DNA from: Bacteroidales bacterium
GTDB taxonomy: Bacteria; Bacteroidota; Bacteroidia; Bacteroidales; FEN-979
Assembly: GCA_017882335.1 (NCBI GenBank)
Contig: JADGPR010000001.1
Span: 27,172-91,171 of the forward strand
Reading direction: 5' to 3'
Length of the DNA: 64,000 nucleotides
Every line of letters starts with the position of its first letter. Position 1 is the stretch's first letter. The translations under genes were made by a program, and so were the position numbers. Under the pieces are notes generated by a model. The model was given only the letters and a program-made list of their open reading frames with translations. It was not told the origin of the DNA and made no database searches. Positions 1-64,000 of the stretch are shown piece after piece.

Positions 1-1384
1 CTCCATAAAAGGCTGCGATGGCGATGGAGGCGATCAGGAACATGGTAAGCAGACTACGGTTTTCCGCCTTGTTCTTAAATGCCGGCATCAGTGCTCTTCC
101 CATCAGGAATAACCAGATCACCAACCCAATGAAAAGGAATAATTGCCAGAACCTTCCCAGGTCAACATATTCGTATCCCTGGTGTCCAAACCAGAAGTTC
201 TGTACCAGACCGAGGCGTTGCATAACACCAAACCATTGACCAATCAATGATCCGACAACAATAACCAGGAGTGCTATGAACAGGAAATTAACCCCGAGCG
301 CCTGGTATTTTGGTTCTTTTCCGGAAACGGCAGGCGCCAGGTAAAGTCCGGTAGCCAACCAGGATGTAGCGATCCAGAATATTGCAAGTTGGATGTGCCA
401 GGTGCGGGAGATGGAATAAGGTAAGAGTCCGGATAGTGGGATTCCATAGAATGCCTGGCCCTCCACCGCATAATGCGCCGTAATGGCACCCATGAGTACC
501 TGAACAAGGATCAGTGCTGTGACAACCCAGAAATATTTTAATGTGGCTTTCATGGAAGCCGTCATGATACCCCCGAGGAGGGGATCTTTTCCAGGCATCT
601 CCTGTGGCGCAAGTAATTCGTCTTTGCGGGAAGCATAAAACCACACCATCAGCCCGATCCCTGCAATCAACATGATCACGCTGAACCCGGTCCATAGGAT
701 CAGGGAACTCGTGGCATGATTCCCTACAAGTTCGTCGGAAGGCCAGTTATTTGTATAACTGATATCGCTTCCCGGACGGTTGGTCACGCATGACCAGGCA
801 GTCCAGAAGAAAAATGCATTCATCTTGGCCATCCTTGCGGAATCCTTGATGGTATTGGGGGGAATGGCATAATTGTCGCGTAATTTAACCAGTTTGGGAT
901 CATTCATGAACAGTGAGGCATAATGCCCGGAAACAAACCTGATCGCCTGTGCCCTGAGCGGAGAAACCAGTGTCTGTTTCGTGGCAGGATCATAAGTGTT
1001 GGCACGTATTTCGGTTTGCAACCTTATCTTCAGCATGGCCTGGTCTTCAGCCGGAATATCTTTGAAGAGCTTGTGGTAAGAAGTATCCGCCAGGTAATCG
1101 AGCATATATGCGGCTTCGCGGTGCAGCCAATCGGCCGACCAATCCGGAGCCACATAGGAACCATGCCCCCAGATGGTTCCGACTTCCTGTCCACCGATCG
1201 ATTGCCAGATGTTTTGCCCGTCGCGGATATCGGCGCCGGTAAAGAGTACTGTGTTCCCGGTTGATACAACTTCATCGGGAATGGGTGGTTTTTCACGGTA
1301 GATCTGCCTTCCGAAGAACAACAGCACCGAAAAACTGATGACCATTACAGCGATAAAGCCGATCCAAAGTCTACGTGTTTTCAT
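1..1384 (-). CDS. norZ: Quinol-dependent nitric oxide reductase (qNOR, NorZ/large NorB family), N-terminal ~461 codons. The C-terminus lies beyond the left window edge.
   Basis: Not in the ORF track because the frame never closes inside the window. Hand translation of the minus strand from ATG (1384..1382) gives MKTRRLWIGFIAVMVISFSVLLFFGRQIYREKPPIPDEVV...DIRDGQNIWQSIGGQEVGTIWGHGSYVAPDWSADWLHREAAYML...PLRAQAIRFVSGHYASLFMN...TMFLIASIAIAAFYG. The segments I checked codon by codon (901-961, the ATG region and nt 2-10) are in frame with no stop; the rest is by-eye translation that reads as coherent protein down to nt 2. I recognise the TM anchor plus the WGHGSYxAPDWSADWLHRE block as the qNOR N-terminal extension. 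Multiple TM helices follow. Confidence 0.8.
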   Translation of the reverse strand, partial: MKTRRLWIGFIAVMVISFSVLLFFGRQIYREKPPIPDEVVSTGNTVLFTGADIRDGQNIWQSIGGQEVGTIWGHGSYVAPDWSADWLHREAAYMLDYLADTSYHKLFKDIPAEDQAMLKIRLQTEIRANTYDPATKQTLVSPLRAQAIRFVSGHYASLFMNDPKLVKLRDNYAIPPNTIKDSARMAKMNAFFFWTAWSCVTNRPGSDISYTNNWPSDELVGNHATSSLILWTGFSVIMLIAGIGLMVWFYASRKDELLAPQEMPGKDPLLGGIMTASMKATLKYFWVVTALILVQVLMGAITAHYAVEGQAFYGIPLSGLLPYSISRTWHIQLAIFWIATSWLATGLYLAPAVSGKEPKYQALGVNFLFIALLVIVVGSLIGQWFGVMQRLGLVQNFWFGHQGYEYVDLGRFWQLFLFIGLVIWLFLMGRALMPAFKNKAENRSLLTMFLIASIAIAAFYG

Positions 1385-1478
1385 AATTTTTTGTTTTGTT
1401 TAACTAGGATAATGTCACCCCTACGGGGTTAATTGGTATTTATATTTTTTTTTACCATTTTGCCATTTTGCCATTTGA

Positions 1479-2339
1479 TTATACCCAGTCTTCTTCAAGT
1501 ACTTCTCCCTGAACACTGATAACCGAAAGCTTCAGCGGGATATTCCGGTCGGCATTTTCCCGTGCTGTTTTTGCCATCTGCAGAAGGCCTCCGCAACAGG
1601 GAACTTCCATGATGACGACCTGGAGCGAATTGATTTTCGTGTCGGCTATCATAGAGGTGAGTTTCTGCAGGTAGGATTCCTTGTTGGTATCCAGTTTCGG
1701 GCAGGCAATAGCGATGGATTTCCCTTTCAGGTAACGTGCATGAAAATTGCCCATGGCAAAAGCAGCGCAATCTGCTGCCAAAACCACATCCGCATTCTTG
1801 AAATACGATGCCTGTGGATTCAGCAGGTGCAGCTGTACCGGCCATTGTCGAAGTTCAGAAGGTGTGTCCACAGGGGCGGAAATCTTTGCCTTACCTGCAT
1901 TTTCAAACTGTTCGGTGTCGATCCTGAAATCCTTGGCGGCTGCTCCGGGGCATCCGCAGGCACTGGCCTGCTGTGTGTTAATTCCATTTTCACTCATGTC
2001 AATGTTGTTTTCTTTAATGTAAAATATGGCTTCATTAAAAAATCCCTGTTCGTTGTGGTCGCGGAGATGATCCAGATGGGCAAGGATCGTATTTCTTCCT
2101 TTTGTCGAAAGTGTTTCCATTACTTTTCGTTCATTGTAAGGCTCGGCTTCCCTTTCTTCGATCTCTATGGCGCCTTCAGGACAATGACCGATACAGGCTC
2201 CCAGCCCGTCACAGAATAGGTCGCTGATCAGCCGGGCTTTACCGTCGATGACCTGCAATGCACCTTCCTGACAATTGGGGATACACAGTCCGCATCCGTT
2301 GCATTTTTCTTCATCAATCCGGATAATGTTTCTTTTCAT
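1479..2339 (-). CDS. 4Fe-4S dicluster domain protein with a Cys-rich C-terminal domain of unknown function
   Basis: The N-terminus has CNGCGLCIPNC...CDGLGACIGHCP (two ferredoxin-type CxxCxxCxxxC(P) motifs). The C-terminal half contains CGCPG, ADCAAF, IACPK and VPCCGG. It lies between the Rrf2 regulator and qNOR on the same strand. Confidence 0.75.
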   Translation of the reverse strand: MKRNIIRIDEEKCNGCGLCIPNCQEGALQVIDGKARLISDLFCDGLGACIGHCPEGAIEIEEREAEPYNERKVMETLSTKGRNTILAHLDHLRDHNEQGFFNEAIFYIKENNIDMSENGINTQQASACGCPGAAAKDFRIDTEQFENAGKAKISAPVDTPSELRQWPVQLHLLNPQASYFKNADVVLAADCAAFAMGNFHARYLKGKSIAIACPKLDTNKESYLQKLTSMIADTKINSLQVVIMEVPCCGGLLQMAKTARENADRNIPLKLSVISVQGEVLEEDWV

Positions 2340-2394
2340 TTTTTATCTTATTGTTATATTGTGGTATGATAATACCTTTTTAAAATAAAAAAAA

Positions 2395-2793
2395 TCAAAT
2401 GTATTTCTTCAGTGTTTGTTCTTTCATAAACCGTTTAAATTCGATCGCCATTTTATTGACGACATTTCCCATCAGGCATTGATCGAAATGGCAGATTTCA
2501 TTGGCAAGCGGACAATCAGTAATTTCCAGAGGGCCTTCGATCGACTGATAAATGTCGAGCAGGGTAATATCGGTAGGTTGTTTTTTCAACGTAAATCCAC
2601 CCGAAGGACCCCGAACCGATTTTAACAAGTCATTCTTGACCAGCCGTTGCGCCACTTTTGAAATATGATTTTTGGAAAAACCGGTCTGCTCTGCAATCTT
2701 CACTGCATTGATCCCGTTTTCATTGCGGGCAATCAGTACCATACTGTGAATGGCAATCGAAGCAGCCTCGGACATAGAAAAGATTTTTGCCAT
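2395..2793 (-). CDS. Rrf2 family transcriptional regulator (NsrR/IscR-like, three C-terminal Cys)
   Basis: The 132-aa product has an Rrf2-type wHTH (ISKVAQRLVKNDLLKSVRGPSGGFTL). It also has a Cys triad in ITDCPLANEICHFDQC, typical of cluster-binding Rrf2 members. Confidence 0.85.
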   Translation of the reverse strand: MAKIFSMSEAASIAIHSMVLIARNENGINAVKIAEQTGFSKNHISKVAQRLVKNDLLKSVRGPSGGFTLKKQPTDITLLDIYQSIEGPLEITDCPLANEICHFDQCLMGNVVNKMAIEFKRFMKEQTLKKYI

Positions 2794-3068
2794 AACAGGT
2801 ATTTAGGTATTTGAATGCGCAAATATAAAACTAATTTTTATTCTGCAATGAAAAAACGAAAAAAAAAATTATTTTTGGTCTCGTTAGTTAGTTTTGGGGA
2901 TTGACTAAAAAGAAAATATAAAATTTCTCGCAGATTTTCGCAAATTAGACGCTGATTCACGCAGAAGACTATGTGACCTTTTACATCAGATAATGTTATT
3001 AAAAAAGATACAAATCTCATCTGTGAAAATTTGCGGGAAATCTGCGTAAATCTGCAAGAACGATTTTA

Positions 3069-3887
3069 ATGTCATCATTTATGGTCAAATTGATAGCCAG
3101 TCTGCAGAACCCCCTGATCAAGAACCTTCTGCTTCTCCAGGAGAAACCGCGGGAAAGGAAGGAGCAAAACCTTATTATCATTGAAGGGATCCGTGAGATA
3201 AGGCTGGCCCTGATGGCCGGGTTTACAATCACCAATCTCATTTATTGTAAGGAACTAGTCCCGGAAGATGCTCTTAATGGATTGTCTTCAGTATCGATCA
3301 CTCCAATGGATCTGGCTGAGGTTCCGGTGGAAATCTATAACCGGATCGCTTATCGCAAAGACCATGAAGGAGCCATCGCCCTGGCAAATCCCAAAAGGAT
3401 ACAATTCCAAGATCTGAAACCAGGCATTTCGCCTCTTTTTCTCGTCCTGGAATCGGTTGAAAAACCGGGTAACCTGGGTGCCCTGCTTCGAACTGCAGAT
3501 GCAGCAAACCTGGATGCAGTGATCATTTGTGACCCGCAAACGGACATTTATAATCCTAACGCCATTCGTTCCAGTATCGGTTGCATTTTCACCATCCCGG
3601 TGGTGACAAGTACAACACCGGAGGCCATTTCCTGGTTGCGGTCAAATCATATCAGGATGTTTGGCACTGCATTGACTGCAACCAGGTTTTACCACGAAAC
3701 CGACCTCCGCGGTCCTGCCGCCATTATCATGGGATCGGAAGCATCTGGATTAAGCAAGTCGTGGCTGGATGAGGCGGATGAACTGATCAAAATCCCCATG
3801 AATGGGAAGATCGATTCGATGAATGTTTCAACCTCCGCGGCAGTAGTGGTGTTCGAAGCATTAAGACAACGGAATTTCAAGAAATAG
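3069..3887 (+). CDS. TrmH/SpoU family RNA 2'-O-methyltransferase
   Basis: SpoU-methylase motifs are present: LESVEKPGNLGALLRTADA, IIMGSEASGLS and IPMNGKIDSMNVSTSAAV. Confidence 0.85.
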   Translation: MSSFMVKLIASLQNPLIKNLLLLQEKPRERKEQNLIIIEGIREIRLALMAGFTITNLIYCKELVPEDALNGLSSVSITPMDLAEVPVEIYNRIAYRKDHEGAIALANPKRIQFQDLKPGISPLFLVLESVEKPGNLGALLRTADAANLDAVIICDPQTDIYNPNAIRSSIGCIFTIPVVTSTTPEAISWLRSNHIRMFGTALTATRFYHETDLRGPAAIIMGSEASGLSKSWLDEADELIKIPMNGKIDSMNVSTSAAVVVFEALRQRNFKK

Positions 3888-3932
3888 CGAAATAATTATC
3901 AATTCCCCAATGGCTAATGGCTAAATCCTTAA

Positions 3933-4040
3933 CTAACTCTTCTTCTTTGCCTTTTTCTCTATTTTTTCAGCCCGCTTTTCTTTTGGTGTTTTTGCAGGTG
4001 CTTTTTTAACATCCTTTTTAACATTTTTTCCTTTTGACAT
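3933..4040 (-). CDS. Small lysine-rich protein (35 aa), hypothetical
   Basis: Below the ORF-track size cutoff. Hand translation gives MSKGKNVKKDVKKAPAKTPKEKRAEKIEKKAKKKS with stop at 3935..3933. A TAnnTTTG-type box lies about 60 nt upstream on the same strand (4108..4101). Confidence 0.35.
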   Translation of the reverse strand: MSKGKNVKKDVKKAPAKTPKEKRAEKIEKKAKKKS

Positions 4041-4100
4041 ATTTTAAAATTTTAGTTGTTACTGTTCCGTTTTATCAGATTGATAACGTCATTGGTTGTA

Positions 4101-4108
4101 CAAAGGTA
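4101..4108 (-). promoter_or_regulatory. Bacteroidota-type -7 promoter element (TACCTTTG) upstream of the small Lys-rich ORF
   Basis: The plus strand reads caaaggta, which is TACCTTTG on the minus strand and matches TAnnTTTG. Confidence 0.3.
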
Positions 4109-4170
4109 TGGATATCCTTTTTAAAAAAATTTTTCCAAAACCTAATACCAAAAATTCGTAATTATTTAAA

Positions 4171-5070
4171 CTACCATTTATAGTGTTCGTCGTTCTCCCC
4201 AAGGGTCAGAAATCCTTTGGGCATCTGGGTTTTGAATTCAAGCGGTTGTCGTGTGACAGGATGATTGAATGAGAAATAATAGGCATGCAACCGTATCCTT
4301 CTTTTGACCTTATTATCCGCGCCATATTTAAAATCACCCACAATGGGACAGCCCATTTCCGCCATGTGAACGCGGATCTGGTGTTTCCTGCCGGTTTCCA
4401 GCCGGACCTCGACCAGGGTGGTGTTTTTCAACTCTTTCAGTACTTTGTAATGGGTGATGGCCATCTTTGCGCCGGGCCGTTCCTGTTTTATGGTAAACAC
4501 TTTCTGATCCCATCCTTCAAGCATCCAGTTCTCAAGAACCCCTTGGCTGTTTTCTGGTTTCCCCTCAACCAAAGCATAATAGCGTTTTTCCGTTTCTTTC
4601 CAGTGCTCTTTTATCATCTCCTGGATCTTTTCCGATTTCGCAAATACCAGGATTCCCGAGACTTCCCGGTCGAGCCGGTGAACAACAAAGATCTTTTCCC
4701 TGCCTTTTGAGCGGTCACGTACATAATCCGTCAGTTCTTTATACAGTGAAGTTCCATGTGTTCCTTTCTCACCATAGGTAAGGATTCCGGCGGTCTTAAC
4801 CACAATGATCAGGTCGTCATCTTCATAAAGAACGGGAAACGGGCAATCCTGAGAATCCACCGGGGCTTTGTATTTCACATATTCAACCACATCGCCGGGT
4901 TTGACCATGAAATGCTGTTGCATAACAGCCTTTCCGTTCACGCTCACGCTGCCGTGAACTATGATCTTCTTGACCATGGATCTTGATCCGGTTTTGAATT
5001 CTTTGATCAGAAGATCGGCCAAAGATATCTCTACTTCCGGCTTGATTATCATTTTCTTGATTTGATGCAA
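4171..5070 (-). CDS. RluA family pseudouridine synthase with N-terminal S4 domain
   Basis: Contains the RluA active-site motif HRLDREVSGILVFAKS and KHQIRVH. An S4-like N-terminus is present. Confidence 0.85.
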   Translation of the reverse strand: MHQIKKMIIKPEVEISLADLLIKEFKTGSRSMVKKIIVHGSVSVNGKAVMQQHFMVKPGDVVEYVKYKAPVDSQDCPFPVLYEDDDLIIVVKTAGILTYGEKGTHGTSLYKELTDYVRDRSKGREKIFVVHRLDREVSGILVFAKSEKIQEMIKEHWKETEKRYYALVEGKPENSQGVLENWMLEGWDQKVFTIKQERPGAKMAITHYKVLKELKNTTLVEVRLETGRKHQIRVHMAEMGCPIVGDFKYGADNKVKRRIRLHAYYFSFNHPVTRQPLEFKTQMPKGFLTLGENDEHYKW

Positions 5071-5096
5071 AGATCGGAAAGAAAAAGGACAGGGCT

Positions 5097-6161
5097 CTAT
5101 TTTAGAATAACTTTCATCACTACCGGCTGGTGATCGGAAAAATTGAATCCTGTTGCAACGGTATGAATCGATTCAACTTCCACATTGGGTGATACCACAT
5201 AGAAATCAATAATGGTGGTTTTGGTTTTCCCTTTTTGATATGGCATATCAACATCCCTGTTTGAAGGGGCCAAAGGATCGAAGGCAAATCTCCATCCCGG
5301 CAGGAACGTGGAATCCAATACTGGATCGATTGCTTTTGCCAGGTCTCCTGAAATCACAGATTCCGGCCGGAACCCCCTGGGATTGGTGTTCCAGTCACCG
5401 CCGGTAATTACATAATTACCTTTTGTGTATTCCGAAAGCACATAGGAATGCAGTTTCTTTAATTCTCTTTTTCGTAATGTTCCACCTTTATCGAAGGTGG
5501 AATTGTGAAGGTTGACGATGACAAGTTCTTTCCCGGAAGACAGTTGGTACCGAAGCACCATAATACAGCGTTTCAACAACACTAGTTGTTTCGGCCAGGA
5601 AAACCGTGTTCCGAAATCGATTCGTTCTGCTGCTATGGGTTTATACTTTGGATAACAGGCGATCCCCGAAACGACACGACCCATAGGGTTATTCAACGGT
5701 ACAGGAACAAACCGGCTGTCATAATTCTTCGCAAAAAGTGAACATCGCCCAGGGAATATCTTGCCAATTTCCACTACTTCATCTGTAAAATAACTTCTTT
5801 TGGAATGGATATCCGTTTCCTGGAGGAGAATGAAATCTACCGAATCCATAGATGAAAGACATTGATATATCCCTTCCTGGTATCCCGTGAATTCATTTTT
5901 CTCCGGCCTTACCCTTGTCCCTCCTTCATAAAAGAAATCCATCTTTTTCCCAAGGCCGCTGTAACCAATGTTCCAGGTAAGAAAGGTAAAATCAGTTTTT
6001 AAAGGAGGTAGTATCATCCCATTTCCCCGGATCACAATCGATTCCTTGCCTGATGGATGAAAATCTGTCACCGTCAGGAACAACAAAAACCCCAGGATGA
6101 TTCCTGCAGGAATTAACAGGACCCCAGCGAGTACTTTGATCAGCTTTACGCTTCTTTTCAT
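5097..6161 (-). CDS. Endonuclease/exonuclease/phosphatase (EEP) family protein, membrane-anchored or secreted
   Basis: N-terminal TM helix. EEP blocks are present: TWNIGYSG, LLQETD, VNLHNS, GGDWN and C-terminal FSDHQPV. Confidence 0.75.
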   Translation of the reverse strand: MKRSVKLIKVLAGVLLIPAGIILGFLLFLTVTDFHPSGKESIVIRGNGMILPPLKTDFTFLTWNIGYSGLGKKMDFFYEGGTRVRPEKNEFTGYQEGIYQCLSSMDSVDFILLQETDIHSKRSYFTDEVVEIGKIFPGRCSLFAKNYDSRFVPVPLNNPMGRVVSGIACYPKYKPIAAERIDFGTRFSWPKQLVLLKRCIMVLRYQLSSGKELVIVNLHNSTFDKGGTLRKRELKKLHSYVLSEYTKGNYVITGGDWNTNPRGFRPESVISGDLAKAIDPVLDSTFLPGWRFAFDPLAPSNRDVDMPYQKGKTKTTIIDFYVVSPNVEVESIHTVATGFNFSDHQPVVMKVILK

Positions 6162-6238
6162 CCTCCCGGTATATGGTGGCCGAAATGTACCATTTTTTTC
6201 ATAATTTTACTGCGCTAATCTAATCCAGCGTCCTTTTC

Positions 6239-7798
6239 ATGCCCATCCTTGGATCTATCATCAAGACTGCCTATACACTCCGTCAGATTCCCATTGACAT
6301 TAAAAAGAATTTTAACCCGGTAATCGCCCAGCGAAAGGAATTGAAAAAACTTCTGAACCGTTCGCAGGATACCGCATTCGGAGAACATTACCGGTTTGCA
6401 GACATTCTTTCGCAAAAGGATGTCGTAAAGGCTTTCCAGGAAACCGTACCGGTGCACGATTACAATTCCATGTTCAAGAACTGGTGGTACCGCAGCCTGA
6501 ACGGGGAACCCTGGGTTACCTGGCCGGGAAAAGTCAAGTACTTTGCATTGACCTCCGGAACTTCTGAATCATCCTCCAAACACATCCCCGTTACTTCCGC
6601 AATGCTTCGGGCTATACAGAAAGCAAGCATCCGGCAGTTAGTGATGACCACCAAGTATAATTTCCCGGATGAGTTTTACGAGAAAGGGATCCTGATGATC
6701 GGCGGAAGTACGCACCTTCAGTATAACGGCACCTATTACAAAGGCGATCTTTCAGGGATCACGGCAAGCAATATTCCTTTCTGGTTTCAGCATTTCTACA
6801 AACCCGGCCCGCGAATCTCCCGGGAAGAAAACTGGGCGTTGAAACTGAATGAGATTGTGAGGAAGGCAAAGAACTGGGACATCGGCGTTATCGTGGGTGT
6901 GCCGGCCTGGATCCAGATCATCCTGGAACGGATCATTGCACATTATAGTCTTCGGAATATCCATGAAATCTGGCCTAATTTCTCCGCTTATGTACACAGC
7001 GGGGTTTCCTTTGAACCTTATCTCAATAGTTTTGAGAAACTGCTCGGAAAATCCATCGTATACAATGAATCCTATCTTGCATCGGAAGGTTACATCGCCT
7101 ACCAGCAGGCAGGCACACGGAAATCGCTGACCATGATCCTTGATAATGGCCTGTTCTATGAATTCATCCCATACAACAGTGTCAATTTTGATTCTGAAGG
7201 CAATCTCCTCCCTAAACCGGAAACGCTGACCATTGCGGATGTGGAGATCGATAAAGAATATGCCTTGTTGCTTTCATCCTGCGCCGGGGCATGGCGGTAT
7301 CTTATCGGCGATATCGTGAAATTTACCAGCAAGGAGGCCTGCGAAATCCTGCTCATCGGGCGTACAAAACATTTCCTCAGTCTTTGCGGGGAACACCTTT
7401 CCCAAGATAACATGAACCGTGCAGTAAAGATGCTCCAGGATGAATTCAACATCAAGATCAATGAGTTTACGGTCATGGGGATCCGCTATGGAAGCCTGTT
7501 TGCACACAAATGGTACCTGGGCACCGACGACTCTGTCGATCCGTTAATAGCTGCTGCAAAGTTGGATGAATACCTTTCTATCCTGAATGACGACTACCGG
7601 GTCGAACGCACGGAGGCCATCTGTGAAGTGTATGCGGAAATATTACCTTTGCAGGTGTTTTATGACTGGATGAAAACGAAAGGAAAGGAAGGTGGCGCCT
7701 TTAAATTTCCACGCGTACTTAAGGAAACGCAACGGATTGAATGGGAAGCTCACATTGCAAAACTGATACCGCAGGAGATGCGGAACCAAACAAAATAA
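6239..7798 (+). CDS. GH3 (auxin-responsive promoter) family adenylate-forming protein
   Basis: 519 aa. Contains the FALTSGTSESSSKHIPVT motif (the adenylating SGT-type P-loop of GH3 proteins) and the overall GH3 layout common in Bacteroidota. Confidence 0.7.
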   Translation: MPILGSIIKTAYTLRQIPIDIKKNFNPVIAQRKELKKLLNRSQDTAFGEHYRFADILSQKDVVKAFQETVPVHDYNSMFKNWWYRSLNGEPWVTWPGKVKYFALTSGTSESSSKHIPVTSAMLRAIQKASIRQLVMTTKYNFPDEFYEKGILMIGGSTHLQYNGTYYKGDLSGITASNIPFWFQHFYKPGPRISREENWALKLNEIVRKAKNWDIGVIVGVPAWIQIILERIIAHYSLRNIHEIWPNFSAYVHSGVSFEPYLNSFEKLLGKSIVYNESYLASEGYIAYQQAGTRKSLTMILDNGLFYEFIPYNSVNFDSEGNLLPKPETLTIADVEIDKEYALLLSSCAGAWRYLIGDIVKFTSKEACEILLIGRTKHFLSLCGEHLSQDNMNRAVKMLQDEFNIKINEFTVMGIRYGSLFAHKWYLGTDDSVDPLIAAAKLDEYLSILNDDYRVERTEAICEVYAEILPLQVFYDWMKTKGKEGGAFKFPRVLKETQRIEWEAHIAKLIPQEMRNQTK

Positions 7799-7805
7799 AA
7801 GTAAG

Positions 7806-8477
7806 ATGTTCGTCAAACTCCTACATCCGCTTTTCGAAGGACTGATCCTCGGCATCACCGTCGCAATAACGCTGGGGCCGGCTCTTGTTGCACTTCTGCA
7901 AACCAGTATCAAGCATGGTATAAAAACCGGGATATTCCTTGCGTTCGGAATTTTTACCAGCGACCTTTTTCTCGTTGTTCTTGCCTTTTTCGGTGTTTCC
8001 GAGTTCATTACTGCGCCGAAATTTCACCTGGCATTCGGAATCTTAGGCGGAATCCTGATGATCTCTTATGGCATCTATACGGTTTTCCGCAAAGTGCCGC
8101 AAAACGAGCAGGTGGAACCCATCAGTGAGATCCACGTGAAAAGACCGGGAGTCCTGCCCTATTATTTCAAAGGTTTTCTCCTCAATGTGGCAAATCCCTC
8201 TCTCTGGTTTTTCTGGATCTTCTGGGTCGTTTCGATCAACTCAACCTATGGCGGCGACCGGAAGTCTGTTTCTATGTTCTTTGCAGGGGCTTTGGGAATG
8301 ATTCTCGCAACTGATATCCTGAAATGCATCCTTGCCAATAAGATCAAGGTGCTGGGCAATCCGAAAGTCAAACTCTGGATCAACCGGATCGTGGGTATCC
8401 TCTTTTTCATTTTCGGCGCTTTTATCATTACCGGAACATTACTGGAATACCTGGGAATACATTTCAGGGTTTCTTAA
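7806..8477 (+). CDS. LysE/RhtB family amino-acid efflux translocator
   Basis: 223 aa with about 6 TM helices. LysE-like GPA/NP motifs are present (ITLGPALVALLQ, LLNVANPSLWFFW). Confidence 0.7.
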   Translation: MFVKLLHPLFEGLILGITVAITLGPALVALLQTSIKHGIKTGIFLAFGIFTSDLFLVVLAFFGVSEFITAPKFHLAFGILGGILMISYGIYTVFRKVPQNEQVEPISEIHVKRPGVLPYYFKGFLLNVANPSLWFFWIFWVVSINSTYGGDRKSVSMFFAGALGMILATDILKCILANKIKVLGNPKVKLWINRIVGILFFIFGAFIITGTLLEYLGIHFRVS

Positions 8478-8503
8478 CATTCATTCATCATAAAAAAAAT
8501 TCC

Positions 8504-9073
8504 ATGGAAACAAAATCTTATAAATACCGGTGGTTTCTGGCAGTCAACGGGGTCATTGCGATTTTGTTCGGCTTGCTGCTTCTTCTCTTCACCAAAGAAA
8601 TTATCCTGAGTATCGTCTTTTTTTCAGGATTGGCGATAGCGCTGGGAGGATTGTGCTTCCTTTTGGTGGCCATCTACTATTTGAAGAAGGATAGAAATGT
8701 AGGGATGCTGATCCTTCAATCCATATTCAGCTTTGTTATTGGTATAGGGATTATGATCTTTCAAAAAGAATCCCTGCAACTATTCTTCCTACTGCTCGGA
8801 GTCTGGGCAATCATCGTGGGGATTTTTCAGCTTGTGATCCTGCTGAATATCAAACGGAATCTCTCCAACAAGAATTTCATCCTTTTCAATGGCCTTCTTA
8901 CCATTGCACTGGGTATCGTGATGATCCTTCAAAAAGAGGAGGTTCCTGTTTTCCTCACTAAACTCCTTGGAGCATTCGCAACTCTCTTCGGGATCGTGAT
9001 GATCTACCTTTCAATTATCATCCGGAAAACCGCGATAATGACAGAGAATGAAACGGATTCTCGCCCACGGTAA
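8504..9073 (+). CDS. HdeD/DUF308 family membrane protein
   Basis: 189 aa with 6 repeated TM hairpins. The starting pattern WFLAVNGVIAILFGLLLL is typical of DUF308. Confidence 0.6.
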   Translation: METKSYKYRWFLAVNGVIAILFGLLLLLFTKEIILSIVFFSGLAIALGGLCFLLVAIYYLKKDRNVGMLILQSIFSFVIGIGIMIFQKESLQLFFLLLGVWAIIVGIFQLVILLNIKRNLSNKNFILFNGLLTIALGIVMILQKEEVPVFLTKLLGAFATLFGIVMIYLSIIIRKTAIMTENETDSRPR

Positions 9074-9080
9074 TAGAACA

Positions 9081-9797
9081 TCAGATCGTGCGGATTAGTT
9101 TTTCGAATTCGGCCTTGAAATTGGTTCCAATGGGAATGAAGCGTTCTCTTAGTTTAACCTGGTTTCCTTCAATAAGTTCGATCTTGGAGAGCGACACGAT
9201 AAAGGATTTATGGATCCTGGGAAATTGTTTGGGAGATAACAGGTTTTCCAGGTTTTTCATCGAATGATAACTGATGACCATCCGGTCGGTCGTATAGATC
9301 TTTACATAATCCCCGAGGGCTTCTATATAGAGGATATCGTTAAGGCTGATGCGGTAGGTTTTTTTGCTTGATTTTACAAAAATGTACTGATCTTCCTGGG
9401 TTTCACCGGAAGTTTTTGCCGACAAGGAATGCTCCCATGGTTTGAGAATGTCCTGAACTTTTTGAATGGCCTTCAGAAACCGCTCCATTCCAAACGGCTT
9501 CATCAGGTAATCCACCACATCCAACTCATATCCCTGGATGGCAAATTCGGCATAGGCAGTTGTGATGATGACCAGCGGGGGATTTTTCAGGATGCGGAGA
9601 AATTCCAATCCTGTGAGTTTGGGCATGTTGATGTCAAGAAAGATCAGGTCAATTTTTTTTTCTTTCAGGATTTCCATTGCATCCAGCGCATTGTCGCATT
9701 TCTGCACCAGTTCAAGGGCTGGAATATCCTGTATATACCGCTCAAGAACTCGCTGTGCAAGTGGTTCATCATCAATAACCAGGCATTTGATCTTCAT
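9081..9797 (-). CDS. LytR/AlgR (LytTR) family response regulator
   Basis: REC domain (CLVIDDEPLA...DLIFLDINMP) plus a C-terminal LytTR domain (RIHKSFIVSL). Confidence 0.9.
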   Translation of the reverse strand: MKIKCLVIDDEPLAQRVLERYIQDIPALELVQKCDNALDAMEILKEKKIDLIFLDINMPKLTGLEFLRILKNPPLVIITTAYAEFAIQGYELDVVDYLMKPFGMERFLKAIQKVQDILKPWEHSLSAKTSGETQEDQYIFVKSSKKTYRISLNDILYIEALGDYVKIYTTDRMVISYHSMKNLENLLSPKQFPRIHKSFIVSLSKIELIEGNQVKLRERFIPIGTNFKAEFEKLIRTI

Positions 9798-10936
9798 GAC
9801 AACTCAAGGGTTAGTTCTACTTCGAATACATCACCGGTATCGGAAATTTTCAATTCATGCTTTGAGGGATAAAGGAGGTTGAGGCGCTTTCTTACATTTG
9901 CCAGTCCAATTCCTTCACTATTCCCGTTGACCTGTCCGGGAAAATTATATTTTTTGTTTTTTATGGAGAACGAGATTTTATCCTGATGAGACAGGTCGAA
10001 CAATATCCGGATAAATGATGGATTATCTTTTTCTTTAACCACATGTTTGAATGCATTTTCGACAAAGGGGATAAACAGCAAAGGTGCAATCATAAGTTCC
10101 GTATGTTTTCCCTTTATTTCCATTTCGATCTTTATTTTCTCATCGGTCCTCAGCCGTTCCAGGTAAATATAATTCTGAAGAAAGTCCAGCTGCCTTTCCA
10201 TGGATACATAATCATCGCGTGTCTCATAAAGGATGTACCGCATTAATTCCGATAATTTGAGGATCAGCTCAGGTGCTTTTTCCGACCTGTCCAGGCTTAG
10301 CGAGTAAATGCTGTTCAGGGTATTAAAGAAAAAATGAGGGTTGATCTGTGCTTTCAATGCCCGCAATTCGGATTCCACATTCTCACGCTCAATTTCCTTG
10401 ATCCTTAGGTTTGCATCTTGCAGGTCAATGGAATCACGGGTAAATTTGATCAGGGTAGTAATGACCAGAAACATCAGTACCAGGATGAATTCCGCGACCA
10501 TCTCGTTCAGGAAATTTGGGTGTTTCCCCTCGAATGCCATGGAGACAAAGTAATTCAGGCAGATGAAAAGCGAAATGTTTGACATCTCAAGCAAAGAAAA
10601 GAGAAGATATCGGCGCTTTTTAAAGAAAAGAGGTAATAAAATGAGAAGGTTAATATAAACCGAAACAGCAAGAAACAGCAACGTAATAATAATGTTAATG
10701 GCCGTCTGGAAATCCATGGCCTGTAACCTGAAATGCCGTGTAAGAAATATCAACACGACAAATAGTACCAGGCTTAATACCCAGAAGAGGAGATGCATCA
10801 GGATGCTGCCAAAACGTACCTTACGCGGAATTTCTTGAATCATCATAGCAGGGCTTAGTTTTATTTTCAAATATCCAAAAAATCTCAACGAATTCAAAGA
10901 AATTTTGATGTTTTTGCTGTTTTCACTGATCAACAT
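9794..10936 (-). CDS. LytS-type sensor histidine kinase (membrane). The true start may be the internal MMIQEIPRK near 10846.
   Basis: Several TM helices, followed by the His_kinase motif LKAQINPHFFFNTLNSI and an HATPase region. Its stop overlaps the downstream response-regulator start by 4 nt (ATGA). Confidence 0.85.
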   Translation of the reverse strand: MLISENSKNIKISLNSLRFFGYLKIKLSPAMMIQEIPRKVRFGSILMHLLFWVLSLVLFVVLIFLTRHFRLQAMDFQTAINIIITLLFLAVSVYINLLILLPLFFKKRRYLLFSLLEMSNISLFICLNYFVSMAFEGKHPNFLNEMVAEFILVLMFLVITTLIKFTRDSIDLQDANLRIKEIERENVESELRALKAQINPHFFFNTLNSIYSLSLDRSEKAPELILKLSELMRYILYETRDDYVSMERQLDFLQNYIYLERLRTDEKIKIEMEIKGKHTELMIAPLLFIPFVENAFKHVVKEKDNPSFIRILFDLSHQDKISFSIKNKKYNFPGQVNGNSEGIGLANVRKRLNLLYPSKHELKISDTGDVFEVELTLELS

Positions 10937-11095
10937 CCGTTTTCGTTCGTTAAACCGAAAAAGGAATTAAGCAGGGAAAAGTACCAACTTATCGACTTTT
11001 AACCGTATTAATCTAAAAAAATTGCCCGGGTTTTTTCTTCTGCGTAATATTGCAAAAAAATATTCAGAGTAATAATCGTTATAAAATCGGATAAA

Positions 11096-13279
11096 ATGAA
11101 GAACAAAATTGTTTTCCTGGCCATCCTCCTGGTTTTTTCTGCAGGAGCCAAACTGTTTTCAGAGAACCCGCCCGATGAAGGAATGTGGCTTCCTATTCTC
11201 GTTGAACGCCTGAATTATGTGGACATGGAAAAAATGGGATTGCATCTTACCGTCCAGGAATTATACGACATTAACCACTCCAGCCTGAAAGACGCCATTG
11301 TCGGGCTGTCGGGTAGCGGCGCTGCTTCAGGTGGTTTCTTTTGTACAGCAGAAGTTGTTTCGGGCGAAGGCTTGCTGTTTACCAACCACCACTGTGGATT
11401 CAATGCAGTGCAGAACCATAGCTCTCCCGAACATGATTATCTTACCGATGGATTCTGGGCCACGTCGAATAAAGAAGAACTGTCAAATGAAAATCTCTGT
11501 GCTTCATTCCTGGTACGCATGGAAAATGTTACAGACTCCATTATCCCCTTTCTTTCGGATACGCTGAAAGAATCGGCCCGTTCGGATAAGGTTAAAGAAC
11601 TCACAGCAAAAATGAAAAAGAGGGCTGCTGAAAACGGAAAATACGAAGTCAGTGTAAAGGCCTTCTATGGTGGCAATGAATATTATCTCTTTGTCTTTAA
11701 AACTTACAAAGACATACGGCTGGTAGGTGCACCTCCTTCTTCCATTGGGAAATTCGGCGGTGACACTGACAACTGGATGTGGCCCAGGCATACCTGCGAT
11801 TTCACCGTATTCCGGATCTATGCTGATTCAACTGGAGATCCATCCGCCTACAACGAAAAAAATGTTCCCCTGAAACCCAAATATCACTTGCCTATCAGCC
11901 TGAAAGGGGTAAAGAAAAACGATTTTGCCATGATCTGGGGATATCCGGGAGGTACAACCCGTTACCTTACTTCCTACGGAATGGAATTCAACGTGAATAC
12001 GTTCTATCCCACCTTAATCAAGATTTTCGGGAAAGAACTGGAAGTCATGAAAGAACGGATGGACGTGGACAAGAAAGTTAAAATTGATTATGCAGGAAAC
12101 TATGCCGGGATTGCCAATACCTGGAAGAATTTTATCGGGCAATCAAAAATGCTGGTTAAAAATAAAGTGGAGGACAAAAAGAAAGCCATTGAATCTGAAT
12201 TTACCAATTGGTACAGCAAGTCGCCCGAATTGCAGAAAAAATATGGGACGGTTCTTGACAACATAAAAAACGGGTACAGCAAGATGAACAAAGTCGTCAT
12301 TCCTTTCTTTTATTCAAATATCGCGGGGATGGGATTGGATGCGGTTCAGTTCGTGGGTCAGTTCGGCAGCCTGAAATCAGCCTTGGAAAAAAAGAACAAA
12401 GCCGCTATTAAAGAATCGGTTGAAGGGTTGAAAACTACAACCAAAGAACATTTCAAAGACATCGATCCGGTTGTTTCTCAAAAAACCATGGCCGAGCTCT
12501 TAAAGCTTTACGCACAAAATGTTCCAAAAGACCAGTTGCCTTCGGTCTTCGCGCTGATCGAAAAAGATTATCATAATGATTTCAATGCTTTCGCCGACGC
12601 TGTTTTCAAGACATCTGTCTTTGTTACCGAAGCAAATGCTATGGCGTTTCTCAATAAGCCGGGTATGAAAGTCTTTAAGAAAGACCTGGTTTCAATTATG
12701 GCTCAATCGTTCCAGGATGCAACCGGAAAATATGCTGCTGCCTATGGCGAAGCAAGAACGTCCATTTCAGCCGGGAATCGTCATTTTATTGCCGGTCTTC
12801 GCGAAATGAATCCGAAACTGGTGGCCTACCCTGATGCCAATTCAACCTTGCGTATGTCCTATGGGCAGGTTCTGGATTATTTCCCTGCAGATGCCGTACA
12901 TTATGAATATTTTACAACCATGAAAGGCGTGATGCAGAAAGAAGACCCGAACAACGATGAATTTATCGTGCCTGATAAGCTGAAGGAACTTTATAAAGCA
13001 AAGGATTTTGGACAATATAGTGAGAATGGGGAAATGATTACCTGCTTCCTTACTAACAACGATATTACCGGCGGAAACTCCGGAAGCCCTGTCATTAACG
13101 GAAACGGACAGTTGATCGGGCTGGCGTTCGATGGTAACTGGGAGGCAATGAGCGGAGATATTTCGTTTGAACCCGATCTGCAGCGAACTATCAATGTGGA
13201 TATTCGGTATGTCCTTTTCATCATCGATAAATTTGCCGGTGATACTAACATCATCAAAGAACTTACCCTGGTAAAATAA
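11096..13279 (+). CDS. S46 family dipeptidyl-peptidase (DPP7-type)
   Basis: Signal peptide, the DEGMWLP motif, catalytic His in LFTNHHCG and catalytic Ser in TGGNSGSPV. The product is 727 aa. Confidence 0.9.
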   Translation: MKNKIVFLAILLVFSAGAKLFSENPPDEGMWLPILVERLNYVDMEKMGLHLTVQELYDINHSSLKDAIVGLSGSGAASGGFFCTAEVVSGEGLLFTNHHCGFNAVQNHSSPEHDYLTDGFWATSNKEELSNENLCASFLVRMENVTDSIIPFLSDTLKESARSDKVKELTAKMKKRAAENGKYEVSVKAFYGGNEYYLFVFKTYKDIRLVGAPPSSIGKFGGDTDNWMWPRHTCDFTVFRIYADSTGDPSAYNEKNVPLKPKYHLPISLKGVKKNDFAMIWGYPGGTTRYLTSYGMEFNVNTFYPTLIKIFGKELEVMKERMDVDKKVKIDYAGNYAGIANTWKNFIGQSKMLVKNKVEDKKKAIESEFTNWYSKSPELQKKYGTVLDNIKNGYSKMNKVVIPFFYSNIAGMGLDAVQFVGQFGSLKSALEKKNKAAIKESVEGLKTTTKEHFKDIDPVVSQKTMAELLKLYAQNVPKDQLPSVFALIEKDYHNDFNAFADAVFKTSVFVTEANAMAFLNKPGMKVFKKDLVSIMAQSFQDATGKYAAAYGEARTSISAGNRHFIAGLREMNPKLVAYPDANSTLRMSYGQVLDYFPADAVHYEYFTTMKGVMQKEDPNNDEFIVPDKLKELYKAKDFGQYSENGEMITCFLTNNDITGGNSGSPVINGNGQLIGLAFDGNWEAMSGDISFEPDLQRTINVDIRYVLFIIDKFAGDTNIIKELTLVK

Positions 13280-13281
13280 AA

Positions 13282-13305
13282 CAACAGCTCCATTTATAGC
13301 TGTTG
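13282..13305. terminator. Hairpin shared by the convergent genes dpp7-like and the 13294.. gene
   Basis: Stem caacagct (13282-13289) pairs with agctgttg (13298-13305). An A-rich tract lies upstream (aaaataaaa), which reads as a T-tract for the minus-strand gene. The hairpin overlaps the minus-strand stop codon. Confidence 0.4.
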
Positions 13306-14649
13306 CCTGTACAATGTCTTGTTATCCGGATCGCCAAGGACATCATACATGTAATAAACCCGGTCTTTATAAATTCTGATCTTTTGTGGATAAGGATGCA
13401 TGAGGGTGAGTATCTTATGAAGATCCCCTGTGTTAAGGTCAATCCGGTAGATGCCGGTCCCGGTACTTTTTAAGAATGTTGTATAAACTTTCGACTGGTT
13501 TTCATCCAGGAAAATATCACCCGACCATCTTCCGTCTTTGATTAAATCTATATTGATTTTCAGTTTATATGAAAAATTCCCTTCCGTATCAAAGAATTCA
13601 AGCTGTTTGGCCGGTATATCGAATATGCAGATGAAATTGCCGATTTTATAAAGGGCGGTTTTCAGCGGACGGTATAAAACCTTATGGGTAAAGTTCCATT
13701 CATTGAATTCTTTTCTATACAGGGTTAGTTCGTCCCGGCTCATAACCGCCTCCCTTTCCATATTGTTTAACTGAGCAAGATAATCGGGTTGACTACTGAT
13801 CAGGGACCATGTATCTTCGGGGTTTCTCCTCAGCATTTTCATCTTTTGTTCATCAACCACCTGTGTTAGTTCTTGTTTCTTTTTAGTGACCTTGTCAATT
13901 CCGTAATACTGTACACCCTGCCCAAGACTGATCATTTTTTTAAAGAAAAGGACCTGGTTTGTCGATGCCACGCAATTGGCAAGCACATCATTGAATTTTG
14001 CCATACCCACCGCATGGATCATCTGGAGAGCCTTATCCTTCCTGTATACTTGGAATACAGAATCCCTCCCGACCACATGAAGATAACCAAGACAATCCTT
14101 CAGTAGGGAAGTGGGCGTGAAGAACAGTATTCCGGATCGTGCTACCGTATCCCCTTCCAGGTTCCTGCAGATCAATTCTTCCTTTGATACACGATTCCTG
14201 TAAACCAGCAAATACACGAACCCACTATCGATCTCATAATCCCTCAGGGTATAATGCTCATCCTTGAAAAAGGGTTCAATCCAGTTTGCCCTGATCTCCA
14301 CTTCTTTTAATTCACGGATATCTCTATCCATGTATAGAGTCATGGAATTTGATGTTCCGTCGAGAAGGATCCGCTTGGTTTTAAATCCAAGATGTCTGAC
14401 AATCATGAAGATGGGAATAGTATCGATGTAGAAGGAAAAGGCCCCTTTCTGATCAGTGACAGACCCCAGTTTCGACCCTTCAAAGGATATGTTGACATTT
14501 GCAAGCGGTCCTCTGCTATCGGACATGAATACTTTGCCGTAATAAAAACGATAATGTACCTGGCCATCAGTAGACTTCCATGATAAAAATAATGCAAGAA
14601 GAATAAGCGGAAAAAAAGGAAACAGTTTCATAAGATCCTTCATGATCAT
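13294..14649 (-). CDS. Hypothetical secreted protein with an N-terminal carboxypeptidase-regulatory-like domain
   Basis: Signal-like segment MKLFPFFPLILLALFLS. This is followed by YGKVFMSDSRGPLANVNISFEGSKLGSVTDQKGAFSF (CarboxypepD_reg-like). The rest is unrecognised, and the start codon is uncertain (14649, 14643 or 14631). Confidence 0.6.
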   Translation of the reverse strand: MIMKDLMKLFPFFPLILLALFLSWKSTDGQVHYRFYYGKVFMSDSRGPLANVNISFEGSKLGSVTDQKGAFSFYIDTIPIFMIVRHLGFKTKRILLDGTSNSMTLYMDRDIRELKEVEIRANWIEPFFKDEHYTLRDYEIDSGFVYLLVYRNRVSKEELICRNLEGDTVARSGILFFTPTSLLKDCLGYLHVVGRDSVFQVYRKDKALQMIHAVGMAKFNDVLANCVASTNQVLFFKKMISLGQGVQYYGIDKVTKKKQELTQVVDEQKMKMLRRNPEDTWSLISSQPDYLAQLNNMEREAVMSRDELTLYRKEFNEWNFTHKVLYRPLKTALYKIGNFICIFDIPAKQLEFFDTEGNFSYKLKINIDLIKDGRWSGDIFLDENQSKVYTTFLKSTGTGIYRIDLNTGDLHKILTLMHPYPQKIRIYKDRVYYMYDVLGDPDNKTLYRQQL

Positions 14650-14858
14650 CCGGTAACCAAGTCCCGATTTCTTTATTTCACCTCCGAAAGTTAAGAAAAA
14701 GAGTTCTGGTAGTGTGAAAAACACCGGATATTTTAACGGTTATATCGGATAAACCCAGCATTCAGTAGATTATCCGGCAAAGGCACTTTATTTAAGCCTG
14801 AATTATCAGTATCTTCGTGAAGTTTTTTACGTTGTATGAATGAGAACAGGCTGTTGAG

Positions 14859-15872
14859 ATGAAGAGAAGAATCAAAATTCTGATCCATATTATCTACTGG
14901 TTTTACATGATTAACCAGTTTTTGTATCCATGGTATATCAATAAAACGGATAGTTATTTCTGGACAGATACCGCGTTGAATTTTTGCTTAAGCCTGATCA
15001 ACTTTTATGCTTTCTATTTTATTCTTCCCTTTCTTATCAAGAACAGGAACATCTTCCTGAGCATTTTTACGGGAGCACTCCTTTTGTTTATTATTGCAAT
15101 CGTCCGGTATTATATCGAGGTAATTTTCTGGAAAGAAATTATTCATCTTCCACCAAAGGAGATGATGAACATCCACGAATGGTTCTATTCCGGGTTGCGT
15201 CTTTCCATTATTTCCGGAGCCTACGCCATCCTGATAAAATTCGCGATCGATTGGTTTGATACCCAGAAACTGAAGGTTGAGATGGTGAATCAGTCCCAGG
15301 CGAGCGAGTTGGCATTATTGCGTTCGCAGGTGAATCCTCATTTTCTCTTTAATACACTGAACAACATTTATTCCCTGGTTTGTAAAAAATCGCCCGATGC
15401 CCCTGAGGCCATCATGAAATTATCTTCCATTATGCGGTATATGCTCTATGATGCTAATACCGACTTTGTATTGCTGGAAAAAGAGATTGAATACCTCGAG
15501 AGTTTTATTGAACTCCAGAAACTGCGTATCCGGCATACGAATTTTGTAGAACTTAGGATTGAAGGAGAGGTGGGTAACAAAACAATCGCCCCCATGCTGT
15601 TAATCCCTTTTGTTGAAAATGCCTTCAAACACGGGAGTAAATCAGGGCCCTTGCCGGGGATCCGGATCCACCTGGTTGCAGCGCCGCATCAGCTGCTCTT
15701 TGAGGTTACAAACCATCTGAAGAAAAATTTCCTCGGACCGAAAGACACCATCGGTGGTATCGGGTTACAAAATATAAAAAGACGGCTGGAAATTCTCTAT
15801 CCCGGGAAACACTCCCTTGAAACAACGCAAGACAATGATCTATACAAGGTTAAACTATTAATACAAACATAA
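14859..15872 (+). CDS. LytS-type sensor histidine kinase
   Basis: TM helices followed by LLRSQVNPHFLFNTLNNI and an HATPase region (GGIGLQNIKRRLE). Confidence 0.85.
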   Translation: MKRRIKILIHIIYWFYMINQFLYPWYINKTDSYFWTDTALNFCLSLINFYAFYFILPFLIKNRNIFLSIFTGALLLFIIAIVRYYIEVIFWKEIIHLPPKEMMNIHEWFYSGLRLSIISGAYAILIKFAIDWFDTQKLKVEMVNQSQASELALLRSQVNPHFLFNTLNNIYSLVCKKSPDAPEAIMKLSSIMRYMLYDANTDFVLLEKEIEYLESFIELQKLRIRHTNFVELRIEGEVGNKTIAPMLLIPFVENAFKHGSKSGPLPGIRIHLVAAPHQLLFEVTNHLKKNFLGPKDTIGGIGLQNIKRRLEILYPGKHSLETTQDNDLYKVKLLIQT

Positions 15873-16597
15873 TGAAGATAAATTGTATTGCGATCGACGA
15901 TGAACCTTTGGCGCTGGATATCATTCGTGATTATTGTTCAAGGCTCCCTTTTCTGAACCTGGAAAAAACCTTTGAAAATGCATTGGATTCGATCGAATAT
16001 ATACGGGATCATCCCCTCGATCTTCTTTTTCTTGATATTCAGATGGAGGAACTCTCGGGGATTCAGCTGCTGAATTCATTGAGCCACCGGCCTTACGTGA
16101 TTTTCACCACCGCTTACGATTCCTATGCGTTGCAGGGGTTTGAACTGGACGTGATGGACTACCTGTTAAAACCCATTTCCTTCGAGCGGTTTGTTAAAGG
16201 AGTGAACAAGGTATATGAAAAGGTAAAGGCCGACCAGAAAATTAACAGTTCTTCTGAAAATATTCTGACGATCACCTCGGGTGATCCTTTCTTTTTTGTA
16301 AAAACGGAAACACGGATCGAAAAGATCCGCTATGCTGATGTTCTTTTTATTGAAGGAATGGGGGATTACTGGCGCATCATTACCTCTTCGAAAAAGATCA
16401 TGAGCCTTTTGAACTATAAAAAACTGGAGGAGATCCTTCCCAAAAATCAGTTTGTCAGGGTTCACAAGTCATTTATCGTTGCCCTCGATAAAATCGACAG
16501 TGTGGAGCGGAACCGTATCAAAATCGGCGACCGGCTGATCCCCATCAGTGAAACATACCGAAAAACCTTCTTCGACCGGATTGAAAAGAAAACATAA
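15872..16597 (+). CDS. LytR/AlgR (LytTR) family response regulator
   Basis: REC domain (CIAIDDEPLA...LLFLDIQM) plus LytTR domain (RVHKSFIVAL). The start overlaps the upstream kinase stop by 1 nt. Confidence 0.9.
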   Translation: MKINCIAIDDEPLALDIIRDYCSRLPFLNLEKTFENALDSIEYIRDHPLDLLFLDIQMEELSGIQLLNSLSHRPYVIFTTAYDSYALQGFELDVMDYLLKPISFERFVKGVNKVYEKVKADQKINSSSENILTITSGDPFFFVKTETRIEKIRYADVLFIEGMGDYWRIITSSKKIMSLLNYKKLEEILPKNQFVRVHKSFIVALDKIDSVERNRIKIGDRLIPISETYRKTFFDRIEKKT

Positions 16598-16668
16598 TAT
16601 AGGCAGGAAAATTCAAGCCACCCAGAAGTAAAATAATCTATTCACCAAGATCCAATGTGAAGGGATCA

Positions 16669-18825
16669 TTAATTTACAAGCACAAAATCCATCTGTTTTC
16701 TTGGCAGGTCAACTTTTTTTACCTTTATTTTGACTTTACCCCCAAGTTTGTATTGCTGTCCTTTTCGTGAACCGATCACCTGATAATTCTCCTCATCCAG
16801 GTAATAAAAATCATCGTTCATGTCCCTCAACCGGATCATACCTTCGCACTTGGTTCCTACAATCTCGACAAAGATTCCCCATTTGCTCACCCCGGAGACC
16901 AGTCCGTCAAAGATCTGGCCTACTTTATCCATCATGAATTCTGCCTGTTTATATTTTACAGACATGCGTTCTGCGCTTTCGGCTTTTCTTTCCATTTCAG
17001 ATGAATGGTCACACTTACTTTCATATTCCTCCCGGTTGGCTGATTTCCCTTTTGAAAGATATTCCTGCAGCAGCCGGTGAACCATGAGGTCGGGATAACG
17101 GCGGATCGGTGAGGTAAAATGGGTATAGTACGGGAAGGAAAGCCCATAATGCCCTATATTTGTGGTAGTATAGAATGCTTTTGCCATGGTTCGAACTGCG
17201 ATTGTTTCCACCATGTTTTCTTCGCCCTTCCCTTTGATCTGGTCAAAAAGGCGGTTGAACGACTCGGCAAGGCTCTTGCGGTTCGTGAAATTGATCTTAT
17301 AACCCAACTTGGCGATAAACCGGGTAAAATTCTCCAGCTTCTCGGGGACAGGGCTGTCGTGTACCCGGTAAACAAATGTTTTGGGATCTGTATTCCCTTT
17401 TTTCTTTCCCACCCATTCAGCCACCTTACGGTTGGCCAGAAGCATGAAATCTTCTATCAGTTTATTTGCGTCTTTCATTTCCCGGAGATAAATTTCCACC
17501 GGTTTCCCTTTCGGGTCAAGTTTAAATCTTACTTCCTGTGTCTCAAAGTTGAACGATCCTTTCCGGAAACGTTCTTCCCTCAGTTTCGTGGCAAGTTTAT
17601 TGAAAACCAGGATCTCTTCTGCATGATCTCCTTTCCCTGATTCAATGATTTCCTGCACTTCCTCGTAATTGAAACGCCGGTTGGAATGGATGATCGTTTT
17701 CCCGAACCACTCATTGATAATACATGCATTTTTGTCTATTTCGAATACGGCGGAAAAACAAAGGCGGTCTTTGTCCGGCTGCAAAGAACACAACTGGTTG
17801 GATAATCGTTCGGGAAGCATCGGGATCACCCGGTCGACCAGGTAAATGGAGGTCCCACGCACATATGCTTCTTTATCAATGGCTGTTCCGGACTTGACAT
17901 AATAGGAAACATCTGCAATATGAACCCCAATTTCCCAGTTGCCGTTTTGTAGCTTTTTCAGTGAAATGGCATCATCAAAGTCTTTCGCATCGGCCGGGTC
18001 GATGGTGATGGTTAAAACATCCCTGAAATCCTTCCTGTTGCGGATCTCCTCCTGTGGAATGCCAACCAGAAACTGTTCTGCTTCCTGTTCAGATGCCGGG
18101 GAAAAAAACAGCGGAAATTCAAATTCGGCCAGGATCGAATCCATTTCCACATCATTGTTTCCCGGCATTCCCAGTACATGCTTGATTTCGCCAAAGGGGT
18201 TTTCCGACTGAGGGGGCCATTCTGTTATCTCAGCAACGACCTTTTGGCCGTTCTTTGCGCCATTCAGGTGTGTCAATGGGATAAAAATATGCACCGGCAT
18301 GGAGGGATTGTCGGGGATAAGAAAAGCAAAGTTCCTTGATACCTCTATGGTTCCGACGAACTGTTTTTTATTTCTTTTAAGGATCTCGACTACTTGTCCC
18401 TCCGTTTTTTTCCCTTTTCTTCTCGGGAATAATAGCACTTTGACCTTGTCGCCATGAAGGGAATGCGCAGTACTGGTAGCGGAAATGAATATATCTTCAC
18501 TTTTATCATCCGGAATGACATACGCTTTTCCGGTTTGTTTCATATCGATGGTGCCGCTTATATATGCGGTTCCTTTGTGTGGAAACTTCTCGCTTTGTTT
18601 GTTTAACTGGTATGAGCCATGTTTACTCTCTTCCAGTTCCCCGCTTTTTGTAAGCTGCTCAATAATACCCCTGACCAGTTCTTTACTTGCATTATCACTA
18701 ACTCCCAGCCGGGTAGCAACCTGTATGTAACTGAACTTGCTGAGCGGATTGCTCAGGAATACTTCCATCACACTTTTTACAAACGTGTTTGCGCTCTCGT
18801 ACGATTTTCTATTCTTTTTACTCAT
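16669..18825 (-). CDS. rnr: Ribonuclease R
   Basis: 718 aa. Contains an RNB catalytic region (TIDPADAKDFDDAIS) and a C-terminal S1 domain (GLVSGVSKWGIFVEI). Confidence 0.9.
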   Translation of the reverse strand: MSKKNRKSYESANTFVKSVMEVFLSNPLSKFSYIQVATRLGVSDNASKELVRGIIEQLTKSGELEESKHGSYQLNKQSEKFPHKGTAYISGTIDMKQTGKAYVIPDDKSEDIFISATSTAHSLHGDKVKVLLFPRRKGKKTEGQVVEILKRNKKQFVGTIEVSRNFAFLIPDNPSMPVHIFIPLTHLNGAKNGQKVVAEITEWPPQSENPFGEIKHVLGMPGNNDVEMDSILAEFEFPLFFSPASEQEAEQFLVGIPQEEIRNRKDFRDVLTITIDPADAKDFDDAISLKKLQNGNWEIGVHIADVSYYVKSGTAIDKEAYVRGTSIYLVDRVIPMLPERLSNQLCSLQPDKDRLCFSAVFEIDKNACIINEWFGKTIIHSNRRFNYEEVQEIIESGKGDHAEEILVFNKLATKLREERFRKGSFNFETQEVRFKLDPKGKPVEIYLREMKDANKLIEDFMLLANRKVAEWVGKKKGNTDPKTFVYRVHDSPVPEKLENFTRFIAKLGYKINFTNRKSLAESFNRLFDQIKGKGEENMVETIAVRTMAKAFYTTTNIGHYGLSFPYYTHFTSPIRRYPDLMVHRLLQEYLSKGKSANREEYESKCDHSSEMERKAESAERMSVKYKQAEFMMDKVGQIFDGLVSGVSKWGIFVEIVGTKCEGMIRLRDMNDDFYYLDEENYQVIGSRKGQQYKLGGKVKIKVKKVDLPRKQMDFVLVN

Positions 18826-18910
18826 TCTATCGCTGTTTTCTTTTAGTGTAGTAAAAGTAATACATTTAGGGCACTGTCCTGGTTTCTTCTTCCCCTGTGC
18901 TATTCATCAG

Positions 18911-18952
18911 AAAATAAAAAAGGAAGCCGACCATGCGGTCAGCCTCCTTTTT
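18911..18952. terminator. Imperfect GC-rich hairpin flanked by A- and T-tracts. Probable terminator of the 19200..19589 gene.
   Basis: The sequence aaaataaaaa-aggaagccgacc-atgc-ggtcagcctcct-ttttatt pairs 9 of 11 stem positions. Confidence 0.4.
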
Positions 18953-19199
18953 ATTCGCCTGTTCAAAGGCCAGGAAGAAGAATTATCAGGATGTGAAATC
19001 AGGAGGGAATTTTGATAACTTATTGTTATCTTTGGCGGCGGAATTTTTGAATTTAATATAGCTACATATTTTATTCCATCACGATCCCTTCTCCACCCTG
19101 GCCTTTTGCAGGTTATCTTTCGTTTCTTTTTTTCGTTTTTATTGGTTAATACTTATTTATCTGTATTTCTTTTAGGATGATCTATCTGATTATGGTTTG

Positions 19200-19589
19200 T
19201 TAATTCGTCCAGACGGAAACGTTGGTTGGATTATTTGTTTGGGTATAGACGCCCCACTGATATACATCAATTGGCATAGTCAAGGTTTCTCCGGCAGGAA
19301 TTATGAATGGCCCAAGGATAACAGACTGGTCAAGACGGTAAATATAAACCGTAATAGAGGATAATTCATTAGTAACATTTGATTTGCTTCCGGCTCCGTC
19401 ATTGGAAACATTTATATCCCGTTTCTCCTTGCTCGGATCATAATTGCCGAGAATAGAATTGTCTTCCTGGAAATAAGCATTATTTGCCACGGGAACATTG
19501 TAGGAAGGGATAGGGTTGGCCCCTTTAGCTTTAGCAAAAACGGCTGTAACCATCAGGATCGAAATTGTTAAAAGGAATATCTTTTTCAT
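19200..19589 (-). CDS. Small secreted hypothetical protein
   Basis: 129 aa with signal peptide MKKIFLLTISILMVTAVFA. No motif recognised. Confidence 0.55.
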   Translation of the reverse strand: MKKIFLLTISILMVTAVFAKAKGANPIPSYNVPVANNAYFQEDNSILGNYDPSKEKRDINVSNDGAGSKSNVTNELSSITVYIYRLDQSVILGPFIIPAGETLTMPIDVYQWGVYTQTNNPTNVSVWTN

Positions 19590-19903
19590 TTTGGGTTGTT
19601 TTTTATGTTTTTCTGTTTATTGAATTAATTACGCCGTAAAATTACATCGGGAATTCATGCTGCGCAATTGCTGAAATCCGTAAAATGAAATAGCGGAAAC
19701 CCGCTATATGTTTCCACAAAAAAATTTCTACTCTATTGATTATTAATTACATAATGATTTGACTTGGCGTACAGGTTACACGCCATGAAAAGATTTTTTT
19801 CGACCGATTTTTTAAAAAGAGGAAGGAAGGTGTGCTTTTTTTGTTGAAAACTAACTGGGTTTTGTGAATAAAATGCAGGCAGCGGGGTGATGAAAAAAGG
19901 AGT

Positions 19904-20533
19904 TCAGATAACTCCCCTTTCAATGAGGATTTTTACAAGTTCTGCATTATTTCGGGCGTTGCACTTTTCCCGTATGTTTTTTATCGTTTTCTCAACGGTG
20001 GAGATACTGAGGGATTTTTTTTCGGCAATTTCCTGCTGTGTCAAGCCATTCGACAAAAAAACAACATATTCTTTCTGATTTGGCGTCAGGATGTATTTGG
20101 GGTCAGCAAACCCGGCCCGGAAGGTTTGTTCTCTTTCCGGTTCGATCATCCCGGTAAAAACCGTCATCCCCTGAAAAACCTTCTCAAGCGTCAGACGGAT
20201 CTCGTTTTTTTCTGCATTTTTTAAAAGATAGGCCATGGCACCTGCTTCAAACATTTTTCTCTGCCATAGGGTTGAATCTTCCGAAGTAAACATCACAATG
20301 GGTTTCCCTGGAAAATGTTCCCTGATTTTCTTTATATTTTGCAGTGGCTGGTATCCAGGGATCCACAGATCCAAAAGAAAAACATCAAATAATGACGGAT
20401 CGGCTGTCGCAATAGCTTTATCGACATTGTTGGTGCTACCGATTATTTCGATGCCGTCCCGGGAAGGCCGGAAGGTGTTCCGTAATCCTGTAATGATAAC
20501 CGGATGGTCTTCGATGGTAAACAACCTGATCAT
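19904..20533 (-). CDS. NarL/LuxR family response regulator
   Basis: REC domain (FLLDLWIPG) plus a LuxR-type HTH (LTQQEIAEKKSLSISTVEKTIKNIREK). Confidence 0.9.
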   Translation of the reverse strand: MIRLFTIEDHPVIITGLRNTFRPSRDGIEIIGSTNNVDKAIATADPSLFDVFLLDLWIPGYQPLQNIKKIREHFPGKPIVMFTSEDSTLWQRKMFEAGAMAYLLKNAEKNEIRLTLEKVFQGMTVFTGMIEPEREQTFRAGFADPKYILTPNQKEYVVFLSNGLTQQEIAEKKSLSISTVEKTIKNIREKCNARNNAELVKILIERGVI

Positions 20534-20555
20534 GAATCGCTGATATTTAAACCAT

Positions 20556-22457
20556 TTATGTTTTGCCCTGAACCAATGGAAATTTTATTTCCCAGGAAGT
20601 CCCATCCCCGGGAGACGTCGTTACTTTCGCAGAACCGTTCAACAATTTAGCCCGCTCAAAGATATTCATTAACCCCATTCCTTTCTTCTCTATCAGGTTT
20701 GAATCAAACCCGGGACCATTGTCATTATAGTTAAGGATCAAGTCCGTTGCATTTTTAAGAAAAACGATGCTTACAAAACTGTCCCTGGCATATTTCCCTG
20801 CATTTGTAAGCAATTCCTGAACAATCCGGTATGCATGAAGACCCACTTCTTCATTAAGTACAAGAGGTTCTTCCGGCATTTCAAGCTGGATCTGTAACCC
20901 AACAGCCTTTTTGATATCTTCACATTGCCCGGTGATCAGTTCCTCAAACGTAAAAGTATCCAGCATGGCTTTGTTCATCCTGTGCGAGATAAGGCGTATG
21001 CTTTTCCCCAGATCTTTGATCTTGCTCTTGATCTCCTCCTTAATATTGGTATTGGGTAAATCCAGGTTTTCTATCTCCCCGGTGATACCCAGCACCAGTT
21101 GCCCGGTGATATCATGCAGTTCCCTCGCTATTTTTGCCTTTTCATTTTCTTCCATTTCTATGATCCGCTTTGCCGACTGGATTTGCTGCACCTGGAGTTT
21201 TACCCTGTTTCGTTGCTGCAACCAAAGAATAATGAAAATAAACCCGATGATCATGAAAATGGTGATCGTCAAACCTAACCGGGTCTTCTGCAGCCGGTTT
21301 TGCTGCATAAGGATTTCTTTTTGATTGTTCTGAATGGTCAACTCTTTGCTTTTCAAATCCAGCAATACGCTCAGCAACCTGATCTGTTCAGAGGCCTGGG
21401 CCTTATCCGCCGATTTCAGTTTTTCCATCGCCGTTTTCTGCCATTTTGCGGCTGCTTTAAAGTCCCCCTTACGTATAAGTACCTCCGCATAAGAGTCATA
21501 TAAAGTAGCCATCCAGTCATCGTTTTTCTCTCTCTGGGCTAATGGGATGGCATGGTCGACCAAACATTCTTCCGCTTCTTTGATATTCCCCTTTTCAAGA
21601 TAGCTGTATACCATGTTATTGTATGCCAGCACTTCAACTTCCGGCAAGTTGGTGTTCCGGGTTAGTTTTAAAGCTTCCCCGAAATAGAAGAGGGCACTGT
21701 CTGGGTTTGTTGAGCGATATCCCATATTGGTATAGATCCTTGCCATCCCTTCTTCATTGCCTTTGCTTTTTTTCAGGATCCGGATGGCTTCTTTATTTAG
21801 TTTAAATGCCTTGACCGGGTCCTCTGCAAACCGGGCAAGATTTCCCAGCGAAATGCCGATCTGTTTGGTAATTGAATACCTGCGCGCAATTTTATTTGCC
21901 GAATCATACATTATTAGCGCACCATCCCTGTTTTTAATGTCGATATTGATATTCCCAAGGGCATTGAATGCCCGCGACATGGTGATATAATCTTTCTGTG
22001 GTCCGGCAAGTTTAATACATGAATCCATTCTTTCCATCGCTGTTTTAAAATTTTTTGCCACATAATAGATCATTGCACAATTGTAGAGAAGAAATGGTTT
22101 CGGGGCATCAATTCTGGCGCTGTCTGCAAGGGTCAATGCTTTGCTGAAATAAACGAAACTTGAATCTTTATCCCTCTTATAAAAGGCCTGTCCCATTAAC
22201 GAATAACCCTGAATAAGATCTTCGGCTGTTCTCAGCTTGCGTGCATAGCTTAATGCTTTTTGTGCATATTTTAAGGAAAGTGCCGGATTAACTATCATCG
22301 TAGCCTGTACCAGCGAATCCAGCTTTTTTATGGAATCCTTAAGAAAAGTCAGTTTGGAGGGATCAATAGGAGAAGGATGTGAGAAAGAGTTTAACGGGGA
22401 TAATTCCAAAAGACATCCCAGCAACAACCCGAGAATAATTGAATTTATGTATTTCAT
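20556..22457 (-). CDS. TPR-repeat sensor histidine kinase (HisKA_3/NarX-type)
   Basis: Signal peptide, a long TPR-like region and one TM helix (LGLTITIFMIIGFIFIILWL). The H-box is ARELHDITGQ, followed by an HATPase domain. Confidence 0.85.
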   Translation of the reverse strand: MKYINSIILGLLLGCLLELSPLNSFSHPSPIDPSKLTFLKDSIKKLDSLVQATMIVNPALSLKYAQKALSYARKLRTAEDLIQGYSLMGQAFYKRDKDSSFVYFSKALTLADSARIDAPKPFLLYNCAMIYYVAKNFKTAMERMDSCIKLAGPQKDYITMSRAFNALGNINIDIKNRDGALIMYDSANKIARRYSITKQIGISLGNLARFAEDPVKAFKLNKEAIRILKKSKGNEEGMARIYTNMGYRSTNPDSALFYFGEALKLTRNTNLPEVEVLAYNNMVYSYLEKGNIKEAEECLVDHAIPLAQREKNDDWMATLYDSYAEVLIRKGDFKAAAKWQKTAMEKLKSADKAQASEQIRLLSVLLDLKSKELTIQNNQKEILMQQNRLQKTRLGLTITIFMIIGFIFIILWLQQRNRVKLQVQQIQSAKRIIEMEENEKAKIARELHDITGQLVLGITGEIENLDLPNTNIKEEIKSKIKDLGKSIRLISHRMNKAMLDTFTFEELITGQCEDIKKAVGLQIQLEMPEEPLVLNEEVGLHAYRIVQELLTNAGKYARDSFVSIVFLKNATDLILNYNDNGPGFDSNLIEKKGMGLMNIFERAKLLNGSAKVTTSPGDGTSWEIKFPLVQGKT

Positions 22458-22573
22458 TTGATTGTTTCCTGCCGCTCAGCTAACAAAGATACAAAAACAA
22501 AAAGTACAATCCATTATATTTCAAATTATTCCTTTCCTGGATTTTCATTTTTTGATTCGGGATTACTGCAGGG

Positions 22574-24307
22574 TTATTCTTGCTGTGAGTAAAATACAGG
22601 CAACGCCCCAAGCAATGATTTTGTATATTCCTTTTCCGGAAATGAATAAATTTTATCCGCATCTCCTATTTCTTCAATTTTTCCGTTTCGCATTACAATG
22701 AGCCTGTCTGACATGAAACGAACCACTGATAGATCGTGCGAAATGAAAACGTAAGTGAAGCCGAATTCGTTTTTCAGTTTGTTAAGAAGGTTGAGGATCT
22801 GCGCCTGGATGGAAACATCCAGCGATGAAACCGATTCGTCACAGATGATTAGTCTGGGTTGAACGGCCAGTGTTCTTGCAATGCACACCCGCTGCCTCTG
22901 CCCGCCTGAAAATTCATGGGGATACCGGCTAAAATGCACGCGGTCAAGGCCTACCATTTCGAGTAATTCGATGGCCCTTCGTTTTCTCTCTTCTCCACCA
23001 CGATATTGAGCCTGCATCAGCATCGGCTCCATAATGGCTGCCCCCGCCGTCAACCTGGGATTGAGTGATGAGTAGGGATCCTGGAAAATGATTTGAAGAT
23101 CTTTTCGAACCGACCTTAATTTTTTTTGTGACAGCTCCTGGATCTCGAGTCCATCAAAAATAATTTTTCCCGACCGTGCCCTGATCAACTGAAGAATGCT
23201 TCTTCCCAATGTGGTTTTTCCGCTTCCCGACTCCCCAACAATGCCCAGGGTTTCCCCGGGAAATACTTCAAAAGACACGCAATTAACTGCTTTTACAAAT
23301 GCATCGGCTTTCCCGAAAAAAGAAAAGTGGGATGGAAATTCTGTTTCCAGGTCTTTTACCTGCAATATCGGGGGGCGCGAATAGATCATAGTTTGCCGTT
23401 TCTTTCGTTCCTCCGCGGTTTCTATCTCTGGTACCTGCATTGGTCTGAACCCGGGTTTTAAAAACTCCGAGATGGTTGGAAGAATTTTTAACCGCTTGTT
23501 TGCAGGTGGGCGGCACTTTAATAAACCTGCAGTATAGGGATGTGAAGGCGATCGGAACAGCTTATCCGTTTTGCCCTCTTCCACTATCTTTCCTTGATAC
23601 ATAACCAAAATCCTGTCCGCAAAATTCGAAACCAAGGCCAGGTCGTGGGTGATGAATAAAATACTCATGCCATGCTTTCCCTGTAGCTCCTTCATCAGCT
23701 CCAGTATGGTTTTCTGAACCGTAACATCCAGTGCTGTAGTAGGCTCGTCGGCAATGAGCAGGTTGGGATTGCACGACATTGCCATGGCGATCATTACCCG
23801 CTGTTTTTGTCCGCCGGAAAGCTGGTGCGGGTAAGACTCGAATATAGCCTCGGGTCGTGGAAGTCTTACTTCGCCAAACCAGTCCAGCGCCCTCAACCTG
23901 GCTTCTTTCTTATTGATCTTCAGATGCCATCGCATAGCTTCTATAACCTGGAACCCGCAGGATAGGACGGGATTTAATGAAGTCATCGGTTCCTGGAAAA
24001 TCATTCCAACCTCTTTCCCCCTGAAAAGCTGCATCTGTTTTTCGGGAAGCAGCAATAGGGAAGACACCGATCCATGGGTATCCCTGAAAAAAATATTCCC
24101 CTTTTTTATCTCTCCTTCGGGATATGGGATCAGCCGGAGAATCGAAAGCGCAGTGACCGATTTCCCGGATCCCGATTCCCCGACAATTCCAAGGGTCTCG
24201 CCGCGTTCAAGCGAAAAACTGACATCCTCAATAGCCGTTGTTATCTCATTTTCGTGATGAAAAACAACTGTAAGGTCATTTATTTCTAAAATATTTTGTT
24301 GATCCAT
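22574..24307 (-). CDS. ABC transporter ATP-binding protein with duplicated ATPase domains (oligopeptide/DppD-DppF-like)
   Basis: Two Walker A motifs ([16 protein letters not shown]) and two signature motifs ([16 protein letters not shown]). The likely start is MDQQNILEI at 24307 rather than 24349. Confidence 0.85.
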
Positions 24308-24439
24308 TTCCCTGGAAATAGAACTCCTGCATCTGTTTTCCTGCAGCAACGTGCCGCAAGGCTATCAAAAAAATAATGGGTTATCATTCTGGTATTACTT
24401 TTTCAAAATTAACCGATAAAGCAATATAAAAGATACGAT

Positions 24440-25129
24440 ATGATATTAATTGATGATTTTATTTCTCTGCTCTTTCCCAGAATATGTGCAGCCTGCGGGA
24501 ACAGCCTCTGGAAACAGGAAGAAACGGTTTGCCTTTCCTGTGAATTTCATCTTCCCCGGACAAACTTTCATCTTTCCCTTGAAAATCCCGTTAGCCGGTT
24601 GTTCTGGGGAAGGACGAACCTGGAAAGTGCGTCTGCCTACGTCTATTTTAATAAAGGGAACAGAGTTCAACGGCTAATCCACCAATTGAAATACAAAGGG
24701 CGCAAGGATATCGGGATTTATCTGGGCCGGCAATATGGCCAATACCTGAGGTATTCTCCTTTTTTCCATACGGCTCAATTAATCGTGCCCGTGCCGCTTC
24801 ACACCAAAAAACTTATGCAAAGAGGATATAACCAGAGCGAACAATTTGCAATCGGATTGGGAGAATCCATGAAGATTCCGGTAGATTCGGATGCCATCTG
24901 CCGCAGAAAAGAAACAGAAACCCAGACCAAAAAATCACGGTTTCGGCGCTGGCAGAATGTGGCAGAAGTTTTTGAAGTAAAAGATCCTGGGTCGCTGGAA
25001 ATGAAACATGTTCTTCTTGTTGATGATGTGATCACTACAGGTGCGACCATTGAATCCTGTATCCGGGCACTTTCCCCGATCCACGGGATCCGTATAAGCG
25101 TGGCAACAATTGCAGTGGCTCCTGCTTAA
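24440..25129 (+). CDS. ComF family phosphoribosyltransferase-domain protein
   Basis: N-terminal zinc-finger Cys pairs (CAACG...CLSC) and a PRT motif (VLLVDDVITTGATIE). Confidence 0.8.
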   Translation: MILIDDFISLLFPRICAACGNSLWKQEETVCLSCEFHLPRTNFHLSLENPVSRLFWGRTNLESASAYVYFNKGNRVQRLIHQLKYKGRKDIGIYLGRQYGQYLRYSPFFHTAQLIVPVPLHTKKLMQRGYNQSEQFAIGLGESMKIPVDSDAICRRKETETQTKKSRFRRWQNVAEVFEVKDPGSLEMKHVLLVDDVITTGATIESCIRALSPIHGIRISVATIAVAPA

Positions 25130-27717
25130 CGTTTCCCGCCAAGGACACAGGTCTTCTTTAATTGCCTGGTTTTTCCTTCCGGCTTTAACAATTCAATATA
25201 AAAAATGTAAATCCCGATGGGCGATTTCTGGTTCTTGTCATCCCGGCCATCCCAGATAATTCCATCTTCTGTTGAGAGCAACCTGTTCTTTGTAAGACAA
25301 CGGATCCTGTTGCCCCCGGCATCAAAAATGGTGATATTGACCAGGTAACCCGGATCGTCCAGGTTAAACCCTACCATTAAAACATCGTCCTTACCGTCAT
25401 CATCCGGTGTAAAAACGAATGGCAAGAGGCTCACCACATCCACCCCTGGATCCATCCGTAAAAACTCGGAATTCCGGTACCCGGGCGTGGCAAACCCGCA
25501 ATTTTCTGACGCGGAATGCCAGTTGGCAAAATCCCCCGAAGGAAGCGAAGGATTTAACCGTTCCAGTGAAACGCCGTCGGTTGTGGTCAGTAAATCAGAG
25601 TACATCACTGAGGAATAGTAAACACGGTCAATGAGGGTTCCGTCATTTTCCCGGGCTAAAACAACAGTTCCCTTATCTCTGTCAATGGAAGGCAGTGCTG
25701 TCATCTGGACAAAGGCATCCGGATTGGGACAATTATATCTTTTCAGGATATCACTAGGTTCGTTTGTCAATATGGAAAAATCACCGGGGAAAGAGAAAAA
25801 GCCGCTTTCCGATATAGGTTTTAAATCGGTTACCAGGACCTGTATGCTATCAAACAAACCCAATGCAAGTTCCTGCAAGTTTAGTGTCTTATCGGAACGA
25901 TTGAAGATTTCAATGAATTTTTCACCATCTGTTGCTGGGTTTGCAAGGATCTCATTGATAACAAGGTCGCCTGGGGAAATAGAATCTGGAAGCCCGATTC
26001 TGACATGCCGGACAGTATCCAGCAGGTTTCCCACACAATCGGATGGCGGGTTCTTACAGGATAGTGAATAAATATGTTTTTTTTTCAATGTTTTAGGAAG
26101 GTCTAAATAAGCGGAACTATACGCAGGTGGAACCGCAGAGATTCCGATGGGGGTATATCCATTTTCGTCAAGCTGCCATTGGCTCGCATCGTTGAGACTC
26201 AGGCTGTCCATTGATTCAGAAAATACGATTTCAACGGTGGTATCGGAAATGATCCGTGCCCGTTTCAGGTAAGGCGGAAAATTGTCCGGATTAGACGCCT
26301 TAACAGAATTGATCGCCCCGGGGGTTCCTCCTTTTGAATCAACCGAGGCCTTCCAGTTATCCAAGCACCCGCAAGGATTCTCCGTATCAATCATTTCGAG
26401 CGACCAGCCCCCGTTTTCTTTCAACGGATTTTGGTACAAACCGGTAGAATAGGTCACCGAATGGATCACTTTCCCGGAATTATTCTTCAGAACCAGCGTG
26501 GAACCTTCATTTGAGAGTGTTGAATAGGATGTAAAGAGGTCAACACCCGGTCCATAAAAATTCATCATTATTCCTTTCGTCAGGATCAGGTATCCATGAG
26601 GAGAAATGCTGACCCCGGGAAAGGTTTTTGCAGAAGAACCATATTCAAAGGTCCATCCACCCAGGTTAACAGGAAACCGGGTGCGGTTATAAAGTTCTAC
26701 ATATTCACTTTCCGGCAAACCGTTCACCGGTTCAGGATCAGCCATGATCTCATCCATGATAACATCCCGCGCTTTTACCTGGTAATTGGAAAAGGGAACC
26801 GCCGTTTCCTGCATTACATTCCCCGCCAGATCCAAAATGCCATAGATTATGAGGGTATCAGAAACTCCATCCGGGAAAGGTTGCTGAAAAGTCAACACGA
26901 CTTTTTCTCCATTCACAGGATCGGGCATTGCCAGAAGCGGGTTCCCATTCATCTTGGAATAATAATGATGAATGTCCTGGGCCGAGGTGACGATGACACT
27001 TTCCGAAAACGAAACCACCAGTGTGGTGCTATCTTTTAATGTCAGGGAATCTACAGTAGGAGGAAGGGTGTCAACCCGGATAGAACCCACATAAAAATCG
27101 TCGAAGTAGAATTTGGTCGAATTGCTTGTTGTATAATGGCAATAAATCCCAAACCACGAGGAGGAAGGAGTGCCCGAATCCACACAATGGCCCTCTTCCA
27201 GGTAATTCGTACCGCCGGTGTTATCCGCATAGAGCGTCCATGTCCCGGTGGAATCATGGATCATTTTAAACCGGAAGACATTGGTCGAATGATTTGTGCA
27301 GGAAAAATTACCCTGGAAAAGTTTTTCCACCTGGGTTCCGGTTTGCCTGATGAAGGAAATACTGTCGGTGCTTCCTCCAACTTGAAGAAAGTAACCATTT
27401 ACAGGGCCTTCCAGATTTATATTGTCTGAAACCAGGTACACCCTTGAATAATTATTTGCCGAGGTATTGAATGACAGTTTCACCCAAAAGCTCCATTCGG
27501 TTCTTTCAACCCGGGAGTTGGCCGTAACCAGCACTGAGGTGTCAGCACCAGAAGCGGAAAGATGAAGTTGTCCGGCTGCATTTACTTCAAATTTCCCGGT
27601 GTCGCCTTCCCACTGGGGATTCTGTGTAAAATTGCCATCGGTAAAATCATCGCTGAACTGGGCTTCTGAATTAAATGCCAGGCTAAACAGTACCAGGATA
27701 AAAAAATGTTTTTGCAT
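25126..27717 (-). CDS. Large secreted protein with two lamin-tail (LTD) domains and a T9SS type-B-like C-terminal domain
   Basis: Signal peptide MQKHFFILVLFSLAFNSEAQ. LTD-like blocks are MDEIMADPEP...EYVELYNRT and INEILANPATDGEKFIEIFNRS. The C-terminus FTPDDDGKDDVL...IYIFYIEL resembles gliding-associated CTDs. Confidence 0.65.
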   Translation of the reverse strand: MQKHFFILVLFSLAFNSEAQFSDDFTDGNFTQNPQWEGDTGKFEVNAAGQLHLSASGADTSVLVTANSRVERTEWSFWVKLSFNTSANNYSRVYLVSDNINLEGPVNGYFLQVGGSTDSISFIRQTGTQVEKLFQGNFSCTNHSTNVFRFKMIHDSTGTWTLYADNTGGTNYLEEGHCVDSGTPSSSWFGIYCHYTTSNSTKFYFDDFYVGSIRVDTLPPTVDSLTLKDSTTLVVSFSESVIVTSAQDIHHYYSKMNGNPLLAMPDPVNGEKVVLTFQQPFPDGVSDTLIIYGILDLAGNVMQETAVPFSNYQVKARDVIMDEIMADPEPVNGLPESEYVELYNRTRFPVNLGGWTFEYGSSAKTFPGVSISPHGYLILTKGIMMNFYGPGVDLFTSYSTLSNEGSTLVLKNNSGKVIHSVTYSTGLYQNPLKENGGWSLEMIDTENPCGCLDNWKASVDSKGGTPGAINSVKASNPDNFPPYLKRARIISDTTVEIVFSESMDSLSLNDASQWQLDENGYTPIGISAVPPAYSSAYLDLPKTLKKKHIYSLSCKNPPSDCVGNLLDTVRHVRIGLPDSISPGDLVINEILANPATDGEKFIEIFNRSDKTLNLQELALGLFDSIQVLVTDLKPISESGFFSFPGDFSILTNEPSDILKRYNCPNPDAFVQMTALPSIDRDKGTVVLARENDGTLIDRVYYSSVMYSDLLTTTDGVSLERLNPSLPSGDFANWHSASENCGFATPGYRNSEFLRMDPGVDVVSLLPFVFTPDDDGKDDVLMVGFNLDDPGYLVNITIFDAGGNRIRCLTKNRLLSTEDGIIWDGRDDKNQKSPIGIYIFYIELLKPEGKTRQLKKTCVLGGKR

Positions 27718-27821
27718 ATCGTTTTTACCCCTTAATCGGAGAATATCGAAAAGGTAATACATCAGATTCGGATTTCTTCAATTATCTTTGTTCCTAATAA
27801 AAATAAATTTCCCGGGAATTC

Positions 27822-28814
27822 ATGAAAATTGCAGTCGTTGGTGCTACCGGCCTGGTGGGCCGTGAAATGTTGAAAGTTATCGGGGAACGGGATTTAGGTT
27901 CTTTCCTGTTGCTTCCTGTTGCCTCTCCTAAATCGACAGGAAAAACGCTTTCTTTCAGAGATAAGGAGTATGTGGTATTGACACATGAACAGGCCATCGG
28001 AGAGAAGCCCCAGATTGCGATTTTTTCTGCTGGAGGATCTACTTCCCTGGAATGGGCGCCCCGGTATGTTGCCGCCGGGGCAACGGTGATTGATAATTCA
28101 TCAGCCTGGCGAATGAATGAGGAAGTTCCGCTTATTATTCCGGAGATCAACGGAAATATTCTCACGAATCAGGATAAGATCATTGCAAACCCCAATTGTT
28201 CCACCATCGGGATTATCGCCGCACTCGCGCCTTTGCATAGAAAATACCAGATCAAACGGCTCGTGATCTCCACGTACCAGTCGGTAACCGGAACCGGGAT
28301 CAAAGCGGTGAGGCAACTTGAAAACGAACGACAAGGCGTGGTGGGAGAAATGGCCTATCCTCACCCCATCGATCTTAACCTCTTTCCCCATGGAGGTTAT
28401 TTTCTTCCCAATGGATACACCTCCGAAGAAATAAAACTGGTAAACGAAACCCGGAAAATACTCGATGCTCCTTCTTTAAAGATCACCGGAACTGTAGTTC
28501 GCGTTCCAGTGATGGGCGGTCATTCTGCTTCCGTTAATGTTGAATTTGAAACGGAAGTTGATCCTGCCCAGGCAAGGATACTCCTTTCTCAAACAATAGG
28601 TGTGATCGTTCAAGATGATCCTGAAAAAAATGTATATCCAATGCCTTTGTATGCCCGTGGTAAAGATGAGGTATTCGTGGGAAGGATCAGGAAGGATGAA
28701 TCCCAGCCTAACACCCTGAACCTTTTTATTGTTACCGATAACCTCCGGAAAGGGGCTGCCACCAATGCCATCCAGATTGCTCAATACCTTTTAGCCCATG
28801 GCTTGTTAAGGTAG
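27822..28814 (+). CDS. asd: Aspartate-semialdehyde dehydrogenase
   Basis: Rossmann motif MKIAVVGATGLVG and active site IIANPNCSTI. The product is 330 aa. Confidence 0.9.
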   Translation: MKIAVVGATGLVGREMLKVIGERDLGSFLLLPVASPKSTGKTLSFRDKEYVVLTHEQAIGEKPQIAIFSAGGSTSLEWAPRYVAAGATVIDNSSAWRMNEEVPLIIPEINGNILTNQDKIIANPNCSTIGIIAALAPLHRKYQIKRLVISTYQSVTGTGIKAVRQLENERQGVVGEMAYPHPIDLNLFPHGGYFLPNGYTSEEIKLVNETRKILDAPSLKITGTVVRVPVMGGHSASVNVEFETEVDPAQARILLSQTIGVIVQDDPEKNVYPMPLYARGKDEVFVGRIRKDESQPNTLNLFIVTDNLRKGAATNAIQIAQYLLAHGLLR

Positions 28815-28893
28815 ATTTCATGAAATTCAAGAACCTCTTTATCTTTTTTTTGTTTGTACCAAAGGGGATTAATAATCTTTTTCTATATTGTAA

Positions 28894-28907
28894 TTGACAA
28901 ATATCAA
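28894..28907. promoter_or_regulatory. FNR-type box TTGAC-AAAT-ATCAA upstream of the Crp/Fnr gene
   Basis: Matches TTGAT-N4-ATCAA at 9 of 10 positions. It sits inside a 19-bp block (taattgacaaatatcaatt) that recurs identically at 29750-29768. Confidence 0.6.
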
Positions 28908-28959
28908 TTTGAATATTGAGAAACCTTCTTCTTTTTTCGGTTTTGATTCAATTTATTTT

Positions 28960-28967
28960 TATTTTTG
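28960..28967 (+). promoter_or_regulatory. Bacteroidota-type -7 element TATTTTTG upstream of the Crp/Fnr gene
   Basis: Matches TAnnTTTG and lies 38 nt before the ATG at 29005. Confidence 0.35.
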
Positions 28968-29004
28968 CATGTCTGTTTTCATGATAATTATTAATTAGTT
29001 CTGC

Positions 29005-29697
29005 ATGGCGAGATTTAAACAGTCTAATAATTGTGTTGATTGTAAATGTAAAAGTTCGATCTTTAAGGCGCTTTCCAGCACTGAGTTGGATCTGATAAAT
29101 AACAACCGTTATGAAGTCAGTTTCAGAGCCGGAGAGATGATGTTTAAGCAGGGAACTCCATCCCCGCATTTTCTCTGCCTGACCACGGGTCTTGCCAAGC
29201 TTTACATCGAAGGATACGGAAAAAATCTGATCCTTTCACTTGTGAAACCGGTAGAATATATTTTGGGACCCGGCATTTATGTCGACAACCGGCATCATTA
29301 TTCAGCATCAGCAGTTGAAGATTCCACTGCCTGCCTGGTTGATGTAACCTCCTTTAAACAGATAATGCGTAGTAATCCGGATTTTTCGGATGAGTTCATC
29401 CGCCGGATCAGTATTATGACTATATTTAATTTTGAACAGTTTATCAGCCTCACACAAAAACAGATGAATGGCCGGATTGCAGATGCCTTGTTTTACCTCT
29501 CCGACCAAATATATGAAAAAAACCCGTTTGAAATGACCATCTCACGCCAGGACCTGGCCGATCTTTCGGGCATGTCAAAAGAAAGCGCCATCAGGATTCT
29601 TAAAGAATTAAAAGACGAAGGTATCCTGAGTGTCAATGGTAATATTCTTCATATCCTGAATCCTCAACAGTTGAAGAAGATCAGTATAACCGGATGA
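29005..29697 (+). CDS. Crp/Fnr family transcriptional regulator with an N-terminal Cys cluster (FNR-like)
   Basis: cNMP-binding-like beta-roll plus a C-terminal HTH (ISRQDLADLSGMSKESAIRILKEL). The recognition helix keeps the E-x-x-x-R pattern of the FNR E-xx-SR helix. Cysteines are C10, C13 and C15 (NNCVDCKC), plus C58 and C110. Confidence 0.85.
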   Translation: MARFKQSNNCVDCKCKSSIFKALSSTELDLINNNRYEVSFRAGEMMFKQGTPSPHFLCLTTGLAKLYIEGYGKNLILSLVKPVEYILGPGIYVDNRHHYSASAVEDSTACLVDVTSFKQIMRSNPDFSDEFIRRISIMTIFNFEQFISLTQKQMNGRIADALFYLSDQIYEKNPFEMTISRQDLADLSGMSKESAIRILKELKDEGILSVNGNILHILNPQQLKKISITG

Positions 29698-29752
29698 TTC
29701 TTCATTTCCTGTCTTTTTTCTCCAAACTTCAATCGTTTTTTTCTGTTATTAA

Positions 29753-29808
29753 TTGACAAATATCAATTATCGGTTGATTTTTATCGTTAATTAATTAACA
29801 AATCTCAT
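29753..29808. promoter_or_regulatory. Three FNR-like boxes phased at 21 bp upstream of the cytochrome cluster
   Basis: TTGAC-AAAT-ATCAA at 29753-29766, TTGAT-TTTT-ATCGT at 29774-29787 and TTAAC-AAAT-CTCAT at 29795-29808. Only the first is near consensus. Confidence 0.5.
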
Positions 29809-29863
29809 TATACAAATATATATATCTCATTATTTGGATGGGTAGTCGTTTTTCTTTACTTGG

Positions 29864-29871
29864 TATATTTG
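29864..29871 (+). promoter_or_regulatory. Bacteroidota-type -7 element TATATTTG upstream of the first cytochrome gene
   Basis: Matches TAnnTTTG and lies about 88 nt before the ATG at 29959. Confidence 0.35.
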
Positions 29872-29904
29872 TTTCCAGTTTTATTCGCATAAACTATAAT
29901 CCAT

Positions 29905-29946
29905 ATTGTGAAATTATTAACCAAAATTGTGAAATTATTAACCAAA
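29905..29946. repeat. Perfect 2 x 21-bp tandem repeat (attgtgaaattattaaccaaa) in the leader of the first cytochrome gene
   Basis: 29905-29925 and 29926-29946 are identical. The repeat ends 12 nt before the ATG at 29959. Confidence 0.95.
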
Positions 29947-29958
29947 ACCAAACCTGAT

Positions 29959-31266
29959 ATGAAGACGATTACTAAACTGTTCCTTTTCGCCGGAATGTTC
30001 ATTGCAGTTGCAGGAATATTTTTCTCCAGCTGTACAAAGGAGGGGCCCCAGGGCGCATCCGGGACCAATGGAAAAAACGGCGTTGATGCAAATGAAACAT
30101 GCAAACAATGCCATGCACCTTCAATGGTTGACAGGGTAGCCACAGAATTCGAGATGTCGAAACACAGCTGGGGCGTTGCCGAATTCGAAGAAGCCGGAAA
30201 CGGAGCTTGTACTTCCTGCCATTCACAAAAAGGGTTCATTTATGTTTGCCAGAACAACGTTCCCTCAACATTTACTCTTACCGCTGGAAAATATGTAAAT
30301 GATTATACACCGGACGCCGCAAACCAGTTTGGGGCTATCGGTTGCTGGACATGTCACAGCAGTTTACATACTACTTATGGTGTTGCAGATTTGGCATTTA
30401 CCACAACGGCCCCGGTTTCCATGACCATGTGGGCCGGTGCATCTGGAAAGGACATAAACCTTCCTGCCGACAGTGGCGTAAGTAACATGTGCGCAAAATG
30501 CCACCAGCCGCGTCCGATTACTCTCGGATACGATCCGACCGGAAGAGTTCTTAACTATGATGATTTAAAGAATAATCCGAGCTCGATTGCTTATGACAGC
30601 ACCCTCGGTAACGGAAATACAGGTGTAAAACCTTCCTACAGGCTTGGCGTCCATTACGGAACCGTCGGAGCAATCTATGCCGGTGTTGGTGGTATTGAAT
30701 TCCCTGGTCTTTCATATAGTAATTCTCCACATACAACCCAGGCTGCTTGCCCCCAATGCCATATGGCATCACCAATGACCGGTATTGCAGGCGGACACTC
30801 CTTCAGTATGAGAAACTCGAAAGAAACTCCGTTGGGCGCATCGACAACCTGGAATTTCAACGGTTGTAACGTCACCGGTTGCCACGCCGACATCCCTATC
30901 GACAAAAACACTCCCAAGTGGGCTACCACAAGGGCTAACATAAAGCTGTTGCTCGACAACCTGGCTAATAAAATCAATGATATCGGACAGGGTCATAAAA
31001 TCCTTCATGCAGATGCAACCTCAGCGAATCTCTGGGCCGGTATAGCCACTGGAAACTGGGATGGATATCTTGATTTTTATGATGCTGCCTCAAATCCCGG
31101 CGGATACTGGAAATTGACAACCACTCCGAAATTCCCCACTCTCACCAATGCCCAGCTGGGTGCTATCATCAACTTCCAGCTCTGCCTGAGAGAGTACAGC
31201 CTTGGTATTCACAATACCTCTTACACAACTGCGCTGTTAACCAACTCTATTAATGCGTTGCCGTAA
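29959..31266 (+). CDS. Multiheme c-type cytochrome lipoprotein (5 CXXCH + 1 CX4CH)
   Basis: Lipoprotein-type signal MKTITKLFLFAGMFIAVAGIFFSSC. A collagen-like GPQGASGTNGKNG linker follows. Heme motifs are CKQCH, CTSCH, CWTCH, CAKCH, CPQCH and CNVTGCH (30865-30885). I prefer the ATG at 29959 to the GTG at 29908 used by the ORF track. Confidence 0.85.
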   Translation: MKTITKLFLFAGMFIAVAGIFFSSCTKEGPQGASGTNGKNGVDANETCKQCHAPSMVDRVATEFEMSKHSWGVAEFEEAGNGACTSCHSQKGFIYVCQNNVPSTFTLTAGKYVNDYTPDAANQFGAIGCWTCHSSLHTTYGVADLAFTTTAPVSMTMWAGASGKDINLPADSGVSNMCAKCHQPRPITLGYDPTGRVLNYDDLKNNPSSIAYDSTLGNGNTGVKPSYRLGVHYGTVGAIYAGVGGIEFPGLSYSNSPHTTQAACPQCHMASPMTGIAGGHSFSMRNSKETPLGASTTWNFNGCNVTGCHADIPIDKNTPKWATTRANIKLLLDNLANKINDIGQGHKILHADATSANLWAGIATGNWDGYLDFYDAASNPGGYWKLTTTPKFPTLTNAQLGAIINFQLCLREYSLGIHNTSYTTALLTNSINALP

Positions 31267-31285
31267 TCATGGTCTACGTGTCAGG

Positions 31286-31319
31286 AAAAGGCTTCAGAAA
31301 ATTTCTGAAGCCTTTTTTT
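31286..31319 (+). terminator. Strong intrinsic terminator after the first cytochrome gene
   Basis: ggcttcagaaa (31290-31300) pairs perfectly with tttctgaagcc (31302-31312). A T7 tract follows, and an A-tract upstream allows bidirectional function. Confidence 0.7.
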
Positions 31320-31384
31320 CGACATTCAGTACAAATATGTTATTTTTACTTTCCTTATTATTGAAAATTGTTAAAACTTTCATC

Positions 31385-31762
31385 ATGCAAAAGAAAATTA
31401 TTGGTAGTTTGATTTTATTCCTTGTAGGAATGTTGATTTTTACCTCTTGTGCTAAGGACACCCTTGTACCTGCAGGAAGCAGTATCGATCCAAGCAAGAA
31501 AATCAGCTTTAAGGACGACATTCAGCCGATCTTCACAGCCAGTTGTTTGGGTTCTTTTTGCCATTCGGGCGGTGTAGATCCGAATCTTCAGGCAGGAAAA
31601 GCCTACAGCGACCTCCAGGCGGGGTTTATCAATATAGCGACTCCGGCACAAAGCATTATTTATACAGAAATGGCGCCCGGTGGAGGAATGTCAAGTCATT
31701 GCACGGCAACAGATGCTGATTTTGTTCTTGCCTGGATCACGCAAGGTGCGAAAGACAATTAA
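31385..31762 (+). CDS. Small lipoprotein with a CX4CH motif (possible heme-binding, PSCyt-like segment)
   Basis: Signal MQKKIIGSLILFLVGMLIFTSC. Contains DIQPIFTASCLGSFCHSGG (motif at 31544-31564). The ORF-track start at 31253 would run through the terminator hairpin, so I rejected it. Confidence 0.65.
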   Translation: MQKKIIGSLILFLVGMLIFTSCAKDTLVPAGSSIDPSKKISFKDDIQPIFTASCLGSFCHSGGVDPNLQAGKAYSDLQAGFINIATPAQSIIYTEMAPGGGMSSHCTATDADFVLAWITQGAKDN

Positions 31763-31821
31763 TCCGGTCATTCGTGTTCATTAAAGTCTAAATTAATATG
31801 CATAAACCTATACTATAAACT

Positions 31822-32700
31822 ATGAAAAAATTTCTTTTTAGCCTGGTATTTTTCTTAACCGGCATTGGCATCGTTTTTGCTCAGGATTCCATCCCTGCCC
31901 AAACAAAAAAACCCATGGTGAAAGCTCCTTTTGAAAGTGGCTATTTCATTGATGACCAAACGGTGGCCTTGCCTCCCGCACATTCACTGCAACTGGTTAT
32001 CCAGCACCGGTTCGGGACTATCCAGAATGGGTTTACCGACCTTGCAGGTATCTGGGGCGGTTCCAATATCCGTTTCGGGCTTGATTTTACAATCACAAAA
32101 AATGTCCTGATCGGAGTTGGCACAACCAAGAACAAACGGATCCAGGACATCCAACTGAAATATACATTTCTGCATCAGCGCAAAGGTGGGTTTCCTTTTA
32201 CCATGGGGCTTTATGGAAACATGGGGATCAATTGTCTGAACAAAACGGCTTTTGGCACTGCCTTTAAATCGCGCGACCGCTTCTCCTATTTTGGCGAGCT
32301 GATGATTGCAAAAAGATTCTGCAAAGAGTTTTCCGCCCAGCTTGGAATTGCCTGGGTTCATTACAACATCGTGGATTCTACTGTCACAAAGCGGGATTGG
32401 CATGTTAACGGAATGCACAATGACAATCTCCAGATTTCCGGAATCGGCCGTCTGAAGATCAGTCCGCAGACCTCCATCATTGCCACCTATTCTCAATCTG
32501 TTTTTACTTACGTAAACAAGAAGCCTTGGCCGAATGCCGGATTGGGAATCGAGGTTTCCACAAGCACCCACGCATTCCAGATCTTTCTTGCTGCAGCGCA
32601 GGGTATTGTTCCGCAGGAAGTGGCTTTTTACAACGAAAATAACCCCTATAACGGAATGATCTTGATTGGGTTCAATATTACCCGATTGTGGACCTTTTAA
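31822..32700 (+). CDS. Putative outer-membrane beta-barrel protein (possibly DUF5777-like)
   Basis: Signal peptide MKKFLFSLVFFLTGIGIVFAQD. Alternating hydrophobic strand patterns are present, and the C-terminus ends ...ITRLWTF (terminal aromatic, OMP-like). The family name is from memory only. Confidence 0.55.
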   Translation: MKKFLFSLVFFLTGIGIVFAQDSIPAQTKKPMVKAPFESGYFIDDQTVALPPAHSLQLVIQHRFGTIQNGFTDLAGIWGGSNIRFGLDFTITKNVLIGVGTTKNKRIQDIQLKYTFLHQRKGGFPFTMGLYGNMGINCLNKTAFGTAFKSRDRFSYFGELMIAKRFCKEFSAQLGIAWVHYNIVDSTVTKRDWHVNGMHNDNLQISGIGRLKISPQTSIIATYSQSVFTYVNKKPWPNAGLGIEVSTSTHAFQIFLAAAQGIVPQEVAFYNENNPYNGMILIGFNITRLWTF

Positions 32701-32738
32701 TTATTTATCAATTATTTAACCTTAAAACATCCGAATCA

Positions 32739-33167
32739 ATGAAAACAACACAGAAAGCGATTACCCTACTCGTAACGATGATTATCGCAGTAGTATTTGT
32801 ATTTGGGAATACGGTCAATGCTCAACAGGCAAAAGCAAAACCATGGCCTGTTCCCGACAAGAACAAAACGATGAAAGCAGCTGTTAACCTGAAAGACGCA
32901 TCCGTGATCAGCAGCGGAAAAGAAGCTTGGGCAAAGAACTGCAAATCCTGCCATGGTGCCAAAGGTTTAGGCGACGGCCCCAAGGGCGCTTCACTAAAAA
33001 CCTTCCCGGGGGATTTTTCCGGAGCAGCTTTCCAGGGTTCGACAGATGGCGAATTGTTCTTCAGAACCAATGTTGGACGCGATGAAATGCCAGGCTACGA
33101 AAAGAAAATCCCCGATGCAAATGAGCGTTGGGCGCTTGTGGCTTACATGCGTACCCTTAAGAAATAA
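32739..33167 (+). CDS. Monoheme class I c-type cytochrome
   Basis: Signal/anchor MKTTQKAITLLVTMIIAVVFVFGNTVNA. Contains a single CKSCHGAKG motif and a distal Met candidate in GRDEMPGY. The ending WALVAYMRTLK is typical of small cytochromes c. Confidence 0.85.
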   Translation: MKTTQKAITLLVTMIIAVVFVFGNTVNAQQAKAKPWPVPDKNKTMKAAVNLKDASVISSGKEAWAKNCKSCHGAKGLGDGPKGASLKTFPGDFSGAAFQGSTDGELFFRTNVGRDEMPGYEKKIPDANERWALVAYMRTLKK

Positions 33168-33183
33168 TAGATTTCTTTGCGGC

Positions 33184-33227
33184 AAATTGGGTGTTTTTCG
33201 AGTACCAAAAACACCCAATTTATTTTA
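33184..33227 (+). terminator. Strong intrinsic terminator after the monoheme cytochrome gene
   Basis: aaattgggtgttttt (33184-33198) pairs with aaaaacacccaattt (33207-33221). The loop is cgagtacc and the downstream sequence is T-rich. Confidence 0.7.
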
Positions 33228-33267
33228 ACAGGTTTTTCTATCATCAATATTACCCGAAGATCATCGT

Positions 33268-34299
33268 ATGGTTAAGAAATATAATAACCGGCCGGCCTGG
33301 ATTGTTTTGATTCTCGTCATCTGCTCAGCGATCGTTTACTCTCTCAGCTATTCGGCCAATTCGAAATCCGTTCGCACCGACACGACAACTGCCCAAAAAG
33401 AGAACACACCTCCTAAAAACAACCAGTTTTCCAATCATAAAAACGCCGGGGAGAATGAAAACTGTTTTAAATGTCATGGGCAGTCAAAGTATTCTTACGA
33501 AAACAGCGAATCCAAGAAAACGGCTACAAAAAAAATGTTTGTTGAACTCATCATTGACCGGTCGGTTTTTTATGAATCTAATCACCGCGAGTTTAAATGT
33601 ATCGATTGCCATTCTGAAGATTATAACACCTTCCCGCACCAGGGAAACCTCCGCATGGAAGCAAAGCCAAATTGCCTCGATTGCCATGGGGGTGATGAAA
33701 AATATGCCAAGTTCCATTTTGAAAATATTGAAAAGGAATTCCAGGAAAGTGTGCATTCGGAAAAACACAGCCAAGACTTTACCTGCTGGATGTGCCATAA
33801 TCCACATACTTATAAAATCAATGCCCGCCCCAATGAAAACATAAAGCAAACAATCGCTTACGACAATGCCATCTGTTTGAATTGTCACGGGAATTTATCC
33901 AATTATCAGTTGTTGACTGATAAAGCCAACCCGAATCTTCTTACGAAGCATGACTGGATTCCCAACCAGAAGTTGCATTTTCTTTCTGTACGCTGCGTGG
34001 AATGTCATACAAAAAAGATCAACGACAGTACATTGGTTGCGCATAAGATCCTCCCAAAGAAAGAGGCGGTTAGGAATTGTGACCAGTGTCATTCATCCAA
34101 TTCCGTATTAATGGCTGCCCTGTATAAATATAAGATCAAAGAGGTACGCAGTGCAAAAGGGTTTTTCAAAGGAGTGATCACCAATGATTCCTATGTGATC
34201 GGGGCAAACAGAAATTATTATCTGAATGTTTTGAGTCTCGTTATCGCTGGTTTTGTGATCCTGGTGATCATTATCCATGCATTTCTAAGAACATTGTAA
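33268..34299 (+). CDS. Heptaheme c-type cytochrome with N- and C-terminal TM anchors
   Basis: Heme motifs are CFKCH, CIDCH, CLDCH, CWMCH, CLNCH, CVECH and CDQCH. The N-terminal helix is AWIVLILVICSAIVYSL and the C-terminal helix is VLSLVIAGFVILVIIIHAF. Confidence 0.85.
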   Translation: MVKKYNNRPAWIVLILVICSAIVYSLSYSANSKSVRTDTTTAQKENTPPKNNQFSNHKNAGENENCFKCHGQSKYSYENSESKKTATKKMFVELIIDRSVFYESNHREFKCIDCHSEDYNTFPHQGNLRMEAKPNCLDCHGGDEKYAKFHFENIEKEFQESVHSEKHSQDFTCWMCHNPHTYKINARPNENIKQTIAYDNAICLNCHGNLSNYQLLTDKANPNLLTKHDWIPNQKLHFLSVRCVECHTKKINDSTLVAHKILPKKEAVRNCDQCHSSNSVLMAALYKYKIKEVRSAKGFFKGVITNDSYVIGANRNYYLNVLSLVIAGFVILVIIIHAFLRTL

Positions 34300-34321
34300 C
34301 TGTTTAATTTCAAATAAACCC

Positions 34322-34942
34322 ATGACAGAAGAAAAAATCTATTTGTACCCGGTTTGGATAAGACTTTGGCACCTTCTGAATGCCATTCTTTGTCTGATTC
34401 TTATCATTACGGGTATCAGCATGCAATTCTCCAATCCAAAGTTCCCAATGATTCGTTTTGATGTGGCGGTTTCCGTTCATAATATTGTGGGGATCATTTT
34501 GTGTGTTAATTATCTCCTTTTCTTTCTGGGGAATATAACCACCCATAACGGTAAATATTACAAACTCATCTTTCCCGGCTTGTTCAGTCGCCTGATAACC
34601 CAATTCAGGTATTACACCAGGGGATTATTTAAAGGTGAAGCGGCGCCTTATCCACTAAATTCAGAAAGAAAATTCAATCCCCTCCAACAGGTCACATATG
34701 TTGGCTCCATGTATGTCCTGTTCCCTATCATCATGATTACCGGATGGGCACTGATGTACCCGGAGGTCATCCCTGCCCGTTTTGTTTGGTCCAGCGGACT
34801 TCATCTCACCGATCTTTTTCATATTACGGCAGCATTCCTGGTTTCATTGTTTATGTTTATTCACATCTATTTCTGCACGATTGGGAAAACGCCGCTCAGC
34901 AACTTTCTGAGTATGATAGACGGCTATCATGAAAGTCATTGA
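34322..34942 (+). CDS. Diheme b-type cytochrome, HydC/FdnI (Ni/Fe-hydrogenase cytochrome b / b561) family
   Basis: 206 aa with four TM helices. Conserved His residues are in RLWHLLNA, VSVHNIVG, LFHITAAF and FMFIHIYF. Confidence 0.75.
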   Translation: MTEEKIYLYPVWIRLWHLLNAILCLILIITGISMQFSNPKFPMIRFDVAVSVHNIVGIILCVNYLLFFLGNITTHNGKYYKLIFPGLFSRLITQFRYYTRGLFKGEAAPYPLNSERKFNPLQQVTYVGSMYVLFPIIMITGWALMYPEVIPARFVWSSGLHLTDLFHITAAFLVSLFMFIHIYFCTIGKTPLSNFLSMIDGYHESH

Positions 34943-34986
34943 TCCTCCTTTTATTAAAACATTAACTCTTCTTTAATTTTATTCCT

Positions 34987-35946
34987 GTGGAAGATAACAA
35001 CGACAACAAAAAAAGTTCCCGAAGGCAATTTCTTAAGAAGGGCCTGATTGCAGGGGCAGGAGTGGTTGCCGGTGGCAGCCTGCTGGCAGCTTATGTTGAT
35101 AAATCAAAACCAACATCTGGAGAGAAGGTAAAAGTCCTGACAACGGAAGGCGAGTTGGTGGAGGTAGATAAAGCCCTGATCCATTCTCCCCGGGTTTCTA
35201 TTGAAGAATCCCATAAAGGGATCCCGGGCAGAAAATTTGTGATGGTCATCGACCTGGCCAAATGTAAAAATGCACGAAAATGTGTTGAGGCCTGCCAGAA
35301 AGGCCATCATCTTCCCAGGAGCCAGGAATTCATGAAGGTGTATCTTTTACAGGATTCTGAAAAATCGGCACCCTATTGGTTTCCAAAACCTTGTTTTCAT
35401 TGCGACAACCCGCTTTGTGTGAGCGTTTGCCCGGTGGGTGCAACTTATAAAAGGAGCGACGGGATCGTTTTAATTGATAACCAACGGTGTATTGGGTGTA
35501 AATTCTGTATGACCGGATGCCCTTATTCCACCCGTGTTTTTGCATGGAAAGATTATCCCGAATACGCCGAAGACAAAGAACCGTATTCGCCAGAAGCCAG
35601 CAGTCCCGGGAAAGAGGGAACCGTGTCAAAATGCGATTTTTGCCCCGACCTTGTTCGCATAGGCAAACTGCCTTATTGTGCGCAAAATTGCCCCATGGGG
35701 GTGATCTATTTTGGCGATATTGATGAAGATACCGTCACCAATGGGTCTGAGACATTGCGTTTCAGTGAGCTGATCCGTGACCGTTCCGGATACCGTTACC
35801 TCGAAGTACTTGGCACACGGCCAAGCGTTTATTATCTTCCGCCTGTTGAACGTCAGTTCCCTGTAGAGAGCGGTTTTAAAGATCTCGAGGAGAGTGTTAA
35901 GAATAGATTTAAAAATACCCCCTACGGTAAGACCCACAAACTTTAG
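34987..35946 (+). CDS. Tat-exported 4Fe-4S ferredoxin-type subunit (NrfC/PsrB/HmcB-like)
   Basis: GTG start. Twin-arginine signal SRRQFLKKGLIAGAGV. Four Cys groups are present: CKNARKCVEAC, CFHCDNPLCVSVCP, CIGCKFCMTGCP and CDFC...CAQNCP. Confidence 0.85.
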   Translation: MEDNNDNKKSSRRQFLKKGLIAGAGVVAGGSLLAAYVDKSKPTSGEKVKVLTTEGELVEVDKALIHSPRVSIEESHKGIPGRKFVMVIDLAKCKNARKCVEACQKGHHLPRSQEFMKVYLLQDSEKSAPYWFPKPCFHCDNPLCVSVCPVGATYKRSDGIVLIDNQRCIGCKFCMTGCPYSTRVFAWKDYPEYAEDKEPYSPEASSPGKEGTVSKCDFCPDLVRIGKLPYCAQNCPMGVIYFGDIDEDTVTNGSETLRFSELIRDRSGYRYLEVLGTRPSVYYLPPVERQFPVESGFKDLEESVKNRFKNTPYGKTHKL

Positions 35947-35948
35947 CC

Positions 35949-37292
35949 ATGGAAAATAAAGACACCAAGGAAAAACTGCTGCGGGAATTTGCCCCACAGC
36001 TTGAAAAGACAAGCCCCGCAACACTGGTTTGGATCCTGTTCCTATTGGGAGTGATCGCCTGGGGCGTCTATGCTTTTGTGGCCCAGGTCACCAAGGGCCA
36101 TATCGTCACCGGTATGCGCGACAATGTCGTCTGGGGAATCTATATTGTAAATTTCATCTTCTTTATGGGGATGAGTTACGCCGGGGCTATTATCTCCGGA
36201 ACACTGCAATTGTTCCGTACAGAATGGAGAAAACCCATCATCCGGATGGCGGAGTACCTTGCTATTATTTCCCTTCTGATCGGGCCCGGTTATATTTTGC
36301 TCTGCATCGGCCGTCTTGACCGGCTTCATTACCTTGCACTCTTCGGCAGGATCCAGTCACCCATCACCTGGGACGTCATTGCGATCTCCACCGATATCTT
36401 CGGATGTCTTATCTTTTTATACCTTTCTATCCTCAGGGATATCGCCAGCCTGAGGGATTTTTCTGAGTTGAAAATTCCGGCTTGGAGAAAAAAAATATAT
36501 TCCATGTTGGCACTGGGATATACCGGACTGCCCGAACAGGTAAAACGCCTTAGAAGAGCTACGGACATTATGGCCACCATGGTCATCGCCATTGCGATCA
36601 TCGTGTATTCTGTTTTGGCCTGGATCTTCAGCGTAACCTTGCAACCTGGTTGGCACAGTACCATTTTCGGCCCCTATTTTGTGATTGCCGCCGTTTATTC
36701 CGGTACCGGCGTTTTGATCATTGCCATGTGGGTATTCCGGAAAGTTTATCGTCTTGACCAATATATCACCCGAAAGCATTTTGTTGCAATGGGGGTTTTA
36801 ATGGTCGTTCTGGCTGCACTGTTTGGATATTTTACCTTTAGCGATTACCTGACAAAATGGTATGGTTCAGAAAAAAATGATGAGAGCCTCATCCGGATCC
36901 TTTTTACAGAATATTACTGGCCGTTCATTTTCTCTAACTACATCGGGGTTTTAATTCCACTGCTTGTAATAGGGATCCCGAAACTGAGAACAATAACCAA
37001 CATTACCCTTTCGGCGCTGATTGTCATTGTGGCCCTTTGGTTCAACCGTTACCTGATCGTGATTCCAACACTTGAATCGCCTTATCTCCCGATCCAGGAT
37101 TCACGCCCAGAATGGGCAAATTACGCGGGTACCTGGGTCGAATATGCACTCATGGCCGCAGGGGTCGCTCTTTTTTGCCTGATGTTTACAATTGCCTCTA
37201 AATTTGTACCGGTCATGAATGTTTCCGAGATGTCAGAGACACCTAAAACAGAATCCTCAGAATTGTTTAAAACAGAAGAATCTTTGTTGTAA
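35949..37292 (+). CDS. NrfD/PsrC family polytopic membrane (quinone-interacting) subunit
   Basis: 447 aa with about 10 TM helices. It starts 3 nt after the Fe-S subunit stop, which is the typical NrfC-NrfD pairing. Confidence 0.8.
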   Translation: MENKDTKEKLLREFAPQLEKTSPATLVWILFLLGVIAWGVYAFVAQVTKGHIVTGMRDNVVWGIYIVNFIFFMGMSYAGAIISGTLQLFRTEWRKPIIRMAEYLAIISLLIGPGYILLCIGRLDRLHYLALFGRIQSPITWDVIAISTDIFGCLIFLYLSILRDIASLRDFSELKIPAWRKKIYSMLALGYTGLPEQVKRLRRATDIMATMVIAIAIIVYSVLAWIFSVTLQPGWHSTIFGPYFVIAAVYSGTGVLIIAMWVFRKVYRLDQYITRKHFVAMGVLMVVLAALFGYFTFSDYLTKWYGSEKNDESLIRILFTEYYWPFIFSNYIGVLIPLLVIGIPKLRTITNITLSALIVIVALWFNRYLIVIPTLESPYLPIQDSRPEWANYAGTWVEYALMAAGVALFCLMFTIASKFVPVMNVSEMSETPKTESSELFKTEESLL

Positions 37293-37330
37293 CAACCCTT
37301 TTTACGCCAGGGCTAAAAACCTTCAGTAAT

Positions 37331-38245
37331 ATGCGAACCCAAAACAAAATCCGGATCATTTTCTTTTTCCTGCTGTGTTTCTGCAAGCTGGTTACTTCTG
37401 CACAGAATAAGAAGGATTCAGTTACAGAGATCACGCCGTCCATTACCTTTACTTACCTCAATTCAAATGATACCATCATCCTGACCGCAAACATCTTTGA
37501 CAAGAAAGAGCAGGGGGTCTTCGCAATTAAAAATGCCATAATTGTGTTTTCCGCCTCGGGAGATAAAGAAACCCGGAACCTCGGACAGGCTAAGGCAGAT
37601 GAAGAAGGAAACGCAATCCTGAAACTCCCCGTTGCAACAGCGATACCCAAGGATAAAGATGGCAAAACCATCTATACTGCAAAATTCAATGGAAAAGGCA
37701 AATTCCAGCCCGCCATAGAAACCTTCAGCGCTAAACTTGCCAGGATCACCGTCAATTTTTCGAAAGAAGATTCTTTACATTTTATCCTTGTCACAGCTAC
37801 ACAGGTTGACTACAAGGGTAGTGTCAAGCCAATCCAAAAAGAAAAAGTCGTCGTTTATGTGCCGCGGTTGTTTACCCTTCTGAAGATCGGCGAAACCGAT
37901 CTTGATGAGGCAGGAACGGGAAAAGTGGAATATACAGGGAAGCTTGTCGGCGACTCCCTTGGAAATATTATGGTGATTGCCCGGATTGAAGAAAACGATA
38001 AGTTCGGGAATGTTCAGGGACAATCATCGATTTCCTGGGGCATCCCGAAACAATATTATCTTGCGGAAAGACCAACCAGGGAATTATGGACACCTATTGC
38101 GCCAATCTGGATGATCGTAACACTGATCACAATGCTGACAGGGGTTTGGGCACATTATATTTATGCCGTCATCCAGCTGATTAAAATCAAACAGATAAGT
38201 AAAAAAAATCCAGGTAATCCGGAAAATAACAACAAATTTACCTGA
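37331..38245 (+). CDS. Hypothetical periplasmic beta-sandwich protein with a C-terminal TM anchor
   Basis: Signal peptide MRTQNKIRIIFFFLLCFCKLVTSA. Two similar beta-rich modules end in ...ADEEGNAILKLP and ...LDEAGTGKVEYTG. The C-terminal helix is IAPIWMIVTLITMLTGVWAHYIYAVI. Confidence 0.6.
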   Translation: MRTQNKIRIIFFFLLCFCKLVTSAQNKKDSVTEITPSITFTYLNSNDTIILTANIFDKKEQGVFAIKNAIIVFSASGDKETRNLGQAKADEEGNAILKLPVATAIPKDKDGKTIYTAKFNGKGKFQPAIETFSAKLARITVNFSKEDSLHFILVTATQVDYKGSVKPIQKEKVVVYVPRLFTLLKIGETDLDEAGTGKVEYTGKLVGDSLGNIMVIARIEENDKFGNVQGQSSISWGIPKQYYLAERPTRELWTPIAPIWMIVTLITMLTGVWAHYIYAVIQLIKIKQISKKNPGNPENNNKFT

Positions 38246-38390
38246 ACGTCAGGCAGAATACATTTGAGCATTTGCCTGAAATTTTGAACGGGAAGAATTT
38301 CTTTTCTTAATTCTAATTTGGAAATCCGGCAAATATCATGTTATTTCGTAAATTTCAACATAACTAGTAAATTCTTAAATCGTTTCCAAT

Positions 38391-39884
38391 ATGAAAATGC
38401 CAAAATCTGTTTCCAATTGGATCAGCATCATTGGGGCTATCTTTGCCATTAACAGCTTCATCCTCATTATTATTCTCTTTATCGAGTCGCTGCTTTCCAG
38501 TCATGATAATCCATACAACGGGATATTTACTTACATCATCCTTCCCGCCATAATGGTGATCGGCTTGATCCTGATTCCAATCGGAATGTTTGTGAAACGC
38601 CGCAGGAAAAGTAAGGAAGGCGAACCCAAATGGCCGGTACTGGATATGAACAGCAGCCGGCAACGTCATCGTTTATTATTGTTCTCGATTTTTACATTTC
38701 TGTTCCTGATTGTTTCGGCAGTAGGAAGTTACGAGGCTTTTAACTTTACAGAATCTATTCCCTTTTGCGGCAAGCTTTGCCATACTGTGATGGAGCCGGA
38801 ATATGTCACCTATCTTCATTCTCCCCACGCCCGCGTTGCTTGTGTGGAATGCCATGTAGGAGAGGGCGCTGACTGGTATGTAAAATCAAAGCTGTCGGGT
38901 CTTTACCAGGTATACTCCGTTTTGTTCCACAAGTATCCACAACCAATTTCAACGCCGATCAAAAATCTTCGTCCAGCACGTGAAACCTGTGAACGCTGTC
39001 ATTGGCCGGAAAAATTTTATGCCCCGAAACTGGATAACAGAAGGACCTATCTTACCGACAGCCTGAATAGCGAATGGAATGTTTCCATGATGATGAAGAT
39101 CAGTCCGAACTACAACACGATGGGCCTTACCGCCGGAATTCATTGGCATATCAACAAAGATATGCGGATCGAATACATTGCATCTACAAAAGACAGGGAA
39201 TCCATACCCTGGGTGAAATTCACAAATCTGAAAACCGGCGATGTTCAGACCTTCCAGGATACAGACAATATGCTGACGCAAAAAGCCATCGATACACTCG
39301 AGCACAGGATCATGGATTGCATGGATTGCCATAACCGGCCCTCTCATTCTTACAAATCAGCCCCGGTTTTTGTAGATGAGGGAATGATGAAGGGGGAAAT
39401 ACCGACAGAATTGCCTTTCATTAAAAAAGTTGCAATGAACGTCCTTAAGGGGCCGTTTACAAATAAGGATTCTTCTTTACGTTATATCCGAGACAGCATC
39501 TACAATTTTTACAAGATAAAATTCCCCGGCATCTATGCGGGCAAAAAATTCCTGATCGACAAAGCCATTGCAGGCATTGAGAACGAATTTTCACTCAACA
39601 TCTTTCCTTACATGCGTGTGACATCAAGCAAATATCTGAACCATATCGGGCATCTCGAATCCGATGGTTGTTTCCGTTGCCATTCCGATCGGCATAAATC
39701 CACAAAGGGGAAAGTTATTTCCAAAGACTGCGACTGGTGCCACTCATTCATTTCCCAAGGGCCATCAAACAATTTGCAATACTCTATTGTCAATAAAACC
39801 ATGGAATTTGTACATCCGGTAGATGTGAAAAACAACTGGAAAACGTACTTCTGTACTGAGTGTCATCGTACCCTTTATCCATAA
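38391..39884 (+). CDS. Membrane-anchored multiheme cytochrome, NapC/NirT-related and ImcH-like (6 CXXCH + 1 CX3CH)
   Basis: Three N-terminal TM helices. Heme motifs are CGKLCH (38766-38783, CX3CH), CVECH, CERCH, CMDCH, CFRCH, CDWCH and CTECH. Confidence 0.8.
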   Translation: MKMPKSVSNWISIIGAIFAINSFILIIILFIESLLSSHDNPYNGIFTYIILPAIMVIGLILIPIGMFVKRRRKSKEGEPKWPVLDMNSSRQRHRLLLFSIFTFLFLIVSAVGSYEAFNFTESIPFCGKLCHTVMEPEYVTYLHSPHARVACVECHVGEGADWYVKSKLSGLYQVYSVLFHKYPQPISTPIKNLRPARETCERCHWPEKFYAPKLDNRRTYLTDSLNSEWNVSMMMKISPNYNTMGLTAGIHWHINKDMRIEYIASTKDRESIPWVKFTNLKTGDVQTFQDTDNMLTQKAIDTLEHRIMDCMDCHNRPSHSYKSAPVFVDEGMMKGEIPTELPFIKKVAMNVLKGPFTNKDSSLRYIRDSIYNFYKIKFPGIYAGKKFLIDKAIAGIENEFSLNIFPYMRVTSSKYLNHIGHLESDGCFRCHSDRHKSTKGKVISKDCDWCHSFISQGPSNNLQYSIVNKTMEFVHPVDVKNNWKTYFCTECHRTLYP

Positions 39885-39945
39885 TAATTCTAAATTTGAT
39901 CTCCCGGCTGGCACACACCTTTTCAAAATTGTATAGCTTTGCTGA

Positions 39946-40428
39946 ATGAAAACCAAAAAAATTCCCTTAAAGGCAAGAAAAGCACTTGCAGAGGGTAATA
40001 TCCGGGAAGCCAATGTGCTTTTGGGTGATTATTATTCTTTACAGGGAACGGTAATTGAAGGGAGACAGATGGGAAGAATCCTGGGTTTTCCTACAGCAAA
40101 TCTCAAATTGAATGAACTTTCACCTTTGTTTCTTGCGAACGGAGTCTATGCAGTGAAAATAAAACATCATACGGCGCTATACAACGGAATGGCCAACATC
40201 GGTATCCGTCCGACCTTTGAACAGCACGAATTAACAATAGAAGTTAACCTGTTTGATTTTTCTGATGATCTCTATGGGCATGTTCTAACCCTGTTTTTCA
40301 TTGACCGGATCAGGGATGAGATGAAATTTCCCAACCTCGAGGCACTAAAACACCAGATTTCCCTTGATAAAAATCGGATACAGGAATTATTGTCCGGAAG
40401 GAACCAGCCGGATCCCTACACCAAGTAA
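39946..40428 (+). CDS. Riboflavin kinase (RibF C-terminal domain only; no FMN adenylyltransferase domain)
   Basis: Contains GTVIEGRQMGRILGFPTANL...GVYAV...NIGIRPTF...LTIEVNLFDF...LYG...FIDRIRDEMKF, which is the RibF kinase module. The protein starts in the equivalent of the interdomain linker. Only 61 bp separate it from the upstream stop. Confidence 0.8.
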   Translation: MKTKKIPLKARKALAEGNIREANVLLGDYYSLQGTVIEGRQMGRILGFPTANLKLNELSPLFLANGVYAVKIKHHTALYNGMANIGIRPTFEQHELTIEVNLFDFSDDLYGHVLTLFFIDRIRDEMKFPNLEALKHQISLDKNRIQELLSGRNQPDPYTK

Positions 40429-40857
40429 TGCAGTGACCTGCAACCGGGGAACAAGGGTTTCTATTTCAATCCGTAACATCCCTTTCTTATCTATCCGCAG
40501 ACCCTTCTTTAGGGCAATGGATGCTGTGCATGAATCCTGGTTACAGTTGCCGGTAAACCTTCCGGTCTTATCCTTTAATAAGAATTTGTACTCCTTGATC
40601 CTTTCTTCACTGGAAGGTGTGGTCATGATCATATTGAACTCAAGATTATCAAACTCATACTTGGGGGTATGATTGGCAAAGAAAAAAACATCATAGCGCT
40701 TGTCAATATCCAGAATGGGGATATCAAACCTGATTTTTTCGAAACGGTTCCATGTCTGGTCATTGAATTTATGATAACGGATAATTTCATTGTTTTTTTT
40801 GCACCCCGAAAGGATGAGAAGAAAAAGTAAACCGTAAACTAAAGCCTTATTATTCAT
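40387..40857 (-). CDS. gldH: Gliding motility lipoprotein GldH-like
   Basis: Lipoprotein signal LLFLLILSGC. The pattern W-x-F-x-I-x-F-x-I...RYDVFFFANHTPKYEFDNLEFNMIMTTPSSEE...KDKTGRFTG matches my recollection of the GldH family. Confidence 0.55.
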   Translation of the reverse strand: MNNKALVYGLLFLLILSGCKKNNEIIRYHKFNDQTWNRFEKIRFDIPILDIDKRYDVFFFANHTPKYEFDNLEFNMIMTTPSSEERIKEYKFLLKDKTGRFTGNCNQDSCTASIALKKGLRIDKKGMLRIEIETLVPRLQVTALLGVGIRLVPSGQ

Positions 40858-40880
40858 CGGTGATCTATATTATTGTTGTT

Positions 40881-43800
40881 TTAAAAATCCTCTTCCTGTT
40901 TCATCGTTTCCAGTGCCGGAAAAATGATGATAAATGTAGTTCCGGAACCTTCCCCCGACGTAAAGCTGATCTCTCCTCCCAGTCCTTGAATAATGCTTTT
41001 TACAATGGCAAGGCCCATCCCCATCCCTCCGGATTTTGTGGTAAAATTTGGCTGAAAGATCCGTTCCGATAGCTCTGCTGAAATTCCTCCGCCGCTATCT
41101 GAGATTTTTAAACTGTATTTATTGTCAGACGATTCAAGTTCAATGCTGATTATTCCGTTTTCGTTGTTTCCGATGGCCTGAATGGCATTGTTGATCAGGT
41201 TGGTGAATACCCTCAACAGCTGTTTCCTATCACCCAGGATTGTATGGGGAATGCGACTGTCGTAACGGAATTCAAACCGAATCTGTGAAGTGTCCTGGTA
41301 TAGTGCTTTTACATTTTCCAGGATTTCATTGATGTCAAGGTTTTCCGGTTGCGTGACCGGCATTTTGGCAAAATCGGAAAATTCGGATGCTATGGCCGAC
41401 AAGGATTCTATTTGTTCTGTCATGGTTTCGGTGAATCTTTTCAGCCTTTCGTCCCAATCGGAGGTACGATCTTTCCAGGCTTTTTCAAGATGCTGCACGC
41501 TGAGCTTCATTGGGGTAAGTGGATTTTTAATTTCATGCGCTACCTGTCTTGCCATTTCTCTCCATGCCGTTTCGCGTTCCGATCTGGCCAGCAAATCGGC
41601 GCTTTTCACAAGCTCATCAATCATCCGGTTGTATTCATCCACCAGCTGCCCGATTTCATCCCTGCGCTTCCATTCGATCTTATCATTGCTTTTTCCATAC
41701 GACAACTGGCTGATCCTTGATGCCAGTATTCTTAACGGCCGGCTTATGTAGTTTGAAACGACCAGGGCGAGGAATATCCCAACAATAATAAGAAAGACAT
41801 ACACATTGATGAAGGCGACAAGAAACGCAGAAATTTCTTTTTTCAGGTCATCCTGACGGGCAAAATATGGTAGATTAAGATATGCAAGCAGTTGATTCCT
41901 TTCATTGAAGAATGGAATATAGGCTGAATTGTAACCGTTTTCCCCGATCTTCTCCTTCTGAAAATAATATGAATTGTGAAAGTAATTGAGTTTAGAAAAG
42001 GCTTCCCTGTTCATCAGCTCGGAGGACAATCCCTCCTCGAAAATCTCGGGCCGCGAGGTAGCAATCAGTTTTCCTTCCGGGCTGTAGAGGTTAACATCGG
42101 CAAAAAAAACATTGGAAAATTCAGTCAGCATCTCGTTCAGTTCTTCCTTGCCCAGACCCGAAAAATCAGTTGAATTCCCGATCTTATGTTGCAGTTCAAT
42201 TAGCATGGAATGAGTACGTTCACTAAGATTTTCCCGGTTTTTTGCCGTATTCATGTTCATGATGTAATAAACGATTAGCCCTCCGGTGATCAGCAAGGAT
42301 ATGGCCAGTATCCCCGACATGGATAATTGCAACCGGTCGCCCAGCCGGAGGAAAGAAATGTTCACCACATCCGAAAACCGGATGATCATGAAAAAGAGGA
42401 TGGAAAAGAGTGTGAAGAAGAAAAAGAGATAAGAAAATGGTGCAATCCTGTCAAGAAGAGAACTTTCTTTTTTACTGACGATGAGTACATTACCCTTGTC
42501 TATAGGATAACAATAGTGACTGTAACCTTCCTGTGAATAATAATGAGCCAGCGTATGGTGTTGATCCACAGCATGATCAAGCTCCAAACTGTATTGAACA
42601 TTCCCCACCCGGTGGATCAGTTTTCCATTTCTGTAATAGGCATAGGAATAATCGGAAAGATCTGGGATTTGCCCTTCTTTTTTATCGATCAGTAATTCAG
42701 GATAGCCTATATCTTTGAAGATCAATTTGGAACTGATTTCAATGTATGCATTTTGTCCAAATATTGATTTTCTCTGGCTGGTTTCAACTGGAATCACGGC
42801 AAGGTAATTTTTATAACCATAACCATAATCAAGAAAATACAGATACCTGCTCAGAGTAGGCTTGCCGAATGAGTCAATGATATTTTGAAAATATGTCTTG
42901 CAATTGATGAGATAGTTATGCGGTTGTACCCTTAAAGTCTTTTTTTCTGAACAGAGCGTTACCTGGAATGTATAGTTATTCCAGTATCCCCTGAAATAGT
43001 TGTTCTGCAGATACCGCTCAATGCTATCTTCTCTCTCTTCAGAATTCGCCCGTGTACTATCGGAAATAATGTTCTTTAGCAGGGAATCGTTCAGGATTTG
43101 TTGTTCGGTTTTTGAGAACATCATCTCTGCCATGGCATCGCGGGCTGTACCCAGTTTCAATGCCAGTAGTTTTCGTTTTTCTTTTTCGATGGAATCATTA
43201 AAATGGTTCAATATGAATGTTCCTGTTATTGAAAAGAAAATAAGATATAGAACGATCCTGGACAGCGAAGTATCAGTTATTCTTATTCTCTTTTTTTTAA
43301 AAATATCCCTGATTCCGGTGAGGTCGAAGAAAGATTGAAACAACCGTATTGCTACCAGGAAAAAGGAAAGGAAGACCGCCGAAATGATAAAGCAGCCTAT
43401 GGTGCTTGAAAAATTCAAACTCGAAATATCCTGGAGGTTAAACGGAATTGTTGAATTCACGACCAGGTCGTGAATCACTTCAACGATTGCAAAAAACCCG
43501 GCAAGAATCAGGAGGAGGAGGAAAACCGCAACGGTTATCCGGATATATCTTTTTCTTTGGGGGAGTTTTAAAAACCCGGGGTAATGCCGGAAAAACACAT
43601 ATGCAACAAAAAGGAGCAGTATGCTGTTTACCAGAAAATCGCCCAGTGAGGGAAGAAAAAGGGATGAAGAAAAGGACCCCGGCCCAAACAGTTTCGAATC
43701 GTACAGTACCGTTGGAAAATGAAAATAAAACTGAAATATCCGGATAAGGATGATGTCGATCGAAAAACTTAAAAGAAAAAGCACCCGTGAAGGAAAGAGG

Positions 43801-44519
43801 TATTCCAGATGGCAATATAACTTATAAAGTGAGACCAGCAACAGAATGAAGCCGGCAAGGTAAAGAAGGAAGAGTATAAATACCTTCGTTTGCGGAAGGT
43901 CGGGATCAGCGGGGATCTTCAAAAAGAACAGGAACCTGCCACCGGCAGTGAGAATTGGATCCGTGCCGTACTTAATATCGATATCCGTTCCATCGGGAAC
44001 CTTGAACCCTTTTTCGAAATTGTTTTTCAGGTATTCATTCTCAAAAAGATATTGCTGCTTTATCAGGATTTGTCCGACATAAACTTTTGAATCATCTTTT
44101 TTCCTGATCACCTCGTACCAGCCATTCTTTTGTTTTTCGATATAACCGCTATTCTGAACAAATTTCCCGGATAATTTTTCCGGGCAGGAAGCAGAATTTG
44201 TTGACCAGTATACCAGCGAGTCGTTTTTATATATAAATAAAAGAATTCCATTCGTTTTGTACAACTCCTGGAATTCACGTTCCAGTTCAATCCGGTTTTG
44301 GTCCTTTTGTTGAAACGAAACTCCTTTCATTTTTTCAAATGCTTGTGAAAGCAATTTCTCTTTTTGATGAAGAACCTGGGTAAATTTTTTCGTGACATTT
44401 TCCGGGCGTACCTGAATAGAAAAAAATCCTCTCAGGATCACTGCCAGAAAAATCAGAAGCACCCCGGCGAAAAAATAATCGAAAGTTTTTCTTTTATCGA
44501 TTCCTTTAGGAAAAATCAT
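40881..44519 (-). CDS. Very large polytopic sensor histidine kinase (NtrY-like core), no adjacent response regulator
   Basis: 1212 aa with multiple TM blocks. Contains a HAMP-like segment (ISRPLRILASRISQL...EIGQLVDEYNRMIDEL), an H-box (VAHEIKNPLTPM) and an HATPase domain (GGMGMGLAIVKSII). Confidence 0.85.
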   Translation of the reverse strand: MIFPKGIDKRKTFDYFFAGVLLIFLAVILRGFFSIQVRPENVTKKFTQVLHQKEKLLSQAFEKMKGVSFQQKDQNRIELEREFQELYKTNGILLFIYKNDSLVYWSTNSASCPEKLSGKFVQNSGYIEKQKNGWYEVIRKKDDSKVYVGQILIKQQYLFENEYLKNNFEKGFKVPDGTDIDIKYGTDPILTAGGRFLFFLKIPADPDLPQTKVFILFLLYLAGFILLLVSLYKLYCHLEYLFPSRVLFLLSFSIDIILIRIFQFYFHFPTVLYDSKLFGPGSFSSSLFLPSLGDFLVNSILLLFVAYVFFRHYPGFLKLPQRKRYIRITVAVFLLLLILAGFFAIVEVIHDLVVNSTIPFNLQDISSLNFSSTIGCFIISAVFLSFFLVAIRLFQSFFDLTGIRDIFKKKRIRITDTSLSRIVLYLIFFSITGTFILNHFNDSIEKEKRKLLALKLGTARDAMAEMMFSKTEQQILNDSLLKNIISDSTRANSEEREDSIERYLQNNYFRGYWNNYTFQVTLCSEKKTLRVQPHNYLINCKTYFQNIIDSFGKPTLSRYLYFLDYGYGYKNYLAVIPVETSQRKSIFGQNAYIEISSKLIFKDIGYPELLIDKKEGQIPDLSDYSYAYYRNGKLIHRVGNVQYSLELDHAVDQHHTLAHYYSQEGYSHYCYPIDKGNVLIVSKKESSLLDRIAPFSYLFFFFTLFSILFFMIIRFSDVVNISFLRLGDRLQLSMSGILAISLLITGGLIVYYIMNMNTAKNRENLSERTHSMLIELQHKIGNSTDFSGLGKEELNEMLTEFSNVFFADVNLYSPEGKLIATSRPEIFEEGLSSELMNREAFSKLNYFHNSYYFQKEKIGENGYNSAYIPFFNERNQLLAYLNLPYFARQDDLKKEISAFLVAFINVYVFLIIVGIFLALVVSNYISRPLRILASRISQLSYGKSNDKIEWKRRDEIGQLVDEYNRMIDELVKSADLLARSERETAWREMARQVAHEIKNPLTPMKLSVQHLEKAWKDRTSDWDERLKRFTETMTEQIESLSAIASEFSDFAKMPVTQPENLDINEILENVKALYQDTSQIRFEFRYDSRIPHTILGDRKQLLRVFTNLINNAIQAIGNNENGIISIELESSDNKYSLKISDSGGGISAELSERIFQPNFTTKSGGMGMGLAIVKSIIQGLGGEISFTSGEGSGTTFIIIFPALETMKQEEDF

Positions 44520-44639
44520 CTCGCTTTTTGAAAAATAACCCTAAAAAACAGCCCTTTTATATAACTTATGAAGAACGATCTCCCGAAAACCGACCTGCTC
44601 TGTCATATTGCTCCCATCGTGCGTTATACCTCATAATTT

Positions 44640-45530
44640 TCAGCTTTTCTCCTTCTTCAGGACATAAATCAAACTTGAATAATTTTTTTTATTCCTCCGG
44701 GCAAAACAATTTGACCTGAATCCATTTATGACTGCCTGGAAATAATTTTGTTTTCCCGTTGCATATTTTTCACTTAAAAGAGAAATGTAAAATGCATCGA
44801 GTTTCATAGGGATGACCCTATCGATTTTTAACGAATGCTTTTGAGCAAGAATTTTCATCGTTTCCTGGGAAAAATGATATAGATGCCTTGGAAGATCATA
44901 AGCCGCCCAAAATTTTCCGTAATAATGAGCATCCCAGGAATCACAGTTTGGAACGGCGATGATAAGTGTTCCTTCGGGGTTCATTATTTCTATAATTTTT
45001 TTCATCCGTTCATGAAGAAGATTAACATGCTCCAGGACGTGCCACAGGGTAATGACATCAAATTCCTGAAGTACCAACTGGCTAAGATACGCTTCTTCAT
45101 ACACATCCAATTTATATTCAGTATGTGCAAAGGACCTGGGTTTTTCACCCGGCTCGATCCCTTTTACATCGAAACCATTTTGTTTACAGAAGAAAATAAA
45201 TTCACCGGTACCGCATCCGATATCCAGTAATTTTTTTCCCCTGGCATGCTCTTTAACAAGTTTGTGTTTTTTTTTAATTGACATATTCCGTATCAACCTG
45301 TAAAGAAAATTCAACCTGTTCTTTTTACCAGCATCATGCGAAACATAATCTGGTGATTCATAATATTTACCGATCTCACTTGCCCCTGGGCGGGGGTTGA
45401 CAAATTTCATTCCACAGCTATTGCAGGATAAAATTGTGTACTCTTCCTGCGTCAGAAAAAAATCACTGCTTTGCAGAAATGGAGAAAAATTTGATTTTCC
45501 ACATACCGGACAGAAAGAGAGTTTTTCCAT
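44640..45530 (-). CDS. Class I SAM-dependent methyltransferase with an N-terminal zinc ribbon
   Basis: Zinc-ribbon Cys pairs CPVCG...CNSCG, followed by SAM motif I LLDIGCGTGEF. Confidence 0.8.
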   Translation of the reverse strand: MEKLSFCPVCGKSNFSPFLQSSDFFLTQEEYTILSCNSCGMKFVNPRPGASEIGKYYESPDYVSHDAGKKNRLNFLYRLIRNMSIKKKHKLVKEHARGKKLLDIGCGTGEFIFFCKQNGFDVKGIEPGEKPRSFAHTEYKLDVYEEAYLSQLVLQEFDVITLWHVLEHVNLLHERMKKIIEIMNPEGTLIIAVPNCDSWDAHYYGKFWAAYDLPRHLYHFSQETMKILAQKHSLKIDRVIPMKLDAFYISLLSEKYATGKQNYFQAVINGFRSNCFARRNKKNYSSLIYVLKKEKS

Positions 45531-45562
45531 TCTTATTTGGTTCGTTTCACGTGGAACAATTT

Positions 45563-47437
45563 TTATCTGCCAAGATAAACAATTAATACGGAAATGTCGG
45601 CAGGAGAGACTCCGCTGATTCTTGATGCTTGTCCGATGGTTTCCGGCCTGACCCTGGAAAGTTTTTCCCGTGCCTCCATCGACAGGGAATTCAGCCCGTG
45701 ATAATCAAAATCAATACGAAGCGGGATATCTTCAAATTTTGCTAACTTATCCACGATCTCTTTTTCTTTTTCGATATAGTTCTCGTATTTCACCAGAATT
45801 TCGGCTTCTTCAAGTTCTTCATCCGAGATGTGTTTCGAATCACGAAATTCTGACAATGCCTTGCTTCCCATGATGAGATCAAAAATGTTGAGTTGAGGCC
45901 TCAATAACAAAGCATCCAATTTCGATCTCTGGGAAATGATCTGCGTATCATTTTGTTCCAGGATAGAATTGATCTCTTCCGGAACAATGCTTTCTTTCCT
46001 AAGGAAGTCGATGATTTGGGTTACATTTTTCGTTTTTTCTTCCGTTATTTCCATTCGTTCTTTTGAGGCAAGCCCTATTTTATGTGACAAAGGAGTAAGC
46101 CGGTGATCGGCATTATCCTGCCGAAGTAATAAACGGTATTCCGCCCGCGATGTGAACATCCGGTAAGGTTCATCCGTTCCTTTTGTGATCAGGTCGTCGA
46201 TAAGGACGCCAATATAGGCCTGTGAACGGGTGAGGATAAAAGGAGGTTTGCTGGTAATTTTAAGATGTGCGTTGATGCCGGCCATTAATCCCTGTGCTGC
46301 TGCTTCTTCATACCCTGTGGTACCGTTTATTTGTCCTGCGAAAAACAAGTTTTCAATTATTTTGGTTTCAAGGTTAAGCTTCAGCTGGTATGGAGGAAAG
46401 TAATCATATTCGATGGCATAGCCCGGCCGGAAAAATTTTACATTTTCAAATCCCGGGACTTTTTGCAATGCTTCAAACTGTATCTCTTCAGGAAGAGACG
46501 ACGAAAATCCATTTACATAGTATTCAACTGTATTCCATCCTTCCGGTTCCACAAAAAGCTGATGTCGTTCTTTGGTCGAAAAGCGTTCAATTTTATCTTC
46601 GATGGAAGGGCAATATCTCGGTCCCTTACCGGAAATTCTTCCGGTAAATAAAGGCGAACGGTCAAACCCTTTTCGCAGGATGGCATGTACCTCAAGGTTT
46701 GTATAGGCCAGGAAACAGCTTCTTTGTTTTGATAAATGTGGAGTCCCTGTAAAGGAAAATTTTCCGGGGATTTCATCTCCTTTTTGTTCTTCCATTTTTG
46801 AAAAATCCAGCGACCTGCCATCTACCCGAACGGGTGTACCTGTTTTCATTCTTCTTGATTCGAATCCCAGCTGCATCAGGTTTTCCGTCAGGCCAATGGA
46901 AGCGTTTTCGCCGATTCTTCCTCCTCCAAAGCTTTTTTCACCGATATGAATGATCCCATTAAGAAAAGTGCCGTTTGAAAGGACCACGGTTTTTGAGCGA
47001 AACTCCATTCCTAAACCTGTTCTGACACCCACTGCTCTTTTTCCTTCAATAACAACTTCGTGAACCATATCCTGCCAGAAATCAACCCCCCTGGTTTGTT
47101 CCAGCATTGATCGCCATTCTTCAGAAAACCGTGACCGGTCGTTTTGTGAACGCGGACTCCACATGGCAGGCCCTTTTGATTTATTCAGCATCCGGAACTG
47201 AATCATCGTATGGTCAGAAACAATACCTGTATATCCGCCCAATGCATCAATTTCACGAACGATCTGCCCCTTGGCGATTCCACCAATTGAAGGGTTGCAT
47301 GACATCTGGGCCATGTTCGTCATATTCATTGTGATCAGCAAAACTTTTGATCCAAGATTGGCTGCGGCTGCAGCTGCTTCACACCCTGCATGGCCGGCGC
47401 CTACGACAATGACATCATATCTGGGAAACTCATACAT
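45563..47437 (-). CDS. mnmG: tRNA uridine-5-carboxymethylaminomethyl(34) synthesis enzyme MnmG (GidA)
   Basis: Contains YDVIVVGAGHAGCEAA, FLAGQINGTTGYEEAAAQG and the C-terminal IRPGYAIEYDY block. The ATG at 47437 is preferred over 47461. Confidence 0.9.
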   Translation of the reverse strand: MYEFPRYDVIVVGAGHAGCEAAAAAANLGSKVLLITMNMTNMAQMSCNPSIGGIAKGQIVREIDALGGYTGIVSDHTMIQFRMLNKSKGPAMWSPRSQNDRSRFSEEWRSMLEQTRGVDFWQDMVHEVVIEGKRAVGVRTGLGMEFRSKTVVLSNGTFLNGIIHIGEKSFGGGRIGENASIGLTENLMQLGFESRRMKTGTPVRVDGRSLDFSKMEEQKGDEIPGKFSFTGTPHLSKQRSCFLAYTNLEVHAILRKGFDRSPLFTGRISGKGPRYCPSIEDKIERFSTKERHQLFVEPEGWNTVEYYVNGFSSSLPEEIQFEALQKVPGFENVKFFRPGYAIEYDYFPPYQLKLNLETKIIENLFFAGQINGTTGYEEAAAQGLMAGINAHLKITSKPPFILTRSQAYIGVLIDDLITKGTDEPYRMFTSRAEYRLLLRQDNADHRLTPLSHKIGLASKERMEITEEKTKNVTQIIDFLRKESIVPEEINSILEQNDTQIISQRSKLDALLLRPQLNIFDLIMGSKALSEFRDSKHISDEELEEAEILVKYENYIEKEKEIVDKLAKFEDIPLRIDFDYHGLNSLSMEAREKLSRVRPETIGQASRISGVSPADISVLIVYLGR

Positions 47438-47643
47438 GTTCCACGTGAAACATTCGTTCATAAAAGAGGTTGCAAAGATACGAAATGCTCAATAAATCGA
47501 GACTTCTCAAAGGTTTAAGATTGACAGGCCGGGAGAAAGCACTTAAAAATCAAAAGAAGTCCGGAAAACATATTATAAAATTATAAAACACTGATATTCT
47601 GTGATTTAATATGTTTTTCCTTAGTTAAGAAGCGATTATCCGG

Positions 47644-48078
47644 CTATCCTGGCGAATTATTCTTTTCCAGGTAGTGATCTTCCCGTTCTGTCATGATTTT
47701 TTTCTTCTTCTTTCCATGATCAGAATAGCCGATGAGGTGGAGAACACCATGAACCATTACCCTTTGTAACTCTTTCTCAAAATCCTGCCGAAATTCGGCC
47801 GCATTTTCCATAACCCTGTCGATGCTGATAAAAATATCGCCGGAAATAGTATCGGGGTTGTCCTGGTATGGGAAAGTGAGAATATCGGTAAGCATTTCGT
47901 GCCGCAGATAAGTCTTGTTAAGCTCCAGCAGGTATTCGTCGCTGCAAAAGATGAAATTGAGGTACCAGGGTTTTTTCTTTTCTTCCCGGATGACGACATT
48001 CAGCCATTTACGGATGCCTGTTTTATTCTTTAGAGTAAAAGGAATGCCTTCACTGAAAAACTGGATCGGGGAACTCAC
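47644..48078 (-). CDS. ybeY: rRNA maturation endoribonuclease YbeY
   Basis: Zinc motif HGVLHLIGYSDH. The product is 144 aa. Confidence 0.9.
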   Translation of the reverse strand: MSSPIQFFSEGIPFTLKNKTGIRKWLNVVIREEKKKPWYLNFIFCSDEYLLELNKTYLRHEMLTDILTFPYQDNPDTISGDIFISIDRVMENAAEFRQDFEKELQRVMVHGVLHLIGYSDHGKKKKKIMTEREDHYLEKNNSPG

Positions 48079-48088
48079 ATCCTTGGTA

Positions 48089-48574
48089 TTAAGCCAGCGA
48101 TTTTTGTTTGTTGAAATACCGGTGAATCTGTGATATCCTGTTCAGCGTGGTTTCCTGGTTTATGGTAGAAATGAAAAATACGATCTCGACAACATTTCCT
48201 TTGGAATTATAGGATACCTGATCGGCAAGCGAGCGGATCAGGAAAATGCCTTTCCCTGCATTTTCTGCCAGACCATTGGCGTCTTCAATCGGGTTCGGTA
48301 CATTCCTGAAATTAAATCCCTCACCCTGGTCTTTTATTGTGAAACAAAGTCCGTTGGGTACGCTTTTAAAAGAAATCTTCACTTGTTTTTCCGGATTATT
48401 TTTGTTTCCATGCAGGATGGCATTTTTCACGGCTTCGAGGATCGCCATCAGGATGTTGCCATAATAAGAATTGGTTATGTAGTATGCCTCACAGATCCCG
48501 TCCACGAAACTTTCCACCCTGGTCAGGCTTTCGTTGCTGGAGGGAATCTTTAATTCTTTAAAAATCCTGTTCAT
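48089..48574 (-). CDS. HATPase_c-type ATP-binding protein (RsbW/SpoIIAB-like anti-sigma-factor kinase fold)
   Basis: Contains ILEAVKNAILHGNK (N-box-like) and DQGEGF...GKGIFLIRSL (G-boxes). The likely start is MNRIFKEL at 48574. A 10-bp gap separates it from each flanking gene. Confidence 0.65.
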   Translation of the reverse strand: MNRIFKELKIPSSNESLTRVESFVDGICEAYYITNSYYGNILMAILEAVKNAILHGNKNNPEKQVKISFKSVPNGLCFTIKDQGEGFNFRNVPNPIEDANGLAENAGKGIFLIRSLADQVSYNSKGNVVEIVFFISTINQETTLNRISQIHRYFNKQKSLA

Positions 48575-48584
48575 TGATAGAATT

Positions 48585-51500
48585 TTATTCAAATTTAAGA
48601 AAGTAACTGTTGATCTTATTTTTATAATAATAATTATAAGATGGCTGAACACTCTTTAAAAGGTCCGTCGCCGCGTTTTTAATACTGTTATACTTTAAAT
48701 TTGAAAAAGGGTTACTTATTTGGGGATTTTTTGCTTCAGTAGATTGCCTTTTTTCTTCCTCGCCTCTTTTCATTTCTGCTTTTTCCGATTCCAGCATGCG
48801 TGTCAGGATTTCCTGCTGGCGGTTAATTGTTTCCTGAACGATTTTTTTGTTGACCAGGTCTTTTTGCGTTTCCTCCATTTTTTTCATCATATCGCTCATG
48901 GCTCCTCCGTCCTTGATACCTTCTTCATTGAGCTGGTCCGCGTAATTACTCATTTCGTTCCGGATCGCTTCCTGCTGGGCGGCCAACTTTGCCAGTTTTT
49001 CGCTCATCCCTTTCTGGCCTGAACTGCCTGGTTTTTGCTGACCGTTTTTCATCGATTCCATTTCCTTTTTCAAACCCTGCATCTGTTTACTGAGCTGTTC
49101 CTGCATTCCCCGCATGGATTTCATCGACATCTTTTTCCCTTTTCCACCGGGCTTGTTGCATTTGCCTGAACCCTGCATTGAACTTTGCATGTTTGATTCC
49201 ATTTGTTTCATCACTTCCGACAGCATCAGGGCCAGGTTGTTCACCGAGGTCATTACGAATTGCTGCTTTACGGCAGCAGTGGACACATTCCGATTATTCA
49301 GGTTTATTACGGCATCGCTGATATTGTTGTTGATGGAGGAAATTTCGCGGAGGATGAACGGCTTGATCATCATTTCCCTTTTTGCCAACTGGTATAGGGA
49401 ATCTTCAACCGAACCCAGGTCTTCTTTCAGGTTATTCTGATCCTGGATCAGTGTCAGATACTTAGGATCGCTTTTATTGATGACTTTTGTACGGCTCATC
49501 AGGTCTTCCTGGTCAAACGATATTCTGACAAGGTTTTCGAGGATCTGTCGTAGCATCGCCAGGTCTTCCTCGTTTTGCATCGACTCCATTCCATCCTTCG
49601 CCGACTGCAGTTTCTGCGACATGGCACTCATTTTTTTTGAGGCATTCTTTTGCGATTTGCTGGCCGCTTTTTTATCGTTTTTATCCATCGACTCCATCGA
49701 ATTGTTCAGGTCGTTGTCGATATCCTGTTCATCCTTGCTCAGATCAGGTAATTCGTTTGGCTCCTGGAGTTCTTTATTCTTTTCCTGCAGTTCATCCAAA
49801 TTCTTTTTGGTGTCGTCAAATTTCTTGTTGATCTCCTTCTGCTGGTTTTGAAGATGGTCTTTGTCGATTTTTTTATCCGGCGTTGATTCTGACAGCTGAT
49901 TCTGCTTTTCTGAAAGTTCTTTCAGCTTATCTATCGATTCGCTGAGTTTTTTATCAAATTCCGCCTGTTTCAGTAGTTCCAGGTTCCGATCGAGTTCTTT
50001 TTCAATATCTTTATTACTCATCTTCAGCTTTTCAAGCATCTGACTAATCTGGTTCTTGTCGATCTTGTCAAGCATGTTTCTCAGTTCTTCAGCCAGTTTC
50101 TTTGTTTCATCGCTCATCACTTCATTAAACAGTTCGTTCAGCTGGTTCTGTTTATCTAAAATTGATTGGTCAACGCTTTTGAATTGCTCTTCCAGGCTGT
50201 TTTTCTGCTCGTATTGTTGTTGGATTTTCTCCAGGTTTTCCTTGATCTGATTTTGTTTATCCAGAAGGTCCTGGATTTGCTTTTTATCCTGCCAGGATAG
50301 GGTGTTCTTTTCCACCAGTTTTTTGTTCAGTTCATCGATCTTCTTTTGCAGATCTTTTGCTTCTTTAGCCGCACTCTGGATGCTGGAGGCTATATTCTGT
50401 TCCTGCTGTGAAGTGGTTTTTTCGATTTCTTCCAAGGTCGGTGCCTTGTACTTCAACAATCCCGACCGTGCACATTTCGGCCCGTGCAATCCATCGTTAT
50501 CACAAACCTCAAAATAATAATTCAGCTCGTCTCCCGGGTTTTTCACCCATTCATTGATGTCAAGGGAATAATAAAACGACTGCTGGTTAAGTGTTTTATT
50601 TAAGACCAGGTTTGTCGTTTTGCTTTCTTTGATGGAGGTATCATTTCCGTGGATCAGCGTACTGGTAAATGCCAGCCGTGAAAAACCATAATCATCCCTT
50701 ATCACGCCCTGGAAAAACATCCGCGATGACAGGATTGTGTCTTTCTGTTGTTCGACCATGATCATTGGATAGGCATCCGGTATCACGGTTATCGTAAAGG
50801 AAAGTGAATCCTGCTGCCGTTTGTAGGAATTGTCCGCTTTCATGGAATAGAAAGTGCTCCTGGAAAATGCTGCGGTATATTCAAAGGCATTGCTTTCCTG
50901 CTTATTCAGGTATTTTGTTTCTTTGTCGAAACGTACCAGGATATGATCGACATCCTTTGTAAAAAATTTCCAGTTCACCCGTGTACCTTCCGGTATGATC
51001 AGGTCGCCGGTATTTTCGAGGATCTCATTTTTCCGGTTCAGATAGGGCGGATAAGATAATCCTGTTTCAAAACTCAATATGGTAGGTTTCGGGTAAACCT
51101 TAAGTTCGAATTCTTCGGATTTATATTTCCCGGTTTCCAGGCGAAATTTTTCGGATTTCTGAAGTGTCTTGAAAGTATAAGAAAAAAGGATCCGGCTTAT
51201 TTTATTCAGTTTATAGGAAACCCCTTCATTTTCCAGAAAAACATCATCCGGAAGTTTATCGCCGGTCACCTTGATATTCAGTGTAAAATCTTCCTGCTGA
51301 AATGCTTCCAGGCTTTTATTCAGGATCAGCATGTGGAACGGCATTTCTGCGACATATACTTTTGAATAGTGCAGGATCCTTTCTGATGGCTTCGTGATCA
51401 TGGAAGGTGCGATGAGCATAAGGAGCAGGAAGACAAAAAGTGGTGGAAGCGCATATTTCAGGAATTTTCTGTTTTTTGTAAGGTCGATGGCGCGAATGAA

Positions 51501-51932
51501 TGGGACCGGCCTGAGCTGGGTGATCTTCTGGTCGATGCCGGCCCTGAGCAGTTCGAAGTTTTCTTCCCCTGATTCTTCGAGTTTCTTCAGTTGCAGGGTG
51601 TTTAAAAGCTTATCTTTTATTTCCCCGAAATGTTTTCCGATGATTGTTGCCGCCTGTTCGTGGGAGATGATTTTCCCTATCTTCCGGATTTTCAGGAGCG
51701 GGTCTGCAACAAAATACAGCAAGGCAGAACCATTCAGGAAGACAAACAGGTAAAACAGAATGGATCTGGGAACCGTTCCAAAGTGCCAGAAATACTCGAG
51801 GGTTACAAAGAGGAGATACGAAACAAGCAGGATCGCAAGGAACAGCAGTGAGCCCCTGATAAGCTGGTTTCTGTAATACTTCCTGATGAATTCATCAAGT
51901 TTGCGGATCACTATCTGGTAATTGTCCGTCAT
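48585..51932 (-). CDS. Giant membrane-anchored protein with a roughly 550-aa K/E/Q/N-rich coiled-coil region (possibly DUF4175-like)
   Basis: Three N-terminal TM helices and a beta-rich middle region. A very long low-complexity charged helix region follows (…KKIDELNKKLVEKN…QQYEQKN…KELQEPNELPDLSKDEQD…). The family name is from memory only, and the start (51932 vs 51998) is uncertain. Confidence 0.6.
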   Translation of the reverse strand: MTDNYQIVIRKLDEFIRKYYRNQLIRGSLLFLAILLVSYLLFVTLEYFWHFGTVPRSILFYLFVFLNGSALLYFVADPLLKIRKIGKIISHEQAATIIGKHFGEIKDKLLNTLQLKKLEESGEENFELLRAGIDQKITQLRPVPFIRAIDLTKNRKFLKYALPPLFVFLLLMLIAPSMITKPSERILHYSKVYVAEMPFHMLILNKSLEAFQQEDFTLNIKVTGDKLPDDVFLENEGVSYKLNKISRILFSYTFKTLQKSEKFRLETGKYKSEEFELKVYPKPTILSFETGLSYPPYLNRKNEILENTGDLIIPEGTRVNWKFFTKDVDHILVRFDKETKYLNKQESNAFEYTAAFSRSTFYSMKADNSYKRQQDSLSFTITVIPDAYPMIMVEQQKDTILSSRMFFQGVIRDDYGFSRLAFTSTLIHGNDTSIKESKTTNLVLNKTLNQQSFYYSLDINEWVKNPGDELNYYFEVCDNDGLHGPKCARSGLLKYKAPTLEEIEKTTSQQEQNIASSIQSAAKEAKDLQKKIDELNKKLVEKNTLSWQDKKQIQDLLDKQNQIKENLEKIQQQYEQKNSLEEQFKSVDQSILDKQNQLNELFNEVMSDETKKLAEELRNMLDKIDKNQISQMLEKLKMSNKDIEKELDRNLELLKQAEFDKKLSESIDKLKELSEKQNQLSESTPDKKIDKDHLQNQQKEINKKFDDTKKNLDELQEKNKELQEPNELPDLSKDEQDIDNDLNNSMESMDKNDKKAASKSQKNASKKMSAMSQKLQSAKDGMESMQNEEDLAMLRQILENLVRISFDQEDLMSRTKVINKSDPKYLTLIQDQNNLKEDLGSVEDSLYQLAKREMMIKPFILREISSINNNISDAVINLNNRNVSTAAVKQQFVMTSVNNLALMLSEVMKQMESNMQSSMQGSGKCNKPGGKGKKMSMKSMRGMQEQLSKQMQGLKKEMESMKNGQQKPGSSGQKGMSEKLAKLAAQQEAIRNEMSNYADQLNEEGIKDGGAMSDMMKKMEETQKDLVNKKIVQETINRQQEILTRMLESEKAEMKRGEEEKRQSTEAKNPQISNPFSNLKYNSIKNAATDLLKSVQPSYNYYYKNKINSYFLKFE

Positions 51933-52073
51933 GGTATCTTTAACTTCCTTAAGAACGGCAACCTTTGTCTTTTTATTTTTGCTGCAAAGGTACCTCATTC
52001 CTGAATCATCCCATTTGAATCCCGGGAAAATTAAGCTATTTTTGCTGTACTAAACCAATATCTCATCGTATCA

Positions 52074-52670
52074 ATGGAGCTCTTTTTCTCTGACAAAAAA
52101 CCGGTAGGTCGTTCATATAAGGAACAACGGCTGAAACAGAAGGCAAAAGTTTTATGGATGACAGGATTGTCGGGTTCCGGCAAAACCACTATTGGACTGG
52201 CGCTTGAGAAAGAACTTTACAAACGGGGATTTCTCGTAATGCTGCTTGACGGGGACCTTGTCAGGACTGGCATCAATAATAACCTGAAATTTTCAGTGGA
52301 GGACAGGAAAGAAAACATACGGCGGATCGCTGAAGTCAGCAAGCTTTTTGTGAATTGCGGTGTTGTGACCATCAATTGTTTTATCAGTCCTACGAATGAG
52401 ATCCGGGCGATGGCAAAGAACCTCATCGGTAAAGACGATTTTCTTGAGGTTTTTATCAGCGCACCGATTGAGATCTGTGAAACCCGCGATGTAAAAGGCT
52501 TGTACGCAAAGGCCCGGAAGGGAGAAATCCCGGAGTTTACCGGAATCAGTTCCCCTTTTGATATTCCCCCGGATCCGGATCTTGTTTTAAAAACCGACCA
52601 GATGAGTGTGGAAGAATCGGTGCAATGTGCATTGGAATTCTTTCTGCCAAAAATCACTTTACAGGAATAG
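52074..52670 (+). CDS. cysC: Adenylyl-sulfate (APS) kinase
   Basis: Contains VLWMTGLSGSGKTT (P-loop), LDGDLVR and FISP...R...R. Confidence 0.85.
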   Translation: MELFFSDKKPVGRSYKEQRLKQKAKVLWMTGLSGSGKTTIGLALEKELYKRGFLVMLLDGDLVRTGINNNLKFSVEDRKENIRRIAEVSKLFVNCGVVTINCFISPTNEIRAMAKNLIGKDDFLEVFISAPIEICETRDVKGLYAKARKGEIPEFTGISSPFDIPPDPDLVLKTDQMSVEESVQCALEFFLPKITLQE

Positions 52671-52673
52671 CTT

Positions 52674-54212
52674 ATGAACGATCAGAAAATACGGGTACGG
52701 TTTGCACCCAGTCCGACGGGTCCTCTTCACATCGGCGGCGTAAGGACTGCATTGTACAATTACCTGTTTGCCCGCAAACACGGCGGAAAGGTGATCCTCC
52801 GCATTGAAGATACCGATCAGAACCGGTATGTAAAGGGCGCTGAGGATTATATCGTTGAATCGCTTAACTGGTGTGGGATCCTGTTTGATGAGGATATTGT
52901 AAACGGGGGACCTTACGGTCCCTACCGGCAGTCGGAACGGAAACACATCTACCGGGAATATGCCGAGCAACTTGTTCGACATGGGTATGCTTATTATGCC
53001 TTTGATACTCCCGAAGAACTGGATGTGATGCGCGAGAAGGAGAAAAATAATGACGTCCACCTTTCCCAATACGGGCCGTTCACGAGGCTTGGCATGAAAA
53101 ATTCACTCTCGCTGTCGCAAGATGAAGTCAAACAGCGAATTGCCTCCGGCGAACCCTATGTCATCCGGATCAAGATACCGGAAAATGAAGAGATCCATGT
53201 TAATGACCTGATCCGCGGTGATGTTTTGGTACAATCGTCGAGTCTGGACGATAAAGTCTTGTTCAAATCTGACGGGTGGCCAACCTATCACCTTGCCAAT
53301 ATTGTAGACGACCACCTGATGGAGATTTCCCATGTAATCCGCGGCGAAGAATGGCTTCCTTCCGCACCGTTGCACGTTTTGCTTTACCGTTATTTTGGAT
53401 GGGAAGAAACCATGCCGGAGTTTGCCCATCTGCCGTTGTTGCTCAAGCCCGACGGCAACGGAAAACTCAGCAAAAGGGATGGCGACCGTCTCGGGTTCCC
53501 GGTTTTCCCACTGCAGTGGATGGATCCTGTAACAAAAGACATTTCTTCCGGTTATCGAGAATCCGGCTATCTGCCTGATGCGTTTGTGAATATGCTGGCA
53601 TTCCTGGGATGGAACCCGGGAACAGAACAGGAATTATTTACGATGGATGGGCTGATCCATGAATTCTCCTTGGAAAGGGTTGGGAAACACGGTTCAAAAT
53701 TCGATCCTGAAAAAGCCCGCTGGTACAACCATCAATACCTTGTTAAAAAACCGGAAAAAGAACTCATTGGCCTCCTGAAACAGGAACTTGAAAAGAGGAA
53801 CCTTCATTTTGAAGATCCTTTTATAGCTACCGTTATTCACTTGATAAAAGAGCGGGCCAATCTTATTCCCGACCTCTGGAACAATTCCTGTTTTTTCTTT
53901 CTTCCCCCAACGGCTTATGATGAACATGTCGTTAAGAAGGTCTGGAATCCCCCGCCGGTAGTGTTTGCTCTTTTGACCTCCTTCCTAAAAGAGGCAGAGG
54001 CCATTTCAGAATGGAACCATGATCAGGTATATGCATTTATCCAGGATTTTGTCTCCCGGAAAGACATGAAGATGGGACAGCTGATGAATCCCTTGCGCCT
54101 GCTTATGGCAGGGAATAATCAGGGCCCAGGAATCATGGATATTGCCACCACGCTGGGGAAGGAAGAATTTCTGAAAAGAATTGAAACCGGACTGGGAAAA
54201 ATGCCCCGATAG
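52674..54212 (+). CDS. gltX: Glutamate--tRNA ligase
   Basis: Contains RFAPSPTGPLHIGG (HIGH) and KLSKRD (KMSKS). Confidence 0.9.
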   Translation: MNDQKIRVRFAPSPTGPLHIGGVRTALYNYLFARKHGGKVILRIEDTDQNRYVKGAEDYIVESLNWCGILFDEDIVNGGPYGPYRQSERKHIYREYAEQLVRHGYAYYAFDTPEELDVMREKEKNNDVHLSQYGPFTRLGMKNSLSLSQDEVKQRIASGEPYVIRIKIPENEEIHVNDLIRGDVLVQSSSLDDKVLFKSDGWPTYHLANIVDDHLMEISHVIRGEEWLPSAPLHVLLYRYFGWEETMPEFAHLPLLLKPDGNGKLSKRDGDRLGFPVFPLQWMDPVTKDISSGYRESGYLPDAFVNMLAFLGWNPGTEQELFTMDGLIHEFSLERVGKHGSKFDPEKARWYNHQYLVKKPEKELIGLLKQELEKRNLHFEDPFIATVIHLIKERANLIPDLWNNSCFFFLPPTAYDEHVVKKVWNPPPVVFALLTSFLKEAEAISEWNHDQVYAFIQDFVSRKDMKMGQLMNPLRLLMAGNNQGPGIMDIATTLGKEEFLKRIETGLGKMPR

Positions 54213-54267
54213 CGTCTTACTTTTGCAAAAAGTTTTATTTCCGTGTAAAATCAACCATAATATACAA

Positions 54268-55119
54268 ATGAAAAATATCAGTAAAACCAAAAAGATCCTG
54301 ATCGGCATTGCCCTGATCCTGCTGCTGCTGATCACCGGAGGTTCCATGTACCTGTATCCGGCATATATGTTTTTCTTTCAAACAGAAACACAGCTATTGG
54401 ATAAAGACCTGACCCTTGTGCTCGGGGGTGGGGGCAACAGCGGCATCCTGGTTACCGATAAGGCCGTGGTGGTGATCGATACAAAAATGGGCGGAGATGC
54501 CGAGGGTCTGTTTAAACTGGCCCATGAGAAAGCCGCAGGAAAAACAATTCTTGTGATCAACACGCATTACCATGGAGATCATGTGAATGGGAATCATTTC
54601 TACAAAGGATCCCGGATCTATATCGGGAATTACGACAGGGGTTTCCTTAAAAAAGAGGTGGATCCCGATGATATGCCGACGGATTTTGTAAAAGACAGCC
54701 TTTTTCTTGACCTGGGCAATGAAACTATTATGCTGTATGATCTTGGGCAGGCACACACTTTTCACGATGTAGTCGTTTACCTGAAGAACCGGAAGGTATT
54801 GTTTTCCGGCGACCTGATTTTCCATCATATCAATCCTTTTCTGAAAAATGAAAGCGGCGCCAATGTGGATAAATGGATGGCCTCCCTCAATGTGATTTTG
54901 AATAAGTTCAAACTGGAAAAGGTTGTCCCCGGCCATGGGACTACCGGCGGGAAAGAAATGGTTCAGTCGATGGTTAACTATTTCGGAGATATGAAAGTTG
55001 CGGCGAAAGATCCTGCCAGGGCAAGTGAACTTAAGGCGAAATACAAAGACTGGGTAGAACTGCCCATGATGACTTCTTCCCAGGCAACTATTGATTACAT
55101 CCGGAAGGCTGGCCACTGA
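54268..55119 (+). CDS. MBL-fold metallo-hydrolase, membrane-anchored or secreted
   Basis: N-terminal helix KILIGIALILLLLITGG. Contains the HxHxDH-type motif NTHYHGDHVNGN and a later PGHG. The ATG at 54268 is preferred because the ORF-track start at 54181 overlaps gltX. Confidence 0.8.
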   Translation: MKNISKTKKILIGIALILLLLITGGSMYLYPAYMFFFQTETQLLDKDLTLVLGGGGNSGILVTDKAVVVIDTKMGGDAEGLFKLAHEKAAGKTILVINTHYHGDHVNGNHFYKGSRIYIGNYDRGFLKKEVDPDDMPTDFVKDSLFLDLGNETIMLYDLGQAHTFHDVVVYLKNRKVLFSGDLIFHHINPFLKNESGANVDKWMASLNVILNKFKLEKVVPGHGTTGGKEMVQSMVNYFGDMKVAAKDPARASELKAKYKDWVELPMMTSSQATIDYIRKAGH

Positions 55120-55164
55120 TCTGCCAAGCATCATGCTCACGATGGATATCCGTAACGAATAAAT

Positions 55165-55207
55165 AATAAACCCCGAAAATGCATTGTTCACGGGGTTTAT
55201 TATTTCT
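55165..55207. terminator. Bidirectional intrinsic terminator between the MBL gene and tRNA-Gln
   Basis: aataaaccccg (55165-55175) pairs with cggggtttatt (55191-55201). Both flanks are AT-rich. Confidence 0.65.
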
Positions 55208-55211
55208 ATCA

Positions 55212-55286
55212 GTTGTCCGACTAGGGGTCGAACCTAGACTCTAATGATCCAGAATCATTTGTGTTGCCAGTTACACCATCGGACAA
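55212..55286 (-). tRNA. tRNA-Gln (anticodon CTG)
   Basis: Hand-folded cloverleaf. Acceptor stem TTGTCCG/CGGACAA. Anticodon stem AATGA/TCATT with loop TTCTGGA (anticodon CTG). T-arm with GGTTCGA. No CCA is encoded. Confidence 0.85.
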
Positions 55287-55329
55287 TCTGTGTGCAAAAT
55301 TAAGAAATTTTTTACAAAAATGTCAACGT

Positions 55330-57030
55330 TTATTTAACTTTTTCCGCTTTTGACCATGAATCTTTCAAAGGAACGACCCGGTTAAAAACAAGGTTTTGCG
55401 GGGTTGAATCCTTATCTACACAAAAATAACCGATCCGTTCAAACTGATACTTATCTGATATCCGGGCGTTTTTAACCGAAGGCTCAATCATTGCGGTGAT
55501 GACCTTCAGTGAATCGGGGTTCAGATAATCTTTATAGGTTTTTCCTTCTTCAATATCCTCGGGGTTTTCTTTGGTAAACAGCCTGTCGTACAACCTAATT
55601 TCGGCTGTAACAGCCTGTTTTTCAGACACCCAGTGCAGGGTTCCTTTCACTTTCCGGTTACTGTCTGGCATACCGCTTTTGGTTTGCGGGTCATACGTAC
55701 AATGTATCTCTGCGATTTCATCCGTTTTAGGGTCCTTCACAACACTTTCGCACCGGATGATGTACGCAGCCTTCAAACGTACCTCACGACCCGGAGCGAG
55801 CCGGAAAAACTTATTGGGGGGATCCTCCATAAAATCGTCCCGTTCAATGAAGATGGTTTTTGAAAAAGGAACTTTTCGTTTTCCTTTCGATTCATCTTCA
55901 GGGTTGTTAACGGATTCCAATTCTTCGATCTGATCGTCAGGATAATTATCGAGAATTACTTTGACCGGGTTCAGGACGGCCATGATGCGGTTGGATTTTT
56001 TGTTGAGGTCTTCGCGGATACAAAATTCGAGCAGGTTGACGTCAATGACATTGTCACGTTTGGCAACCCCGATGGTATCTGCAAAGTTGCGTATCGACCC
56101 GGGGGTAAACCCACGCCGGCGTAAACCACAAATAGTCGGCATTCGCGGGTCGTCCCAACCATTAACGTATCCCTCTTGTACCAATTCCAATAATTTTCGC
56201 TTGCTCATCACAGTATAGGTAACATTGAGTCGCGCAAATTCAATTTGTCTTGGGGCATAGATACCAATTTCCCGGATGAACCAGTCATAGAGTGGCCGGT
56301 GTACTTCAAATTCGAGGGTACAGATAGAATGCGTGATCCGTTCAATGGAATCAGATTGCCCGTGCGCAAAATCATACATCGGGTAGATGCACCATTTATC
56401 GCCGGTGCGGTGATGTGTTGCATGGAGAATGCGATAGATCACCGGGTCGCGCATTTGCATATTGGGCGATGCCATGTCGATCTTTGCCCTCAGCACTCTT
56501 GATCCGTCGGGAAATTCTCCTGCCCGCATCCTGTTAAAAAGATCAAAATTCTCTTCCTCGGAACGAGTACGGGACTGGCTTTCTTTCCCAGGACGTGAAG
56601 GCGTACCTCGGGTTTCACTGATCTCTTCCGCACTCATATCACAAACATAGGCTTTCCCCTTCCGGATCAGGATGATGGCGTATTCATAGAGTTGCTCAAA
56701 ATAATCGGAAGCATAGAAAAGTCGGTCTTCCCAATCAAACCCAAGCCATCTCACATCTTCCATAATGGAGTCGACATATTCGACATCTTCCTTTACAGGA
56801 TTGGTATCGTCGAACCGCAGATTGGTTTTCCCATTGTATTTTTTTCCAAGTCCGAAATTCAGGCAGATGGATTTGGCGTGCCCGATATGCAAATAGCCAT
56901 TCGGCTCAGGGGGAAAACGCGTATGAACCCTGCCCTCGTTGACATTGTTTCGCAGGTCCTCTTCAATAATTTCTTCAATGAAATTCAGTGACCGTTCGGT
57001 TTTTTCCTCCGGTATTTTTTTTTCTTCCAT
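55330..57030 (-). CDS. glnS: Glutamine--tRNA ligase
   Basis: Contains [17 protein letters not shown] (HIGH) and VMSKRK (KMSKS). The 566-aa product has a GlnRS-type C-terminal anticodon-binding domain. Confidence 0.9.
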
Positions 57031-57212
57031 TTTTATTAAAATATCCTTTCAAAACGATTAAATCGGTACTTTATCATCCTGCTAGTAAATATCTCCAATG
57101 TAATGGCAACAAGAAAAGAATCGGCACCGTTGCAAACTTACTGAAAATTACACAACCCAAGAACGGGGTTCGCCGGAAATTGATAATTTCGCTTCTTAAA
57201 AAACCATAGGTC

Positions 57213-57563
57213 ATGGGAAAGATTCTTTTGGAAGGCATGGAATTTTTTGCTTACCACGGTCACTACAAGGAAGAGCAGATCATCGGCACAAAATTTATCG
57301 TTGACATTGAGATGCAGTTTGAAACAGAACAAGCAGAACATTCTGACCACTTGAGCGATACGATCAATTACCAGGAAGTTTACCAGGTTGTAAAAAAGGA
57401 GATGGAGATCAACGCCCATCTGTTGGAGAGCGTAGCGCGGCGGATCCTGGATGTAGTGATGCGATCGTTCCCGAAGGTAAAATCCATGCAGGTAAAAATA
57501 TCAAAAGTCAATCCGCCATTAGGTGGAAAGGTGAAACAGGTCAGCTGTATTTTGGCAAACTGA
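57213..57563 (+). CDS. folB: Dihydroneopterin aldolase
   Basis: 116 aa. The pattern GMEFFAYHGHYKEEQIIGTKFIVDI...INYQEVY is the FolB pattern. Confidence 0.85.
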   Translation: MGKILLEGMEFFAYHGHYKEEQIIGTKFIVDIEMQFETEQAEHSDHLSDTINYQEVYQVVKKEMEINAHLLESVARRILDVVMRSFPKVKSMQVKISKVNPPLGGKVKQVSCILAN

Positions 57564-57594
57564 TTTTTTTCCTACCTTTGCAGCCCCTTTAAAC

Positions 57595-57665
57595 GGTATC
57601 GTGGCCGAGTGGTCAGGCAGAGGTCTGCAAAACCTCGTACAGCGGTTCGACTCCGCTCGATACCT
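57595..57665 (+). tRNA. tRNA-Cys (anticodon GCA)
   Basis: Acceptor stem GGTATCG/CGATACC. Anticodon stem GAGGT/ACCTC with loop CTGCAAA. T-arm AGCGG-TTCGACT-CCGCT. Confidence 0.85.
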
Positions 57666-57668
57666 CCC

Positions 57669-57699
57669 AACCCGTTTCATTATCGTGAACGGGTTTTTT
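57669..57699 (+). terminator. Intrinsic terminator after tRNA-Cys
   Basis: aacccgtt (57669-57676) pairs with aacgggtt (57688-57695), followed by a T-tract. Confidence 0.6.
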
Positions 57700-57728
57700 A
57701 TTTCAATAATTCAGGCTCTGATTTTTTG

Positions 57729-59636
57729 TTAATGCGGTTTGATAAAAACCACGTTCTCCCTGTCTGCTTTTACTATTTTCTTACAAAATCCGATCAGTTC
57801 AGGATAAGAAGCGGCAGGATAGCTGCCTTTGAACGTTGTATAATTGCGGATATAGATCAATTTGTCACCTTCATGCAGGGTTTTTACCGAATAGACTCCA
57901 AAAATTGATTTTATGGAAATACTGTCAGGTGTTCTTTCCGCCGTCAGACTGGCCGGAATTGTATAAATTATTGTATCAATGTCCTGATCATCATGCCGAA
58001 AGCGGATTTCCGTATGCCTGTTCTCCAGTTTTTCAGGGATATAGGTTTCTTTATCCAGGAGATTTACCGGTATAAAGACTCGGCCACCCGTTAATGAAGC
58101 ATACCTGGGAATGAAAAGTGTCAGGTCTTCCCTTGCCCGGGGAATTCGTTCACTGGCTGATTTAAAGGAGATACTCCTGATCACAAAATCCGGTAGATTC
58201 AATGTTGCGCTTAGCTTTCTCTTCTGTTCATCCAGAGGTTTGTCAATCAAATCGCTGATTTCTTCATATTTCAATCCAATATAATTTGTTTTTATGGTCG
58301 CAATCGCATTGAAAGATGAATCAAAATTCACAACTGCTGTTCGGGTACGACGGTTTTCATCAATCGTATAACGCGGCGTAGAAATAAGCCGGCTGCCAGA
58401 GGAATCCATAACCAGGACATGCCTGTCATCTGTAAATGTTCCAAGAAATCCAAACGGATTATCCTGGCTGGTGCATTCAAGCCAGATAGTATCATTGTTG
58501 CAGGGAACACAAAGAAAAGCATGATTAAACTGCCTGCCGGGAAAATCATCCTGTATTTGACCAGCATACTTTCCGGCATTTACCAATGTATAATATGATT
58601 CGATACCAGCTGCTTTCAATAAGGCCTTGGTATAAATTGTCAGCGCTTTACAATCACCGTAACTGTATTTATCCACGAATGAAGCCGGGAAAGGCTGCCA
58701 TCCACCTATATCAACTTTAATGCTGATATACCGTGTCTTTGCTTGCAGATAACGGTAGATGATCCTGATTTTTTCCTTCTTATCCGTGATATTTTTCATC
58801 ATTGATTGAATTTTTTCCTTTGTTTCCCGTCCGACCTCATCACGATCCTTATTCAGATAGAGTTGCCACTTGCCCAGATCCTGCCAGGTAAGAAAATCAT
58901 TATCATAATCCTTATAAGAAACCCTGGAAGGTGCTGTTAAAACCTCAGGGACGATTTCATCGTATCCGGGTGAAAAAGGTTCATCGATGAGGGCAAGAAT
59001 ATTACTGATCGTCCATGCATAGGTATTCACTTTATCCTTTTTCGTAATTACAGCAGGCTGTGGCATGTTCCTTTCTTTATACCTGAACGTCAGATCTGCC
59101 GGACAATTTATGGTAAAATGACTTTGTTCAACAGATATATTTGCTCCTCTTTGTGGCTGCCAGACAGGATAGGAAGGACGGTCCGTAAACTCTATTTCAT
59201 ATTCATACTCAACGGTGATCGGATATCCGGAAGGAATATAAGACACGGTTTTGCAGCGGTCATCTTCATACAAACTGAAATCCGAAATCATGCTGCGGTC
59301 GGTAATATCCGAGTTTGATAACTTCCGAATTAATTGTCCTGTTTTGTTATAAAAACATCCCTTTATCCTGTTAACCCTGGAAGATTTATCATATGAGACA
59401 ATAAGACCGGCTGCACCTTTTTCTTTTTCATTGAAGATTGTGATCACCCTGTGTACAGTTAAGACTGCCCTGGAATATGATTTGATATCAAACCGGGTTT
59501 CATTAAGCCGGATCACCACATCAGCATGCACCAGTAATTCCTGTTTGATTGAAGATACCGGATAGCCAATATTATCTGCTGATGACAGATTTACAAGTAA
59601 GAGGCAAATTGACAGGCATAATAGTTGACTAATCAT
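57729..59636 (-). CDS. Secreted DUF3857-type protein with a transglutaminase-like Cys-protease core
   Basis: Signal peptide MISQLLCLSICLLLVNLSSA. The core motifs are YGDCKALTIYTKALLKAAGI (nucleophile Cys) and FNHAFLCV (His). Confidence 0.7.
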   Translation of the reverse strand: MISQLLCLSICLLLVNLSSADNIGYPVSSIKQELLVHADVVIRLNETRFDIKSYSRAVLTVHRVITIFNEKEKGAAGLIVSYDKSSRVNRIKGCFYNKTGQLIRKLSNSDITDRSMISDFSLYEDDRCKTVSYIPSGYPITVEYEYEIEFTDRPSYPVWQPQRGANISVEQSHFTINCPADLTFRYKERNMPQPAVITKKDKVNTYAWTISNILALIDEPFSPGYDEIVPEVLTAPSRVSYKDYDNDFLTWQDLGKWQLYLNKDRDEVGRETKEKIQSMMKNITDKKEKIRIIYRYLQAKTRYISIKVDIGGWQPFPASFVDKYSYGDCKALTIYTKALLKAAGIESYYTLVNAGKYAGQIQDDFPGRQFNHAFLCVPCNNDTIWLECTSQDNPFGFLGTFTDDRHVLVMDSSGSRLISTPRYTIDENRRTRTAVVNFDSSFNAIATIKTNYIGLKYEEISDLIDKPLDEQKRKLSATLNLPDFVIRSISFKSASERIPRAREDLTLFIPRYASLTGGRVFIPVNLLDKETYIPEKLENRHTEIRFRHDDQDIDTIIYTIPASLTAERTPDSISIKSIFGVYSVKTLHEGDKLIYIRNYTTFKGSYPAASYPELIGFCKKIVKADRENVVFIKPH

Positions 59637-59661
59637 TTCCTATTTCAGCTTTTTTAAATCT

Positions 59662-61710
59662 TTAACCGTTCTTTTTTAACACAATTTTTTCCGCATGTTT
59701 GGCGATGACATTATTGAAAAATTCTTTCAAGGCAGCATAATCATTCGGTGCAAAAAAAGTTTTATTGATGGTTAGTCTGCTGAGAATGATAATTTTATTG
59801 TTCTCGGTTGACGCTGAAAACCGGAAATTTCCTCCCTTTTCCGGTAACGAGATATTTACATTCCTGGGTAACGATTCAACACTGTATCCATCCGGGATCT
59901 GGTAGGTAAAATTGTAAGTGTCTTTTATCGGGATACCAAGGTCAACAGGGTATTCGCGTTTTTCCAGTTTGAACGGATTCTCCTTGTCGCCCATATTGAG
60001 CAAAACATTAATGTAGATCATACCTGAAGATTCCTGGGCAATTTCCGATGAATGCAGGGAGTATCTTTCTTTATAGATATTGTTTACCGTATCCATTGAT
60101 TCAAAAGACACTTCATCGATCTCCCAGCCTTTCCATTTCTTTTTCCGTTCGTTCAGGAAATTTTCTTTCCCTTCCTTCTTAAAACTGTTTTTAACTTCCG
60201 TTGCAGCATTGTCGGTTCCGGAATTTTCAATTGTGCCTGTGATTTCTCCATTTTCAGAGATTTTCATTTGGGCAACCTGAAGTGTATTATATTTTTCTTT
60301 CCGCAGAAGATCGATCCATTGCGGATCGCTTTTGCTTATCAATCTTCCCTGGCCATTCATGCAGCGCAAAGGCAAGTTATCAAAAGACATCATGGGTTCG
60401 GTGGCATCCAGAAGGTATTGCGTGGTGTCTTTTTTGACCCGGCATATCACATAATTTAAATTGCTAATTGATGGATGGGACGGATGCAATATTCCATTAT
60501 CACGTGTACTCAAAACAACCGGGTCTGCTTCAAATCCAAGCTCTTTTAACAACAAGATCAAAAGAAGATTGGCATCAGCGGAGTTCCCGGATCCTTTATT
60601 CAGAACTTTTCGAAGGTTGTCCGTCACATAAATTGATGTTCTGCCATTCCATTTCACCACATTTTTTACATAATCGTAAGCCATCCGCATTTTTTCTTCC
60701 GGCGTACGGGCCACATTATTAATGATCTTCACTTCATCCTCAACCAAACTGCTTTTCCCCAATTGGACGCCAAAATCCTTGTCTTTCAAAAGGTCTTCCG
60801 TTATTTTTTCCCATGTCGCGGTAATATTTTGCACAGGTTCTCTGGGAATCTCTATGGAAGCCAGTTCAAATTCAATGCTTTCGATAAAGTTATCGGAGGT
60901 TGTCATAAAGGGTTCCTCAATAAAAGCAGGAATGTCTTTACATGCCCAATGGAAGGTCATATTCTGAAAGTTAACATTTTCCGTATAGAATGATGAAGAC
61001 GCAACATACTTGTTACTATTCTCCTCTTTAAACTTCAAGGTAACCGAAGTCAGTTCAACCTTGTCTTCGTTTATTACAAAAGGCACGAACCCCCGGGCAA
61101 ACCGGTTGTAAACATAATACTCGGGAATGGATACCCGATACTCACTCCAGCAGGTCGGAATCCCACTTTGAAATCGCCATGATTGAAGGTTAAAGTAAAA
61201 ATCGGAAAGGGTTGTATAAGAAATCTCGAAAACAGAACCCTCGCGGATGTTCGGAAGGGCAAATTTTGTAACAAGGTGGTTTTTATCCTTTTCTTCTTCA
61301 TAAATGGATTTATCGGCCAGTTTATCTTCCACAATTTTGCCATCTACCAGATTGTATGTTCTTCCCTTTAACGCTATCAACTTTTCACGTTTATCATTAT
61401 CTTTATAAAGAGGAATCGAGAAATCAGCATAGTTATATCCGTTTTTCTTGAAGATCTTTATTCGCAGATGACGCGTGAATTCCATCCGGAAACCTTCACC
61501 TTGAATATAATTGAAAGAAGTTTGGCCTTTGTCGAACAAAACCAGGGCAGCAGCCCCGGAATCTCGCTCATATTTATTCATTTTCAGCTCATCGATTGAG
61601 ACTTTCCCAAATTTCATCACTTGTTGCTGTGAAAACCCGTTCATTTGGCCTCCGATGAAAAGAAGGAAGCAGATATACCTGAAAAGAGTCAATGGTGTTT
61701 TCATGAACAT
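59662..61710 (-). CDS. Secreted DUF3857/DUF3858-type paralog with a degenerate transglutaminase-like core
   Basis: Signal peptide MFMKTPLTLFRYICFLLFIGGQMNGFSQ. The equivalent core reads GSGNSADANLLLILLLKELGF and LNYVICRV, i.e. Cys to Ser and His to Tyr. The start may be 61710 or 61704. Confidence 0.65.
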   Translation of the reverse strand: MFMKTPLTLFRYICFLLFIGGQMNGFSQQQVMKFGKVSIDELKMNKYERDSGAAALVLFDKGQTSFNYIQGEGFRMEFTRHLRIKIFKKNGYNYADFSIPLYKDNDKREKLIALKGRTYNLVDGKIVEDKLADKSIYEEEKDKNHLVTKFALPNIREGSVFEISYTTLSDFYFNLQSWRFQSGIPTCWSEYRVSIPEYYVYNRFARGFVPFVINEDKVELTSVTLKFKEENSNKYVASSSFYTENVNFQNMTFHWACKDIPAFIEEPFMTTSDNFIESIEFELASIEIPREPVQNITATWEKITEDLLKDKDFGVQLGKSSLVEDEVKIINNVARTPEEKMRMAYDYVKNVVKWNGRTSIYVTDNLRKVLNKGSGNSADANLLLILLLKELGFEADPVVLSTRDNGILHPSHPSISNLNYVICRVKKDTTQYLLDATEPMMSFDNLPLRCMNGQGRLISKSDPQWIDLLRKEKYNTLQVAQMKISENGEITGTIENSGTDNAATEVKNSFKKEGKENFLNERKKKWKGWEIDEVSFESMDTVNNIYKERYSLHSSEIAQESSGMIYINVLLNMGDKENPFKLEKREYPVDLGIPIKDTYNFTYQIPDGYSVESLPRNVNISLPEKGGNFRFSASTENNKIIILSRLTINKTFFAPNDYAALKEFFNNVIAKHAEKIVLKKNG

Positions 61711-62040
61711 TGAATTATGTTGTCCACTTCTAATCAAACCAATATTTGAAGGTGTTGATTGATATTTCACAGGCATACATTCCTTAGCAATTTCATCGGC
61801 GAATCAGATTTTTGCTTCGCCTTCATTGGCCTGGTATTAAGATCTATAACTAAAACCCTATTTGTTAAACTTTGAATATCAGGTTAGACTAAGTAACTGC
61901 GTCAATAGCATTCAGCAATATTACCTAACTTTTTCATTTCTTTTCCTCAAAACTATAAATAGTAATTAACAAACCCAGGATTTGGGGGATTGATATTTGC
62001 AAACTTCATTTTTTGATTTGATAACAGTTTATCTCTTTGC

Positions 62041-62048
62041 TATCTTTG
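62041..62048 (+). promoter_or_regulatory. Bacteroidota-type -7 element TATCTTTG upstream of nfo
   Basis: Matches TAnnTTTG and lies 15 nt before the ATG at 62064. Confidence 0.35.
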
Positions 62049-62063
62049 AAGAAAAATAAGCTT

Positions 62064-62906
62064 ATGAAATACGTCGGAGCCCATGTCAGCGCCTCGGGTG
62101 GTGTTGAAAATGCACCTGTCAATGCAAACGCAATCGGCGCAAAAGCGTTTGCCCTTTTCACGAAGAACCAGCGGCAGTGGGTAGCAGGACCGCTGACAGA
62201 GGATAATATCAGCCTGTTTAAAGCGAATTGTGCGAAGTACGGTTATTTACCGAAGTATATACTTCCCCACGACAGCTACCTGATCAACCTGGGAAACCCG
62301 GAAAAAGAGATGCTGGCGAAATCCAGGAAATCTTTTCTTGACGAGATGATACGATGTGAATTGCTCGGATTAAAAATGCTCAATTTCCATCCCGGGGCGC
62401 ATATGAACCTACATTCATTAGAGGACTGCCAGAAGCTGATCGCCGAATCCATAAACCTTACGCTGGATAAGACCAAAGGGGTTACTGCAGTCATTGAAAA
62501 CACGGCCGGCCAGGGTAGCGCCGTCGGGCACCGGTTTGAGCATCTTGGTGCCATTATCAGGCTGGTGCAGGATAAAAGCCGTGTGGGGGTTTGCCTCGAC
62601 ACCTGTCATACATATACAGCAGGCTACGACATCAAAACAGAAAAAGGATACGAGGCGACGCTGAAGGAGTTTGAAACCATTGTCGGGTTATCCCATCTGA
62701 AAGGGCTTCATCTGAACGATTCAAAAAAAGAACTGGGAACGCATGTCGACCGTCATGAAAGCCTGAAAAAAGGGGTAATGGGAGAAGGTGTTTTCCGCAG
62801 AATCATGAATGATCCCCGGTTCGACAATATGCCCCTTATCCTCGAAACGCCGGACGACTCTTTATGGGAAGAAGAGATAAGGTGGCTGTATAAGCTGGTG
62901 AGCTGA
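62064..62906 (+). CDS. nfo: Deoxyribonuclease IV (endonuclease IV)
   Basis: Contains [32 protein letters not shown] and HLNDSK. Confidence 0.9.
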
Positions 62907-62942
62907 TGCGGTGTTGCGGTGTTGCCATGGTGCAGTGGTGAC

Positions 62943-63455
62943 TTATTTTTCTGTTGGGTATGACAGATATTCCGCAATAAATACGATTAGTAAGGTAAAG
63001 GCACTACTCAGCAGAACCCGGAGAAGGGTCTGGAAGAATTCAGTGAAACGGAAAATTTCCAGGTAGAAGAGTGCAAAATGATGAACCAACACCAGGATGA
63101 TCGAATAGTAGGCAAACCATTTTAAACCCTGGTTTTTCAAGGAGGGTGAATGGCCGACCATGAATTCGGTCCCGGTTGAAATGGCCGAGATCACAAAAGG
63201 CCTTACAAAAGCCATCAGCACGCAGGCGGAGGCATTCAAGCCAAACGTATTGGTAAATGCATCGAGCAAAATACCCAGCAGGAATGCCGATAGCAGCAGC
63301 AACCAGCGTGGAGTCTCGAAGGGAAGCAACAGGATAAAATAGATGTAAAAATAGGGATTGATATAGCCGCCGAACTGGATGTTATTCAGGATCAGGACCT
63401 GGAAGAGGATCAGGAATACAAAACGTCCGATATTTTTCAGAAAGATGATGGTCAT
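62943..63455 (-). CDS. mreD: Rod shape-determining protein MreD
   Basis: 170-aa polytopic membrane protein immediately downstream of mreC. Confidence 0.7.
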   Translation of the reverse strand: MTIIFLKNIGRFVFLILFQVLILNNIQFGGYINPYFYIYFILLLPFETPRWLLLLSAFLLGILLDAFTNTFGLNASACVLMAFVRPFVISAISTGTEFMVGHSPSLKNQGLKWFAYYSIILVLVHHFALFYLEIFRFTEFFQTLLRVLLSSAFTLLIVFIAEYLSYPTEK

Positions 63456-63473
63456 TATGAATTCCCCTTAGGT

Positions 63474-64000
63474 TTATCGTTCACTGCTTTTGAATGAGTT
63501 TTTCAGGTCCTCTTTTTCTTTTCGCATCATATCGATAAGCACTTCCACGAAGCTCAGACTATTGAAATCTGTGGCAAATCGGATGGTGGCATAATTAAAA
63601 TTTTCTTCCTGTGCGATGGTGAAATGATCGATGGTTCCAATCATCAATCCTTCCGGAAAAATATCAGAATTCCCGCTGGTTATGATGGTGTCTCCTTTGT
63701 GGATCACCACGTGTTTCGGAATTTCCTTTACCTCTCCAATCTGGTAATTTCCTCCACCCCATTCAATGTTGACCAGCTGGTTGTTCTTCTTGAACTTCCC
63801 GGAGATCCGGCTATCTTTATTCAGTAATGACATCACCCAGCAAAAATGATCAGATACGCTCACGACCTGGCCCACGATGCGATTGCCCATGATAACGCCC
63901 ATGTGATTTTCGATGCCCTGACGGTGGCCTTTATTGAGCATGAGAAAATTGTTTCGTTTGTTCGTTGAGTTATTGATTACCCTTGCACTGATGTATCTGT
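63474..64000 (-). CDS. mreC: Rod shape-determining protein MreC, C-terminal part. The 5' end lies beyond the right window edge.
   Basis: Contains GDTIITSGNSDIFPEGLMIGTI, which is MreC-like. The frame stays open from 63941 to the window end (…RYISARVINNSTNKRNNFLMLNKG…), so the ATG at 63941 is not the real start. Confidence 0.75.
   Translation of the reverse strand, partial: RYISARVINNSTNKRNNFLMLNKGHRQGIENHMGVIMGNRIVGQVVSVSDHFCWVMSLLNKDSRISGKFKKNNQLVNIEWGGGNYQIGEVKEIPKHVVIHKGDTIITSGNSDIFPEGLMIGTIDHFTIAQEENFNYATIRFATDFNSLSFVEVLIDMMRKEKEDLKNSFKSSER

Follow-up and report, generated by a model that had tools for sequence, protein, structure and literature searches.

A modular multihaem cytochrome cluster in uncultured freshwater Bacteroidales: a candidate Geobacter-like electron-transfer chain with a putatively new outer module

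What might a cluster of ten genes do that is rich in c-type haem sites and has no conventional catalytic subunit? The cluster belongs to an uncultured freshwater Bacteroidales bacterium and lies in a 64-kb window (the whole stretch of DNA analysed, 64,000 nucleotides), where the original prediction described ten plus-strand genes as a candidate anaerobic electron-transfer system. All ten open reading frames were found with the features ascribed to them, and motif and profile searches bore out the gene-by-gene descriptions with small corrections. The genes, numbered g1 to g10, and the regulatory features before them are as follows.

28894..28907, + strand: FNR-type box TTGACAAATATCAA, upstream of the Crp/FNR gene
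29005..29697, + strand: Crp/FNR-family regulator, 230 aa, with conserved Cys10, Cys13 and Cys110
29753..29766, + strand: FNR-type box TTGACAAATATCAA, about 200 bp before the g1 start codon
29959..31266, + strand: g1, hexahaem lipoprotein (five CXXCH and one CX4CH; lipobox Cys25)
31385..31762, + strand: g2, small monohaem lipoprotein cytochrome (lipobox Cys22; one CX4CH)
31822..32700, + strand: g3, outer-membrane beta-barrel, 292 aa (DUF5777, PF19089, E=3e-64; end ...LWTF)
32739..33167, + strand: g4, secreted monohaem class I cytochrome c (PF00034, PF13442; one CXXCH, no lipobox)
33268..34299, + strand: g5, heptahaem cytochrome c, CbcA type (seven CXXCH; C-terminal TM helix)
34322..34942, + strand: g6, dihaem cytochrome b, CbcB / PhsC / HydC type (PF01292, Ni_hydr_CYTB, E=4e-26; four TM)
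34987..35946, + strand: g7, Tat-exported NrfC/PsrB-type Fe-S protein (Fer4_11 match; SRRQFLK Tat motif)
35949..37292, + strand: g8, NrfD-family membrane subunit with about 10 TM helices (PF03916, E=2e-30)
37331..38245, + strand: g9, predicted Ig-like membrane subunit (signal peptide, two Ig-like beta-sandwich domains, C-terminal TM)
38391..39884, + strand: g10, putative ImcH-family heptahaem quinol oxidase (three TM helices; CX3CH and six CXXCH)

The c-type haem motifs total 22, where about 20 had been estimated, and the three expected kinds of quinol-interacting module (cytochrome b, NrfD-like and NapC/NirT-like) are all present. As predicted, there is no molybdopterin, sirohaem or copper gene within or adjoining the cluster; neither a molybdopterin nor any other catalytic partner was found in any related locus examined. 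The claim that the combination matches no named complex holds for g1, g2 and g3 (DUF5777), for which we found no characterised relative, but not for g10 (ImcH) or g5-g6 (CbcA/CbcB). The proposed likeness to Geobacter inner-membrane modules stands, with CbcBA fitting g5-g6 better than the CbcL that had been named.

The architecture of g5 is that described for CbcA (bioRxiv 10.1101/2023.05.03.539133), and g5-g6 together have the CbcA/CbcB architecture. The hydrophobic segments of g5 span residues 12-30 and 321-339, and the earlier description of a protein anchored at both ends is correct for the C-terminal TM helix (321-339), whereas the N-terminal segment may be a cleaved signal peptide. A motif scan of g6 identified His17, His53, His167 and His181, and its best named match, the NCBIfam thiosulfate-reductase cytochrome b, scored 183.5 bits, under the cut-off of 204; CbcB homologues are annotated as thiosulfate reductase cytochrome b, and cbcBA has already been reported from Bacteroidetes (Joshi et al., bioRxiv 10.1101/2021.04.15.440034). 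The adjacent g4 occurs in 30 of the 46 related loci that are well flanked and is a candidate periplasmic electron carrier.

The description of g10 (497 aa) as a NapC/NirT-related protein with three TM helices and seven haem motifs was borne out, and as far as sequence can tell it carries every published feature of the ImcH family (PMC6295460, Zhong and Shi). The motif adjoining the membrane domain is CX3CH, not CXXCH. A set of conserved residues has been reported for the haem-1 pocket of G. sulfurreducens ImcH (bioRxiv 10.1101/2023.05.03.539133); their counterparts in g10, at a constant offset of -6, are E121, H131, K167, Q173 and Y182. Across 120 g10 homologues the first four are invariant, and the fifth position holds Tyr in 103 and Phe in the other 17.

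Between these lies a module of the NrfCD/ActBC type. Four Fe-S motifs but only 15 Cys are present in g7, the first motif being CX5CX3C; its best solved match is PsrB (2vpw_B, E=5e-26), and it scores 168 bits against DsrO, under the cut-off of 200. The best solved matches of g8, both full length, are the ACIII ActC chains 6f0k_C (E=6e-53) and 6btm_C (E=2e-49), which places it closest to ActC of Alternative Complex III. A likeness to Hmc/Nhc complexes had also been proposed; in the profile search the Hmc, Nhc and Dsr families all fell below their score cut-offs, so that the comparison is not supported, and g8 is closest to ActC instead. The third member, g9, has no match in Pfam or NCBIfam and only 302 homologues, all unnamed. 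Its AF2 model (pLDDT 81) consists of two Ig-like sandwiches and a C-terminal TM helix, a Foldseek search with that model returned generic Ig/Fn3 tandems only, and its invariant residues are concentrated in the highly conserved TM helix. On this model, g9 appears to be a new two-Ig-domain, lineage-restricted accessory membrane subunit.

A short collagen-like GXY stretch follows the lipid-anchor Cys of g1. Across 30 homologues none of the six haem motifs of g1 varies, and neither do seven additional His, a number sufficient for six bis-His haems. A profile search against solved structures found no relative of g1. The haem site of g2 is CXXCH in 47 of 52 homologues and CX4CH, as in the window, in the other five; weak profile matches were to LIC11213-lipoprotein and Cytochrome_CBB3, and g2 adjoins g3 in all 34 loci having both. 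The DUF5777 family of g3 comprises 1006 cluster representatives. Almost all of them are free-standing proteins of about 280-315 aa, and none of the four longer ones checked was fused to a cytochrome. The barrel of g3 is about 250 residues and no solved relative was found by sequence, so that neither points to a route for electrons across the outer membrane, which counts against reading the cluster as a system for extracellular electron transfer (EET). Both g1 and g2 carry C-x-K-(D/E), with a non-acidic residue in the next position. In tests of the Bacteroidetes surface-export signal, K-(D/E)2 was required and KD by itself did not suffice (PMC5080379). Neither lipoprotein is therefore predicted to be exposed at the cell surface, and this too counts against EET.

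The 64 kb contain exactly two copies of the 14-mer TTGACAAATATCAA, at 28894 and 29753, and these FNR-type boxes are the only exact matches to the pattern TTGAYNNNNATCAA within the window. The box at 28894..28907 is probably an autoregulation site of the Crp/FNR gene. In a comparison of 82 related loci, 50 have a box of the same type before g1 (background 0.02 per 450 bp), at -117 to -338 from g1 and mostly at -130 to -210, a conservation that supports the predicted anaerobic (FNR-type) control. The Crp/FNR gene itself adjoins g1 in 38 of the 46 well-flanked loci; Cys10, Cys13 and Cys110 are kept in 59-61 of 62 regulator homologues, and the orthologue of locus L004 has cNMP_binding and HTH_Crp_2 domains. 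The claim that all ten genes lie behind FNR boxes is right as to the boxes and questionable as to a single operon: a 145-bp gap precedes g10, and g10 is an independent gene in other genomes. No convincing + strand terminator was found in the intergenic gaps of the cluster.

We surveyed the neighbourhoods of the 46 well-flanked related loci, each of which comes from an uncultured member of the Bacteroidales. The full ten-gene set occurs in only two, so that it is not one fixed unit; a nine-gene form without g10 occurs in 15, and other loci have g1 alone or g1+g2+g3+g5+g6. The Crp/FNR regulator, g2-g3 and g5-g6 recur with g1, whereas g4, g7-g9 and g10 are variable. Despite rearrangements and strand inversions, g2-g3 and g5-g6 lie within 8 kb of g1 in 34-35 loci; several loci have g2-g9 on the strand opposite to g1, and several have Crp/FNR and g1 without the remaining genes. 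An ImcH-type gene stands near g1, in unrelated arrangements, in 12 loci, and in some a 940-aa CbcL-like fusion (19 haems and cytochrome b) together with ImcH replaces g7-g9. The system is anchored on g1, around which the inner-membrane modules appear, from these arrangements, to be interchangeable. All 80 related genomes listed are uncultured Bacteroidales/Bacteroidota, and many record names refer to lake, peat or groundwater samples, including Lac Pavin.

More distant relatives come from an anode. Full-length alignment of g1 with JNFKJAOJ_00301, from an anode-enriched Bacteroidota MAG, gives 28% identity with all six motifs aligned; that gene sits in a seven-gene UBA10030 cluster with ImcH-like, CbcL-like and porin genes, of which JNFKJAOJ_00296 is 42% identical to g10 (E=1e-152). 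In a Zoogloea MAG, homologues of g5 (32% identity, E=1e-50; a cytochrome beside the b subunit) and g6 (00645; 38% identity) flank MtrB/DmsE-like genes. The two MAGs rose 39-fold and 720-fold, respectively, on the same anode (PMC8258643). The link through g1 is to a distant homologue (28% identity) in another Bacteroidota class and concerns enrichment only, which counts against the EET reading.

We hypothesize, with about an even chance of being right, that the cluster encodes an anaerobically induced, modular chain from menaquinol to the outside of the cytoplasmic membrane, as in Geobacter EET. A much less likely alternative is a periplasmic reductase for a small N- or S-compound (e.g. nitrite, hydroxylamine, NO, sulfite, tetrathionate or polysulfide), in which g3, a small barrel, would admit the substrate and the quinol modules would feed g1, a haem-only enzyme distantly related to NrfA and octahaem enzymes, as NrfH or NrfBCD feed NrfA. 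Pfam Cytochrom_C552 is matched at E<0.1 by 24 of 30 g1-family members (26.7-30 bits over about 165-200 residues in four checked homologues, gathering score 24.1), and one homologue carries the NCBI name nitrite reductase. These marginal NrfA-family scores of some g1 homologues count against EET and would fit a soluble-substrate enzyme, with haem-based catalysis by g1. When the g1 model was searched with Foldseek, each of the top nine hits was an NrfA or an octahaem nitrite reductase, but at E 0.2-9 and with a model pLDDT of 56. The loci with only Crp/FNR and g1 would suit a self-contained enzyme gene, the incomplete export signals a periplasmic location, and the size of the barrel a solute channel. 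Against this, g1 has no CXXCK, its profile finds no NrfA at E<=1 among solved structures and scores only 7 bits with E. coli NrfA, and hhalign aligns just 43 columns in a different register (probability 36%); the seven invariant His suffice for bis-His ligation of every haem, and the recurrent neighbours are of the ImcH, CbcBA and CbcL types, known from EET and not from oxyanion reductases.

It is rather unlikely that the ten genes are two or three independent neighbours (Crp/FNR with g1; the respiratory genes g2-g9; and a separate imcH gene that landed at this site in one lineage). Homologues of g10 with 62-74% identity are solitary, one of them in a genome that keeps its nine-gene cluster elsewhere; this, the gap before g10, the Crp/FNR-g1 loci and the strand inversions would fit independence, whereas the retention of g2-g3 and g5-g6 near g1, the recurrence of ImcH-type genes there and in the UBA10030 cluster, and the lack of any convincing + strand terminator in the gaps argue for one system. 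Inward flow through the same hardware seems improbable: Fe(II), reduced humics or a partner cell would donate electrons to g1, g2 and g3, which would pass them via g4 to the cytochrome b and NrfD modules, reducing menaquinone. Class I monohaem cytochromes are often high-potential and typical of Fe(II)-oxidising chains, which also weighs against EET; a monohaem cytochrome with a barrel recalls Cyc2, the fused cytochrome-porin of iron oxidisers, and many of the relatives' source lakes are iron-rich. Bacteroidales, however, are mostly organotrophs, no terminal oxidase or nitrate reductase was found among the ORFs around the cluster, and the FNR-type box implies anaerobic induction. Quinone modules of the CbcL/MtoC and CymA types serve reducers and oxidisers alike, but no ImcH homologue was found by Zhong and Shi outside Fe(III) reducers (PMC6295460), and this speaks for the reducing direction.

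For the Geobacter-like chain, we infer the order and direction of electron flow, the location of g1 and g2 and the acceptor as follows. The three-Cys Crp/FNR-type regulator would bind its TTGAY-N4-RTCAA box and turn on g1 and the genes behind it. As many as three inner-membrane modules would oxidise menaquinol in parallel: g5-g6, of CbcBA type; g7-g8, of NrfCD/ActBC type, together with the Ig-like g9; and g10, of ImcH type. By analogy with Geobacter, these modules would probably be suited to acceptors of different redox potential. Electrons would pass via the periplasmic haems of g5 and g10, and soluble g4, to an outer-membrane set in which g2 would be paired with the barrel g3, its constant partner, and g1, with its six haems, would be the candidate terminal reductase; the acceptor would most likely be Fe(III), Mn(IV), a humic quinone or some other oxidant outside the cytoplasm. 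In these Bacteroidales, inner-membrane parts of already named kinds would thus serve an outer module, g1-g3, that appears to be new.

The original prediction held that ten genes, all on one strand, form an anaerobic electron-transfer system without a catalytic subunit. The reading frames are real and their products match the descriptions given of them (listed below), and neither the cluster nor its flanks encode a molybdopterin, sirohaem or copper enzyme. As an observation the prediction is confirmed; its interpretation is supported only in part.

Genes of the cluster, with coordinates in the window.
29959-31266, + strand: g1, lipoprotein with five CXXCH motifs and one CX4CH motif
31385-31762, + strand: g2, small lipoprotein with one CX4CH motif
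31822-32700, + strand: g3, DUF5777 beta-barrel of 292 aa (E=3e-64) with an aromatic final residue
32739-33167, + strand: g4, secreted monohaem class I cytochrome c without a lipobox Cys
33268-34299, + strand: g5, seven CXXCH motifs and a C-terminal TM helix at residues 321-339
34322-34942, + strand: g6, cytochrome b (PF01292) with four TM helices and His17/53/167/181
34987-35946, + strand: g7, 319 aa, SRRQFLK Tat motif, four Fe-S motifs, 15 Cys rather than 16
35949-37292, + strand: g8, NrfD-family protein with about ten helices
37331-38245, + strand: g9, no family match
38391-39884, + strand: g10, three TM helices, one CX3CH motif and six CXXCH motifs

Together the ten genes contain 22 c-haem sites. 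The N-terminal hydrophobic segment of g5 may be a cleaved signal peptide rather than an anchor. Genes for aspartate-semialdehyde dehydrogenase, a flavokinase, GldH and a histidine kinase lie in the flanks together with housekeeping genes (RNase R, S46 peptidase, tRNA synthetases, ABC-F), and none of these is respiratory. The gene directly after the cluster (39946-40428) encodes a flavokinase of 160 aa without an FAD-synthetase domain; it overlaps the convergent gldH lipoprotein gene (40387-40857) by about 40 bp and is the conserved downstream neighbour across the closest clade, with or without g10. On the other side, upstream of asd, a minus-strand gene (25126-27762) encodes an 878-aa secreted protein whose synteny is kept in the closest clade and whose homologues in two related loci, L005 and L006, contain LTD/Big_5/CHU_C-type domains; it probably has no relation to the cluster.

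The statement that the cluster matches no named complex fails for g10. Judged on its sequence, it agrees with the ImcH family as published, whose members are 495-519 aa long and have three TM helices at the N-terminus, an atypical CX3CH motif beside the membrane domain and six CXXCH motifs (PMC6295460). The window's protein is 497 aa long, with hydrophobic segments at residues 13-31, 49-67 and 95-113, CGKLCH at 126 and CXXCH at 151, 200, 310, 427, 447 and 488. The residues highlighted around haem 1 of Geobacter sulfurreducens ImcH (H137, E127, K173, Q179 and Y188; bioRxiv 10.1101/2023.05.03.539133) correspond to H131, E121, K167, Q173 and Y182 of g10 at a constant offset of -6, which we took from the residue numbers in that preprint rather than from an alignment with GSU3259. 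Across 120 homologues of g10, C126, C130 and H131 of the atypical motif are invariant, as are E121, K167 and Q173, and position 182 holds Tyr in 103 of them and Phe in the other 17. The identity between g10 and the ImcH-like protein JNFKJAOJ_00296 is 42% (BLASTP, E=1e-152); non-Geobacter ImcH homologues have been reported to share 31.5-49% identity with Geobacter ImcH (PMC6295460). In G. sulfurreducens, ImcH (GSU3259) is the inner-membrane quinol oxidase for high-potential extracellular acceptors. The likeness of g10 to it, which is sequence-based, comprises a CX3CH motif right after the membrane domain, six CXXCH motifs, a NapC/NirT/NrfH-like region and the Glu/Lys/Gln/Tyr pocket. The two differ in that g10 has a Bacteroidales host and ends a larger cluster in the window, whereas its close homologues (62-74% identity) stand alone among unrelated genes; one of these lies on a 5.27-Mb chromosome that has the nine-gene form of the cluster, without g10, at another site.

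Nor can g5-g6 be called nameless. Judged by architecture rather than by comparison with GSU0593/GSU0594, they have the make-up of CbcA and CbcB: g5 has the seven haems and single C-terminal TM helix of CbcA, and g6 has the four helices and four His of a CbcB-type dihaem cytochrome b. Homologues of cbcBA exist in Bacteroidetes, and those of CbcB are annotated as thiosulfate-reductase-like cytochrome b, according to Joshi et al. (bioRxiv 10.1101/2021.04.15.440034). The best named match of g6 is likewise a "thiosulfate reductase cytochrome b" (NCBIfam PRK15006, E=5e-54); we rejected the identification of g6 as PhsC of the thiosulfate reductase PhsABC, the score being 183.5 bits against a cut-off of 204 and the molybdopterin subunit PhsA being absent. 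CbcBA of G. sulfurreducens, part of Cbc5, serves near the low-potential limit of respiration. The window pair resembles it in joining a heptahaem c-type cytochrome with a C-terminal TM helix to an adjacent four-helix, "thiosulfate reductase-like" dihaem b, and differs in that NrfCD-type genes come next and the neighbouring regulator is of the Crp/FNR type, with no BccR-like sigma-54-dependent regulator near g5-g6.

The third inner-membrane module, g7-g8-g9, is of a composition of its own. The g8 protein, an NrfD subunit of the ten-helix ActC type, aligns over its full length with ActC (6f0k_C, E=6e-53; 6btm_C, E=2e-49); for g7 the nearest relatives are PsrB/NrfC, and its match to ActB is confined to the C-terminal Fe-S part. 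The module thus resembles Alternative Complex III (ActABCDEF) in its ActC-like g8, its matching four-motif Fe-S protein and the multihaem and monohaem cytochromes alongside. It is unlike that complex in lacking the molybdopterin-like B1 domain of ActB (about 950-1040 aa, against 319 aa for g7), in having one NrfD-family gene and hence no ActF, and in that g4, without a lipobox Cys, is no monohaem lipoprotein like ActE; in their stead the cluster has a cytochrome b and g9, a novel subunit with Ig domains. The likeness to the Hmc-type complexes of sulfate reducers put forward earlier is not borne out: the models for DsrMKJOP, Qrc and Hmc subunits all score under their cut-offs (DsrO 168/200, DsrP 81/350, QrcC 124/400, QrcD 36/570, HmcB 75/420), and a DsrK-, HmcF- or QrcB-like gene is absent from the cluster region. 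Given these sub-cut-off scores and the absence of ActB1, ActF and a lipoprotein ActE, we regard g7-g8 as a quinol module of the NrfCD type with a make-up of its own, comparable to Cbc4 (CbcSTU) of Geobacter, which consists of a cytochrome, a 4x[4Fe-4S] protein and a membrane subunit and is likewise without an established role (bioRxiv 10.1101/2025.04.14.648717). The first Fe-S motif of g7 is CX5CX3C, where the usual form is CX2CX2CX3C; with 15 Cys for four clusters, one cluster may therefore be [3Fe-4S] or use a non-Cys ligand. All 302 homologues of g9 are unnamed. In its AF2 model (pLDDT 81) a C-terminal TM helix follows two Ig-like sandwiches; a Foldseek search with the model returned generic Ig/Fn3 tandems only. 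Most of the invariant residues of g9 sit in the TM helix, a hint that this helix makes a specific contact within the membrane, possibly with g8, the NrfD-like protein; residues 250-276 are the most conserved and include an invariant His275 within a W-x-H-Y motif. The g7-g8-g9 set represents a new subunit composition among NrfD-family complexes.

With a profile of g1 homologues we collected the best 80 genome loci and mapped the ten window proteins and the regulator onto them. Every one of the 80 comes from an uncultured Bacteroidales/Bacteroidota genome; all are MAGs, with no cultured carrier among them, from places such as Lac Pavin, Swedish lakes, ELA, Danish soils and waters, peat and groundwater. 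Gene counts refer to the 46 loci in which g1 is flanked by 8 kb or more on each side. The regulator is present in 38 of these, g2 in 34, g3, g5 and g6 in 35 each, g4 in 30, g7 in 23, g8 in 21, g9 in 19 and g10 in 12. The arrangement is modular rather than a fixed unit of ten genes: all ten genes occur in just two of the 46 loci, both from the closest relatives (Lac Pavin MAGs), and the commonest form is the nine-gene one without g10 (15/46). Some loci are reduced to the regulator and g1, and others are limited to g1-g2-g3-g5-g6; g2 adjoins g3 in all 34 loci that have both. In further loci a 940-aa fusion of CbcL type stands in place of g7-g9, with a g10 homologue and a small c554-like cytochrome behind it. 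The fusion protein joins 19 CXXCH motifs to a cytochrome b domain (CbcL/MtoC type); its gene lies at 14715-17537 in locus L078, where the imcH homologue is followed by a 163-aa c554-like multihaem cytochrome (19229-19720), and is also found in L071, L065, L054, L037, L034, L035, L051 and L073. In none of the neighbourhoods of g1 examined did we find a conventional catalytic subunit. Compared between the window and the same relative (L004/L014), g7, g8 and g10 are 85-86% identical and g1, g2, g6 and g9 only 61-64%, an uneven divergence which suggests that the latter four evolve faster or were replaced.

Directly 5' of the cluster is a gene of the Crp/FNR family (29005-29697). The 14-mer TTGACAAATATCAA has exactly two copies in the 64-kb window, one at 28894, before the regulator gene, and one at 29753, some 200 bp ahead of g1. 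In 50 of 82 related loci g1 is preceded at a similar distance by a TTGAY-N4-RTCAA box, against a background of 0.02 per 450 bp. Cys10, Cys13 and Cys110 of the regulator are kept in 59-61 of 62 homologues, as would suit a family member that senses redox state or gases; this falls short of proving an FNR-type cluster. The intergenic gaps of the cluster contain no convincing plus-strand terminator. Just 5' of the g1 start codon, a 21-bp unit, TTGTGAAATTATTAACCAAAA, is perfectly duplicated in tandem (29906-29946), making the 5' leader of g1 longer. We rejected this repeat as a conserved operator: only one copy is present in L008, the closest relative, and others have none. The single copy in L008 indicates that the duplication is recent and local.

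The genes before these inner-membrane modules, g1-g3, are harder to place. Profile searching of the g1-family alignment against the PDB gave no solved relative by sequence. In 30 homologues of g1 the six haem motifs and seven further His are all invariant. A collagen-like Gly-X-Y stretch follows directly after the lipid-anchor Cys (residues 25-45); it varies from about 2 to 8 triplets across the family, matches Pfam Collagen in 18 of 30 members at E<0.1, and could be a spacer or a trimerisation stalk. A kinship with the nitrite reductase NrfA is suggested by some g1 homologues that score just above the Pfam threshold for that family (PF02335, 26.7-30 bits against a cut-off of 24.1) and by a Foldseek search with the g1 model, in which NrfA or octahaem nitrite reductases take the first nine places (E=0.2-9); the model (AF2, pLDDT 56) is too poor for assigning haem ligands. 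The window's own g1 has no PF02335 match at E<0.1 and no CXXCK active-site haem motif, hhalign with E. coli NrfA covers only 43 columns in another register, hmmsearch of the family profile against the same protein gives 7 bits, and the PDB profile search yielded nothing usable. We therefore reject membership of g1 in the NrfA family and keep the link as an unproven rival. The window and its closest relatives have a CX4CH motif in g2 where 47 of 52 homologues have CXXCH; g2 represents, on this alignment, a genuine cytochrome family.

As for g3, DUF5777 comprises 1006 cluster representatives, and nearly all of the best 150 are stand-alone barrels of about 280-315 aa; a search of the literature on the domain returned no papers, and g3 against the PDB gave noise only. 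The idea that g2-g3 are the split form of a fused cytochrome-barrel gained no support from fusions: four longer DUF5777 members that we checked have a tandem barrel or short extensions without a Pfam domain, and none is fused to a cytochrome. Like MtrCAB, Pcc/ExtABCD and Cyc2, the cluster encodes an outer-membrane barrel beside lipoprotein and periplasmic c-type cytochromes. Unlike MtrB-type sheaths, which are far larger, and unlike Cyc2, g3 is a 292-aa DUF5777 barrel free of any cytochrome fusion, and the cluster lacks an MtrA-like decahaem. The large sheath and MtrA/OmaB-type multihaem cytochrome of an Mtr or Pcc conduit are thus both missing, no window protein matching the DmsE-like decahaem cytochrome. 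As far as these searches show, g1-g3 and g9 are uncharacterised families confined to uncultured Bacteroidota.

A distant counterpart of the cluster occurs in an anode-enriched MAG. The supplement of Ouboter et al. (2021) describes a seven-gene "previously uncharacterized" cluster, putatively for extracellular electron transfer, in the "Bacteroidetes_1" MAG (class UBA10030), which rose 39-fold on the anode (PMC8258643). Its protein 00301 is 28% identical to g1 over the full length (BLASTP, E=1e-30); the alignment takes in the lipobox, the collagen-like stretch, all six haem motifs (five CXXCH, one CX4CH) and the C-terminal helix motif. The cluster also encodes an ImcH homologue (00296, 42% identity to g10). 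It differs from the window in that a CbcL-like fusion (00295, akin to the 940-aa fusion of the sister loci) replaces CbcBA and NrfCD, the other multihaem cytochromes differ, and the barrel, at 438 aa, is larger and gives no BLAST match with g3; homologues of g2, g4, g7, g8 and g9 were undetected there by BLASTP. Among the proteins of the same study, a Zoogloea cluster with MtrB/PioB-like and DmsE-like genes holds homologues of g5 (32%) and g6 (38%) (PMC8258643). An association of the window cluster with electrodes is putative, its basis being distant homologues and enrichment alone.

The genes found again and again with g1 are of the three inner-membrane quinol-oxidase types known from extracellular electron transfer (EET) in Geobacter, and they come and go around a constant outer set. 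Since no catalytic subunit lies nearby and the control is of anaerobic type, the most economical reading of the cluster would be a branched, EET-like chain. Menaquinol would be oxidised by g5-g6, g7-g9 or g10, electrons would pass onward via g4 to g2/g3 and g1, and they would finally reach an extracytoplasmic acceptor. Inward electron flow through the same proteins is the weaker rival; ImcH homologues have so far been reported from Fe(III) reducers only (PMC6295460), and the reducing direction is favoured for that reason.

A more serious rival is that the system is a haem-only reductase in the periplasm, whose soluble substrate would enter through g3. The surface-lipoprotein signal of Bacteroidetes is C-X-K-(D/E)2 or an acidic stretch at +2 to +6, KD alone having failed (PMC5080379); g1 (CTKEGP) and g2 (CAKDTL) have one acidic residue each and so lack the acidic pair, by a rule that was established in Capnocytophaga and may not transfer to this host. 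The incomplete signal, the small size of the g3 barrel and the class I nature of g4 are the weak points of the EET reading, and they keep the reductase a serious rival. A more specific form of the EET-like chain would be a trans-outer-membrane electron route specific to Bacteroidota, in which g2, in or on g3 as an unfused counterpart of Cyc2, passes electrons to the hexahaem g1 on its collagen-like stalk, whose length varies; the module would be fed by whichever of CbcBA, a CbcL-like protein, ImcH or NrfCD with g9 a lineage has. We consider this proposal unlikely.

The inner-membrane half of the system is recognisably Geobacter-like and partly anticipated in the literature, and the system is not categorically new. 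Resembling neither Mtr nor Pcc conduits, g1-g3 offer a concrete and testable candidate for electron transfer to or across the outer membrane in a phylum that exports lipoproteins in a way of its own. In anoxic lakes, sediments, peat and groundwater Bacteroidales are abundant, and as a rule they are regarded as fermenters. If the EET-like reading is true, a widespread FNR-controlled chain of ImcH, CbcBA and CbcL type would let them respire with iron, manganese or humic substances, and the attribution of carbon and metal cycling in their habitats would shift.
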